Below are positions 1 to 64,000 of a stretch of 64,000 nucleotides of DNA, in pieces. The position numbers and the translations under genes were made by a program. The DNA is taken from assembly GCA_030390025.1 (NCBI GenBank), contig JASTWF010000579.1:124001-188000 (forward strand), given 5' to 3'. Each line of letters starts with the position of its first letter. Position 1 is the first letter of the stretch. The notes under the pieces are model-generated. The model made no database searches and was not told the origin of the DNA. It saw only the letters and a list, made by a program, of their open reading frames with translations. This DNA comes from Squalus acanthias. Lineage: Eukaryota.

Positions 1-1094
1 GCAAACACCCTCCTGCCCTTTGAATTTGGAAATGTACAGTAGGACCGATGAGCTAAGGGAGCTACATGAACCCACCCAGCTCAATATTCCACACTAACCG
101 TTGGCACAGACACGCTACTCACAAAGTCAATTAGAATAATTGAGACTGAGCCCAGCTAACCAAGAGGATGCGGTTTAGAATTTTTGGGAGGGAAGAGAGC
201 GGAAAGGGTGTATTGTTTGGAGGGAAATCCAGCAGATTGCTTCAGAAGAATTCAGGTAATCAGAATTGTGCAGTATCGTGACCATCCACTGAGCTGTCTG
301 CTTTCAACTGCCGTGTGCCTGGACAGCTCTTCTGCCTGCCTCTTGTCAGTAGTCACTCAGCTGTGAAATAGCAGAAAATTAGGTCAGTGCCGTGCCAGCC
401 TTGCTTTGGGTTGGTGGGGGCGGGGGGTGAGGGGGAGGCTTGCTGTGCACAGGAATAAATACCTATTTTCTGTGTCCTTGAAAGTAATGCTGAGGTTTTT
501 AGCTGTTTCTCTTTTGCATTGAGCCCTAATGATGTGAAGATTTAAAAGTACTACAGTTATTGCACTCCAATCTATTTCTGTATGAGACTTGTAACAAGTT
601 TGTCTGCAGTATCTTGTGTGGCAGGGGGTAGTGTATAACAGAGGAAGGATTTTATTCACAGCCTTTTATACAAGGTGGTTGGAGACAATGGAATAAGATG
701 GAGCCTTCCAATGATTTCAGTAGTTTAGTGTGGGTAATGCTGGCTATATGGGCCGGGGGTGCGAGCATTGCCAATCGATGCTAAGCGTGGCCTTGCCCTT
801 TTCTACTCCAGGTGGCAACAAGAGCAGCAATGAACCGGATTTACATTTTTACTGTGGTCAGAAGTTTGTATTTGGTGTACTTTGAAGCATACAGTATTTT
901 TGTGTAGCATTCTGTTACACGAGGGATGCAGAATGCTGCATGGATGCAGCCTCCATTTACATGCTGTGTGATGTACATTTCCTGTCTGCGCAGTTTTGGT
1001 TGAATACCACACCACGTGCTCTAGGGTAAATTCCACCCCTGAAAATGTTGTCGGGGACCTTTCAGCAGTGCCTAATTTGGCAAATAAAAAATAA

Positions 1095-1397
1095 ATTATC
1101 TAGAACTAGGGGGCATAGTCTCGGGCTAAGGGGTCGGCCATTTAAGACTGAAATGAAGAATTTCTTCACTGAGGGTTGTGAATCTTTGGAATTCTCTGCC
1201 CCAAAGGGCTGTGGATGCTCAGTCGTTGAGTATATTCAAGGCTAAGATCGATAGATTTTTGGACTCGAGAGGAATCGAGGGATATGGAGATAGGGCAGGA
1301 AGGTGGAGTTGAGGTCGAAGATCAGCCATGATCTTATTGAATGGCGGAGCAGGCTTGAGGGGCGGTATGGCCGACTCCTGCTCCTAGTTCTTATGTT
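1095..1397 (+). mobile_element. CR1-type LINE 3' fragment
   Basis: SRTRGHSLGLRGRPFKTEMKNFFT ORF2 C-terminus plus the shared gatcagccatgatcttattgaatggcggagc tail. Confidence 0.85.
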
Positions 1398-2075
1398 AAT
1401 CTCTTAAAGGCATTTAAGGTGAAATAGTGAGCCATCCAATAAAAATACTTGGCAAATGTTGCTGTTCCTGTGAGTCGCACTTTGAAGGAACATTAAACCA
1501 ACTGTGAGATTGCATATTGCAGGAGAGACTTGGTATGCTTTGCCAGCAGGCTGTAGGTGCAGAGGTTTTTTGTTGCAGCTTCTCTTCATCCAGTGTATTT
1601 GGGTATTTGCTCTTGAAGCAACCTTGCAGCCCCATTTTGCACTCAGTACTTGGATTGACATTAATTGCATGAGCTCCCACATTGGGCTCCAAATTATCCA
1701 GCTGTAGTCGGGCTGGTCTGGTGCGAACATTCTTATAAATAATGTTAGAATTCTTTGTTAAGCTGCGAAAGATTTCAGTGTGCATTCATGCAGCCCATTC
1801 TTTTCCCAACAACTTGCACCATTCCTTTCCTGACGAGGAGAGAGAGAAAGTGGGAAACCCGTAAAGCTCTTCAGTAACAGGAAGCTCTGCATTTTTGCTA
1901 TCCAATGCTAGTATTTTTCAGAAATTTGGACATGAAATTAACCAGATTCAGAACGTGTTCGCTCCTTCTTCCCCCCAACCACCCCATTCCTGTTAGCCAG
2001 TGCTCATTGATGCAGCGAATGTTCAGTAAGCTGTCCATGCAGTAGGTGCTAACTTATTTTTTTTCCCCTCTCCAG

Positions 2076-2399
2076 TGCCAGAACCAACCAAGACCAGTCA
2101 AAGCCAGCCTCAGCCTGCCAACCCTAACAGCGGCACTTCCACAACTACCAGCAACAATAGCAATGCCAAGCGGGTCCCAGCCAACACTCAGCAGCAAGCC
2201 TTGTCTCGATATCCACCTCGTGAAGTACCGCCACGCTTTCGACACCAGGAGCAAAAGCAACTGCTGAAAAGGGGCCAGCAGCTACCATCGGCAGCTGGGA
2301 CCGCAACACCAGTACTGACCAGCCAGTCTGGAGGCCGTGCTGTTACTGTGCAGCCAGTGACCAACGGACAGCTGCAATACAGCAGCAAAACTCCAACAG
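2076..2399 (+). CDS. TNRC6A: TNRC6A internal coding exon (first in window): VPEPTK...[25 protein letters not shown]
   Basis: tttcccctctccag acceptor and ACAG|gtaacc donor, phase 1-1; [20 protein letters not shown] is the conserved TNRC6 N-terminal motif. Confidence 0.93.
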
Positions 2400-4464
2400 G
2401 TAACCAATTCTGCAAAAACGCAAGTAACACAAAGCAATAACTTCCTCATCTGCCTTCAGCAGTGCTTAAACTTCTGACAAAAATGTATTGCATCAAATTT
2501 GCTCAGTTGCAGCAGCTCGACTATACCTGCTTATCCTTACTGCTTCAACACTCGTGCTAGGCGATCACTCTACTGAAGATAATGGCAGTGACTAGAGTAT
2601 TGGGTTTAGTTAAGTGCTCGATTCCACCATTCTAGGAAAGAATCAATTAATAGTGCATGTAAAACTGTTCTCCTTTTGAATGTTTTGGGGAATGAATCTG
2701 CAGCCTGTTGAAGCACTGTTCCTGTCTTCAGATGGGAATTCTGTTAACCAGGTCTGTTGCTGCCATTGTAGTTGCTCAGTTGTCTAAATTCCCTGAAGAC
2801 CGAGTGTAGCGACCTTTATGCTAACATCTGGAAAGTTCACCTGCAGCGACAAGTGGTTGTAATGCTAGACTCTGGCACTAATTTAAGTACAGATGCACTA
2901 AGCCGTTCTGCAGATGCATCCTAAAGAATACAGCACTCCTGCTCTGCACAGCACACTGGAGTATCAGTACATTGTGCTGCTGTGCATTCTACTCTCTGTT
3001 CTTTCGTTCTTGTACTCCCTCCCCAGCCACAGGATGTAGTGTTCCTGGCTAGATAACACAAATGGAGCGACTCTTTCAAAGTGAAAAATGTACAGGTTTA
3101 TGAAACTCTTTTTAATGTTGAGCCCACACAGATTGTGGGATTCTGTTGTGAAAACGATCGATCCAATTGCTGGTGATTATAGCTACCTTAACTCCCTGCT
3201 ATTATAAAAAAAAAATATTCCAAGAGTGTTCTTTAATAGACGTCTGCAAACTCCTTTTCTGTGAGTTTTAGACGATATTTTAATGTGCAATTGATGCCAG
3301 TCTCTGAGATTCATGAATAAAAGCTTGCTGAGAAGACTTGCACAGTTATATTTCAGTACCAGCTGTGTGTCCCAGTGGTAGAAAGTGCCCCGTTTATATT
3401 GTGGGGCAGTTTCCACAGCAGCTGCACATGTTCACTTCTAACTCTCGATCTGTGACCATATAGATAACCACTGTATATTGCCCAGTGTTTCCCACAAAGT
3501 GGCAACCAGACATGGTTGCCTCCAACAGGCATAATTCTGCTACGGTTGCTATCAGGGGCAGCTCTGTATACTTTGTGAAGGTGGCAGCTTTTTGCCATTG
3601 CCAGCAAACTGGCAGCTTTTTTACTGAACTTTTGCTAGTTCATCACAATAATGGGAGGCGATTGTCACCTTCCCCTCCCCTAACCCTGTTATGGCAGTCT
3701 ACACAACTCGAACGGCGAGTATTTCTCACTGGATGTGTTGCTTGATTTATTTCTTTCATTCTGGGAAGGAAGGGATAGATCAGATTGAAAAAGTAAATTT
3801 TAAGTTTTAGAAAGAGCAGATGGGGAAGGGGAAAGAAGGGGATGGAATGGGGCCGCAGAGTGAGGATTGAAGCGTACGTTAGGGTTAACACTGTCATCAA
3901 GGCCCCCCTCCTTTCTCAGTGCCTGGATCGCTAAGCATTTATCAGTGCTGTATCACGTGCTGAAAACGATCAAAACAAGTTGGCCCAGGAAGGCAGGCAT
4001 CTCCCTGAGCCCTTTGGCAATCTAAGGGTTAAGTCTTCCATTTGCTGAATGAAGAGGTGAGGCAGGTGTGCTGTGCTGAAGACTCCCTATGGAGCATCAT
4101 CCTCCTGCATTCCTAGCACCGACTTTGGGTACTTTTCACACCAATGGGCGACTGGCCTTCTCAGCCGACTTCCTTCTATTGTATTGAAGCCTGAGTGGGG
4201 GGCTAGTTATCAGTAAAGTTGCACAGTCCATTAAGGGGTCACTGAAGTTGATGTCATGTACTGGATATTAAAGCTGAACGTTTCCATTGCTGTGTTGATA
4301 TTGTGACTGCTCAAGATGTTGACTATGGGGATTTCCGTTTATTGCTGTCCTTTGTGTTAAAACTTCCCATCGGGCCCCGGCGTTAACCTGTCTAATATGC
4401 TTTTATATTAGCCCCTGTGTTTTGTGACTTTGGCCCAGTGCATACCAAATTAGAGAAAGAATTC

Positions 4465-4765
4465 ACTTGCATTTATTCAGCGCCTTTCACAACCTCAGGA
4501 CGTCCCAAAGTGCTTTACAACCAATTAAGTACTTTTGAAGTGTAGACACTGTTGTAATGTAATGTAGGAAACATAGCAGTCAATTTGCCACAGCAAGGTC
4601 CCACAAACAGTAATGAAATAAATGACTGGATCATCTGTTTTTTAGACGTTGGTTGAGGGATAAATGTAGGCCAGGACACCGGGAGCACTCCCCTGCTCTT
4701 CGAATAATGGCTTGAGATCTTTTGCATTGCTTTAATGTTTTATCTGAAAAATGGCAGCTCCGACA
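4465..4765 (-). mobile_element. DeuSINE-type SINE fragment
   Basis: Reverse complement of the 3' half of the SINE at 55430-56125. Confidence 0.75.
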
Positions 4766-5354
4766 GTCTTTAAGCAAACCTAGCCCAATCACTCACCAGC
4801 CTTTTCACTTGTTCAATCCACATGCAATGGTGAAGCAGAGCCTCGCCATCGCACCCCACTTGTACCTCTTCATTTTTTGGTTTTCCTTTCCATCCAAGAG
4901 GCCATGCTGTATCAAAGCTCTATCATTGAATAATGTCTAATTCTTGTGATTTGGGCTGCCATTGGTGAGTTTATTCCTGATAGAAATTGTTGCGGTTAAG
5001 TGCTGTTAAATAAGTCAGTTTTGCTGTAGTATAATGCTATAGAGAGCCGCTGTCCGGTGCACTGTGTCCTGGGATAGCTTCAGCTTAAAAACACGCAATT
5101 AAAATGAAGGGTGACTGATAAACTGCTGGGTCAAATTTTGGAAATATGTTTTTATAATTGTTTTAATTGTGATGAGGGAGAGCTCAGTTTTAATCTTTGA
5201 TCAGAAGCGAGCTGAGAATATATTGAACCCTGACACCTTTTATGGTTCTCTTGCTTTTTCTTAGGCATGCCTCCCATTCGTGATTTGGTCAGCCACTCCC
5301 CTAACCAGTCAGGTGACTAAAGCTTTATATTTTCTCTCCCTTCTTCTGCCTTCT

Positions 5355-5356
<2 letters not shown>

Positions 5357-5399
<43 letters not shown>
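5357..5399. repeat. (TC)n microsatellite
   Basis: Direct inspection. Confidence 0.95.
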
Positions 5400-5404
<5 letters not shown>

Positions 5405-8400
5405 TCCTTCTGTTCTCCCTTCCCTTCTGTCACTATCTCAGTGTGGCTTGGTTTTGCCCTTCCTGAAGAATAAGCAAGGGTTGTGGCAGTGGCTGCATAC
5501 ATGATACCTGCTGGATGTGCTTGTGGTTGCTGACTGGGGACGTTAGTTGGGTTCAGCCAGCTTGCTTCGCTTCCTGGTGCGTCTGTCGTGTTCTTTTATG
5601 TTTGTACCGCAGCAACAGACTTGCATGTTTCTCTGAAGTGTCTTGTCTTATGTGGCTCAGGCACAGCTTAAAAGCTTTTCCTGTTGTACATGCACCTAAT
5701 GAGCAATATCAGACCTCATGTAGACTTGACTACCAGGGATCCTCAGTAAGCAGCTTTACAGGGATAGCATTAGGTTATTTTAACACTCAATGTATCTGCA
5801 TTACAAGGCCAGTCTGGGCTGGGAACAATGCTCAATTTTCTCAATGTGGAGTGTTATTGAATGCTAATATTGTGATCAGACCTCAGCTGCACTGTTAAAT
5901 GATACACTTGTCATTTTAAAGCCATTTTTGGGGCTATGTTGAGGTGCTCTCTGCTCTCTCTCTCTCTCTCTCTCTGCCACAGACCATTCAGAGCCAGGAT
6001 GATGGGAAGGTACCTACTCCCATGCCTTTGCCTTTGTAGCTCTCGATCAGACTGTTAGTGTTGGAGTTGTCGAGGGTAATGGTCTCCCTAAATATATCTC
6101 TTTTTTAAATCATGTTCCTATTTGCCTCTCCTGGTTATCTGGGCTGAGACCAGGACATCACAGTGATGAGAATCACTGGCAAAATCCACAGCCCTCTGTA
6201 GAATTGCCCACGCTTTAAATCTGCATGCTGTAGTGACTTGGGAGAATACACACACACACTTCACACACAGACGCACACATCAATGTTCCCATTAATTTGC
6301 AGATATCTCAAGTTACTGATATTAACAGATCTTGGGGTTAGGATTTATCCACCAATAAGGCACCAGCACTAACATACCTCTCAGGACCTCCAGTTTACAG
6401 GGGGGAGAGGGGGAAGAAATTTAAGTGCGTATAGGGCTGAGTTGGCTGGGCTTCAAGGGCCAGACTGGCAGGGGGCTGTAGTTTGGACAACCAGCTCTAC
6501 TACATGACACAGCAGATACTGAATTAACTCGTGGCCCCCAGCTATTCGTTTTGAAGAAGGTACAGTGAGCTTTCTGTGAATGGAGTGAATTTAGTTTTTG
6601 ACTTTACTTCCACCCTGCAGGACCTTAAGATTTCCTGTCCATTTTTGGGTAGGCATTTGTTTATCATCGTGATCTTTTTCCATGTAATCCTTAAGATTAA
6701 TTTATAGTTTTTCTGTAATCATAATTCCAGGTTGTTTCTGGGTAAACCGTACGGAAAACTTTAGCCTGCGTCATTCCCTCACGGGGTGAAATCTCCATTT
6801 ACGAGAAAACTGCAAAATGCTGGAACTGCACAGTATCTGAAGGTTGTGGCTCGGATTAACCTATGCACTTCCAGTGGCCACTATTTCCCTCAGATTATGG
6901 AATTGAGTCACTGCTGGGCCAATCAGTAAGCAAGGAGGGGATCCAACAGTCATATAGTTACAAAATGTACATAGATAATTTCATAGAATTATAAATTAGA
7001 GGTCCAACCACATTTTGTTCAGATTTACAAATGCAACCTATTAGCTCTTCACTCTGCCAGAGTGACGACATCGCAACCTTTTGATTGAATTAGTATGTTG
7101 TAGTTTTCTGAAGAGTATTCATTTATCCTCTTGTCAGTGCTTTGATTTGTGTGTTGAAGGGGGCCATTAATCTGTGTGGGAGGATGTAGCTGGAGTACTG
7201 TAGCGAGCGGTTCCTCGAATTATATTCACTGTTGGGCAAACCTCCACGTGGATTTTGCAACAACAAATATTCCCACATGTAAAGGGGATTTCACAGCAAC
7301 ACATGATCTGGGTACTCACTTAGTAGATTATCAGTGGTCATCCTGCTCCGTGCAGCAGTGTTCTTATGAAAAAATACTGCGAGGGAATGTTATTTGCTAT
7401 ATTTATTCATATATAACTACTTTTCAGTAATGCTGCACCATAATTACCTCCTGCATAGATCGTGTACTCGATCTGATTTTCCTGTGAGGCTTTCGCAATT
7501 TGGTGGCGGGCAGGATGGAATTCGAGCAATTGTGTGTTGGCACATGGCTGAAGCCATGGGAATTTGGCCCTAGTAACCACCAGTAAGCTTTCTGTGGCCT
7601 CTCTACAAACAAAGCAAGCTTGTATGTGCAGCTGATGCAGTGTAAGCACTGAGCACCCTCACCATCACCATGACGGGGAAAAAACCCCCCACCCAAACAT
7701 CACACTAAAAGGCAGCAAAGTTTTTTAACGTTACTCGCCATCAGTGGGGTAATGGTGTGGTAGAGTCAACACTGCTTTGGAACTCTCGGTTATTTTCGGT
7801 TTGAAAAACACCACCTTTTGAAAATCCAGAGAGATCCGCAAAGTGTAGAGACCATCAACATTCTTTTGCACGGTGGTATTTGTGGTTGGGGTGTGTGGGG
7901 AGGAGAAGGAAAGAGCTAAAATAGCATGGATACTATGGAATCCAGTTAAAATGCCCCATGTTTCAATTAGCTGTGGTGTGTAGATTGTCTTTCACAAGCC
8001 TGCTGTGAATGTGCAACTTATAATGCAGTGGATAGGAAATCTCATCCTGGTGAGTTATAGCACTACCCAGCACCAACATAAAGGAACCCAGTAACACAAG
8101 CCAGCAAAGTCTTGTAAAGATCAGAATATGGAGGCTTAAGGGCCTATTCAGACTTTTATACAGCCATAGTAAGCAATGATCAGTAAGTGGCAAATTTTGC
8201 GAGATCCTTTCATTATAGTTATGTAGCTAGTATTTTCTGAATTTTCAGTGCGATACTGGGTTGTGTTTCCTCCCCTCCACACCCTCGGTTGAATTCCCGT
8301 CCGTGTATACTCTGCTGTATTGCGGGTTCACTGTTTGGGAATTTAACTTGGAGGAGAGAAAAGATATTCTCTCACTTGCTAAGATCCTGGAACCCAGTAT

Positions 8401-9385
8401 CGGATTGCTTAATTCAGCTCGGAGAGAAATTATGTTTGGCAAGGCAGAACCTGACTGGTGTCCATGGAGATGCTGGAGATTGCCAGCAATTCATTCTGAT
8501 TCTTATTGTTTACTCTGTATATGTTTAACCTCTTCGAGGCTGGCGGCAGCATTCCTGCACCAGAACCCAATATTAAACGAGGGTTAGATGAAGAGGGGTG
8601 AGAAGAGGCTCGTGTGGTGCATAACCACCAGCATCGACCAGTTGGGCCAAATGGCCTGTTTCTGTGCTGTTAATTCTATGTAAGTGGGTAAATTAAATTC
8701 TGTGCACTTAAGTTCCATCATCAGAATGCACAGAACAGTGTTTACTGTTTTTCAAGTTGTGTATTTAATGCTGAAAAATCCCTTTCATGTGTTCAGTTTA
8801 CTGTGAGCAGATTGAATTCTGCAAACTACAGGTTCCTTCTGTACAGCTCTACAATGCATTTTTGAAAACTGTTAAGGTACAGTTCATTCTTGCGTATTTT
8901 ACTTGGGGTAAAAAGAGAGGGGAATGATTGAGATGTTTTACAGTGTCCCTAACTCATACCTGGAGGCGGAATTGAGAAGTTTGAAAATTTCGAGAGTAGT
9001 TTGCAGAATTTGAAGTTTTTAATGCGAGCTGGTTTTCCAATCAGAAGTTTGCATTTACAAATCGGATGATTGGATCTTGAAATCTAAAGCACCCATTGAG
9101 CAGGCTGGAGGTTGGTATCCCTGGTGAATGGCCATGGTGTTGTTGCAAGTTATGTTGTGACACTTCCTGCAGTGAATGGCCATTACCCTGCTGAATAAAC
9201 AGGAACTCTGCACAGTTACACTGTGAATAACCCTTACCCCACTGAATATACTGCACACTTGCACAGTGTGTAACCCTAACCCTGTTGAATAAACAGTAGC
9301 TTCATAGAAAAATTGGCAATTTAAACAAAGTATTTCACGTAAGTGAATAGAATATGGAACCCATTGTGACAAGGAGCTATTAAAG

Positions 9386-10870
9386 CTGATATTGTTAATG
9401 GTTCCCTCTCCTCAAGTACTGTCCTGCTCCCCTTCAAATCTGCTGTCATCGCCCCCTCCTCAAAAAACCCACCCTTGACCCCTCTGTCCTTGCAAACAAC
9501 CTCCCTTTCCTCTCCAAAGTCCTTGAACGTGTTGTCGCCTCCCAAATCCGTGCCCATCTTTCCTGCAATTCCATGTTTAAACCCCTATAATCTGGTTTCC
9601 GTCCCCACCATAGTACTGAAACGGCACTTATCAAAGTCACAAATGACATTCTATGTGACTGACGGTGGTAAATTATCCCTCCTCGTCCTTCTCGACCTGT
9701 CTGCAGCCTTTGACACAGTTGACCACACCATCGTCATCCAACGCCTCTCTCCTCTGTTGTCCAGCTGGATGGAGCTGCCTTTGCCTGGTTCCATTCTTTT
9801 CTATTGAATCGTAGCTGGTAAATCACCTGCAACGGCTTCTCTTCCCACTCCCGCACCATTAACTCTGGTGTCCCCCCAAGGATCTATCCTTGGCCCCCTC
9901 CTCTTTCTCATCTACATGCTGTCCCTCGACGACATCATCCAAAAGCAGATTAGGTTCCACTTGTACGCTGACAACACCCAGCCCTATCTCACCACCACCT
10001 CTATTGACTCCTCCTGTCTGATTTGCCACACTGCTTGTCCGACATGCAATATTGGATGAGCAGAAATTTCCTCCGACTACATATTGGGAAGACTGAAGCC
10101 ATTGCCTTTGGTCCCCGCCACAAAATCCATTCCCTGACCACCGTTTCCATCCCTGGCAGCTGTCTGATGCTGAGTCAGACTGTTCGCAACCTTGGTGCTG
10201 TGTTTGACCCCCTAGATGAGCCCCCGACCACGTATCCGCTCCATCACCAAGACTGCCGACTTCCACCTCCGTAACATCGCCTGACTCTCACCCTGTCTCT
10301 GCTCATCTGCTGAAATCCTCATCCTTTGTTACCTCTAGACTTGACTATTAAGTGCTCTCCGGCCTCCCATCCTCCACCCCACATAAACTTGTGCTCATCC
10401 AAAACTCTGCTGCCCGTATCTTAACTCGCACCCATCACCCCTGTGCTTGCTGATCTACACTGGCTCCTGGTCAGACATGCCTCAGTTTTAAAATTCTCAA
10501 CCTTGTTTTCAAGTCCCCCCATGGCCTTGCCCCTCCCTATCTCTGTAACCTCCTCCAGCCCTACAAGCCTTCGAGATCTCTGCGCTCCTCCAATTCTGGC
10601 CTCTTGTGCATCCCCGATTTTAATCGCTCCACCATTGGTGGCCGTGTCTTCAGCTGCCTCGGCCCTAAGCTCTGGAATTCCCTCCCTAAACCTCTCCACC
10701 TCTCTCTGTCTCTCCTCCTTTAAAATGCTCCTTAAAGCCTACCTCTTTGACCAAGCCTGTCCTGGTGTCTCCTTCTATCAAAAATGTTTTTATTGATGAC
10801 GCTCCTGTGAAGTGCCTTGGGATGTTTGGCTGCGTTAAAGACGCTACATAAATGCAAGTTGTGTTGTTGA
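9386..10870 (+). mobile_element. L2-clade LINE, decayed RT and 3' end
   Basis: LLVLLDLSAAFDTVDH, PQGSILGPLLF, HLYADNTQ fragments with frameshifts; ...aaatgcaagttg tail. Confidence 0.9.
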
Positions 10871-13800
10871 AACTGAATCGATGACCAGCATGTAAGAAGG
10901 AATTGGGTAAATACTTGTAGAGGAAAAGTATGAAAGGGTCTGGGAAAGAAGGTGGAAGCTGGACGAGAGTGGAGCAAGCTTGTGCACAGTGGGCCAGTGG
11001 CCACTTTTTGTGCGCTAATTTCTGTGAGCGGAGAGCAAAGTGTTAATTGGTCAGCATTGGACAGGGTTTCTATTTGTCATCCTTAAAACCGTTCGGCATG
11101 TTGACAGTATTTAGATAAACTCCAGTTGTGATTGTGTATTTTTACTGGGCTATATACTGGCACTGGATTGTACGAAGCACAAAGCAGCTAATACAGTCTG
11201 TATTAAATATCAGTTTTACAGAGTGACTGAGTATATATAGCGAGGCACTCATCGGCTCTCGCGTTACACTTGACTACAGCCTGTGTGATAGGAACACTAC
11301 CCTAGCAACTCACAGGCAGCTTGCTTCACTTAAGCTCATGGCAGACAAACAGCCTCATTTGTCCTTGATTTCTCCTTGGTAGCCAATTTCCACACTGCAC
11401 TCAGCCCAGTGGCATGAAAACAATAAAAATGCGAGGCACTGTCGCTGGACGTTTCTGCTTTGCCCTGATTATGCAAAATAATTCAACAAACATTAATAGC
11501 TTTTTTTTCTTGTGGTTTTTCAAACAAATGACCCAACTTAAGATACCAGTGTAACAATAGTTTTTTTTGGCAAGCCGGGAAGGTGCATCGTCCACGCTTC
11601 GTCTGGAGCTCTGTGATGCTGGGGCCGTGTGTTCGCAGTGTGATTTGGTTTCTGGCTGCATTCTCCCCGGCAGCCATTTCTTGAATGTTTGCAGCAAAGC
11701 TTGCGCAGTGCTGCTCTGGTACTGTGGCTGTTGCTGTGCTTCTGTTGGCTGCATTTCAATATTGACTAGTGTGCACTGATGGTAGGGGCTACAGTTCACC
11801 TCCCAGTAAAAAGGGATTTGCGGAATTGTCACAAGGACGGCGCTAGACTGCATGACATTACATGTGCCTTGTTAATCATTCAGTTTTACTGTTAACTAAG
11901 ATTTAGGTTTTAAAATGTTACTGCTTGGGTAGAGCATGATTTTCGTTTTGCATGTGGCACGAGAGACTGCTCAGACTAACCTTGGCAGAGGGACAAAATC
12001 AGCTTCAGGGGAGGCTTTGGCAGCCATGTTGTAGCGCAATTTGAAGCCGTACAGTCCAGCTGAGGGAGAAATGAGCTTTAATACAGCGTTGCTGTCTGGA
12101 GGGTACAGGATCCAAAAGAGCAAGGTGTTTCTAGAAGAGAATGTGTGCTTTAATCTCCTGTGGATGCCCACGTGTTAGCTAAGCTTATGGGGATATATTC
12201 TGGTGATTTCTCCTTTACGTATCTGCAAAATGGCAACAGCTGGATCATGTGTCCTGCCGAATGCAACCTATCGAAGGCATGTTTTCTTTAATATTCTACA
12301 CGTGCACTTTCATTGTCCGAGCGGGCCGCTCCGTTAATGTTACTGGCAACATCATCTTGTTGGTATGCGTGGCTGGGCGTAGTGGTATTAAAAGATCAGC
12401 TGCATATCTTGCAGGCTAACGTTACAGAAAGGTGCTTTGCTGGTTAAACTTCATAAAATTAAATAGAGGGGTTAGATAAGTTGATTTTGCGCTAGCTGTC
12501 TCTGACTAGTCTATACATTCTCCAACACCAGCTATCTGTCGGCAAACATTCATCAACTAGACGCTTAATCAAATACTTGGACAAGGGTACAGCGTGAAAT
12601 TGAGACATTCTCCGCACCTCCACACAGTATGATACACATGTTCAGTAATTTGTTTAATGACCAGCAGATGGTTTCGATTAGTGTGTACTGGCTGGAGATG
12701 GTACCTTTGCCACAGGGGAGAGGGAAAAGCAACAAGTTCAAAATCAGGAATGCAAAACACCTGGCTTGTTAGCAATTACTTGCATTGTGTAAGGAGGGGG
12801 CGATAGGAAAGATGATTACAAGTGTGCTTTCATGTACCGAGTAAAAGTTCTCTTTCCACAAGCTATTAGTTCAGTTTTTATTCTGTGTATGGCTTTTCCA
12901 TAAATTTAACCCTCGTGCTGATTCGAGAACTCATGCACACCTTTCATCTAAACATTGTGTGCTGTGCACGTTTTTGCTCCCTCCCCGAGAGGATGCAGTT
13001 TTCTTGTCCCGACTTTTCTTCCTGCCTCTCCTAAAATTGTTGAGCCATAGTTCCAACAGTGACCAGCCCAGTGTAAGCCAAGTCGGTGAGTGCTAGTGGA
13101 CCATTTGAGCATGGAGGGGCAATCACAACGGAGGTGGTTCCTGCCTGCACAAATACACTTTGTAACGCTGGTTACTGGACAGTGATTGGGAACCGATACC
13201 CTCATTTACTTTGATTTCTCTCTTCTTCCCCTTTCCCCAGCTCCCCCTTAGCATGAGAAAATTGAGACCAGCTTTACTGTCCTCCTCTGTGGCCTGGGAC
13301 AGATCTACAAACTCAGCAGTCCAAGAATTAAGTAAATTCCATTCTGAGGCTAGAGTGCTGTCTATCTGAAGCTTTATGCTAAATGAAATTTACATGGGAC
13401 TAGTGGGTTAGACATTTCATCTGAGAAACCTGGGTTTGAATCTCACCTGGTTATAAAGCTGCAAGCTCAGTATCTGACATACTTTTATGCTAATCACGTT
13501 AGTGAACTAGATATATTTCTTTCTGATAGAGCTGCTGATGATACAAATTCTTGAGATATTACTGTACCTTGCAATGCGTGTATTGGTCACGGTTCACTAT
13601 TGGCCACTGTCCTTTTTAAATGGGGCAGCCAGGCCATTGCCTGGCAGGGGTGGCCATTGTCTGGCGGGGCTGGGCCATTGCCTGGCGGGGGTGGGCCATC
13701 TCCTCTCTGGCTGTAAGAATGATTTGTTGGACAGTCTCAACCCAGTTTGTGGGAAGTGAGAGTCCATAACTCAGCTGTCCATAATTCAGTGCTAAGCTGG

Positions 13801-14099
13801 CATTCTATGGATGGTGGGTGTCGGAAAGGGAAGTGGTCCCCTATTTGTATATTTATCTCAAGCCTGCGTTCCATCAATCACACTTGGTTACTGATGCAAA
13901 ACAGTCCTTTAGAAAGAGAAAGAATACCAGCCATTGACCAGCAGACTGAAACTTAAAAGAAATTACAAATGTCCCCAGCTGTTTACAGGCTGAATTTGCC
14001 AGCAGCGAATTTTCGCACAGCAGACTTAAAGGGACAGGCCAGGTTAGCAGTTACGCGCTCCAGACTCTGCGCAAGTGGTATCGTGGGAATTCCACTCAT

Positions 14100-14490
14100 G
14101 TTCTCATAAGGACATAAGAATTATGATGGAGTCGGCCAGACGGCCCCTCGAGCCTGCTCCGCCATTCAATAAGATCATGGCTGATCTTCGACCTCAACTC
14201 CACTTTCCTGCCCGATTCCCCATATCCCTTGATTCCCCTAGAGTCCAAAAATCTATCGATCTCTGCCTTGAATATACTCAACGACTGAGCATCCACAGCC
14301 CTCTGGGGTACAAAATTCCAAAGATTCACCACCCTCTGAGTGAAGAAATTTCTCCACATCTCAGTATTAAAAGGCCATCCCTTATCCTGAGACTGTGCCC
14401 CCTAGTTCTAGACACTCCAGCCAGGGGAAACAACCTCTCAGCATCTACCCTGTCAATCCCCCTCAGAATCTTTTATGTTTCTTATGTTCT
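14100..14490 (-). mobile_element. CR1-type LINE 3' fragment
   Basis: RNFFTQRVVNLWN...FKAEIDRFL on the - strand. Confidence 0.9.
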
Positions 14491-14699
14491 TGTAAGGTTA
14501 CAAAACAAATACAGATAAGGGAGGTCAATTGACCCATCTTTACTCATCCTTGCCAAGTGAAAGACTGACAATTCCCCTTCACCTTCCTCTAACGATCTTG
14601 GACTAAGGTTCTCAACAGCATTACTCTATCTGAAGGCCACTTTGTGTTCATCACTCTTTCTATAGAGAAATTACATCGGCCCTAAATTGTCCTTGCACC

Positions 14700-15075
14700 A
14701 GATTTACCCAATGTTCCTTGTCGTAGGGTCTTGGGTTTTGCCTTGAAGCAGCACTCCAAATTTACCTTAACTGTCCCATTAAATGTCTAGTATACTTCTA
14801 GAAGTTCCCCATTCAAGATTAAACAGCCCACATTTCTCCAGCTTTTGCTCATAACTCTCCTTTGATACCAGAGATCAGCCTGGTGGCTCTTCTCTGAACC
14901 TCCTCCTTGAATATTTCCCTTGTATTTTGGTGATCCAAACCGAATAGTAAGTAAGGTGCAGTGCGACTAGGGCACTTGTACAGATTTAGCATGACCTCTT
15001 TCCAATATGTACTCAGCTGATCTAGCAACATAATTCAGCATTTCATTTGCTTTATAAAAGGATATGTTTTGTGCA
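14700..15075 (-). mobile_element. Old decayed CR1 fragment
   Basis: KEVMLNLYK, EEVQRRATRLISG remnants. Confidence 0.6.
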
Positions 15076-15733
15076 TTTGCTGCTGACATTCCCTTATTAA
15101 CGTTGCGTTGATTAGAGGCAGCCTGTAGTGGGGTTTGTGTACAGAACTTCTCTGCTATTGCTGCTCTTCCATTTGATATGAGGCTCTGCTCCGGTGACTC
15201 CATGAATTGGAAGGGGGGCGGGGGGGGGGGGGGGGGGAAGAGGTTACTGCATTCAGCCCACTGTTGATAAATATAATTACAGGAAGGGGCAATTCAGTAG
15301 AAAATAGCCGTTTAAGAGCAATTTTTTGGGCAGAGCAAGAAGGATCTTTATCCTCTGGGTTGCGTGCACTGTGGGTTCACTTTTTTTCTTTCAAGTGCAG
15401 CACAAGAAGCTGTGCAAAAGTCTATTTCCATGGAAGGTGGCTGCCCTTGTCGTGTCCTTTCTCCCATTAGGAAAGTTTCAATAGTACTGATCTGCCAGTA
15501 GATGTAAATATTCGTGTGCTATGATGGGTGTACACAGTCTGAGGTTTGCACCTTTGGCAAGCAGGGGAATTGAAATTGCCATTGGCACCTCCCCAATGTC
15601 TGAATTGGAAAACAACAGAATTCACTGAGAATAAAGTATGTTTGAAAGATTGTGAACCCAGTGATAACTTGATTCTGTGCCGTTGCTGAGTGGATCAAAT
15701 GTAAACTTGAGATTCCTGTTTGTGTTTTTGCAG

Positions 15734-18700
15734 ATTTAAACCACAGTGGTTTGGGATCGCATTATGAAAATTCTCACTGGGGACCTGTCTCTACCAACAG
15801 TGACTCTACTACAAATTGGGATAAAGTTATTGTAGACGGGTCCGACAAAGAAGCCTGGCCTTCAATCACTGGCAGTGACCCAGAGTTGGCTTCAGAATGC
15901 ATGGACGTTGACTCTGCTTCAAGCTCTGGGTCAGAGAAGAACCTCAGTATCATGGCTTCGGGGAGCACAGTTGGTGATGGCGATGGCAACAGAACGGGCA
16001 ATGGAAACGGTTCTTCGAGCCAGTTTGTGGTTGGAAATGTCAGCAATAATGTAGGAAATGGAAGTATTAACGGGCCTTGGGGAGGATCTCGAGGCCCTTT
16101 GTCAAGCACATGTCAGGGTTCTGCAGAAAATATGGATGGCAAACCAGAAAGTGGCCATGGTAAACTGAATGCTTGGGGCAGCATAGGTTCTACATCAGGT
16201 GGATCCCTGAATCCGAATGGTTTGAATCCAAATGCCAACCTAGGTGCCTGGCCTGTGTTGGAAAGTGATGGAAATACTGTGCAAGGACTTGTGCCAGGTG
16301 GCAATTCTGGCACCAATGTTCAACGTAGCACTGTAGGTCAAATGCTGAATAATCAGAGTGTTAACATGGGACTATCAGCTCATGGTTCGTGGGGAGGACT
16401 GCAGGAGAATTCTGATGCAGACGTTAATGGTACAAGGAAGGTTTCATTCAGTGGACAACCTCAAAACCTTAACACTGAAATGAATGGACCAAATAACACT
16501 ACTAACCCTTTGACCTCTAGCTTACCAAACTCTACTAGTTCAATGCAGACAAATGAACTGCCTAAACTTACAGGGCCTGGGGCCTGGGGTGTACCCTTAG
16601 GAATGAGCACAGTAAACCCATCTCAGCTTCAGGCCTCTTCAATTACAAATGGCACTTCCGTTTCTCAGCTTGGCAATGGAGGAATTAGTGAGGGAATGAA
16701 CAGTGGGTCTTATGGTACGACTTGGGGTACATCTGGCACTAACTATTCTGGCGAAAAATGTCCAGGCTCGAGCAGTAATTTGGGGCAAGCTAGTGGTGAC
16801 ACTGTGAATGCAACTCTAGCACAATCTGCTATTAATGGATCTGGAAGTACTGCTTACAAAAGTAATGGGGGAAGCAATAGAGGGGGAGTCGCATGGGAAT
16901 CTGGTGTGGTCAACTCCCACAATATGGCTTGGGGGGCAGGGAACAGTATTGGCTCCGGAGGGGCTAGAAGAGTCTGGGGAAACCCAGCACCAAATGCAAA
17001 CACTGGCACTAATGTCTCAAATGGGGAATGGAACAAACTGCCTAACAATCAGCATTCCACTAATGGTCTAAATGGAAGTGGTAATAGGAAGGGAACAAAT
17101 GGTTGGAAAAGTCTAGACGATGCTCTTTGTGGTCAGAATCAGAATTCTACTACGTCTCAGCCGAGTGAACAGAACAATATGTGGGTCAAAACTCCAACGT
17201 CAACTTCAGGTACTGCGGACAGTGAGGGGAGCACAGAGAGCACTGGGAGTCGCCATGATAGAATGAGTGTAGGAAGCGGTGATGGCAGTGGCAGACGTGG
17301 TGAGAAAAGGAAACCTGACCAGCCAGGAATGGTCCAAAGTATTCTGAGTAGAACTGACTTGGACCCACGTGTACTTTCCAATACAGGTTGGGGGCAGACT
17401 CCAATCAAACAGAACACTGCCTGGGATATTGAACCTTCAGCAAAGAGCGAGAGAAAAACTGACAATGGAACAGAGGCGTGGGGAGGTCGTGTTTCCCAAG
17501 CTTCAAACTCAGGGGGGTGGGGGGATGGGCCTGGCCCGAACAGTAATGATACCTCATCAGTATCTGGGTGGGGGGATCCAAAGCCTGCTACAGTCTCTTG
17601 CAACACAGGGTGGGGAGACACCAAAGGCTCAAGCAGCCAAGGGGGGTGGGAGGATAATTCTGCTGCTACAGGAATGGTAAAGAGCAATCAAACGTGGGGA
17701 GGTAACAAAGAGGAGAAGTCAACTGCGTGGAATGATGCACAAAAGGTCAAACAGGGATGGGTTGATGGACAGAAATCAAACCAAGGTTGGGGAATGTCTG
17801 GAGCTGATGGATGGGGAGAGAATTCAAGGGGTGGCCAGTGGGGGGAATCACAGAAGACTAGCTCAGGCGGTTGGGATAACGACAGCGATAGATCTGTGTC
17901 TGGCTGGAGTGAACCTGGGAGACCGGGCGCAGGTCGAGGCACATGGGCAAGTAGCAACAATTCAAACCCCAATAATACTACAGGTTGGGGAGAGCCCACC
18001 AAGCCTGCTCAGTCCCAGGGCTGGGGGGAACCCGCCAAGCCTGCTCAGTCCCAGGGCTGGGGGGAACCCGCCAAGCCTGCTCAGTCCCAAGGCTGGGGGG
18101 AACCCGCCAAGCCTGCTCAGTCCCAAGGCTGGGGGGAACCCGCCAAGCCTGCTCAGTCCCAAGGCTGGGGGGAACCCGCCAAGCCTGCTCAGTCCCAGGG
18201 CTGGGGGGAACCCGCCAAGCCTGCTCAGTCCCAGGGCTGGGGGGAACCCGCCAAGCCTGCTCAGTCCCAGGGCTGGGGGGAACCTGCCAAGCCTGCTCAG
18301 TCCCAGGGCTGGGGGGAACACACCAAGCCTGCTCAGTCCCAGGGCTGGGGGGAACCCGCCAAGCCTGCTCAGTCCCAGGGCTGGGGGGAACCCGCCAAGC
18401 CGAGTAACTCTGCAGACTGGAACAAGCCACAGGACAGTAACAGTTCTTGGGGAGCCACACCTCCTGCAAATAAACCTTCCGGCCCGGGCTGGCTCAATGG
18501 CCCGATGCCAGCTCCATCAAAAGAGGAGGAACCTACAGGCTGGGAGGAGCCTTCTCCAGAGTCTATTCGCCGCAAAATGGAAATCGATGACGGCACCGCC
18601 GCCTGGGGGGATCCGAGCAAGTACAACTACAAGAGTGTGAACATGTGGAACAAAAATGCGCAGAGCAGCGGCAACGGCGCAGAGCAGTCAGCACAGGTCC

Positions 18701-18805
18701 AGCCCCCGCCGACACCACAGCAGCCCCCATCGCAACACCAACAGCAGCTGCCGCAGCAAATGCCACCGCCAAGTGCCATGCAGAACAAGGAGAACAGTGG
18801 CTCCG
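15734..18805 (+). CDS. TNRC6A: TNRC6A giant exon (3072 nt): GW/WG-rich Argonaute-binding domain ([43 protein letters not shown])
   Basis: ttttgcag|ATTTAAAC and TCCG|gtaagt; the ORF 15751-19041 translation is collinear with vertebrate TNRC6A up to the donor. Confidence 0.97.
17983..18402 (+). repeat. Coding minisatellite, 36-bp unit x ~11.7 ([12 protein letters not shown])
   Basis: ggctggggggaacccgccaagcctgctcagtcccag repeated near-perfectly. Confidence 0.97.
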
Positions 18806-19734
18806 GTAAGTTTATCGCCATGACTTGCAGCTTCAGAAGTGCGAGAAACAAAAGGGTGAAATTTGAGTTTCTGCTGGTTTTTTTGGTATCGTATATTCGG
18901 AAATGTCAACTAGTTAGAAACTGTACTGCATTCAGATGTAGCACCGTGTGCTTGTGTGTCTCTTGTGTACATGTGTTCGTTTATAAACTCCTGTGTACAC
19001 CCTTGGAATCGTGCTTTCAGAGGTGTGCATTTGTAACCTAGCTGGATTCTTTCTGTGCCGTTATTTCACAAAATCCTTGTACATCGAGACCTAAAGACAG
19101 CGATAGGATTTTGAAATTTTTGGCTGTATTTACCTTCCAGTATAATTAATTGTTTTTTGGGAGTGTGTAGGTGGGCTTTTTAGTAGTTTGGATATTAACT
19201 GCATAGGATTACATACTAGATGTAGGAGAAACAGTTTAATTTTAATTGGTGCCTACTGTGTGTGTCTAGTTTGTGAGCCTGTAATATGTTTAAAAAAAAA
19301 GAGATTAGATGAGGCAGGTGGGGGGGGGGGGGGGGGGGGGGGGTTTGTTAATCCTAAATTGTGTGGATATATTCACCCAAGCAGGCTGTCCAATTCATCA
19401 AACTCTGTATTGGCTCTTTTTACTGTTCTTGTCTAGGGCGAGTGACCTCAATGTGTCTCCCCCTTTACTCTTGGAGTTGGGTGTCAATGGCCTGGGGCTC
19501 CACTCTGGTTTTAGCATTTACTTCTCTGAACCCTTTTCTTTAATCTGGTCCATTCCGTGAGCCTGCGGTGCAGTGGGTTCCTCGAGCGTGGTGTTTATAC
19601 TGCTGAGCTCAGCTGATAGCAAGTGACCCGCACGCTAACATGTCGTCATGACTCCTTTTATTTCTCCCCTCTCGGGTACTCTGCCCTCCCAAATCCCTAC
19701 CCCAACCCTTCAGCACTCCTCGACCTTACTCGTC

Positions 19735-20112
19735 CTTGTTTTAAAATCCCTCCATGGCCTCCTCGCCCCTCCCTATCTCTGTAACCTCCTCCAGCCCTAC
19801 AACCCCCCGAGATCGCTGCGCTCCTCCAATTCTGGCCTCTTGCGCATCCCCGATTTTAATTGCTCCATCATTGGTGACAATGCCTAAAGCTGCCTGGGCC
19901 CTAATCTCTGGAATTCCCTCCCTAAACCTCTCCGTCTCTCCACCTCTCCTCCTTTAAGATGCTCCTTAAAACCTAACTCTTTGACCAAGCCTTTGGTCAT
20001 CTGTCCTAATATCTCCTTCTGTTGCTCGGTGTCACATTTTGTTTGATAACGCTCCTGTGAAGCACCTTGGAATGTTTTGCTGCATTAAAGGTGCTATATA
20101 AATGCAAGTTTT
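19735..20112 (+). mobile_element. L2 LINE 3' end
   Basis: KSLHGL..PPYLCNLLQPYNPPRSLRSS; same tail as 10500-10870. Confidence 0.85.
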
Positions 20113-21799
20113 TGTGTCTAATTCTGGTTAACCATAGATTAAGAGGCAGGTACACAGTGTAATGTGGCCATCGGTAATGGGTCACTGTCAGACCACGGGC
20201 AGATGGTGTCATTTGTGATGTTTCTAGTTGACATGGTCTGGTGGTAATGTCGTATGTCGAAGGCTGATGGTTGTAGTTGGGTCCGAATCATAGGCAAGCG
20301 CCAGTAGAACAGCAGTACATAAGATTTGCGGCTATCCGTGCACAGTTTCTGCTGATGGCTCAACATGGTGGATGTGGAGAGGCTGAATCTTGGATTCACT
20401 TCTGCGAGTGATCCTTATCCAAAGCTCTAAATGTGAAGTCATTTGTTTACTTAGTCAAGCTTGGTTGGTGCTTTCATCTTTCAGTTTCATGGTACAATGT
20501 GAACAGTTTCATGGGAATGTCCTAAGGTCTGTGGACAGAGACAGTTGTACTCTTACCCTATGCCCTTGCTGGAGGTGCTACTACTCTCGAACCAATGAGG
20601 GAGAACAGTGCAGTTGTGTTGCTGCTGTCTGGCTACAGTAACCTGAATCCAACAGAGAATTAGATTCAAGCTCTTGTATGTTTGTGGTGATTAGTGCCAT
20701 TAGTGTGATTGGTGCATTTCCTCACACGTGGCCAAGTGCAGTCCGCTCGTGCTATAAACAGAAAACCAGGCGTCTTTATTACGTCCTGAGGGAGTCCGGC
20801 ATAACTTGCTTGTAACTTCCCTGTTTGTCCCTTTGTATGATTGACTTTTCTTCAGAGTGAAAAGCATCGAGCCTGGATTTTTAAACCGGAAATATTTGGG
20901 GATTAGATGTCACGGCTAATGCTGTTGTCATGGTGTCAGGTTGATCGAGTAAACATTACTCATCGCACCTAGTGAGGTTGAGAAGAGCTGGGTAGAAGAT
21001 TGATTAATAAGATTTCAGAGTTGAGTACAGTACAGATAATCATAAATACTGGTATGTAGAGCAAGAGCAAAGTCTCCCAAAACGCTCGTTACTCTTGCCA
21101 TTTTTAGCAGCGCCTGTCATATGAAATATGGAACTAGAACTCTGCAGTTTGTCGATGTTCCAGAACACTAACTGAGGCATTTGTACTTAAAGGAGGTCAT
21201 TGGCCATATCTCCTGCCTTCAGCTTTATACTCCTGGGAACCATAGGAATTTCAGTGTAAGAGGCCATTCAGCCCATCAGGCCCGTGCTGGTACTAGCTCA
21301 CCCATCCAAGCCATCTACTTCAATCCCATTTTGCTGGGGTTTTTTCCCCCCATACACTAATTTTTCTGTATCTAATTCCCTCTTAAATGCCACGACCAAC
21401 TTCATCAGCCACTTGTGATAAAGCATTCCATATTCTGATGACTATTCTTAAAAAATCCCTTATAACCTGTTCCTTTACGCTGCTTCTGCTAGATTTGAGT
21501 TTTTGCCGCCTTGTTACTGATTCACTGGCAGAAATATCACTCTTTACTCTCTCAAACTCAATATTGGATCCCCTTATCTCCAGTGAATACAGTCTGTTTT
21601 TCACATCTCTCATAGCGTATATATTCTGATCTCTATCCTATATTGAGCAATATGTATTTTATTCATGAAGACTTATAATGGGATGATCAAACACATAATT
21701 CAGTTTGATGCTGAGATTCAAACCCCATATCCTATCACCAAGACCTAGCTTCTACCTCTGCAATACTATCCACACTTTAGTTATCTCCTGACTGAATTT

Positions 21800-22400
21800 C
21801 CCCAGTGCTCTTAATGGCCCTTAATTTCCGATAGGAGGCGTCCTGCGTGTGGATGCCTCCTATCAGGAAAAAATCTACGCCCATACGCTCCCGAGGTGCG
21901 GCCATTTCCGATCCTGGGCGCCTCCACAGTCGAAATGCGCAAGCGTCCCTGGGATCACGTGGGCCAGGCGAGCCAATGGGAGAAGGGAATCCCCCTTCAT
22001 ACTTTTGACTGATAGATCTGTCAAAAGTATGAATGGGGATCACTGAAAAAAGACATCAAAACATTAAATAATTTTTTTTTTAAATCGCATTTTTAAAATG
22101 AGTTAAAATTACATTTAAATATTTTAAACAAAAATTTAATTTATGGAAAAAAGTAATTACAATTTTTTACGGGGCTAAAAATAAGCTTACCTTTTTAAGT
22201 ATTTTTAAATTATAAATGAGTGGAGAACATTTTTTTAAACTAATGCTGGTAAAAGCAGGCCTTACGCCTGCTTTTACCAGGCGTAAGATTTTTAAGTGAT
22301 TTCAGCGGGCGGAGGTTCTGCAGCAGAAAGCGGAACTCTCCACCTGCAGAGGCCCTTCTCCAGGACAGGCATCCAATCTGTCGAAATCTGTACACACCCG
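21800..22400. mobile_element. Hairpin-rich element with an AT-rich core (MITE-like, unclassified)
   Basis: Three strong local inverted repeats (see findings). Confidence 0.45.
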
Positions 22401-22734
22401 TAGGGATCGGAACATACAGGCCATTGTCAATAGTGCCGTCCTCGCCAGTATCCCAAACACCATCCTACATAAATTCCAACTTGTCCAAAACCCTGCACCA
22501 AATCCTGAGTGCCAGTCACCAGCCTCCAATAGCACCGCATTCTCCAATGCAGTGAATTCAACCTCTTGCCTTCATTTACAAATCCCTCCATGGTCTTGCT
22601 TCATCCTATCTCTGCAACCTCCTCCAACCATATGTACCAGGACGTGCCCTACAGTCTTAGGACCCCCGACCACCCACCCTTGTTCCACGATTGGTGCGGA
22701 GCCTTAAGCCCCTCCATCTTAGTATCTCTTTACA

Positions 22735-23800
22735 TGGAATTACATAGAATATACAGCGCAGAAACTGGCCATTCGGCCCAACCAGTCCATGCCGGTGTTT
22801 ATGCTCCGCTCGAGCCTCCTCCCATCCTTCCTCATCTAACTCTATCAGCATATCCTTCTATTCCCTTCACCCTCATTTGCTTATCTAGCCTCCCCATAAA
22901 TGCATCTATGCTATTCGGCTCAACCACTCTCTGTAGTAGCGAGTTCCACATTTTCACCACTCTCTGGGTAAAGAAGTTTCTTCTGAATTCCATATTTGAT
23001 TTGTTGGTGACAATCTTATATTGATGGTCTCTAGTTTTGCTCTTCCCCACAAGTGGAAACACTGTGTCCAATCTATCAAAACCTTTCATAATTTTAAAGA
23101 CCTCTATTAGGTCACTCTTTTCAAGAGAAGAAAGACCTGTTCAAACTTTCTTGATAGTTATAACCTCACATTTCTGCTGTCATCTTTGTAAATCTTTTTT
23201 ACACCCTCTCCAGTGCCTCTATATCCTTTTTATAATATGGCGACCAGAATTGTACACAGTACTCCAAGTGTGGTCTAACCAAGGTTCGATACAAGTTTAG
23301 CATAACTTCTCTACTTTTCAATTCTATCTCTAGAAATAAACCCTAGTGCTTGGTTTGCTTTTTTATGGTCTTATTAACCCTGCTCATAGAATCATACAGC
23401 ACAGAAGGAAGCTATTCTACCCATCGTTTCTGTGCTGGCTCTTTGAAAGAACGATCAAATTAGTCCCACTCCCCTGCTCTTTGCCTATAGCCCTGCAAAT
23501 TTCTCCTTTATCTAATTTCCTTTTGAAAGTTACTATTGAATCTGCTTGCACCACTTTTTCAGGCAGTGCATTCCAGATCATAACAGCTCGCTGCATTAAA
23601 AAAAAAATTCTACTCCTCTCCCCCCTGGATTTTTTGCCAATTACCTTTAAATCTGTGTCGTCTGATTATCGACCCTCCTGCCAGTGGAAACCGTTTCTCC
23701 CTATCTACACTCCTCAGAACCCCTCATAATTTTGAACGCTTCTATCAAATCACCCCTTAACACACTCTGCTCTGAGGAGAACAATCCAGCTTTCTCTAGT
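22735..23800 (-). mobile_element. Two adjacent CR1-type 3' fragments
   Basis: FRRNFFTQRVVKMWNSL and [11 protein letters not shown] on -; second tail begins ~23385. Confidence 0.85.
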
Positions 23801-24419
23801 CCTGCACTCATCTAAAACCTCCAACAAAAAACTCTGATCACCTCCTCAGCTCTTTATCTACTTCTTCTCTGCTTTTCAGTGAAGCGCCTAGGGACATCTA
23901 CTGCATTGAAGGTGCTACATAAATGCAATTATTTGTGTTCAGAATCCAAAAGCCTGGATTCTTGTCACTTTCTAAATGAGAACAATCTTGTTTTCCATTT
24001 TTAAGGTGCATTAAGATGGGTATCCCTACATTTGCAGTACTCTGAGCATTGGGCTCTCAACTGGGGAAATAAGTTCATGTCACCGTCCAGACTGACTTTC
24101 AGACGATCCTGTTAAAGATATTTAAAAAAATACAGGGCACTCTGCATTTAATGTGCAGGTGCAATTGTCAACAGCGCCTCTTCCTGCTGTCTGTTGCCGC
24201 TCTGTAACAAAGTGACCCAGTACAGTCTGCTCTCTGCAGTGGTGCATACCTAAAGCTCGCGCATATTTGTGCAGCCCAAGACAAGCCAGCCTAGTCGCCT
24301 TGATCATCAGAACGTGTCCCAGCCCATGACCATCACTCCTCTGACTCCAGATTACTGCTTCTCTCCACCTTTGGAGCCTGATCATTCAATCATCGCACAC
24401 CAGAATGGTACCCGGATTT

Positions 24420-24862
24420 CAAGGGTTAAGTTACGAGGAGAGATTGCATAAATTAGTGTTGTATTCCCTAGAATTTAGAAGGTTATGGGGTGATCTGATC
24501 GAAGTTTAAGATATTATGGGGAACAGATAGGGTAGATAGAGAGAAACTATTTCCGCTGGATGGGGATTCTAGGACTAGGGGGCAGTAGTCTAAAAATTAG
24601 AGCCAGACCTTTCAGGAGTGAAATTAGGAAACACTTCTACACACAAAGGGTGGTAGAAGTTTGGAACTCTCTTCCGCAAACGGCAATTGATGCTAGATCA
24701 ATTGTTAATTTTAAATCTGAGATTGATAGCTTTTTGTTCACCAAAGGTTTTAAGGGATATGGGTCAAAGGCAGGTATATGGAGTTAGGTCACAGATCAGC
24801 CATAATCTCATTGAATGGCGGAACAGGCTCGAGGGGCTAAATGGCCTCCTCCTGTTCCAATG
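24420..24862 (+). mobile_element. CR1-type 3' fragment
   Basis: RPFRSEIRKHFYTQRVVEVWNSLP. Confidence 0.88.
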
Positions 24863-26021
24863 TTCCCCGCCCTCTAGAACTCTTCCAAACCACACTACCT
24901 CATCACTTAATTCCCAGCTACATTTTGTCCTCTCTTCCTGCTCTCTCTTCACCTCTTGGCCTTGTTGGGAGTTGTTTCCTTTTACATGAAGCGGTGCGAT
25001 ATAAATCCACGTTGAGCTCATCCATCCTTGGTTGACGCGCCTCAGATTACATGAGCACAGGGTACTGCCTTTGTGGTGGTGCTTGGGACAATATCTGTTG
25101 TCCGTGTGAACAATGCCGCCGGCTGTAAGTGAACCCAGGGCTGTTGGCATTCATCAGAGTAGAATGCTAGTGCGCTTAAAACAATCTGTTGGGAAGACCT
25201 TGTACAAGAGGGAGGGGGTAGCGAAAGGGGCAGAATATCAGCTAGAGATTACAAAGCTGGGTATTTTGAAAGAAAGGTGTTGGTTTTGAAAGGAGGATGG
25301 AAGAGGGAGCTGCTGAGGTAATGGTTTGAAGTAACATGGATGGAAGAAGGCAAGAAAAGGGGGCCTCACAGTGGGGCTCAGTTGGTGCCGTTTACAAGCT
25401 GTTGATTGGGTGGGAAGTAGCCAGCAGAGGTATCCTCCCCCTTGCTGTTCGAGGAGTGCGGGGTGGGGGAGACAGGACTAGTCGAGTCATTCTGCTTCAC
25501 TTATCTAGGGAGTGGCACTAGTGACATTTGATCTCCGGTGGATCGTTCCAAGTGGAAAGGCAGCTAGACTTTAAAAACAAAACATGCATAGTAACACTGG
25601 TGTTGGCAAGTTGAGGTGCCAAAAGCACTTGGTCGCTGTCGCTGGACCTGATCTGTAATCGTCTGTTATTTTCTCATGAGCTGAGCCACATTCTGCTGTA
25701 CTGTAAGCCTCTTGTGTGTCTCCACTGTGCCTTTACTGCAGCAGCTAATGTACTCACCCAATTGGCTGCTTGGATAGTACGCTTCCTTGATGTGGAAAAT
25801 AATACCATCTAGAGGCAACCGATCAGATTGCAAGCACTGCATCGTGCTGAGTGTAGAGATGGTACACAGCGGGGAAGCATTGACCTCCCCAGGGATAGAA
25901 CAAAAAGTGCTTGCAATTTAACTTACAGCAGTCTTGTAACAGCATGCTTGCTACATTACAAATGAAAGTTGAATCGGTTAGTTATACAGTGCAGTTAGCA
26001 GGGCCACTTTAATCTTGAACC

Positions 26022-26500
26022 TCGGGAAGGATACATTGGCCTGGGGGGGGGGGGGATACAGCGCAGATTCAGCAGAATGATACTGGGGCTAAAAGGGTTA
26101 AATTATGAGGACCGGTTGCATAAGCTTGGCTTTAATTCTCAAGTTTAGATGGTTGAAGGCTGATCTAATGGAGGTCTTCAAAATGATGAGATTCGATAGG
26201 AGAGATACAGAGAAGCTATTTCCTCTGGTGGTGAAATCCAGAACAAGGGGACACGATCTTAAAATTGGAGCCAGGCCATTTAGGAGTGAAATCAAGAAGC
26301 ACTTTTTCCACACACACTGTAGTGGAAATGTGGAACACTCTCCCCAAAAGGCTGTGGATGCTGGAGCATTGAAATTTTCAAGACTGAGATCAATAGATTT
26401 TGTTGGGTATCGAGGGAAATGGAGTTGAGGTATAGATCAGCCATGATCTAATAGAATGGTGGAGCAGGCTAGAGGGGCTGAGTGGCCTCCTCCTGTTCTT
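26022..26500 (+). mobile_element. CR1-type 3' fragment
   Basis: DLMEVFKMM...SRTRGHDLKI..RPFRSEIKKHFF. Confidence 0.85.
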
Positions 26501-27602
26501 TGAAATACTCGGAAGTGATGTCAGGAATTATGAAAAAGTATCTGTTTTGATTATGAATCTAAGTGTGGTGCGGTTGGTTCCTTCCCCCCCCCCAGCCATT
26601 CAATGGATCAGCAACATCCTCTGGGGAAAAATGCCATTTTAATTAGTTTTTATGTTGCGCTTGCAGCAAGAAATGAATGAAGTGATGAGGTAGTTTGTTG
26701 AACCTGCATGGTTTCTATAGTCAGGCCTACTAGTGCAGCTTTAGCTTGTCTCCCTTCTCCCTGTCCACTTTGCAGGACTATCAGTAACTCCTGTCTCCCT
26801 ACATCTCTGCTTCCAGCCTCAGGTCTGATGTGTGGCTCAGGTTATTGAAGCTCTGCTATGCTGTGCCAGGATGCAGGTATATACCCTGAAACCTCACGTG
26901 GTGTTACCATTCTCAGCCACATCTCACGGGGAAGCACTGAGGCTAGTCTGGGTGCTGCCTCTCGGCCCACCCTTGCGTATCTTCTCGCAACACCAGCAAA
27001 GGCCTGTTGTCCAAATGTGGTGTTTGGGGAATGGAGAAGGAAAGTTTCACGAGTGACTGGGTGAGTGGTACAGCCCTGGAAGGACCAGGGTTAGAGCTGT
27101 GGTCTGTGCTGAGGTAGCTAATCCCGGCCAGGACACCTGTATGAGACGCCGCAGTCAGCCTCTGTGCCTGGGTTAAGGAAGGGGCAGTCGGCCAGCCTTC
27201 CTGCTCCTGACCAGTGCCCAACAACCCCTTGGTCTGTAGCAGTAAGGTGAGGTCTGCTATACTGAGGAACCCAAGATGTATTTCAGTGGTAGTGACAGAC
27301 ATATCTGGAGGGTCTGATTTTAGGTGAGCGGGGCTAGAAGGGAGAGGGCTACAGCAGATTCTGTGTTTTAAGCTTAGAGTATCACCGGGACACACTATTT
27401 GATTTGTAAGTAACCTGTGCAGATTACAACTTTGCTCGAGAGTCATGAGGTGCTTGTGAAGTTTTGTATTCCATATCCCACGCCCAAACAAGTGGCACAT
27501 CCTCTTCATTTTAGCACCACAGTGGCAGAGCGGCTTGTGTTGACAAGGATATCAACTGGGCAGTTTTGTTTTGTTTTTTGTTTTCCTTTTTATTTAATAA
27601 AG

Positions 27603-27809
27603 GTTGGGGAGAACCTTGCACCATTCAGACAAAGCCAGAATCCTCTTGGGGAGAACCACCTGCTCTAACCGCGACCGTGGACAATGGAACAGCGGCCTGG
27701 GGTCAACCCATGGATACAGGAACCAGCTGGAGAGAGCCGGTTAATGACAGTGCTGGTACCTCTGGCTGGGGCAACACCCCAGCTGCCCTGCCACCTCCAA
27801 ATAGACCTG
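27603..27809 (+). CDS. TNRC6A: TNRC6A exon: GWGEP...TVDNGTAAWGQP (Ago-hook)
   Basis: Polypyrimidine tract ...taataaag| acceptor and CCTG|gtaaaa donor, phase 1-1. Confidence 0.93.
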
Positions 27810-28672
27810 GTAAAACTCTGAACTCTTTCTAAATTTAACACGGGTGCAAAACTGGACAGTAGGTGCGATTCATTGTGCATTGGGGCTTTGGGTAATGGGC
27901 TCCATCACTAGTTTGGTTTGTGAGGCATGCTATCTTGTTTAATGTTTATTAAGTTACAAAGTGCATCTTCCTCCACTTCATTTAACACCTTTTTCTGCCA
28001 ATTGCATGGATTCCATTCTTAACACTTGGTGTAGATGTCTTGACTACTTCACCACAAAATGCACTAATTGAGGTTTAAATCTGCTGTTGGGCATTGTTAC
28101 CCCCCCCCCCCTTTTAATTTTTATTCTGTCCCATCTTTAGGTTTCCCCAGCGCTGAGTGCCTTCCCCAATCAAGGACACGGGCAGGCAGCCTGTGTCCGG
28201 CCACTGGTAAAAGCATGAAGTCAGCTTTCCTTCCGCTCCCCCAAGTGCCTTTGTCACCTTTCTCCCAAGAAAAAGGCCTGCAGCTCTCTAATGTCCTTCT
28301 GCTTCTGGTTGAGGTTGTGAACATAAATAAATCTACAAATATCCACACAGTTCTTTGTGTGCAGAATTAAAAGAGCAGCCCTGCAAGGCACACCATGGCA
28401 TATCACCGTACTGGGCTAGAGGCCGCCCTTCTGGCCAGGTGTTTAAAGAATCAACGCAATCTGTTTCTGTTCCTGCATGTCATTAACCTAATTGGATGTA
28501 CTCAGTAAATAATTTATAGAAAATACTACTCTGCCGTCCCAAGCCAAGACCAGCGCTGCTCAGAAACATTCGCAGCAGTTGGTTTCTAAAAGAGGGCGGG
28601 AGGGAAATCCAGACCACAATTTAAAGGCTTGATGCCTCTCAACAGTTATATTCAATGATCTGTTCTTTACAG

Positions 28673-28839
28673 GCCCCAAACCTATGCAAGATGGCTGGGG
28701 TGATGAGGAAGCATCGGTGCCAGGGACTCGTCACTCCAGCTGGGAGGAGGAGGAAGGGGAGTCGGTGATGTGGAACAGCAACATCTCGCAGGATAACAAC
28801 TCCTCTTCAAACTGGGCATCAAAAAAGATGGCTCAAAAG
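28673..28839 (+). CDS. TNRC6A: TNRC6A exon: GPKPMQDGW...WEEEE...KKMAQK
   Basis: tttacag| and AAG|gtagga, phase 1-0. Confidence 0.93.
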
Positions 28840-29588
28840 GTAGGAACTTTTGGCGACTGTGTTACTCGCACCAACACTACAAACTTCAGATGTACTGTGT
28901 GTGTGCTCGTGCCTCTATTTAAAGCACTCGCCTTCTAACCTTGCTCAAATCCTTCCATACTTGTTGGATTTTACAGAAACTACCAATGAGTAATGTTATA
29001 AACAGGTTCATGATGTCAGCTGTAACAAGTTAATTAATTCAGTGGCTATCAATTTAATATATCTGTGATTTAAAAATCCACTGCAAGTCCCAGTGTATTG
29101 CTGTAAATGATGCTGCACTGGAGTCCAATACAGTGATTTAATCAATTAACAGCCATGTTTTAAATGTTGGTTTGAGTAGCTGTCAGAGCCTGTTGTATTC
29201 AGTGCTTTGCTCCTGGCCCCTTACTGCTGGGATTGTATCCTTCAAACTGCAGTGCAACATGTTGGACCATCACTGCAAAGTGTCGCGCAGTGAACGACAT
29301 GTCCACCCGCCTCTTGAGTACCCAGCCTGATCTCAGTTACCCCCTCAGACACAGGTGTGTGACGCAGCGAGGGGAGACAGGTGAGAAAATTGTGAAGAAA
29401 AGCAGTGCACACTCAGTATTTCAAACTAAATTACTCTCTCGAGTAACATATAAGGTATGTGTGTGTGGTGAATGCCAATGTCACAAAGCATAATTTTTTT
29501 TCCAAGAAGGATTTGGATTTTGAATCTTTAGGTTTTGGTTTACTTGCTCCCAGTGTCACACACGTGATTAAATTTTCTTTTTTTTTAG

Positions 29589-29669
29589 GGCATGATGAAA
29601 GGGGGAAACAAACCAGATGATATGTGGATGAATCAATTAATGAAGCAATTCTCTAACATTGGATTTCCT
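29589..29669 (+). CDS. TNRC6A: TNRC6A exon: [27 protein letters not shown]
   Basis: ttttttag| and CCT|gtaagt, phase 0-0. Confidence 0.92.
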
Positions 29670-29676
29670 GTAAGTA

Positions 29677-29839
29677 NNNNNNNNNNNNNNNNNNNNNNNN
29701 NNNNNNNNNNNNNNNNNNNNNNNNNNNNNNNNNNNNNNNNNNNNNNNNNNNNNNNNNNNNNNNNNNNNNNNNNNNNNNNNNNNNNNNNNNNNNNNNNNNN
29801 NNNNNNNNNNNNNNNNNNNNNNNNNNNNNNNNNNNNNNN
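29677..29839. other. Assembly gap (163 N)
   Basis: N run. Confidence 1.
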
Positions 29840-30706
29840 GTGTGCAGACAAAATGCCTGACTGACTCTATGGGTTGGGCCCTTGTCCAGATCACTAATGG
29901 TCCAGGCCAGACAGAGTTGGAGAAAGATTGTTTTTCTCACAAGGACAGAGTGTTGGTCAGGAGTATGTGTTAGGGTGATGTCCTTTCTGTTCTGGGGCCT
30001 TGGTTCTAGCCTAGAGGAGGTGATCAAAAAGTGCCGCCTTTTACTGAAATGATTGATATCAGTCTTGTGCTGAGGTCGAGCCGCGGCACGAAAGTGCTTT
30101 GGAATTCCAAAGTGTTGGTGAAGGAAACAGGATTGAAGAACCTGATATCCCAGCAGGAGCTGTGTGTTGTGTCTCGCTCACGGTGGAGCTGAGCTACAAG
30201 TTCTTAAAGCTGGCACTGCTTGCTAATGCAATATGGAGTGTTAATTCCTAGCGATCACTGTTTGCTTTCTGCGCTTCACAGTTTGTCATTTTTTTTCCTT
30301 CATTTGAGGAGCTCTGCTCCTCTTTGGCTGGGATCCAGAATACTGCCACCTCTGTGCTACACACGGGTTTCACTTACACCCGAGTGAGGCGGTTCAGTGC
30401 CTGTTACCCAGCAGCGACAGGTAGCCATGTTTTCGAATAACATTCATTTACCCAACCCAAGATACTCAACTCAAAGTTGCCCTTTGCTGCCATTGACATT
30501 CACTCACCTGCTGTGCAATTTCCTGGCTGAAAAAGGCAAGAAAGGTGACCTGTTCTTAGACCTCAGCCCCACACCCTGAGGGTGGGACTGTACCTGGGAA
30601 TGGGAAAAATGGTGTCCTGGGCTTCCTACTGACTGTAATCCAGATGTGAATTTACTTGCATGCAGAGAAATTTGTGAATATTTAAGGTGGTTTCTGCATG
30701 TTACAG

Positions 30707-30755
30707 AGGGAGTCTGCTGAAGAAACAAAGAGCAATAAGATGGACATACCTGTTG
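30707..30755 (+). CDS. TNRC6A: TNRC6A 49-nt exon: RESAEETKSNKMDIPV
   Basis: ttacag| and GTTG|gtaagc, phase 0-1; matches the recalled human RDSPEENVQSNKMDLS. Confidence 0.9.
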
Positions 30756-30903
30756 GTAAGCTATTCTTGCATTTAACTAAAATTAGCATCCTCCACTCAC
30801 ATACAGCAATCTTCAGACCTGAATAGAACCTTTGTTAGCTGACCTCACTTAAACAAAAGTGAGCAAGTCCATTTAAACCTGCCTGAACCTTCCCGCTTTG
30901 CAG

Positions 30904-31046
30904 GTATGTTAAGAGATAAGAGAATGGAGATGGACAAGCACAGCATGAACATTGGAGAATATAATGGCATTATAGGGAAAGGACATGCTTCTCGTCCTCA
31001 GATTTCCAAAGAGTCTTCCATGGAACGCAATCCTTATTATGATAAG
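30904..31046 (+). CDS. TNRC6A: TNRC6A exon: [17 protein letters not shown]...ERNPYYDK
   Basis: tttgcag| and AAG|gttagt, phase 1-0. Confidence 0.93.
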
Positions 31047-31668
31047 GTTAGTACTCCCTGCAGTTCTGGCTGTGTGACAGAAACCGATGAATTGATGGGT
31101 GAGTTTTACCACCCCCAGCTAATTTTGTAGACATGAGTGGTACAACTGTGGGATGTGAGGTTGATTTGATTCTGGCCATGGGCCATCACTACTGTTTATT
31201 TGGATTCCACTCTGGAAGCAAGACCCCAGAGTAAATTAGAAACTTTGATAACTACTGACAGTAATTAAACTTAGACTCTTCATGTTTAATTGTGCATGTA
31301 TTCGCATATAAAACTAGGAATTTGAGGCACTGGGGTTTGAAAGTAGGAGGGATCATCTTGTACACACGCAATATTGTGATGTACTCAAAAATCATCATCA
31401 CCACCAGCTGCTAGCTCGAATGTTTTCCATCACGGCGTGGCTGTATTCACTTTGTACGCTGTATCTGGCAGTAGCCAACCTTTTTAATGTGACTTGTTTG
31501 TGCATTATGGAGTCCTTCTGTTGGTAGCAAGCCTTTTAACTCTGCTTGTAGACTTCAAATAGATGCTAACCCTTCGTCTTTTCTCTTGTTTCTGCCATGT
31601 CCTGCCTTTCTGCTGCTGCTGATGGGCTTTCCGTGTGTGCCTTTTCCAACCCCGCTTCCCCCGCCCAG

Positions 31669-31836
31669 CTGTCTCTGTCTCTGTCCAATCAAGATGGCAT
31701 TATAGCAGAAGAGCCCCAAAACTTGCCGTATATGTCCACACCAAGCATGAAGCTTCCCCCTTCAAATGGTGCACTACCTAATCAGGCCCTTGGCTCAGTG
31801 GGGCTGGGCATGCAAAACTTGAATTCTGTTAGACAG
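31669..31836 (+). CDS. TNRC6A: TNRC6A exon: [15 protein letters not shown]...QNLNSVRQ
   Basis: cccag| and CAG|gtgagt, phase 0-0; the acceptor is the first AG after a long AG-free tract. Confidence 0.85.
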
Positions 31837-31971
31837 GTGAGTGTGTTCACAGCCTTCCATGTGCAGGGAGTCAGCTCTACTGTGTCGAGAGACAACATCG
31901 TTTCAGTGAAATATTCAGGATTGTTCGAAACTTTCTGCCCTTCCTCACTTGCTTCATTGTTTCTCTTGCCC

Positions 31972-32449
31972 CTTCCCACCCTTACCCCAATTATCTTCCA
32001 ACCCTTACCCCAATTATCTTCCCACCCTTACCCCAATTATCTTCCCACCCTTACCCCAATTATCTTCCCACCCTTACCCCAATTATCTTCCCACCCTTAC
32101 CCCAATTATCTTCCCACCCTTACCCCAATTATCTTCCCACCCTTACCCCAATTATCTTCCCACCCTTACCCCAATTATCTTCCCACCCTATCCCAATTAT
32201 CTTCCCACCCTATCCCAATTATCATCCCACCCTATCCCAATTATCATCCCACCCTATCCCAATTATCATCCCACCCTATCCCAATTATCATCCCACCCTA
32301 TCCCAATTATCATCCCACCCTATCCCAATTATCATCCCACCCTATCCCAATTATCATCCCACCCTATCCCAATTATCATCCCACCCTATCCCAATTATCA
32401 TCCCACCCTCCCCCAATTATCTTTCCACCCTCCCCCAATTATCTTCCCA
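31972..32449. repeat. Intronic minisatellite: 23-bp cttcccacccttaccccaattat grading into 22-bp catcccaccctatcccaattat
   Basis: Direct inspection, ~21 units. Confidence 0.95.
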
Positions 32450-33766
32450 CTCCAAAGACAGGCAGGTAATGTCTATTGTCGCTGCTTTGAGCTGTGTGCT
32501 TGCAGGTTGGAATCAAGGGCTATGAGGGTCGGGCAGGAAAGTGGCGTTGAGGTGTGAGATCAGCCATGATCTTATTGAATGGCGGAGCGGGCTTGAGAGG
32601 CCGTTTGGCCTCCTCCTGCTCCTAATTCTTTTGTGTGGCCTCCCAACTATTCCCTTTTCATACTGAAGCTCTTGTAATCTCAGCTCTGTTCTGGCACTTT
32701 CTCCCTGACTTGATTGAGATTATAAACTCGTGAGAAATGATGGCACAAACCAGCAGCTTGTCCACAGAATCGTAGAACTTTACAGCACAGAAAGAGGCTA
32801 TTCTACCCATTTCTGTTGTGTCAGCTCACTGAAAGAGCTACCTTCTTAATCCCATTCCCCTGCCCTTTCCACACACCCTGTTAAATTTTTATTTAAATAT
32901 TTATCCACTTCCCTTTTAGCAGCTATTATGGATCCCACCACTGTTTCTCTTCAGAGCACACTGGTGCAATGATGTATCATGCACCCAACATCAAATAGTT
33001 ACCAGATCCACTGTACTTTGCAGATCCTATGGTACAGATCATTTCGGGAAGTCTGTCGGAGCATCTAGCAGCTGTAGATGAGCAGTGCGGGTCCTGATCG
33101 ATTTGTAAAATATTCTACAGGAAGAATCTATCACTGGGCTAGTTGAGCACAACACCTCCACTCACCTGAATATTAAAACTGCCCACATGCTCATGGTTAG
33201 GGAAGTGCTGGTGATGAGAGTAATATACAGTCCTTGTGTAAGAGGGGAGGGGTTCTGACCTGTCTGAGGGATCCCAGCCGGGAATGGGTTTTTATCTCGT
33301 CAGAGTGGCTGCAGGGTAGGTTTATTGGTGTAGTTCCCCGTCCCCTGCCTCACCACCATCACAGTTAAGTTAAAGTTGAAAAGAAATGAATTGAAATCAC
33401 TTCCCTAATGCATTTTGCATTTGTAATTATTGCAGAAACTGAAGCGATGAGGGGTTGGTTGGTTGAACGAACCGTCACACTGCAAATAGAAATGCGGGAA
33501 CGGGTGGGGTTCATTTTTAAAAAGGAGCGGCCTAAGGGAAGAGGAGGCCATGGTTTAGTTTAATTCGGAATGAAACCGAGCAGGGAATTGTCAGCGCTGG
33601 AACTATTGAAGTGAAACCTGTTGAATGTCCATAGTTGAGTGTACTGTTATCTCTTGTCTTTCCCCTACACTGGCTCTGTCTGTCTGCGGGTCTGTGCACT
33701 ATGAAGCTGGGATGTGTTTAAAATGGCGGATCTTTGCTCTGATGCTGCTTGTGCTCTCGTTCACAG

Positions 33767-33904
33767 AATGGCAATCCGAATATATTTGGCGGCAGCAATG
33801 CAGCAGCACAAGCCAGGGGCATGCAACAGCCTCCAGCACAACCTCTTAACTCATCTCAGCCTAATCTCCGCGCTCAAGTGCCTCCTCCATTATTATCCCC
33901 TCAG
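33767..33904 (+). CDS. TNRC6A: TNRC6A exon: NGNPNIFGG...[13 protein letters not shown]
   Basis: tcacag| and CAG|gtacac, phase 0-0. Confidence 0.93.
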
Positions 33905-34844
33905 GTACACAAACGTCGATGTGATTTCCTTTGCTGTTTTCAGGGTTTTTCCCCTCTTTTGTTCCATTGAGTTAATCGGAAGCAACAAGCGTTTGGCCAC
34001 TTGCCAAATTTTCAAATTACTTCCCGAGCAAGGGTCCCTAATTAGTTGTTTTCTTTGTTACAAGTAAGGTGGTTTGATGTCCCATTGCAACTTGTTTTAA
34101 ATCATGGGGGGGGGGGACATCCCTAAATGGCTGAGGAACAATGCAAAAAGTGCCTCGCCCCTTTATGTTTATCACCCAGTATATGTTTTTTAATGGTGGT
34201 GACGTGGTAGTGGGTGACTTCATGTGTTTAAAGTGTCTCTCCGCTAGTGTGGCTCTAACTCTGGGATGGAGAGTCTACTGAATGGGGACTGTTGCCTGTT
34301 TTGGAATGCAGTACCTTCCCTGTGGTATCCCCAAAATGCCCAGATTTTCTGAAGTACCGGTGTGTATACCACAGCAATAGAAAACATCCTCCACAAAAGA
34401 GAAGGTGGATTTCTGGTTGCTGGTGACTGTTGTTTTGGGGAGATGCTGTGCCACCCTCCCCTTGATGGGAAAGGCTGACTGGCTGTGGGTGTGCCAGTGT
34501 CTGGGCTGTGTAATAATAAGCGGGTTCATGCCCAAGTCTCACCATGTGGCAATGTCACAATATCTGCACAGTGCCTGGGGGGAGGGTACAAGTCACTCCA
34601 GCGCGCGCTCACTAGTGTGGAGGGGAGGGGATGGGGAGCTGTGGGGATGATTTGTCTTTTGAAATATGATATTGATCTCTCAATCATGCATATTGCAGAT
34701 TTTTGTTTTACTTATTGCAAGCTTCCAAATACCTGGCGAAGTTAGTTGTGGTCTGGCTGCCAGTTAATAACCAGTCAGACTGACTGAATGTTAAAAAAAT
34801 GTTTCAATCCTCGTGGCCCGTTTTAAAATTCTCTTCTCTTAAAG

Positions 34845-34991
34845 GTTCCAGCATCATTACTGAAGTATGCAACAGCCAACGGGAGCCTAAACACTGCACT
34901 ATTGAATTTTGGCCCCCAGCAGGTAGCCATGCTGAACCAGCTCTCCCAGTTGAACCAGCTTACTCAACTTTCACAGATCTCCCAGCTACAG
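34845..34991 (+). CDS. TNRC6A: TNRC6A exon: VPASLLKY...[15 protein letters not shown]...QLQ (Q-rich/M domain)
   Basis: cttaaag| and CAG|gtacag, phase 0-0. Confidence 0.92.
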
Positions 34992-36281
34992 GTACAGCAA
35001 CAGCTTGTTTATTTGAACCGTCTGTATATGAGTAGCATGTGTGTACTCCCCCCACTGACTGTGCTCATCCGAAGAGTAGCTGTGCTATAAGATCTCAAGT
35101 TTTATCCCTGATCTGTGCTGGGTTAGCTGTTCTGTCAGGGTTGTGGTGCGGGTGCTGCAATTGGTCTTCGTGTCCTGGGTTAGTCCGGGTTCCTTCTGCT
35201 GATCGCTATCAATAATCCCTGCTGGAAACTGTGCTCGTGGTGTTGGGTGAGGGCAGGGCCCACCACGCTGCAGTGCCATCTGAGGTCGAATTGCCTGCTG
35301 ACACTCAAATAAGGTATCAGCGTACAGCCCAGGGTTTGTGGAGTTGGATATCGGGGCAAAGAGGTGATTGAAGGACAAGGTAAAGCAGAAGTGTCTGCCA
35401 GCTCAGCATTCCCTACACCAGCCTAAAGCATTCAGCGGCATTTATTGTCAATGGAGGGTGAGGTGCCTGAGCTGAGTTCAGCTTATTCTCAGAACAAACT
35501 TGCAGCGCAGTCTGGTCTATTCCTTGGAGAGGGCACCCTTGCCTCCCCCACTCCTCCCAAACACCTCCCCAAAATAATAGCTGCAAGGCACGTTGAACAG
35601 GTGGCAAATTGTCCTGTGACGGGCAATTATTCAATCCACCTACCATTGGAAAAAGGTGGCAAGCAGATGCCAGGTACTTCCCAGGCAGGAGTGATGTCTC
35701 TGCCCCTGTCCCCCGGGGCTGTGAGGTGCCACTGCCTCATCCCTGTGTGAATCAGACTGGGGACTGAGCAGATTGGGGAGACTGAACTTTTTGCCTATCC
35801 CTGTAATGCTGAGGTTCAGTGCTTAAACCATCATTAAAAGCAAAAGAGAAAGGTACTTGCATCTAATGCTGACAAGCCCAGTGCAGAGTTAAGAAGAAAA
35901 TATCCTTTCAGATGTGCAAACTTTGAGTAGACACTGAACCAGGGTCCTGGTGGACAACAGTTTCCCCTATGGTAACTGTCTGGCCCCAGGGTCACGTCCA
36001 TCGAGAAAGTCCTCTAACCAAAATAACCTAAAATCTCATTCTACACCCAATCCCCTTCACCAGCTTCTTCAGTTCCAACACAGACAAGGCGTCCTGTCCC
36101 ACTGGATAATCTCCTACCTACCCAGAGTCCCAGTGTAAAACAACCTAAATATCTTCAAATGGGTCAAAGCTGTAGAATGTTCAGCCTCCCTCGAGGTCCA
36201 AGTTCCTGATGTCCAGTGTGGGATTAGTTAGAGCCGTTGATTGTTCCATTTTACATTTTTACTGTTCTTTCTTAATATTAG

Positions 36282-36356
36282 CGACTGCTGCTTCAGCAAC
36301 AGAAGGCACAGAATCAGAGGAATGTGCCTGGACCCATGCGTCAGTCTCAAGAACAG
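36282..36356 (+). CDS. TNRC6A: TNRC6A exon: RLLLQQQKAQNQRNVPGPMRQSQEQ
   Basis: atattag| and CAG|gtaacg, phase 0-0. Confidence 0.9.
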
Positions 36357-37067
36357 GTAACGTCTGTTGCAATATCCTCTATAGAGCGTGAGAACTCTCG
36401 AGATAGCGATAGGTGTAAACTGTGACTGACTCAATCTACCATTGATTTCAGTAAAACAATGACTCAAATTGGGATTAAATGTGGAATTGTTCTGTGTCCT
36501 GGTCAAACATGAGCTCAATGTCCTGGTGTATAAACTCTGGTGTGTACCCTGCCACTATCTGTATAAACTCGTGTCGCAGGGGTGGCGGCTGCACCGGTGC
36601 TGTATCGGAGGGAGGCCGGTCTCCTGATCCTGTGCTAGTGTGGGTATGGAGGGGGTACGGCGTCACACTATCCAGATCCTGTGTGTTGGGGGCACTGTAA
36701 TGGATCCTGGTAACGCTGTGCGTGGTGCTGCCCTGAAACTTTACTTTCAGTTTTAACGCAAACCATGTTGGTGGTCTCCTTTCAATGAGCCGGGCTTGAA
36801 TGCCCCACCATCATTGTCTGTTCAGTTCACCATCTCTCCCAGAAGCACTGTTTATTTACAAAGTGGCAGCAACTTAGTTCTGACAATGAAATAAAATCCT
36901 TCTACAACCCGGAAATGTTTTAAATCACTGTGGATTTGAGAATGTTAAATCTTGTGTTGCTGAAATTTAATGTGGGGCAGGGCGAACAGTGACTCCCAAT
37001 AAATGTTAACTCGGCCATGGAATATATTGCTACTAAACGTGTGTTTTTTCCCTCCCTGCATGTTCAG

Positions 37068-37275
37068 GCTGCTCGTGTGCTCAACATGCAACAGATGCTG
37101 CAACACCCCCGTCAACTGGATACAAGCCTTCTGAAGCAGCAGCCTCCGTCACAGCAGCAGCCAATGCATCAGCCCTCCATGAAGCCCTTCCCGGAGAATC
37201 TCATGCCCCCCACCCCTCATGAGCTGCAGACTAAAGAGCCGCCTTCGCTCAACTCGTACAGCAGCTACCCTTTAG
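37068..37275 (+). CDS. TNRC6A: TNRC6A exon: AARVLNMQQMLQHPRQLD...SSYPL
   Basis: gttcag| and TTAG|gtgggt, phase 0-1; a possible downstream donor at 37509 is discussed in findings. Confidence 0.88.
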
Positions 37276-38116
37276 GTGGGTTTCCCCAACCCAGTCCAGG
37301 GCAGTCTGATCCCACGGTGCCACAAGCTGCTCACCTTCCCCACATGCCCTTACACTACCCCATGCCTAAAATGTTTCTTCCTGACAACAGCCCTAACCAC
37401 AGCCTCCTCAGCCCCCCACTGTGTAATGCAAACAACCACATGCCAGGCTCACCCATCCATCAGCATGCTGGGAGGAAGCCTGCTACTCAAGAAAGGTCTA
37501 TGTCAAGAGGTGAATAATCTGTTTGTATAATCTTTGGTCTACAAATGTACCCCAGGGTGAAACTGAAGGCACCCCATTGAGTTGGGGCCAAGTTTTTCCC
37601 TTTGACACTTAGCCAGGTACTGGGCTAGCGACACACAGGTCATGACTTCACATCCCACCATGGGCATGTGGTGGAATTGATGTCAATAAATCTGGTCATT
37701 TGGGGGCTGGCGGCGGGGGAGGGGGTGAAATGACAGCAAAAAGCTGCCGGATTGTCCTAAAAACTCTCTGTCCGTCAGGGAACGAAATCGGCCACAGCCA
37801 CTTGGTCTGACCGACACGTGACTCTAGTCCCACACTCTCTGGTCGACAGGCTCTGCTGTGAGGCTCTCCAGCGTAGAATGGCCTGCTGACACTCAGTCGT
37901 CACACTCAAAAAGATGAGCGAGGTACCAGAGAGCTGCTGTAGTCTGTGGGACTATCGGAACAAGTCCGTGTCACTGGAGAGGAGGAGGGAGGATGTATTC
38001 CATGTGTGATTTTGTTACGTGGTCTGGGGAGTTGCAGTGTGAACAATTCCGTCTTACGGTTGCGTGTATGGCTCTGTCTTTTTTGCCTCCAACACAGAAT
38101 TGATTTGTTTCCTTAG

Positions 38117-38266
38117 GCTTGAATCCAAACTTGAATGTACCCCTGGATTTCGGCAGTATTGTTAACCTGAAAGAGCCACAATCCCAACAGTCCCGACTGA
38201 AGCAATGGACTGCCTCGGAGAACCTTCCTGTTAATTCCTCTCTAGATCAAAACTCCAGCAAACATG
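38117..38266 (+). CDS. TNRC6A: TNRC6A exon: GLNPNLNV...QSRLKQWT (CIM-1 region)...DQNSSKH
   Basis: ccttag| and CATG|gtaagg, phase 1-1. Confidence 0.93.
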
Positions 38267-38489
38267 GTAAGGCACCAGTGACTCCCTGACTGATATACAG
38301 GCAGATTATTAATGGTAGGCCCTCAGTCATTTGACTAGTCTGCAGAAAGTGTCTCGGGATCATGGGGATCTTGTGTCTTGGGATAGGGTCACTATCGATG
38401 TTTGAACTGTCATCTCAGAATTGTTTTTGCACTGGTTTATGGTAAAATTTGAAACCAAGCATGTGTTTTTTTTTTCTTTCTTTCCCCAG

Positions 38490-38666
38490 GTGCTACTTCA
38501 AGTGGTCTTAGTATTTGTTCTGGCAAGTTGCTTGAAGAATCTCCTTTTGGTCACTTTGACATTTCCATGAACTCTCTGGCCAGTCCTCCTGGATCTGTTG
38601 GAGATGGCTGGCCAAGTGCCAAATCACCCAGTGATAAGCTCTCTAGCAATGTTAATTGGCCACCAG
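38490..38666 (+). CDS. TNRC6A: TNRC6A exon: ...EESPF...[17 protein letters not shown]...NVNWPP
   Basis: ttccccag| and CCAG|gtaaga, phase 1-1. Confidence 0.93.
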
Positions 38667-39766
38667 GTAAGAAATTGTGCACTTGGTAAGATTGAAGCCC
38701 ATGTTAGATGCAGGATTCTAAAACCAGGAGCCTCATGTGACTCCCAAGTCCAATTTCAGGATGCAGGGTGTCCGTGAAAAGTAAATGCAATAATCTCCCT
38801 CAAGGATACTTTTAATGTATGGGGACATCTTGTGGCACAAGGCACTACTGCACTGTGCTAGCTATTTGTGTGTATGGCAATTTGAACACCATGCATCCTT
38901 TCTGTAGCGCTCAGCTGCAATATCAAATGTCTACTAGACACTTGGGGCCTGCAACTTGATCTCATTAGGATTTAATTGTGTGTACATTTTCAAATGAGCA
39001 GTCACATTTTATTTAATTCCCAATATATGTCAACTTGCTACGGCCTGATGTTTATGGGATATGTTAAGTTTTTATGGCAGAGGACTTGGAGGTGAGTCAG
39101 TGGGACAGAACATATTGTCTGTTGTCGGGCTTTGCTGGTTCCTCGCACAAAAGGGAGTGGGGAGATTAGCTTGGCGTGTTGGCCAGTGTCGTCACTAGTG
39201 TTTGGTTGCTAGTTAAACTTGCCACATTGATAAAACCACACACAGCAGAGCAAGTTTCCACCATCGTTGATGCACAGGCCCACTTGGAAGTCCAGCCAAT
39301 TGCACGGAGGCTCTTAACGCAACAAATACTCTAATAGCAAGACGTGACGGACAACGGCAGAAGAGCAGGTGTAATAGAACCATAGAGGTTTACGATGCAG
39401 GAGAGGGCCATTCGGCCCATCATATCTGCCGACTCAGGTTTCTGATGCAAGGTTCTACCTGAAATGTTAATCTGCCTATTTCAGATGCAAACTGACCAGC
39501 GAGTTTCTAGTTTGTTTTCCTTCAATTTAACTTCCAGAATTCACAGTTGTTAACCTCCATTGTGTGGATTACATCATTTTCCATTGTTTTAAAGTTCCTA
39601 CTCCACAGGGTTCATTGAGCCCCAGGATTTCCTGTGGCTGTCAAGGGATCATAGGGTTTCTTTTATACAGTCACGCGTCTTGTGTTGTAGGATAGAGTAC
39701 AGCTGTAGCAGGTGCTTGCAATTCACTCTGTAAAGGAGTGGAGTGATTCTTTTGGAGTGACATTGT

Positions 39767-40434
39767 CCCAGCATGTGGTGCGATTGGGAGTGTTGGTCTT
39801 CAGCCCAGCATGTGGTGCGATTGGGAGTGTTGATCTTCAGCCCAGCATGTGGTGCGATTGGGAGTGTTGATCTTCAGCCCAGCATGTGGTGCGATTGGGA
39901 GTGTTGATCTTCAGCCCAGCATGTGGTGCGATTGGGAGTGTTGATCTTCAGCCCAGCATGTGGTGCGATTGGGAATGTTGATCTTCAGCCCAGCATGTGG
40001 TGCGATTGGGAGTGTTGATCTTCAGCCCAGCATGTGGTGCGATTGGGAGTGTTGATCTTCAGCCCAGCATGTGGTGCGATTGGGAATGTTGATCTTCAGC
40101 CCAGCATGTGGTGCGATTGGGAATGTTGATCTTCAGCCCAGCATGTGGTGCGATTGGGAATGTTGATCTTCAGCCCAGCATGTGGTGCGATTGGGAGTGT
40201 TGATCTTCAGCCCAGCATGTGGTGCGATTGGGAGTGTTGATCTTCAGCCCAGCATGTGGTGCGATTGGCAGTGTTGATCTTCAGCCCAGCATGTGGTGCG
40301 ATTGGGAGTGTTGATCTTCAGCCCAGCATGTGGTGCGATTGGCAGTGTTGATCTTCAGCCCAGCATGTGGTGCGATTGGCAGTGTTGATCTTCAGCCCAG
40401 CATGTGGTGCGATTGGCAGTGTTGATCTTCAGCC
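39767..40434. repeat. Intronic minisatellite, 37-bp unit x 18
   Basis: cccagcatgtggtgcgattgggagtgttgatcttcag; 666/37 = 18. Confidence 0.97.
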
Positions 40435-41009
40435 GATAAGGAGCAACAGAAATTTAACGGCTGTAAAATATTTTCATCTTGTTCCTTCCATACATTGAGT
40501 TAGTCAGATGGGTAATGTGCTAAAATTAGGATAATGCGTCTGTGAAATAGAGTACCACAAAAGGTTCTTACTCTGGGTCGGTGTGTACCATTTGAAAAGG
40601 CCTGGATCAGTGCTTATCAAGAAAGTGGACTGAGGGCTCTGGATAGATTGATGGGTCACATGGCGTTAGGATAGTACAGAAGGAGGAGGGGAAGCTTGTG
40701 ATTGAGTTCGTCACACATGGACTATGTGGAAGGAGTGGGCTCGATGGGCCGAATCACCTTTTCCTCCAAGCGTAATGTTCTTGTTCTTTAAAGTCCGTTG
40801 TCAAAAATAAACAAGGGACAAAACAGACACCGGCAGGGTGAACTCTGTGCACTGAGGTACTGGTAGATTGTGGGTTCATACCCAGGGTTCTCTGCACTGA
40901 GTTATGGATCTGTGGGTTTCTCTGTTGGGAGTCCCTGAGTCCGTGTTTTCCCAGGATCTACCACCCTCTGGAATACTAACCTTCACTGTTTGATTCTTCT
41001 TCCATCTAG

Positions 41010-41150
41010 AGTTTCGCCCTGGTGAGCCGTGGAAAGGTTATCAAAACATTGACCCTGAAACTGACCCTTACGTCACTCCTGGCAGTGTGATGACCAGTCT
41101 GTCGATCTCTACTGCCCGGGATCTTGACCTCCTCAGGGACAGGAACAATG
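41010..41150 (+). CDS. TNRC6A: TNRC6A exon: [27 protein letters not shown] (PAM2 motif, PABP binding)
   Basis: catctag| and AATG|gtaagt, phase 1-1; the splice rebuilds NWPPEFxPGxPWKG. Confidence 0.95.
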
Positions 41151-41404
41151 GTAAGTGTCATTCTCGAAATCTGTTCTTTCAACTGAAGGTATATTTTAAA
41201 ACGTACACCTCTTCACTGCAAACTGAATCGTGCTCCAGAAGCTGACAATTTCTTATCTTGAGACAATTTCTTAGAAACTAGTCTGAGGCACCTGATGATT
41301 CATCATCACAGTTATGGTCAGCGGCAAACTGAGTATTGCCCACCACTCATGCACTGCCCTCCCAGCCTCCCATTGTACCTCCAGTTGTGTGTTACTTAAA
41401 GAAA

Positions 41405-43390
41405 GACTTGCATTTATACAGCATCTTTCATGACCTCAGGATGTCCCAAAGCGCTTTATAGTCAATGAAGTTACTTTTGAAGTGTAGTCACTGTTGTGAT
41501 GTAGGAAACAGGGCAGCCAATTTGTGCAAAGACAGCAGTGAGATAATGACCAGAAAATCTGTTTTAATGATATTGGTTGAGGGAAAAAATATTGGCCAAG
41601 ACGCTGGGAGAACTCCCTGTTCCTCTTCCAATAGTGCCGTGGAATCTTTTACGTCCACCTGAGAGGGCAGGTGGGGTCGCGGTTTTACATAGAATATACA
41701 GCACAGAAACAAGCCAGTCCATACTGATGTTTATGCTCCACCACTTGTGGAGGTAGCTGTCACACTTTAACGTCTCTTGTAGTAAAGGAGCCGCTGGGGA
41801 GCAGTGATCATAATATGACAGAATTTTATGTTGAGTTTGAGAGTAATTTAGTTAAGTCCTAAACTAGGGTCCTAAATCTGAACAAAGCAAACTACGTAGG
41901 TATGAGAGGCGAGATAGCTAAGGTAGGTTGGGAAGCTAGATTAAAAGATATGACAGTAGAAAAGCAATGGCAAACATTTAAAGAAATAATTCATAATTCG
42001 CAACGAATATACATTCCCTTAAGGAATAAAAACACCACGGGAAAAATGGTCCACCCGTGGCTAATAAGAAAAATTAAAGATAGTATTAGATTAATGGAAG
42101 AGGCCTATAATGTTGCTAAAAAGAGTAGTAAGCCTGAGGATTGGGAGGTTTAGAATTCAGCAAAGGAGGACCAAGAAATTGATAAAGAAACAGAATATAG
42201 AATATGAGAGTGAACTAGCGAGAGACATAAAAACAGACTGTAAAAGCTTCTATTGGTATGTAAAAAGGAAAAGATTAGCGAAAGTAAACATGGGTCCCTT
42301 ACAGGCTGAGACAGGAGAAATTATAATGGAGAATAAGGAAATGGCAGAGAAATTAAACAAATACTTTGTGTCTGACTTCACGGAAGACGATGCAAAAAAC
42401 ATTCCGGAAATAGTGGAGAACCAAGGGTCTAGTGAGAATGAGGAACTGAAAGAAATTAGTATTAGTAAGGAAATAGTACTGGAGAAATAGAAAAGCAGAG
42501 TTGTTTTTTAATGGTGCAAGATTGGGAAATGTTAGTGTTCAAAGGAACTGGATGTCCTTGTACACGAGTCACTGAAAGTTAACATGCAGGTACAGCAAGC
42601 AATTAGAAAAGCAAATGGCATATTGGCCTTTATTACAAAAGGATTTACGTATAAGAGTAAAGACGTCTTGCTGCAATTATATAGGGCCCTGGTGAGACCA
42701 CACCTGGAGTACTGTGTACAGTTTTGGTCTCCTTACCTAAGGAAGGATATACTTGCCATAGAGGGAGTGCAACGAAGGTTCATCAGACTGATTCCTGGGA
42801 TGGGGGGATTGTCCTATGAGGAGAGATTGAGTAGACTAGGCCTATATTCTCTAGAGTTTAGAAGAATGAGAGGTGATCTCATTGAAACATACAAAATTCT
42901 TACAGGGCTTGACAGGGTAGATGCAGGGAGGATGTTTCCTCTGGCTGGGGAGTCTCGAACCAGGGGTCACAGTCTCAGAATAAGGGGTCGGCCATTTAGG
43001 ACTGAGATGAGGAGAAATTTCTTCACTCAGAGGGTGGTGAATCTTTGAAATTCTCTACCCCAGAGGACTGAGGAGGCTCAGTCGTTGAGTATATTCAAGA
43101 CAGAGATCGGTAGATTTTTGAATATTAAGGGTATCAAGGGATATGGGGATAGAGCAGGAAAGTGGAGATGTGGTAGAAGATCAGCCATGATCTTATTGAA
43201 TGGCGGAGCAGGCTTGAGGGGCCGAATGGCCGACTCCTGCTCCTATTTCTTATGTTCTCATCCGAAAGGCGGCACCTCCGACAGTGCAGCACTCCCTCCG
43301 TACTGGAGTGTCAGCCTGGATTATGTGATCATGTCTTTGGAGTGGAGCTTGAGCCCACAACCTTCTGACTCCAAGGCGAGAGTGCCAAGG
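41405..43390 (-). mobile_element. DeuSINE-type SINE split by a CR1 insertion (halves ~41405-41690 and ~43256-43390)
   Basis: Both halves match the reverse complement of the SINE at 55430-56125. Confidence 0.75.
41777..43255 (+). mobile_element. CR1 LINE with internally deleted ORF2
   Basis: ORFs 41902-42490 (pre-RT region) join almost directly to 42584-43048 ([15 protein letters not shown]...RNFFTQRVVNL); RT core absent. Confidence 0.9.
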
Positions 43391-43766
43391 GTTAGTATTG
43401 GTAGCGAAGCAGCTCAGCCAGCGCTGCACCTTAGCCCAGTGGCTGGTGAGACTTGTACAAGAAGGGGGAATAGAGGGATTTCATACCCTCTAACAAAGCA
43501 AGTAGGAATCCTGGATCTATCCCTGATATCAGGAAGGGGAAGTTCTTGGGGGAGAGTGCTCTATACTGTGGGAAATATTGTGTGTCTTGTGTTTAAAAAA
43601 TCTGGATTTTTATATGTTGCTGCACTAACCTACTTCATCATTTAACAGCCAGAAGTGCAGTTTAACTCGTACATTTCTTGTTTTTTTTAATGTTTCTCCT
43701 GGGTTTAAATTTGTGCGTGCAGCTCTCAACAAGTCATTGATGTGTCACCTTGTGTATGTCCAATAG

Positions 43767-43874
43767 GGTCGTCCTCATCTTTGAACACCACGCTGCCTTC
43801 AACTAGTGCCTGGTCCCTTGTTGGTGCCTCCAGCTACAATAGTTCCCTCAGCAGTACAGCACAAAGCACTCCAG
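43767..43874 (+). CDS. TNRC6A: TNRC6A exon: [17 protein letters not shown]...STAQSTP
   Basis: caatag| and CCAG|gtagga, phase 1-1. Confidence 0.93.
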
Positions 43875-44482
43875 GTAGGAATCTTCATACAAAGCCTTCC
43901 ACTAACAATGACAGAAGCCCCTTTCCAGCCATCCCAATATGCAAAGTCTGCTGTGAAGGCCTATTTACATTACATTTCACCTGCAGCCTGTGGGTTTGAA
44001 GATGTCCCTGTAACTGAGGCACCTCTTTGTTTTTAACATTTTTTAATTGGGTCGGGGGGGATTTGGATAAATTTACCTCCTTTTTCTCTGCGTTTTTATC
44101 CCTTGTTGTCAGCCTGGCCTGCAGTCTACGAGCGTGGGTACACACCCTGCCACTAATGCTGCCCAGCAACCATTCACCAGGAGGTGGCAGGGACTGCCCA
44201 GGCATGGCGCTTCCTCCTCCCCTGCTGGGAGTTGCCAGATCCTCCAATCCACCCTTTCTCACCCGATTGAAGTCGGGGGACGGATCCCAGCCAGGCTGCA
44301 ACCTACACCCACCCATCACTCTGCAAGTCGTTTGGGCACGTATCAGGAAGTTGGTAGTGAATTCTGAATTTAAAAGCTAAGGATATGTAGACTAGTAACT
44401 CTCCACCGAGCAGCAGCGCGAGTGTGTGTGTGTGTAGTACTTGATGATTGAATTCTGACCTCTTTGTGCTTTCAATTCGCAG

Positions 44483-44701
44483 CCAGAATCGGTGAGCCCA
44501 AATCCACGTGGTCCCCTGGTCCGGTCACCAACGCTTCCCTGGCTCACGAGCTGTGGAAGGTCCCCCTGCCACCCAAAAACACTACCGCTCCGTCCCGCCC
44601 GCCACCAGGGCTGACCAATCAGAAGCCTTCGTCCTCGTGGGGAAACAGCTCGCTGCGCGTGGGTGGAGGATGGGGGACTTCCGAATCCAGATACAACTCT
44701 G
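44483..44701 (+). CDS. TNRC6A: TNRC6A exon: ...TWSPG...[25 protein letters not shown] (M2 region)
   Basis: ttcgcag| and TCTG|gtaaga, phase 1-1. Confidence 0.94.
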
Positions 44702-45091
44702 GTAAGAGGCGGGTGGGATGCGGCCTGTGAGACTGACCCTTTCCCTTTTACTGCAGTAAGTGAGATAAAGGATTGGCAGCAGTTCAAAGCAAGGCAGCCG
44801 ATCGAGAGCTTTGTTACTGTGCGCCTCATTATAGTGTCAGCAAAGTACATTTCTGAAGTGTTTGTTTAAAAAAAAATGTACATCAGTTTCTTTTACCTTT
44901 TTACTTCTCTACTCCCCCTCACCCCCACATTGAAGAGGCGGTCGATGGAAGGGGTGGTGGGGCTGCTAGGTGGGCGATGGTAGGGGGTTGCAGGCGGGTG
45001 ATGGTGGGGGGAGTGAGGGCAGGCGATTGGGGGCGCGGTATGAGGGCGATGTACCATTGTTAGTTACATCCTTTTGTTTGATTTACTGCAG

Positions 45092-45162
45092 GCCCAAGCT
45101 GGGGCGACATCAGCTCAGGGAGAATAACCAATTGGCTTGTTCTCAAGAACCTCACGCCTCAG
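45092..45162 (+). CDS. TNRC6A: TNRC6A exon: [24 protein letters not shown] (start of RRM)
   Basis: actgcag| and CAG|gtaagc, phase 1-0. Confidence 0.94.
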
Positions 45163-45222
45163 GTAAGCAAATGCATTGTATTCAAGCCGTGATTCAATTA
45201 TCCTTGCGCACAGCAGCACACC

Positions 45223-46471
45223 CTCTAAGATCGAAGCCTCTGGTATTAGTGGTAATATATTGAGCTGGATTCAGAACTGGCTGGCAGGACGTAGGCAAAA
45301 AGTAGTTATAGATGGATTTGGAGACCGGTCACCGTTGCTCTTTACTATTTTTATTAATGATCTGGATGTAGGTGTTGGGGCGCAATCTGCAAATTTGCAG
45401 ATACCAAGATCTGTGCGAGTATCAGGACTGTAGATGATGCTCGTCTGCTTCAGGCAGATCTTCATGTGTTGGGAGATTGGGCTCAAGACTGGAAAATGAT
45501 GTATAACTTAGATAAGTGCAGTGTTTATGCATGTGGGCAGGGCAAATGCTCAACATTCATACACCCTTCAGGGAAAGGCATTAAAGAAGGTGGAGCTGGA
45601 AAGAGATTTGAGCATTCTGGTGCATACATCCTTAAAGGTACATGAGCAATGCCGTGTAGCGATAGCTAGAGTGAATAGGGTGTTGGGGTGTATCCATGGG
45701 ACAATTGGGTACAAGAGGAGACGCACTGTTTTGTCCTTGTACAAGACCTTGGTCAGGCCACACTTGGAATACTGTGTCCAGTTTTGGTCTCCTCACATAG
45801 TGGGTGATATTGAGGCTTTGGAGAGGGTGCAGAGGATGAGCCACCAGACTAATTCCCAGTCTCAACATCTTAGTTATCATGATAGACTAAAAGAGTTGGG
45901 ACTCCACACCTTAGAGAAGCGTAGACTTGGGGGGGATCTGATTGAGGTTTATAAGATAATGAAGGGAATAGATTGTGTTCCAGCTGACAGTTTATTTCAA
46001 TTAAATAGGTTAGGCAGGACCAGGGGTCACAAATTTAAGTTGTATAAGGCCAGATCTAGGTTAGATGTCAGGAGGTGGTTCTTTTCCCAGAGAATAGTGG
46101 ACCTCTGGAACAGGCTGCCGTCTCATGCGGTGGACGTGGACTCGCTGAATTCCTTCAAGCGAGAGCTGGACCTGTTTCTGGCTGGGGTGGAGATCACCTC
46201 TTACAGAAGGTAGGTACTGCAGGGAATTCAGGGCCAGTGTGATCTCCTGGACTAGTTTCGATCGCCTAGATGGGTCGGAGAGGAATTTCCCAGGTTTTTC
46301 CCCCCCCCCAAATTGGCCTGGGTTTTTCATCTGGTTTTTTGCCTCTCCCAGGAGATCACATGGTTTCAGGTCGGGGGAAGAGTGTATGTTGCGATGCACA
46401 AGGTATCACCGTTGTGTGGGACAGGCTCGATGGACCAGATGGTCTTTTCCTGTCCGTCATTGTTCGTATGT
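45223..46471 (+). mobile_element. CR1 LINE (second family), 5'-truncated
   Basis: [54 protein letters not shown]. Confidence 0.9.
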
Positions 46472-47204
46472 ACCCCACCTGTGTCCCTTCCATCCATAAT
46501 TAATTGAGTGTTGACTGAAGCTGAGCAGCGAGCGTCTGCTCAGGATCCCTGACTTTGTCACCATTAAGAAAGGGCATGTGACAGCTGGGTCGACTCACTG
46601 TGACTGGGGAAGGGCCCAGGTTGTTTACGCATTGCAGCCTTTAAACTGTATTGGAAACTTGCTCACTTTAATTTACTGGCAAATGAACCTGTGCAACCTT
46701 CACTCACTTTCCACCCGGCCCCCACCCTGCAAAGACATGGCTTTATGCCGGGGAGCAGTTCCACACACAGACTCCTACCTTCTCCCAATGGCATTCACCG
46801 TGTGTGATTGTAGACGTGAAAAGTCAGCAGTCCAGTCTTGCCTTCTCACCGAGACACTTTCCAGGTCACTGGATAGCCGGAACACTGGCTGATTAGATTG
46901 CTTCCCCTCTCCAGCCTATGCTGCCACAGCTAACTTAGCAGAGATTGAACGGAAGCTGTGTGGCTCAGTATCACATCGTGTAGATCACGGGATTGACTGC
47001 GAGCCCCAGCAGTGTAATCTGAATGGGATGCAGACACAACGCAGTTTTAAATTTCTGCCCTCTCAATGATCCAGGTTCACCGTGTAATTGGCCAACAACT
47101 GCTGGTGTTTAATACACTGGGAGCTAATCCACACTGTTTCTCTGTCTCACACATCAGCCCAGGTAGGGTGTATTCTGGGATATGGAATCTTACCCTAACT
47201 TCAC

Positions 47205-47500
47205 GTCTCCAATTCTGGCCTCTTGCGCAATCCCCACTTCCTTTGCCTCACCATCGGCGGCCGTGCCTTCAGCTGCCTAGGCCCCAAGTGCTGGAATTCC
47301 CTCCCTATACCTCTCTGCCTCTCTACCTCTCTCCCCTCCTTCAAGACTCTCCTTAAAACCTACCTTTTCACCGAGCTTTTGGTCAACCATCCTAATATTT
47401 CCTTTTGTGGCTCGGTGTTAAAATTTTGTTAATTGCTCCTGTGAAGCGCCTTGGGACGTTTTACTACGTTAAAGGCGCTATATAAATGCAAGTTGTTGTC
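47205..47500 (+). mobile_element. L2 LINE 3' end
   Basis: GGRAFSCLGPKCWNSLP..FKTLLKTYLF; aaaggcgctatataaatgcaagttg tail. Confidence 0.85.
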
Positions 47501-47559
47501 TGTCTACAGGCCTTTATTAATCTCGCTGACTGGACTCTTGCTGTGTCTTTAACCTTCAG

Positions 47560-47699
47560 ATTGACGGCTCCACCTTGCGTACACTGTGCATGCAGCACGG
47601 CCCACTAATAACATTCCACCTTAACCTACCCCACGGAAACGCTTTGGTCTGTTACAGCTCGAAAGAAGAGGCAGCCAAGGCACAGAAATCTCTGCACAT
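47560..47699 (+). CDS. TNRC6A: TNRC6A exon: [46 protein letters not shown] (RRM)
   Basis: ccttcag| and CAT|gtaagt, phase 0-2. Confidence 0.95.
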
Positions 47700-48579
47700 G
47701 TAAGTCGGACCTGAGCTGGATTAGCAGGCTCCAGGTGGAATTTTGTTACTTTTGCAGGAGGGGGAAAGGGGCAGAAGAAGTGGGTGGGGATTGTCTCGTG
47801 GAACAAGAAGTTTGAGCCTGATCTAACCAAGCCATGGGTTTGTGATAATGAAGTTGGGAGTAAGTCTTGCGAGTTTTTACTTTTACAATATGGGGGCTCG
47901 CAACTTGGCACAAAGCCCCTTGCCCCATCCCCAACTCCATAAGTCTATGTTTCTAAGCTGTGCCGCCTAATGTTTAGCTCTTTCCTGTCACGAGAATTTG
48001 CAATATGGGTCAGAGAATTATTTTTAACCGTGCTCACTTGATTGGTGAAAAAACATCCAGCAGTACAGTGCATGTACTTCGATAAGTGCATGAGAGAGAA
48101 GAGAATCGAAGGATATGCTGATGGGATGGGAGGGGGCTCGGGAGGGGGCTCGCGATGAACAGAAACACCAGCATGGAGCAGTTGGGCCGAATGGTCTGTT
48201 TCTGTGCTGTACATTCTATGGAGTACAATTCTAGATTACCCTCTTTCTTTTCAGCTGGCAGACTTAAATAAACCTGTGCAACCTTCACCAATTTCTGTTT
48301 TGTTCAGCATACATCAGTTAAACAGGAAGGATCCATTAGAGGCAGGAGTTCTGTGGGACTGCTGAGGTTTAACCAGCCTTTAGTCTGCTGTGGAAGATGC
48401 TGGGTTGAAGCACATTTGATGTTGCAGGGATCGTGCATGTTACAACAGCCGAGGCCATCTCTGGCCGCTTACTCATCTCTGGCCGCTTACTCATCTCCCT
48501 TACCACCAACATCCCCTATTTACCCCCAACCTCACTCCCCAACTACCAACCCCTCTCCTCTGGTCCTTGACCCATCACA

Positions 48580-49650
48580 GCACCTCTGTTGCCATTGACC
48601 CACTGAACTGCTCACCTTTGATGGCCTCGTTCAACCAAATAGTTCACAGCCCCTCACTCCTGTCATTTCCCTCAATACGGCCTCCACTCTCTCCAAACTC
48701 ATCTTGTCTATAAAATCCGTCTTCTCCTGACCACCCAATTCCTAACCACTCAACTACTCTGACTGACATTGTTAATGGGTGTCTCTTCGCTGTCACTGTC
48801 ACTGTCCCTGTCCCTTTCAAAGCCAGCAGCCCCACCCCTCTAAATTCCAACCCTGGTCCCGTTTGTTGTCTTCAACTACTGCACCACCTCTAACCTCCCT
48901 GCCCCTTCTCAGGGCCTTGAACGTGTTGCTTCCCAGGTCTGTGCCTGCCTCTGAAAATCCCTGTTTGAATCCTTTTCAGTCTGGCTTCCACCCTTTACAT
49001 AGCGTTGAGGCAGCCCTGGTGAACCCCACGAATCCCCTGCGACTGTCGTGCACTATCCCTCCGCATCATGACATGGTTAACCGTGATCTCCTCCTCTCTC
49101 TCCTCTCTTCCAGTGACCAGCTCGGTGAGATGACCAGACATGGTTCCAATCCTATCTTTCTGGACATAGCCAGTGAATCTCCAGCAAAGGCTTCTCTTCC
49201 CACCCCTATACATGCACCTCTGGAGTCCCCCAAGGATATATTCTTGGGCGTCCTCTGTTTCCTCATCATTGGCATCATCCACAGGATCAGCCTCCATAGA
49301 TGTACTGATGCTCTGCTCTTTGACCACCTCTCTGCTCTCTCACTGCTCGTCATGGATGAATAAAACTTCCTTCAACTCGACATCAGGAAGATAAAACTCA
49401 TTATCTTTGGTCCCCGTCGTAAACACCACTCCTCCCTTCCGCCTCTCCCCTCTCTCTCCTCCCTTCCGCCTCTCCCCTTCTCTCTCTCCTGCTATAAAAA
49501 CCTTCTCGAAACCCACCTTTTCAACCAGCTGTTAGTCACTCATCATCTCTGCTGAATGTTCCTTTTAATTTATTTTTCTGGCCCCCTCTGTAAAGCACCA
49601 TGTGTTGTTTTTTTTCTACATTCAAGGTGCCATATGAATGCAGGTTGTTA
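48580..49650 (+). mobile_element. Old decayed L2 LINE
   Basis: LNPFQSGFHPLHSVEAALV remnant and an L2-type tail. Confidence 0.65.
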
Positions 49651-49683
49651 ACTGCGATTGACTCCTATCTCTTTGGCTTACAG

Positions 49684-50056
49684 GTGTGTTTTAGGGAACA
49701 CTACCATTCTTGCTGAGTTTGCCAGTGAAGACGAGATTAATCGCTTCTTTGCACAAGGCCAGTCGCTGACGCCCTCTCTGGGCTGGCAATCTCTGGGATC
49801 CAGCCAGAACCGTATCGCATCCATTGACAGTTCCCACCCATTCTCAAACCGCAATGATCTCAATCACTGGAATGGTGCTGGGCTGTCGGGAACTGGTAGT
49901 GGAGACCTCCATGGCACTTCACTCTGGGGCACCCCCAATTATTCCACTAGCCTGTGGGGAACCCCGAGCAGCAATGACACGCGGGGTATCGGCAGCCCCT
50001 CCCCCATCAACGCTTTCCTCCCTGTTGACCACCTCGGAGGTGGAGAGTCCATCTGA
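49684..50056 (+). CDS. TNRC6A: TNRC6A last coding exon: [15 protein letters not shown]...[16 protein letters not shown]
   Basis: ttacag| acceptor, phase 2; TGA at 50054-50056; TNRC6A-type C-terminus. Confidence 0.96.
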
Positions 50057-51810
50057 ACTTTAGTCATGACTCAAACTGTGACCTCGACATGAAAAGCAGC
50101 ACTAATCAGACTTTTCACCTACAGCGTGAGAGAGAGACGGAGAAAAGGGGTCACCTGTGGAAATGTTCCGTTCTGCACCTTTATTTCCACTTTCTTTTAG
50201 CCCAGAACATATCAGTTTTAATACTTGAATCATGCAGGCCAATAATAAAAAAAAAAATGTGAAAAAGTATATATTTATACTTCCAGATAGTGCTATCCAT
50301 TTAAAAGAGAAAAAACTGCTTCAAATGAGCTAGTTTGTGTGCACTCATCATGTTTGTTCCTTAAATTCCAAAACTTCTTTTTTGAGTTTGCTGATGTTGG
50401 GAGTGTGAGCTGTTAATCTGCACTGAGTACTGTCTCCCTGTCCGATTGGCAATAGGGCGGGGGGGGAGGGGGGGGGGGGAAGAGGGTAGTTCAAGTGTAA
50501 ATGTTTACTCAAGGATGTTCTCTTAGCAAGGAAAAAAAAATGGACAAAAAAAGTGTGCTCTTTAATATGCCTTGACATGTACTTACCTTAACGTGGTATT
50601 GTAGAGCCGGGTCAAGTTATCGCACTGACCTCGCCGTTTCAAAAAAAAAAGTATTGCACCAACCTGTTTCTTTTTAAAAAAAAGTTTTAATAAGAAGATA
50701 AAACCTAAAGAATTTAATCTCCACAGTGTGACACTGTGGGCAGCAGCTGTGACTTGCAACCCCACCCTGCAAGCCAGGAGGGTACAGCACTTTCAATAGA
50801 GCTTTCATTTTTTTTGGAGGTGCCCTGTCATGCCCTCTTGTTTACAGACTTTCGAGGGGATAATGTTTACTCTTCCATCATTAATAAAAATGAAAAAAAA
50901 AACTATATAAAAAAAAATTTAAAAAAAAATTTACAAAAATATTTGCGGATGAAGATGTTCTATCTCTGGGAATATTGAACAGTGTTTTTGACCATGTTCT
51001 TTTTTTTTCTATTCCTCTATATCCTGAAACGAGAGAGAGCATGGTTCTCAGGAAATAGTTCCCCCCCCCCCTCCCTCCCTCCTTCCCCCCTTCACAAGTT
51101 AGAAACTCCTGGTAGTTTTGTGTAGGAAACCCCCCCCCCCCCCCCACACCAACTTTTAGCACTGAATTAAACTGCTCTGTAAAAGTTACTTTTTTTTTGC
51201 CAATTTAACTGCTTAAAGCCGGAGTTTCCAGTTATTGCTTTGAAATTGCTGTCTTTTTTATAGTGAGTGAAGGTGGATTTTGCTGACATGTTGTAGTATA
51301 TATACTTTATTTTTTTCCCTCCTTTATATTCCCATTATCGAGTGGCTAAATGTATTTTGCTATTGTGACTGTGTCCAATTGACTGTTGTACTTAAAAAAA
51401 AAAACTGGCTGAGATCTGTAACTATGCATACTGTAACCAGCTCTGGTGGTTTACAGAATCATATTGTTCATCCGTGAGAGGCCGTTTTAATGTAAGAGTT
51501 TGCGTGTAAAAGAGTTCTACAGAAAACGAGTTATTTTACACTTTTTCTTTTGTGTTTTTTTTTGTTTTGCCACAAAAATGTATTCATTCATGCTTGTACA
51601 GAGCGGAGACAAACCAGGACACGATTTTAACACTGCAGACAATGCCACCATTTCATTGCCTTCGTTATAACTGTCTGTCGGAAGATGCAAACAAGTCAGT
51701 GGCTTTTTAACTGTTTACAAATAGAATGTGATTGTAAAATGTATAATTTGGTTGTGTTGAATTATGAAGTTACTTCAAATATTAATAAATCATGACGTTT
51801 TTGGCTGCTC
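50057..51810 (+). promoter_or_regulatory. TNRC6A: TNRC6A 3'UTR (~1.75 kb) with multiple miRNA seed matches
   Basis: Transposon-free AU-rich sequence between the stop codon and AATAAA at 51784; the end is approximate. Confidence 0.7.
51784..51789 (+). terminator. Polyadenylation signal AATAAA for TNRC6A (alternatives at 50244 and 50883)
   Basis: AATAAA with upstream TGTA elements and a downstream U/GU-rich tract. Confidence 0.7.
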
Positions 51811-51837
51811 AGCATTTATATCCCTTCCCTTCTGTCG

Positions 51838-51843
51838 TTTATT
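51838..51843 (-). terminator. Polyadenylation signal AATAAA for the minus-strand gene
   Basis: TTTATT on +; the first such hexamer I found downstream of the stop at 52281. Confidence 0.55.
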
Positions 51844-52280
51844 TGGTGCTGTGGCTTTATCTCCAGACGATGGTTGTCACTCTCTCCTCTCGCAGTGTCT
51901 CAATCCAAACTTCAAAGCTCTGCGTGTCCTATTTTTTTGAAGTTTGAGAAAGGTGCCCCCTCCCCCGCCTTCTCGCTGGAGCCTGTGCCCGTGTCCCGGG
52001 ATTCAGTGCCGGCCCGAGGTCAGAGTGCAGTCAGCAGATGGGGAGTTGTTTTAATCTGCTGCCGTCGCCTGGTTCCACAGGAAGCCCGCACTCTCAGGAG
52101 CGACGTTAAACTCCAAAGCCAAGTGGCCGGCTGATTGTTTTTTGCACAGTGCGGCCAGTACAATAACATGGAAAAAGATACTGTGGTGGGTGGGCGTGCT
52201 GCTCCCAACTCCGAGCAGAGGAAAACATGCCTGACCTTCAGGAAAAGGATGATGATTTTTCTGCATGTTTTCTTTGCTAT

Positions 52281-52355
52281 TTAAGCCGTCCAGTTTCTCT
52301 CCATGCTCACCAGTTCCATCCCTTCACAGTAGGAGCGAGGCCTCCTGGCTTTAAA
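52281..52355 (-). CDS. Uncharacterised EGF-TM membrane protein, last exon: FKARRPRSYCEGMELVSMERNWTA*
   Basis: ttctctcttgcag| acceptor, phase 0, TAA stop; in frame with the preceding exon. Confidence 0.85.
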   Translation of the reverse strand, partial: FKARRPRSYCEGMELVSMERNWTA

Positions 52356-53678
52356 CTGCAAGAGAGAAGTGATGTGTTTTTTACATAAAATCTACAGCAC
52401 AGAAACCGGCCATTCGGTCCAACTGGTCTATGCTGGTGTTTAGAGTGGAAGGAGGCTGGTGGAGTATAATTACCTCTTCACAGCCTGGACTCTTACCCAA
52501 TGTTCCCTTTAATTTTTTTTTTGGGTGCAAGGACCATTCAAATTTCCGCGCATGCGCTGTTTTTCCCATTCAAAAGCTGGTGAGCGGCTGCCTGGGACTT
52601 CCACAACTTAAAGGGAACCTTGCTCATATCCCTCTGCCCCTTCTCCCTCATGTATATATCAAGCCTCTCCTTAAATGCATTAATACTTCAATCACTCCAT
52701 GTAGCAGAAAGTTCCACATTCTCAACACTCTTAGAACAAAGAGAATTGAGGAGGGATTTCTTTACCTGTTGGTGGCTATCCCATAATGTATGCACCTCTT
52801 TCAATCTACTGCAAGCTTTCTCTCATTTTTCTTCAGCTCCAGTTATTTTATTCTCCCCCCCTCGGGCTGGGTCCGGTTCCACAGGTGCTGGCTGCCCTAT
52901 GATGCGCCACCAGACAGCGAGTGTCCCCCTAATTAAATCACCACGGGCAAGGCATCGTGGCTCAGACTCTGTGAATACAACACGTGTGCCCGCACACACG
53001 TTCCAGTGTCATGAATGTTTAGAGGTGATTACTCCATCCTGAAGGATCATTAACATCACAAGAGTATCTATGAGTTAGTCATTTTAATAAACTGGGCAAG
53101 TTCAGCCTAAAATCAGATTGAAATGACATGTTAACATATTAAGCAAATATTTTGCTATGTTATCAGCTCCTTCAGGCTGTCCGTTAGACCTGCCACTGAA
53201 TGCATACTTAGCAGAAAGAATGACGGATTGACTTTCCTGGGAGTGAATGCGTTTTTTTAAAAAAAAGTAAGTTGCAGAGTGAGATTAGGCACTTTGCCCG
53301 AGCCTTTGGTTTGCAATTATCTGTGAGGCACATCTCACTACTCCTTGTGGGCTGAACAAACAATAACTTCACCACAGTGAGGGGACGGGGTCAACTGAGG
53401 GATCTCTGCTTTGGATTTGTGCGTGGTGTTTGCATTCGAGCGTCAGAGTGCTGACACAGGAGGAAGGGCAGTCGCGGCCCTGCTCCGCTCGCTTCCTGAT
53501 CTGAGTGGGAGTCACGGTGTCTTCCTGCGGGGGGGAGGGGAGGAGCAGATCCCAAGGTCATTGTGGCTGGGTGCTCGCTGGTGCCTCCTGCTGGTGGTCT
53601 GGGAGCAGGCTGATATCTGAGCAATAATCCCAAGAAAATACAACCGGAAACCAAAACGGACCGAAGTGAGATACTCAC

Positions 53679-53832
53679 GGGCCTGTCCCTGCTCAGCTGG
53701 TACAGTATCGGGAAGGGTGACCACTGGGGGGGTTCAACGGGCCAGCTGCAAACCGACAGGTCACTGGCTTTCCCCGAGTCCCCAGCGTGCTCGTTGATGC
53801 TGTTGATGCTGATGTCCAGGTTGTTTTGTAAA
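53679..53832 (-). CDS. Uncharacterised EGF-TM protein exon: (S)LQNNLDISINSINEHAGDSGKASDLSVCSWPVEPPQWSPFPILYQLSRDRP
   Basis: ttttccgcttcag| and CCC|gtgagt, phase 2-0. Confidence 0.85.
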
Positions 53833-54264
53833 CTGAAGCGGAAAAAAGTTAACAGTGAGAAAATCTCCTCCTCTGGGCACACTCGGCCCTCCGAGTGCTT
53901 TGTGAGCGCAGAGTCACCGCGCTACCGACCCGTCCCCAAGTTAAGTTAGCAGCTGACGGTGCGTCGCCAGAGGTTCTGATCGACCATCAGCACCTGTCCT
54001 CCGCTCACATCTGCACACTCACTTTCCAGTGGGGTTGAGATCAGGCGTGGAAATCCTGGGAGGTTTATTCTCTCTCCTCTCCACCTTCCCCTTGTTCCTC
54101 CCCCTTCCCCCTCCACCCCCTCGCCCCGTCCCCCACCCTTCCCCTCTCCCCGTTTCTCCATCCTCTCACCGTTCCCCTTCTGCATTCCCATTCCCCTCGA
54201 CATTTTTCTGTCTCCCCTCCCCTCCCTCCCCTTCCACATTATTCCTCCCCCTTTCCCCTCTCTG

Positions 54265-54615
54265 AGGGGACTTCAGTTATGTGGAGAAGCTGGGGTTGTT
54301 CTCCTTGGAGCAGAGGCGGTTGAGAGGAGATTTGATAGAGGTGTTCAAAATCATGAGGGGTCGAGACAGAGTAGATAGAGAGAAACTGTTCCCATTGGTG
54401 GAAGGGTCGTGAACCAGAGGACACAGATTTAAGGTGGTGGAGGCAGATTCAATTGTGGCTTTCAAAAGGGAGTTGGATAAGTACCTGAAGGAAACAATTT
54501 GCAGGACTACGGGGAAAGGGCGGGGGAGTGGGACTGGCTGAAGTGCTCTTGCAGAGAGCTGGCACGGACTCGACGGGCCGAATGGCCTCCTGTGCTGTAA
54601 CCATTCTATGATTCT
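54265..54615 (+). mobile_element. CR1-type 3' fragment
   Basis: LGLFSLEQRRLRGDLIEVFKIM...RGHRFK plus tail ...ccattctatgattct. Confidence 0.85.
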
Positions 54616-55429
54616 GTTCTGATGCCTTGTTCCCCTAACCCTTCTTCCCCTCCTCTCCCACTTCCCACCCCCTGCCTGAGATCAGCAGACTCGACACGGG
54701 TGTTGAGGCTCGGAGGAGTCTGGCCTCGGCTCAGTACCACACGGGGTGGGTCCCTCACCCACTGAGCCATTCTCCCTCCTTGCTGTGAGGCTGGGCAGAG
54801 GGTTGTGTAGATCGCAGTAGACACCGTCAGTTGTATAAATCACAGGCCCCTGTTTCCACTGTCACTTGTGTTGGTTTTAATGAGATTAAGTGGGTGGAGT
54901 TGACGCCACTAGTTATTCAGCAGTATCGGTGGGCACTGCACTCGCACACTGAGCTCTCTGGGGGCTGGGCTCGGAGCAGCACCTCCTTAATTAACAGGAT
55001 TAAGGTTAAAGGAAAAAGCAACAGAGGCCCCTTTGATAATACAGGGTGACGAGGGGGTGGGGCTGGTCTGTTGTCCCTCGCCCCCGTCACCGCCCGAGTC
55101 TCGCTGTGGATGTTATTTCAGAATCGTGGCAAAGTTCCCAACATCCACCCACCAACGGAGAACTTCAACAAACAGCAGCAAAACTTAACCTCTTGCTGTC
55201 CAGAGGAACCGTCGCAACACTCACCATTGGCTGTCCAGAGGAACCGTCGCAACACTCACCATTGGCGTCAAGCAAACGCTTTTTTGGTAGCAAAACTCAG
55301 GCAGTTTAAGAGCCCGATTTCAGAGAAACATTTGGAATCTACCAGGTCGTTTGTGGGGGGAGGGAGAAGTGTTGGAGGGGGGAGAAATTAGAAGTGCTGT
55401 CGGATACTGAACACCAGAGACGGGCTTTC

Positions 55430-56125
55430 AGGCAGCCGTGGCTCAGTGGGTAGCACCGTTGCCTCTGTGTCAGGAGGTTGTGGGTTCAAGTCCACTCCAG
55501 AGACTTGAGCACAAAAATCTAGGCTGACACTCCCAGTGCAGTACTGAGGGAGTGCCGTACTGAGGGAGCGCCGCACTGTCGGAGGGGCAGTACTGAGGGA
55601 GTGCCGCACTGTCGGAGGGGCAGTACTGAGGGAGCGGTGCGCTGTCGGAGGGGCAGTACTGAGGGAGCGTTGCACTGTCGGAGGGGTAGTACTGAGGGAG
55701 CGCCGCACTGTCGGAGGGGCAGTACTGAGGGAGCGTTGCACTGTCGGAGGGGCAGTACTGAGGGAGCGCGCACTGTCGGAGGGGCAGTACTGAGGGAGCG
55801 CTGCACTGTCGGAGGTGCTGTCTTTGGCATGAGACGTTAAACCGAGCTCTCTCAGGTGGATGTAAAAGATCCTATGGCACTATTTCGAATAAGAGCAGGC
55901 GAGTTATCCCCCATATCCTGGCCAATATTTATCCCTCAATCAACATCACTAAAAAAAGCACATTATCTGGTCATTATCACATTGCTGTTTGGGGGATCTT
56001 GCTGTGCGCAAATTGGCTGCTGTATTTCCTACATTACAACAGTGGCTACACTTCAAAAGTATTTCATTGGCTTTAAAGGGCCTTGGGATGTCATGAAAGG
56101 CGCTATAGAAATGCAATGCTATTGT
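55430..56125 (+). mobile_element. Full-length tRNA-headed DeuSINE-type SINE with an internal 33-bp tandem expansion (~55540-55816)
   Basis: A box tggctcagtggg, B box ggttcaagtcc, Deu-like core ggatgtaaaagatcctatggcact...tcctggccaa, L2-like tail. Confidence 0.85.
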
Positions 56126-56241
56126 TCGTTCTTTCTTTGACCGGAGAGTCGGGGCTTCGAGTCTTTGTCTCGTCCCTGACTTTTACGCAATTTCATCATT
56201 TTCTGTTTTTACTTGCATCATTTATATTTTCTTTTCTTTAC

Positions 56242-56469
56242 CTGTGCCTGAAGACTGATCGACCGTGGGGGGCTGTTCTCCGGCTGCTGTAGGTACCGGT
56301 CACTGACCCCTCGTGACAGGAGTAGTAACTGCTGTCCAACATCTGCAGGTGGATCAGTTCGTCCGAGTTACTGAAGCCAGGATTGTCCAGCGAGCTGATG
56401 GAGTAGTTGAGCCAGGACTGGGACTGATATTGAGTGGAGAAATCGTCAAACCGACTGAAGCGTCTGTAA
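56242..56469 (-). CDS. Uncharacterised EGF-TM protein exon: (S)YRRFSRFDDFS...SLDNPGFSNSDELIHLQMLD...FRH
   Basis: ttttccctctccag| and CAG|gtaaag, phase 2-2. Confidence 0.85.
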
Positions 56470-56719
56470 CTGGAGAGGGAAAAGTACAAAGATCACAACA
56501 TCCCTTCCTGGGAGTGGTTGAGTCGGGTCCCTGGGCACTCAGTCCAGGCTTTGTCTGGGACGGCGGGGCACGGGGTAGAGTTTCTACCCGTATTTCTGTC
56601 TACAAGCCAGGTCTCTGTCCCGGCTCTGCCATTGTGGGATGGCACTGGGTGATGGTCGGATAGTTCCACACCCAAAATTATCAGAGTCTGCGTGGGCCTG
56701 TCGCCTCCTGCTGGCTGGT

Positions 56720-57190
56720 TATAAGAACAGGATTAGGCCAGACGGCCCCTCGAGCCTGCTCCGCCATTCAATAAGATCATGGCTGATCATCGACCTCAAC
56801 TCCACTTTCCCGCCCGATCTCCATATCCCTTGATTCCCCTAGAGTCAAAAAAATCTATCGATCTCAGCCTTGAATATACTCAACGACTCAGCATTCACAG
56901 CCCTCTGGGGCAGAGAATTCCAAAGATTCACAACCCTCTGAGTGAAGAAATTCCTCCTCATCTCAGTCTGAAATGGCCGACCCCTTATCCTGAGACTGTG
57001 CCCCCTGGTTCTGGACACTCCAGCCAGGGGAAACAACCTCTCAGCATCTACCCTGTCAATCCCCCTCAGAATCTTATATGTTTCAATGAGATCACCTCTC
57101 ATTCTTCTAAACTCCAGAGAGTACAGGCCCAATCTACACAATCTCCCTCTCATTCCAGGAATCAATCTAGTGAACCTTTGTTGCACCACC
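56720..57190 (-). mobile_element. CR1-type 3' fragment
   Basis: ORF 56845-57189 is near-identical to the 3' part of ORF 42584-43048. Confidence 0.92.
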
Positions 57191-57789
57191 TCTTTAAATA
57201 TACTTGCCTTGAGTCGGAGGAGGGAAGAAAAAAAAAACTCTCACTGAGAGGGGATGGGCTGGTACAGGGAAGTCAGACACTGTCCTTTCACACGCTGGGA
57301 CAGTGGGTCAGACACACACACACACACACTCCCACTGGGCTCTGTATCCCTGAAAGGTTTCCGAGTGTTTAGCCGAGGATCTGTTGGACAGATCTGGTGT
57401 TGCTGTTCATTTCTTTGTTTCTCTCCGACTCCCTGGGGCTTGTCACTGAAACTTAAACAATGAAAAGGAAAGTTCAAGACGGGCTTCAAGGACTCGGAGA
57501 GTTTCAGCTGCTGAGTAGCTCGTCGTCGGGGAAACAGCCACTTCCAGCACCAGAGTGCTTAGACTGTTAAAGGGACACTGTGGTCCAACACAGCACCTGA
57601 CTAATCTTATTTCAGGTTTGAGTGCACGGCGCGGTGACGGTCTAATCGGGCAGCGTGATAAGACTGTCCTTAAACCCGACACTGTATTTGAGAATTAGGA
57701 GCAGGTCGCGTCCATCTGTGGCACAAACTCAACGGAGAATACGGCTGGTTCCAATCAAACACTGCCACCATCCCTTTAATATAATTGTA

Positions 57790-58077
57790 GGTAATTGCCC
57801 TGTCTAGGTGGGTAACTGCACTGTCTGGGGTAATTGCCCTGTCTAGGTGGGTAACTGCACTGTCTGGGGTAACTGCCCTGTCTGGGGTAATTGCCCTGTC
57901 TAGGTGGGTAACTGCCCTGTCTGGGGTAATTGCCCTGTCTAGGTGGGTAACTGCCCTGTCTGGGGTAATTGCCCTGTCTAGGTGGGTAACTGCCCTGTCT
58001 GGGGTAATTGCCCTGTCTAGGTGGGTAATTGCCCTGTCTAGGTGGGTAACTGCCCTGTCTGGGGTAATTGCCCTGTA
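57790..58077. repeat. Minisatellite of alternating 21-bp and 18-bp related units
   Basis: gtaattgccctgtctaggtgg / gtaactgccctgtctggg. Confidence 0.93.
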
Positions 58078-58257
58078 CCCAACCAACATCCATTGGCCAC
58101 TTGGTGGTGACCGGGGTCTTGGGGAACCTTTTCTACAGTGGCCGAGGGGGGAGAGAATCAGCGGGTCAGTCAGCATCCGACAACCCGACATGTTTGTGTT
58201 GTTCCAGTCTGTGAGTCCAGTGATGACGATGGCTCCACACCGAACAGTTAACTCCTG

Positions 58258-58435
58258 AATAACAACAGAAAACGCTGGAAAAACTCAGCAGGCCAGGCAG
58301 CATCCGTGGAGAGAGAAAGAGAGTTGACGTTTCAGGTCGATGACCTTTCATCAGAACTCCTGATCTCGCACAGGTGCCGAGTCTTTCCCTGAGTTTCGGT
58401 TTCAGATGTCCAGCATCTGCACTTTGGTTTTTGCT
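58258..58435 (-). mobile_element. Penelope-like element remnant
   Basis: acagaaaacgctggaaaaactcagcagg...gcagcatc repeat carrying a hammerhead core. Confidence 0.6.
58321..58359 (-). ncRNA. Minimal type I hammerhead ribozyme motif
   Basis: - strand: GAGUU CUGAUGA A AGGUC-AUC-GACCU GAAA CG UC AACUC. Confidence 0.65.
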
Positions 58436-58747
58436 CCATGACAGGAGCAAAGTTCCCCATTTGGAGTTTCCAGGATTCTGTCCTTGTCCAGCACCGAGCG
58501 GGTGGAACCGTTTGGGAATTCCGAGTCTTTATTGTTTAAATATCAAGTTAAAACGGTGCATCGACAGGGAGCTGAGATTTGATGGTGGGGGCCTGACATT
58601 AAACTCAGATGAGTGGAGTAAACAAATCCCAGGAGGACTTACTGACAGGAAAAGAGATTTGGAAAATGTTCCACTGTTAACTGTTCCATAAAACTCCCTC
58701 CCTCCCCTCCCCCCCGACTGAAAACCCATAGGTTCATGGAAATGCTC

Positions 58748-58992
58748 GGAGAGGAGGGGGGGGGAGGGGAGAGGAGGGGGAGGGGAGGGGGGGAGGGGAG
58801 AGGAGGGGGGAGGAGGGGAGAGGAGAGGAGGGAGGGGAGAGGAGGGAGGGGGAGAGGAGGGAGGGGGAGGGGGAGAGGAGGGAGGGGAGGGGGGGGGAGA
58901 GGAGGGAGAGGAGGGAGGGGAGGGGGGGAGAGGAGGGGGGGAGAGGAGGGAGGGGAGGGGGGGGAGAGGAGGGAGGGGAGGGGGGGGAGAGG
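58748..58992. repeat. Polypurine G/A low-complexity tract running into a gap
   Basis: Only G and A for ~245 nt. Confidence 0.95.
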
Positions 58993-59696
58993 NNNNNNNN
59001 NNNNNNNNNNNNNNNNNNNNNNNNNNNNNNNNNNNNNNNNNNNNNNNNNNNNNNNNNNNNNNNNNNNNNNNNNNNNNNNNNNNNNNNNNNNNNNNNNNNN
59101 NNNNNNNNNNNNNNNNNNNNNNNNNNNNNNNNNNNNNNNNNNNNNNNNNNNNNNNNNNNNNNNNNNNNNNNNNNNNNNNNNNNNNNNNNNNNNNNNNNNN
59201 NNNNNNNNNNNNNNNNNNNNNNNNNNNNNNNNNNNNNNNNNNNNNNNNNNNNNNNNNNNNNNNNNNNNNNNNNNNNNNNNNNNNNNNNNNNNNNNNNNNN
59301 NNNNNNNNNNNNNNNNNNNNNNNNNNNNNNNNNNNNNNNNNNNNNNNNNNNNNNNNNNNNNNNNNNNNNNNNNNNNNNNNNNNNNNNNNNNNNNNNNNNN
59401 NNNNNNNNNNNNNNNNNNNNNNNNNNNNNNNNNNNNNNNNNNNNNNNNNNNNNNNNNNNNNNNNNNNNNNNNNNNNNNNNNNNNNNNNNNNNNNNNNNNN
59501 NNNNNNNNNNNNNNNNNNNNNNNNNNNNNNNNNNNNNNNNNNNNNNNNNNNNNNNNNNNNNNNNNNNNNNNNNNNNNNNNNNNNNNNNNNNNNNNNNNNN
59601 NNNNNNNNNNNNNNNNNNNNNNNNNNNNNNNNNNNNNNNNNNNNNNNNNNNNNNNNNNNNNNNNNNNNNNNNNNNNNNNNNNNNNNNNNNNNNNNN
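58993..59696. other. Assembly gap (704 N)
   Basis: N run. Confidence 1.
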
Positions 59697-61150
59697 AGGC
59701 TGCCCACAGCGAACAGACTGAACCTGTTCCTAAGACGGCCGCGGGATTCCAGTGATGCACCCCCGGTTGCCAGGACTGAAAGTTTGAGATTGGCAGCTGA
59801 GGAAACACAGCTCGTGTGGAGCAGACACAGGCCGGGAAAGTCTGCTCATTGGCCCCTGCCCGAGCCTGTGTTCCGTTTTATTAACTCTTTACTGCACTCA
59901 CCGACTGGGCTGCGGCCTTTCCGCTTCATCCCCCTCCCCCCATCCAGTCCAGCCCAGCCCAGGGCACTGAGGCCAGTTCTCATTCCCCGACTGCTGACAG
60001 CACAGGCACACAGGATGGAACTTGGGATCTCCCAGCACTGTGTGTCTCAGTGCCACATGGAGAGCTGTGCTCTCCGGATCATATTCCATCTCCCCTCTCT
60101 CTCTCTCTCTCTCTCTCATTCCCTCCTTCCCTCCCCACAGCTCCCCCAGTCACTCTTCTGCCTTGTGCTCCTGAGAGAGAAAGAGGTCGATGGAGAGGGA
60201 GGGACCTCGAGCTGGGGGAAGAGAGACAGACAGACATGGAATGAGAAACACAGGGAGGTAGACAGAGAGAGGGATAGGAACAGAGGGAAGGCAGGGAGTC
60301 TCGCCCGTGTCCTTTATGCTGCCCCAGTTTTGTGGATGTGCGGTAATTTGACTGAAAGAATAAATCTGTCCATTAAATCTAGTTCTTTAAATCTGTCTGA
60401 ACAGCACAAAGCGACAAGGACACAACCGAAGAGGCAGAGAGACCCGGCCAGCCGTGCTTATTAATCAGGCAATTTTCACAACTTGCTGGCACTAATTAAC
60501 CTTCCGAGGTGTGGCAGATGAACCAGTGCTCACGCCTCATAAATCAGCCCGTCAGTGCCCCAGCCAGAAGCAGGTTCGACCCCGGTGATTAATGAGCCCT
60601 CACCGCATGTTTCCTGCGATCGTCGCCGCCCTTCCCATTCGTTCATTTGCATGTGTAGCCACTTCTCCATTTTAACACACTTGGTGGTGTAATTTCCATG
60701 TTAATTAAATCCGTCACCTTCGATCTCCGAGGTGTGATATTTCATTTAGCTGGCAGCGTTTCAAATACGGGGAGGCAGCAAGATCTTCAGGGAGTTATAC
60801 TGCACGCTGCGAGTACTGCGCCTAATAGCAGGAGCGGCCAAGCTTTTCACCCTCGGGGGGTTGGGGGGGGCACTTGGGTGGTACCACAGGGCCTTGGGCA
60901 GGGTCCAGGGATAGAATTTAAATCCCCGCTCCCATGAATTTGCAGATATCGGCAGTCACAATTACAATAGTATTTACAGCACAGAAACAGGCCATTCGGC
61001 CCAACAGGTCCATGCCAGTTGTTAGGGAAATGTGGGGGTTTGAACCCAGAGGTCGGTCACAGATCTCTCTGCACCGCTCACCCCATTCCCACCTTCTCTC
61101 TCTCAGGTTGGGGCAAGATGTGGGACCAGCAGTGATGGCCGTTCTCTTAC

Positions 61151-61342
61151 CTGCTTTTCGTCTGGTCGATTTTGGCCTCAATCAACAAGATCTTGAACCT
61201 TCTCAGGACAGCGATCGCGACGGCCGCCATGACAACGACGAGACTGAGCACGACACCAAACGCAATTCCAATCAGGCTCTGCCGGGTCATTCTGTGGTCA
61301 CACCGGGAGCCCATGAACCAGTAATCACTGCCCACAGGGCAC
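61151..61342 (-). CDS. Uncharacterised EGF-TM protein exon: CPVGSDYWFMGSRC (EGF C-terminal loop), TM helix LIGIAFGVVLSLVVVMAAVAIAVL, RRFK stop-transfer
   Basis: ttttattgcag| and CAG|gtaaga, phase 2-2; hydrophobic 24-mer followed by basic residues; upstream exons not found in the window. Confidence 0.88.
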
Positions 61343-61381
61343 CTGCAATAAAACGTGATCCTGATTGACCGGCGTCATGGA

Positions 61382-63020
61382 TACATAGAATCACAGAATC
61401 TTACAGCACAGAAGGAGGCCATTCGGCCCATCGTATCTGTGTCGGCTCTTTGAAAGAGCTCTCCAATTAATCCCACACGCCGGCTTTTTCCCCATAACCC
61501 AGCAAATTAGTTCTCTTCAAATACATGTCCAATTGCCTATTGAAAGTTCCTCTGGAATCTGTTTCAAGCACCGTTTCAGACAGTACATTCCAGATCATCA
61601 CAACCCTGTGTGTGAAAAAAATTCTCCGAATTTGCCCTCCAGTTCTTTTGTGATTATTTTAAATCTATGGCCTCTTTTTTTTTTATTTTATTCGTTCATG
61701 GGATGTGGGCGTCGCTGGCGAGGCCAGCATTTATTGCCCATCCCTAGTTGCCCTGGAGAAGGTGGTGGTGAGCCGCCTTCTTGAACCGCTGCAGTCCGTG
61801 TGGTGATGGTACTCCACAGTGCTGTTAGGGAGGGAGTTCCAGGATTTTGACCCAGCGACGATGAAGGATCGACGATATACTTCTAAGTCAGGATGGTGTG
61901 TGACTTGGAGGGGAACTTGCAGGTGGTGGTGTTCCCATGCGCCTGCTGCCCTTGTCCTTCTAGGTGGAAGAGGTCGCGGGTTTGGGAGGTGCTGCCGGAA
62001 TTCAGCTCTTTTGTCCATGTTTGGACCGAGGCTGTAATGAGGTCGGGAGCCGAGTGGTCCTGACGGAACCCAAACTGGGCATCAGTGAGCAGGTTATTGG
62101 TGAGTCAGTGCCGCTTGATAGCACTGTCGATGACACCTTCCATCACTTTGCTGATGATTGAGAGTAGACTGATGGGGCGGTAATTGCCAGAGGAAACTGT
62201 TTCTCTCTGCTCTATCAAAACCCCAATGATTTTGAAAACCTCTCTCAAGTCTCGTCTTCACCTTTTCTACTCTAAGGAGAACAATCCCAGTTTCTCCAAT
62301 CTCTCTACGTAACTGAAGTCCCTCATTCCTGGTAAATCTCCTCTGTACCTTCTCCAAGGCCTTGATAGCCTTTCTAAAGTGTGGTGCCCAGAATTGTACA
62401 CAATACTCCAGCGGAGGCCTAACCAGTGATTTGTAAAGGTTTAGCATGATGTTCTTGTTTTTCTCTTCAATCACCCCATTTACAAAGTCAAATATCCCCT
62501 ACGCTTTCTTAGCCGCCTTCTCAACTTGCCCTGAGACCATCAAGGATTTATGAATGTGCACCCCCAGGTCCCTCTGATCTTGCAATCCCCTCAAATTCGT
62601 ACCAATAAGATTTTACTGCCTCTCCGTGTTGTTTCTCCCATAGTGCATCATTTCACAATTATCTGCATTAAATTGTATCTGCCATGTGTCTGCCCATTTC
62701 ACCAATCTGTCTACGTCCTCCTGAAATCTGATACTATCCTGCTCACTATTTACTACATTGCCAAGTTTTGCATCATCCACAAATTTAAATTGTACTCCCC
62801 TTACCTAAATCCAGGTCATTTATATACAACAAGAAAAGCAATGGTCCTAATACCGACCCCTGGGGGACCCCCACTGCATACTTCTCTCCAGCCAGAAAAT
62901 CATCCGTTCACCACTACTCTCTGTCTCCTATCCCTTAGCCAATTACATACCCAAGTTACCACCGTCCCTTTAATCCCACTTGCTTCTATTTTCCAAATAA
63001 GTCTGTTATGTGGTACTGTA
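61382..63020 (-). mobile_element. CR1 LINE (61382-61675 and 62185-63020) with a different LINE 3' end nested at ~61676-62185
   Basis: [17 protein letters not shown] and [15 protein letters not shown] on -; the insert has a poly-T end and KSWNSLPNSTV. Confidence 0.8.
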
Positions 63021-63494
63021 CAGTGGGAGTGAATGGGAAGGGGTTTGGTCCACTGGGGCTCCTTCCTGAGGATTGGCCCAATGTTGTTGCCATCTGATAC
63101 CTCATTCAAGTGGCCGTTCTTCACATTTTGAGCCGAGATAGTGAGTACCAACAGGCTATTCCACCATGGAAAGCGTCACAGCAGAGCCTCACCCCGCCCT
63201 TACCCAGTGTCCACACATGTACTGGTGAATTGTGTGCTGTGAACGGCATCAGGAGAAGAAACCCTTACTGATTTTTCCTCTCTCCACCTCAGGGACCCAG
63301 CATCCTGACCACCATCCCAGGCTGGATTAGCTCAGAGAATGGAGATGAATCTCAGACTTCCCCGCTCTGTGTGTTTGGCTCATTGTCACACCAGGCAGTG
63401 CATGCGCCCACTGAGCCACCAGTGGGGCTAGATGGCCCATTTCTGTTTAGCTGGTAGTTAGTTGGTGCTATTTAAATACAAGTTGTTGTTGTTG

Positions 63495-64000
63495 CTGCTG
63501 AAACCCTTATCCATGCCTTTGTTACCTCTAGACTTGACTATTCCAATGCACTCCTGGCCAGCCTCCCACATTCTACCCTACGTAAACTTGAGGTCATCCA
63601 AAACTCGGCTGCCCGTGTCCTAACTCGCACCAAGTCCCGTTCGCCCATCTCCCCTGTGCTCGCTAACCTACATTGGCTCCTGGTTAAGCAGCGCCTCGAT
63701 TTCAAAATTCTCATCCTTGTTTTCAAATCCCTCCATGGCCTCGCCCATCCCTATCTCTATAATCTCCTCCAGCCCCCGCCCCCCCCCCGCAAAGATATCT
63801 GCACTCCTCTAATTCTGCTCTCTTGAGCATCCCTGATTATAATCACTCAACCTTTGGTGGCCGAGCCTTCTGCTGCCTCGGCCCTAAGCTCTGGAATTCC
63901 CTGCCTAAACCTCTCCGCCTCTCTACCTCTCCTTCCTCCTTTAAGACGCTCCTTAAAACCTACCTCTTTGACCAAGCTCTTGGTCACCTGCCCTAATTTA
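63495..64000 (+). mobile_element. L2 LINE 3' region, runs off the window
   Basis: HAFVTSRLDYSNALLA..IQNSAARVLT..LHWL. Confidence 0.88.

Follow-up and report, generated by a model that had tools for sequence, protein, structure and literature searches.

A 36-bp coding minisatellite in the TNRC6A gene of Squalus acanthias at a site of 2 to 16 GW units in jawed vertebrates

A long run of near-identical GW units in the TNRC6A gene of Squalus acanthias raises the question of whether the sites by which the encoded protein holds Argonaute have been multiplied in this shark, or whether a minisatellite has grown in frame beside them. In the current analysis, we describe the array and its surroundings in the window (the whole stretch of 64,000 nucleotides that was analysed), compare the corresponding site across jawed vertebrates, and weigh what the repeated units may do. 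Two features define the locus:

17983..18402, forward strand: TNRC6A coding minisatellite of 11 full and 1 partial 36-bp units (sequence reading, Tandem Repeats Finder and a genome-wide core count)
15734..18805, forward strand: large TNRC6A coding exon holding most of the N-terminal Argonaute-binding domain, with 49 Trp (open frame 15673-19041; acceptor and donor in the sequence)

The 11 full units occupy positions 17983-18378 and are followed by a partial unit of 24 bp that ends at 18402; the frame is that of the 3.07-kb exon (15734-18805), and the translation contains 12 GWG motifs, with 12 Trp spaced exactly 12 residues apart, and the unit count and even spacing given in an earlier note on this DNA are confirmed. 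Tandem Repeats Finder assigns the array a period of 36, 11.6 copies and 97% matches (score 769). The variants that the same note had singled out are likewise present, namely CAA in place of CAG at the end of units 3-5 and a single HT unit, which is unit 10 (GWGEHTK); in addition, unit 1 departs from the commonest letters at 4 places, and one further synonymous change is found in unit 9. Five distinct DNA units are arranged in ordered blocks, and the mean divergence among units 2-11 is 3.0%. A genome-wide count (3.7 Gb) of the exact 33-base core gave 8 matches, every one inside the array (8/8), and 0 for its reversed-pattern control. The residue palette is limited to G, P, Q, A, W, E, K, S, T, and H, and the array combines the properties by which WG/GW platforms are recognised (i.e., repeated GW or WG, Trp at least 10 residues apart, and small polar sequence). 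No canonical G-quadruplex motif is present on either strand of the array. In being in frame, with a 36-bp unit, 97% purity and variant units in blocks, the array resembles coding VNTRs (length-polymorphic exonic minisatellites), from which it differs in that its length variation is known here between species only.

By comparison with its orthologues and paralogues, the gene that carries the array is TNRC6A, and not TNRC6B or TNRC6C. The large exon is 80.9% identical to residues 179-1141 of skate TNRC6A, and its portion upstream of the array reaches 88.5% identity (1283 bits), which bears out the earlier assignment of the array to TNRC6A and to its Argonaute-binding domain. The same portion shares 43-44% identity with four TNRC6C proteins and 37% with three TNRC6B proteins, with best scores of no more than 389 and 276 bits, respectively. 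TNRC6B and TNRC6C are encoded on other contigs, with about two units at the equivalent position; the TNRC6C paralogue of this genome shares 96% identity with its counterpart in the sawshark Pristiophorus and 86-90% with those of five other elasmobranchs. Skate TNRC6A aligns exon by exon, in order, over window positions 2069-50053 (residues 1141-1210 mapping to 27602-27811), and has Pfam matches to Ago_hook (1166-1280), M_domain, TNRC6-PABC_bdg, and RRM; through this mapping, the GW182-family order of N-terminal Trp-rich domain, Ago hook, PAM2 region and RRM is found in the window. A Pfam search of the large array exon itself returned no family. Toward the end of that exon (about 18690-18780), shark, skate, and chimaera have a Gln/Pro-rich stretch that exceeds in length its counterpart in coelacanth, newt, and marmoset. 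Four other near-perfect minisatellites occur in the window (31972-32450, 39767-40434, 55557-55815, and 57790-58076, with units of 22, 37, 33, and 39 bp, respectively, 7-21 copies, and 92-98% matches); the first and second fall between exons mapped to TNRC6A, the third and fourth beyond the last such exon.

Whether Argonaute sites have been multiplied depends on where the array stands relative to the mapped ones, for which four further features are needed:

17344..17424, forward strand: conserved site homologous to the T6B peptide region, ending in a W pair, single copy and intact (T6B sequence as given in a supplement table of PMC13083262)
17887..17946, forward strand: conserved Trp pair shortly before the array (DRSVSGW ... 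GRGTW; position in the orthologue comparison)
18403..18558, forward strand: conserved closing stretch (DWNK ... GWEEPSP), the anchor for unit counts in orthologues
27603..27811, forward strand: next exon, with the Ago hook at about 27671-27739 (PDB 5W6V chain B and the skate TNRC6A mapping)

The array is located between the T6B-type site, which ends ~190 residues before it, and the Ago hook, whose peptide (PDB 5W6V chain B, solved with human AGO1) corresponds to skate TNRC6A 1164-1186 and maps to the next exon. Derivation of the units as copies of the T6B-type site or of the Ago hook was ruled out, both being intact elsewhere. The claim that GW motifs have been multiplied in the Argonaute-binding domain consequently holds as to location and has to be narrowed as to extent: the strong sites are not duplicated, and the anchored stretch contains 45 Trp in this TNRC6A versus 34-36 in coelacanth, lungfish, and amniotes. 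In human TNRC6A numbering, we take the hook Trp to be position 828 and motif II to be 601-642, and the Trp pair at 17887..17946 is presumably the end of motif II. With the hook Trp set to 828, the three marmoset units fall at 657, 669, and 681, past the motif II end of 642 that we assume, and by the same assumed bounds the three homologous human units would remain after deletion of the three mapped motifs. Human TNRC6A from which these motifs were deleted shows little or no Ago2 binding, according to the available text of PMC4787778, which suggests that binding by three such units on their own is weak at most. The available portions of PMC5570423, PMC12388510, PMC8101250, PMC11115314, and PMC6155107 give no motif bounds and do not mention the array.

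Could the array have been over-expanded or invented in assembly, as the earlier note advised checking? Contigs from four sequencing runs (out of 24 listed runs) were compared at the locus, and none of the 12 contig pieces spans the array; moreover, an older gene model of the chimaera has 8 units, one of them broken, versus 16 in a newer one, so assemblies do miscount at this site. An artefact is nonetheless very improbable. The five distinct DNA units in ordered blocks and the long arrays of 12 named species (see below) speak against it, as do the word depths in a second individual and in another species. Run X5 is another sample of the same organism, and its repeat contigs stand at 6.4 and 4.2 times flank depth, compared to 6.5 and 5.7 predicted from the array. 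Run X11 derives from another species (16 differences over 529 flank bases, ~3%), yet its repeat unit is letter-for-letter the same, with depths of 7.2 and 5.3 times the flank versus expected values of 6.2 and 5.8. Such ratios fit a similar array size but are too coarse for unit counts or polymorphism, and in neither run do they indicate a large size change relative to the assembled array. A similar array is present in this second species. Divergence among the units and divergence of the flank from the run X11 species are both 3%, so the array probably dates from around the time of that split or was homogenised afterwards. The contigs of runs X1 and X9 end at the array edges with no repeat-internal piece and are uninformative either way; one X1 contig near 18383-18391, with a one-base gap and one differing letter at a depth below 5, was set aside as containing possible errors. 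A contig of run X5 (a run whose type is only guessed to be RNA) joins 18805 to the exon at 27603 and skips the 8.8-kb intron, showing a transcript in which the array exon is spliced in frame.

The earlier note called for a count of units across vertebrates, and the comparison was carried out on a set of 331 proteins, 153 of which were classed as TNRC6A. Units were counted between the upstream conserved Trp pair and the downstream DWNK motif; a formula of Trp minus 6 gave values that were too low in teleosts and Rhinoraja and did not work for four proteins, and those were read by eye. Of the 153 TNRC6A-class proteins, four lacked an anchor: one frog protein (P0032) was counted by eye, and P0200, P0205, and P0235 were excluded together with the fragments P0327 and P0328 and an array-skipping chimaera model (P0214). 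The counts were as follows:

Callorhinchus (chimaera): 16 units
Skates: Amblyraja 7, Leucoraja 8, Rhinoraja 7 units
Bichirs: Polypterus 14, Erpetoichthys 14 units
Sturgeons: Acipenser ruthenus 13, A. sinensis 13, Huso 13, A. oxyrinchus 11 units
Paddlefish (Polyodon): 9 units
Newt (Pleurodeles): 10 units, two assemblies agreeing
Teleost-looking TNRC6A fragment P0236: about 8 diverged units
Bowfin (Amia): 3 units
Teleosts: Anguilla (eel) 4 units; four other named teleosts 3 units
Latimeria (coelacanth) 3, Protopterus (lungfish) 3 units
Amniotes: 3 units in every row read, marmoset included
Frogs: 2 units in 8/8 proteins

Judged from these proteins, the long state of the site is found in six vertebrate lineages, with 12 named species in five of them besides this shark; homologue searches covering all lengths returned no other shark or stingray TNRC6A, so that further sharks are represented by a single sequencing run. 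Numbers thus range from 2 to 16 and are not uniform across vertebrates. The three units that the earlier note gave for human are matched by those of marmoset, the mammalian sequence read for this point. Its reading of the array as a recent expansion by slippage or unequal crossover agrees with the type of array and fails as a one-off recent event, because 12 other species are long as well. The segments on either side are constant: 13-15 Trp precede the array in 17 of 17 rows with anchors (21 rows compared) and 4 follow it in 21 of 21, and the array is therefore the sole part of the domain with such a swing in Trp number. Parsimony requires 3 steps with a long ancestor and 4 with a short one, or 4 versus 4 when the short paralogues serve as outgroup; on these proteins it does not decide whether the ancestral jawed-vertebrate state was long or short, and the gain in the newt is separate in either case. 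The fragment P0236 may represent a further independent gain.

Several smaller observations accompany the counts. In frogs, the third unit has apparently decayed (GGGD or similar for GWGD) in all 8 proteins, and with two Trp units in each of them the third is dispensable there. The gene models of Callorhinchus are discordant, having 16 units, 8 units with one broken, or most of the array skipped, which indicates that older assemblies and annotations hide the repeat. In Rhinoraja TNRC6A, at residues of about 893-920, the second Trp of the pre-array pair is missing together with about 15 residues, which may be a gene-model error; the first array unit lies 12 residues past the first Trp of the pair and could substitute for the missing second one.

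The units themselves record how they have been renewed and what has been kept. Every internal unit has its best match within its own array in the shark (10/10), chimaera (14/14), and sturgeon (11/11), compared to 0/5 in skate, 6/12 in bichir, and 2/8 in newt, a pattern that fits recent turnover in the former three and old, decaying arrays in the latter three. The Trp spacing is 12 or 13 in 12 of the 12 arrays measured, and none of these 12 contains a double-length gap, the sign of a lost Trp. Bichir and newt units are about 50% alike within an array, and the Trp and one Lys are invariant in all of their 13-residue units (13/13 and 8/8, respectively), whereas at the remaining positions a mean of 34% of residues in bichir and 39% in newt differ from the commonest one. 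The rough chance of this invariance is 0.0045 for bichir and 0.02 for newt; the corresponding test of Trp retention in skate was not significant (P 0.19). As the test treats duplicated units as independent and Trp is slow to change, these values are suggestive only. Between Polypterus and Erpetoichthys, 14 units are collinear and 0 of 13 Trp have changed, a weak comparison with only 10 differences in all. The best reading of these patterns is that the array units are weakly conserved and that their number is loosely constrained.

The array is a real, transcribed coding minisatellite at a site whose long form occurs in six vertebrate lineages, the others having a short one. The reading that we prefer, with a probability of roughly 0.55, is that this 12-unit minisatellite at a site of 2 to 16 units likely supplies extra weak Argonaute-binding Trp beside unchanged strong sites. 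From the purity, the block pattern and the between-species counts, we infer that in-frame slippage or unequal crossover would add or remove whole units and homogenise them within each lineage. Reportedly, as described by Sheu-Gruttadauria and MacRae in 2018, Trp motifs drive condensates with little sequence preference. Each unit is predicted to offer one weak Trp contact to Argonaute, and Trp pairs 12-13 residues apart could reach two of the Trp pockets of the PIWI domain, into which regularly spaced Trp are described to insert (available text of PMC8476124). Weak purifying selection would keep the Trp of each unit while unit number drifts widely, and the expected effect would be a modest rise in avidity and in condensate tendency, with no new function.

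Alternatively, the array may be a tolerated minisatellite serving as neutral filler or spacer in a disordered linker, its Trp lacking effective engagement of Argonaute and their conservation being a product of unit homogenisation and slow Trp change. We regard this as possible, at something like one chance in a few. Counts scatter from 2 to 16, with 11 and 13 inside one sturgeon genus, frogs have lost the Trp of one unit, and the four other near-perfect minisatellites of the window (22-39 bp) lie outside the exon, indicating that such arrays arise readily here. A plant analogue points the same way: in the available text of 10.1101/111831, NRPE1 from which all 17-aa repeats were deleted still rescued about 60% of loci, and repeats changed from WG to AG are reported to rescue methylation. 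What is harder to reconcile with filler is that Trp and Lys are invariant in bichir and newt despite a similarity of only about 50% among the units of each array, that the 12-13 spacing is kept everywhere, and, more weakly given 10 differences, that the bichir genera are collinear with 0/13 Trp changes.

At the other extreme, the earlier note proposed that unit number could tune silencing and may be polymorphic; on the adaptive view, the number would have been selected in each lineage for Argonaute load or condensation. Such tuning would agree with repeated gain at a single site (at least two and up to about five independent events) and with a Trp count that varies in this segment only, as well as with the available text of PMC5314787, where Trp motifs of the GW182 silencing domain are additive and stepwise N-terminal deletion in Nematostella gradually lowers Argonaute recruitment. 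We nevertheless consider it improbable, as the strong sites are not duplicated, the gain amounts to 9 to 11 Trp on 34-36, the counts are tied to no trait or selection signal, and word depth reveals no large size change in the second individual or the other species. A bolder version, in our view doubtful, would make the site a fourth Argonaute-binding module that has escaped notice, marked by an invariant Trp and Lys and grown independently in cartilaginous fishes, bichirs, sturgeons, the newt, and perhaps a teleost, in which copy number sets Argonaute load and condensates; if that were true, nature would have provided a 2-to-16 valency series for microRNA silencing.

Among known systems, the closest is the Argonaute-binding domain of vertebrate TNRC6A (GW182) itself, with which the locus shares an orthologous gene and exon, the T6B-type site, Ago hook, RRM, and C-terminal region in the window, and the same site as the three-unit one of coelacanth, lungfish, and amniotes; it differs in having 12 near-identical units versus 3. 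The available text of PMC4615383, which includes chimaera among its samples, describes the vertebrate domain as having become stable in size, and a term search of its main text found no mention of this site, although its supplements may show domain lengths; the TNRC6A site qualifies that view. A second comparison is the WG/GW platform of plant Pol V NRPE1, in which tandem GW/GWG repeats are lineage-specific in number and sequence and homogeneous in some lineages, their variation being attributed to successive cycles of decay and expansion through illegitimate recombination (available text of PMC4476159). The NRPE1 repeats, however, are the major AGO4 site (available text of 10.1101/111831), whereas the TNRC6A array is an addition next to strong sites that are conserved; the NRPE1 repeats also lose all homology across lineages, whereas TNRC6A units are still recognisably related across vertebrates. 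The two are parallel, with no homology claimed, and the TNRC6A site is an animal example of the repeat turnover known from plants. Literature searches on vertebrate TNRC6 repeats found no report of the array within their coverage, most subscription papers lying outside it.

Evenly spaced units numbering 2 to 16 in an otherwise constant domain form a natural series for relating valency to Argonaute load, condensation, and repression, and the site bears on whether TNRC6 Trp outside the three mapped sites matter for silencing. Its value is more that of a ready-made valency series than of a discovery of function; should the units be without effect, the locus is an ordinary coding minisatellite. 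As for possible partners, the genome encodes Argonaute and Piwi genes. Three Piwi-domain genes stand in tandem on contig C2339 (2.25-2.52 Mb) and one stands apart on C8 (16.33 Mb), a layout that we take to be the one expected for an AGO1/3/4 cluster and AGO2. An Argonaute exon of this genome is identical to one distant complete Argonaute at 52 of 65 residues.

Follow-up and report, generated by a model that had tools for sequence, protein, structure and literature searches.

Four exons on the minus strand of the window (the whole 64,000-nucleotide stretch of Squalus acanthias DNA analysed here) are genuine and, judged by sequence comparison, form the spliced 3′ end of vap (vascular associated protein, si:ch211-14k19.8), here in its chondrichthyan orthologue. 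Few studies have dealt with vap, which encodes a cell-surface mucin, already has its name in zebrafish and is linked to blood vessels. We consider it probable that the product is a single-pass SEA-EGF membrane mucin, likely coating blood-vessel cells, and that a degradation motif in its tail, triggered by phosphorylation, likely controls how much of it stands at the surface. The locus itself is ordinary, since vap has been described before and carries annotation in other sharks; new are a tighter history, with the gene kept by monotremes and likely lost by therians, and a set of conserved tail motifs.

Exon structure and the converging TNRC6 gene

The first of the four minus-strand exons (61151..61342, 192 nt) encodes the end of the juxtamembrane EGF domain, the transmembrane helix (61275-61204), the basic RRFK stop-transfer sequence and the start of the tail. 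It is followed by an exon (56242..56469, 228 nt) with YRRF, an NPxF-type motif (DNPGFS, 56387-56370) and a variable linker, by an exon (53679..53832, 154 nt) with DSGKAS (53780-53763), SWPxEP (53747-53730) and WxPFP (53723-53709), and by the last coding exon (52281..52355, 75 nt) with EGMEL (52325-52311), a C-terminal W-T-A and the stop codon TAA. The introns between them measure 4681, 2409 and 1323 nt, the first of which holds an assembly gap of 704 N (58993..59696). A pyrimidine-rich tract and AG precede each exon, GT closes the first three, and the intron phases are 2 (upstream), 2, 2 and 0. The spliced frame runs for 215 residues with its sole stop at the end, which bears out the sequence-only reading of four exons in phases 2/2/2/0 coding for about 216 aa. 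Hydropathy over 19 residues peaks at 2.95 in a single hydrophobic segment, RRFK begins at residue 47, and the cytoplasmic tail comprises 169 aa, as expected from the helix, RRFK and tail of about 170 aa described there; its claim of a real single-pass gene is upheld.

The four-exon structure is not a product of chance, because every exon is matched by relatives (tblastn with queries from shark and coelacanth, E 1e-39 to 1e-8), and between the spliced peptide and that of Carcharodon identity reaches 91%. Exon joins were deduced from the piece coordinates and depth of contigs that we call RNA-type, no run being recorded as RNA among the runs listed, and these cover two introns. One contig (X3 record 17) joins exons 3 and 4 with zero differences in the listed piece, and another, from a relative (X7 record 25), joins exons 2, 3 and 4; the proposed junctions 56242/53832 and 53679/52355 are thus both represented. 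The 15 joint rows listed, with 259 more outside the list, are repeat-derived, which is why the joins were deduced in this way. High depth at 54265-54717 and 55322-56227 is likewise repeat-derived and was disregarded. The likely 3′ UTR (51838..52280, minus strand) has an AATAAA near its end (51843-51838) and is covered by RNA-type contigs, with X7 record 25 spanning 52355-52002 (plus 205 further letters) and X2 record 9 and X3 record 17 spanning parts.

Searching the 64-kb window with seven full-length relatives (tblastn) revealed no vap exon besides these four. The remaining upstream sequence (61343..64000, minus strand) is repeat-bearing intron without a further vap exon, and the exons for the CUB-like domain, the mucin stalk, SEA and most of the EGF part therefore lie beyond position 64000. 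On the opposite side, a plus-strand TNRC6/GW182 gene (2030..51789), with Pfam matches to TNRC6-PABC_bdg (E 2.5e-31) and Ago_hook (E 3.5e-10), has its stop codon at about 50054 and its last AATAAA at 51784-51789. Since it faces the minus-strand vap from the plus strand with this stop, the tail-to-tail arrangement proposed earlier is correct. Its C-terminus makes TNRC6A the likely paralogue; the only Atlas label seen for it was TNRC6B at 0.84, which is a lead only.

Orthology and architecture of the probable membrane mucin

Over 215 aa, the window peptide is 91% identical to the Carcharodon protein, 88% to Mustelus vap, 51% to Astyanax Vap and 49% to stickleback vap, and teleost proteins called “Vascular associated protein”, the label of the Astyanax and Triplophysa orthologues, reach 51-53%. 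The best matches are all chondrichthyan and bear the names vap, si:ch211-14k19.8 or generic mucin labels; the Danio rerio protein itself was absent among the named matches. Chondrichthyan orthologues, inconsistently labelled in databases (“vap” in Mustelus and Rhinoraja, “mucin-17” in Carcharodon, “IMPG2” in Pristiophorus, “mucin-2” in Heptranchias), have the same four C-terminal segments at 77-92% identity and differ from the window gene in species alone. With these teleost orthologues the window gene, whose closest described counterpart is zebrafish vap/si:ch211-14k19.8, has the tail motifs and the C-terminus in common. In a 43-row vap tree, built without an outgroup from other mucin families, the window sequence groups inside the chondrichthyans (support 99/98) and the major groups follow species order. 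Family matches from chondrichthyans to birds and this sorting support the suggested origin in the jawed-vertebrate ancestor. The gene cannot be called unnamed, because vap, Vascular associated protein or si:ch211-14k19.8 is the label on its orthologues and a zebrafish paper of 2012 uses the name; the likeness of the tail to teleost proteins noted earlier stands.

Among relatives the protein is a long membrane mucin of type I (961-2417 aa, 17-31% Ser+Thr in the long ones) with a signal peptide, a CUB-like region, a Ser/Thr-rich stalk, SEA, two EGF domains, the transmembrane helix and the tail. Taken as a whole, this domain order marks a membrane mucin. Pfam SEA scored above the curated cut-off in 5 of 10 relatives, EGF and CUB matches were weak, and three single-exon peptides from the window gave nothing significant in Pfam. 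Neither the Pristiophorus protein nor the family profile found a PDB sequence at E 0.001 or better, and Foldseek likewise gave no match at that level, with SEA domains at ranks 1, 3 and 5. The SEA region in the AlphaFold model of the Pristiophorus protein (pLDDT >90) aligns with MUC16 SEA5 over 107 residues (Z 12.4, rmsd 2.6, VIA-align). A helix spans residues 330-382, after which pLDDT falls to about 50 or less, so that the membrane helix is predicted to run about 25 residues into the cytosol ahead of a disordered tail. The CUB-like region, badly aligned and therefore modelled at a pLDDT of only 33-59, has a putative CUB fold. It is present in fishes and turtles. Putative self-cleavage motifs of the GS[VILT] type occur in the SEA domain of 187 of 284 proteins, including sharks, birds and monotremes. 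The G-S-V motif is kept in sharks but absent from teleosts (0/64, windowed count), so zebrafish Vap cannot depend on SEA self-cleavage.

The mucin stalk, SEA, juxtamembrane EGF and single transmembrane helix are common to Vap and the SEA-EGF membrane mucins and proteoglycans (IMPG2, MUC3/12/17, MUC13, HEG1), and an ancient common origin of vap and IMPG2 is likely; the IMPG2-like character of the juxtamembrane part, recognised from the window alone, is confirmed by look-alikes among IMPG2 and the membrane mucins. Vap differs in its N-terminal CUB-like domain (fishes, turtles) and in its tail, which retrieved none of these proteins in 80 exhaustive matches.

Conserved tail motifs and readings of function

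Among 284 complete C-termini, a bird-heavy set (158/284), DSGxxS occurs in all 284, WPx[ED]P in 281, a W[TS]x end in 280 and NPx[FY] in 274. DSGxxS was found in every clade sampled, appears by shuffling in 1.1% of tails, and lies in a region modelled as disordered (pLDDT below or about 50). Such a motif, conserved and within a cytosolic stretch predicted to be disordered, is a feature of SCF(beta-TrCP) substrates. Cytokine receptors without homology to Vap, IFNAR1 and the prolactin receptor, carry a DSGxxS beta-TrCP degron in the cytoplasmic tail; in Vap the motif is a candidate degron. The motif is described as driving endocytosis of both receptors, while the conserved DSGxxS of the growth hormone receptor is described as not used for hormone-induced endocytosis (PMC3036580).

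Phosphorylated DSGxxS in Vap would recruit SCF(beta-TrCP), after which the protein would be taken up and degraded, and adaptors of PTB/FERM and PDZ type may bind at the NPxF-type motif, at the block rich in W and P and at the W-T-x end. On endothelial and early blood cells, the O-glycosylated stalk could serve as a spacer in the glycocalyx or modulate adhesion, and SEA self-cleavage at G|S-V, in lineages with the motif, would permit shedding. The zebrafish work of 2012 on Vap is said to have relied on morpholino knock-down. Its title ties the protein to erythropoiesis and angiogenesis (Kawahara, Endo and Dawid 2012, PMID 22510405), and si:ch211-14k19.8 is listed in a zebrafish blood-vasculature gene set (PMC11968557). 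In the supplement rows seen, it falls in late sorafenib and SU4312 rows and rises in early SU4312 rows. Because of this early rise and its listing as iridophore-enriched (table in PMC3706446), vap is not simply a vessel marker.

The receptor reading proposed earlier, taken here as CUB-like and EGF modules that engage a ligand and a tail that relays a signal, with HEG1 as an endothelial parallel, would account for a tail conserved far beyond the needs of anchoring (many columns 95-100% conserved, sharks to birds) and for the invariant Tyr after the membrane helix; HEG1 clusters, leads only, are among the Atlas look-alikes at 0.85-0.87. Yet the predicted tail has no catalytic or folded domain, the CUB-like domain was found in none of 45 bird, 13 frog, 11 lizard and 2 monotreme proteins of at least 900 aa (gene models that may miss first exons), and we know of no ligand for Vap. 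We therefore regard this reading as rather unlikely, and it can coexist with the mucin and degron explanation. Much less probable is an EGF-family growth factor precursor, with the juxtamembrane EGF shed or presented to ErbB receptors. The domain is membrane-adjacent, keeps G-x-R-C (R in 92%) and has EGF as its top PDB sequence match, but at a non-significant E 0.084 and with a four-residue gap. ErbB ligands have eight residues between the fifth and sixth cysteines of the EGF domain, whereas the last cysteine loop of Vap has 12, also in the alignment with EGF, and the Atlas neighbours are mucins and IMPG2 rather than ErbB ligands.

That the gene is simply IMPG2, MUC17 or another known mucin is scarcely credible, even if Pristiophorus, ray and most bird matches are labelled IMPG2, MUC17, CSPG5 or MEP1B and Atlas clusters of IMPG2 and mucin-12 lie at 0.93-0.95. 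Proteins so labelled bear the vap tail, and three bird examples in the tree nest among bird orthologues. The tail retrieved no human or mouse IMPG2 or mucin in 80 exhaustive matches, and none stood among the 240 listed C-terminal matches. The labelled proteins probably owe their names to best-hit transfer by way of SEA/EGF.

Distribution and the therian lineage

Orthologues occur in fishes, amphibians, reptiles, birds, platypus (XP_028912838.1) and echidna (XP_038618708.1). The last two contradict the earlier idea that mammals have no orthologue: with both monotremes keeping vap, “lost in mammals” is too wide. In an exhaustive search with the 75-aa tail exon, 77 of 80 matches belonged to the vap family and 3 were repeats; no lamprey, hagfish or invertebrate Vap was seen among them, which for so short a query is weak evidence. 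A 285-aa platypus query, recovering teleosts at E 1e-58 or better, returned no marsupial or placental Vap among 240 listed protein matches, made up of 120 of 188 short and 120 of 125 long matches, with 8000 candidates scored in the short search. Loss in therians is therefore likely, and from these sequences vap was likely lost in the common ancestor of marsupials and placentals after persisting, with faster evolution, to monotremes. A record labelled “Mustela putorius furo” was rejected as a mislabelled tilapia protein, identical to Oreochromis aureus over the tree columns.

Persistence of vap in therians, diverged past detection or unannotated, is in our judgement improbable. It gains from the long monotreme stem branch (0.60 vs 0.08 in sauropsids, 43-row tree), from the platypus match to a shark exon query at only E 7.7e-6, and from the protein-only scope and matches outside the list just given. 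Against it stand the reach of the platypus query to teleosts, the sole “Mustela” label sitting on a tilapia protein, and the 334 family proteins gathered, of which platypus and echidna alone lie nearest the monotremes. NPxF and EGxEL motifs are lost in both monotremes.

A wider account, which we put forward tentatively and at somewhat less than an even chance, would make Vap a vascular membrane mucin found throughout jawed vertebrates, its beta-TrCP degron invariant. Its decay would have begun on the mammalian stem, as the long monotreme branch and the lost NPxF and EGxEL motifs would suggest, and ended in deletion in the ancestor of marsupials and placentals. Therians would then have lost, so far without report, a gene that fish need for vessel patterning and red-cell maturation; the IMPG2, MUC17, CSPG5 and MEP1B mislabels would have hidden the loss, and another mucin, HEG1 or MUC13 for example, would have taken over the gene's role. 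The literature searched held no report of the vap tail motifs or the pattern of therian loss; most subscription journals lie outside it, so the loss may already be published.

Under the names IMPG2, MUC17, CSPG5 or MEP1B, more than a hundred bird proteins are in fact Vap. For a gene whose mechanistic literature is almost nil, the candidate degron of the tail, conserved throughout the jawed-vertebrate groups sampled, offers a testable handle. If the loss is true, a fish vascular gene would have been dispensed with in humans, which matters for reading zebrafish vascular screens across to mammals.

Exons, transcripts and the TNRC6 neighbour

Within the window, the gene under study has four minus-strand exons (61342-61151, 56469-56242, 53832-53679 and, as the last coding exon, 52355-52281), all with acceptors formed by a pyrimidine-rich tract closing in AG, with GT opening all three internal donors and intron phases of 2/2/2/0. 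The spliced frame encodes 215 residues and one stop, which is terminal, and hydropathy of this peptide gives a single hydrophobic segment (61275-61204, minus strand) that is followed by RRFK and a 169-aa tail. The exon positions and phases claimed in the sequence-only reading are thus borne out, as are its ~216-aa product (215 residues plus the stop), transmembrane helix, RRFK and ~170-aa tail. None of the upstream part, from signal peptide to first EGF domain, was found in the window using full-length relatives as tblastn queries.

Splicing was checked by comparing four runs, guessed to be RNA, with window positions 52000-56500. Record 25 of sequencing run X7, from a relative, matches exon 2 at its positions 98-331 and the last exon with its UTR at 486-835; the 154 letters between these pieces equal the length of exon 3, and the depth over exon 3 is likewise 13.9. 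In run X3, record 17 agrees letter for letter with 52355-52139, and the 90 letters at its start are consistent with the depth over exon 3. The joins were deduced from piece coordinates and depths (the 15 joint rows listed, of 274, are repeat-derived); on this reading, two of the three introns, those flanking exon 3, are spliced out in transcripts, consistent with the junctions 56242/53832 and 53679/52355 that had been proposed for checking. Repeat-type sequence at 54265-54717 and 55322-56227 has very deep coverage in the compared runs, and intronic minisatellites lie at 57780-58130, 55520-55840 and 31900-32460.

On the plus strand, the adjacent gene has both an Ago_hook and a TNRC6-PABC_bdg domain and ends at ~50054. 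It is probably TNRC6A rather than B or C; the one Atlas label obtained was TNRC6B (score 0.84, a lead only). The last TNRC6 AATAAA (plus strand, 51784-51789) and the likely one of the minus-strand gene (51843-51838) are ~50 bases apart, so that the 3' ends of the two transcripts would meet or overlap by a little. Within the large TNRC6 coding exon (15673-19038), ~12 copies of a ~36-bp unit are repeated in tandem and in frame at 17965-18516, possibly a lineage-specific expansion of GW repeats.

Identity of the gene as vap

A search with exon 2 alone returned 30 proteins out of 42 candidates, with sharks and rays at the top (73-95% identity), several of them named "vap" or "si:ch211-14k19.8". 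In UniRef the Astyanax and Triplophysa entries bear the full name "Vascular associated protein", and a Danio rerio protein was absent among the named matches. Aligned along all 215 aa, the window protein shares 91% of its residues with Carcharodon, 88% with Mustelus vap, 68% with coelacanth, 59% with duck, 51% with Astyanax Vap, 49% with echidna and 46% with platypus. In a maximum-likelihood tree built on 43 selected rows it falls within the chondrichthyans (99/98), adjoining Pristiophorus, and teleosts, sturgeons, amphibians, monotremes and sauropsids each group as expected. Together, the named matches, identities and tree position indicate that this is almost certainly the shark orthologue of vap, and the earlier description of the gene as unnamed does not stand.

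Labels vary widely in the family. Of the 188 short matches to a platypus query, 120 were listed, and the majority of these are bird orthologues of Vap that go under the wrong labels IMPG2, MUC17, CSPG5 or MEP1B; reptile and monotreme labels include NACA-like, collagen-like and SAP18. The bichir (Polypterus senegalus) protein has a very long branch and a short divergent tail without the DSGKAS-to-PFP block, which may be due to genuine decay of the gene, to paralogy or to a faulty gene model.

Domain architecture, tail motifs and putative function

Most full-length relatives have ~1000-2400 aa, in the order signal peptide, CUB-like domain, Ser/Thr-rich stalk, SEA, two EGF domains, membrane helix and tail; some also have an EGF domain after the CUB-like domain. 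For the 509-aa Pristiophorus protein, a structure model has high confidence over the SEA domain, the EGF pair and a helix (330-382), with pLDDT of ~50 or less in the remaining tail and a poorly modelled CUB-like part; its predicted SEA region resembles MUC16 SEA5 (Z 12.4, rmsd 2.6, 107 residues). The CUB-like domain occurs in fishes, lungfish, coelacanth and turtles. With a profile built from 10 seeds, it was counted in 43/59 teleosts, 5/5 sturgeons and 5/10 turtles among proteins of at least 900 aa, and in 0/45 birds, 0/13 frogs, 0/11 lizards and 0/2 monotremes. Incomplete gene models may account for part of this absence, because just one of six long shark models has the domain.

From 309 family matches at E 1e-20, we kept the 284 with a whole C-terminus (25 dropped), a bird-heavy set (158/284). 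The SEA motif G-S-[VILT] is present in 187 of these and missing in teleosts. All 284 tails contain DSGxxS, which is found in every clade of the set and arises in only 1.1% of shuffled tails; WPx[ED]P is found in 281 tails and NPx[FY] in 274, and 280 finish in W-[TS]-x. NPxF is a putative PTB/FERM-type site and the C-terminus a putative PDZ-type ligand. DSGxxS is a beta-TrCP motif by which, according to PMC3036580, IFNAR1 and the prolactin receptor are driven into endocytosis, the copy in the growth hormone receptor having no use in such endocytosis. The Vap tail has this motif in common with IFNAR1 and the prolactin receptor.

The 2012 zebrafish study by Kawahara and co-authors reportedly found vap expression in endothelium and the intermediate cell mass and, on morpholino knock-down, defects affecting red cells as well as intersegmental vessels. 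PMC11968557 places si:ch211-14k19.8 in a blood-vasculature gene set; among the supplement rows listed, it rises with early exposure to SU4312 and mostly falls when exposure to SU4312 or sorafenib is late. A table in PMC3706446 gives it as iridophore-enriched.

The best overall reading, which we hold with moderate confidence and whose mechanism is one we infer, is a vascular membrane mucin. Its glycosylated stalk would act as a spacer or adhesion modulator and SEA self-cleavage would be optional; the tail would bind adaptors, and its phosphorylation would trigger turnover through beta-TrCP. The main rival, a ligand-binding receptor, is compatible with this membrane mucin. A role as an ErbB ligand and identity with IMPG2 itself are both very unlikely, each failing a defining test.

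Retention in monotremes and probable loss in therians

The sequence-only reading had suggested a loss in mammals, which does not hold for monotremes, as vap has unambiguous members in platypus (XP_028912838.1) and echidna (XP_038618708.1), and likely holds for therians. Searches with the platypus C-terminal 285 aa gave no marsupial or placental protein among the 120 listed of 125 long matches, nor among the 120 listed of 188 short matches (8000 candidates scored in the short search). An exhaustive search with the shark exon recovered the family in 77 of 80 matches; 76 of these are closest to non-mammals, and the remaining one is the platypus protein. Across the 334 family proteins gathered, nearest to the monotremes were only the two monotremes. 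At the protein level, the absence of therians among the matches listed and these monotreme-only neighbours make a therian loss of vap quite likely. A single "Mustela" label was rejected as a placental vap: CAI5680978.1 comes from tilapia, and the additional label Mustela putorius furo that it carries in nr is a database mistake.

The monotreme stem branch is long (0.60 vs 0.08 for sauropsids in the 43-row tree), and platypus and echidna have lost NPx[FY] and EGxEL and kept DSGxxS and the W-T-x end. The long stem and the missing NPxF and EGxEL suggest relaxed constraint ahead of the probable therian loss. Neither monotreme-only survival among mammals nor the tail motifs were found in the literature searched, whose coverage of subscription journals was small and did not extend to the 2012 paper. 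The shark vap adds a member to a known, barely studied family.
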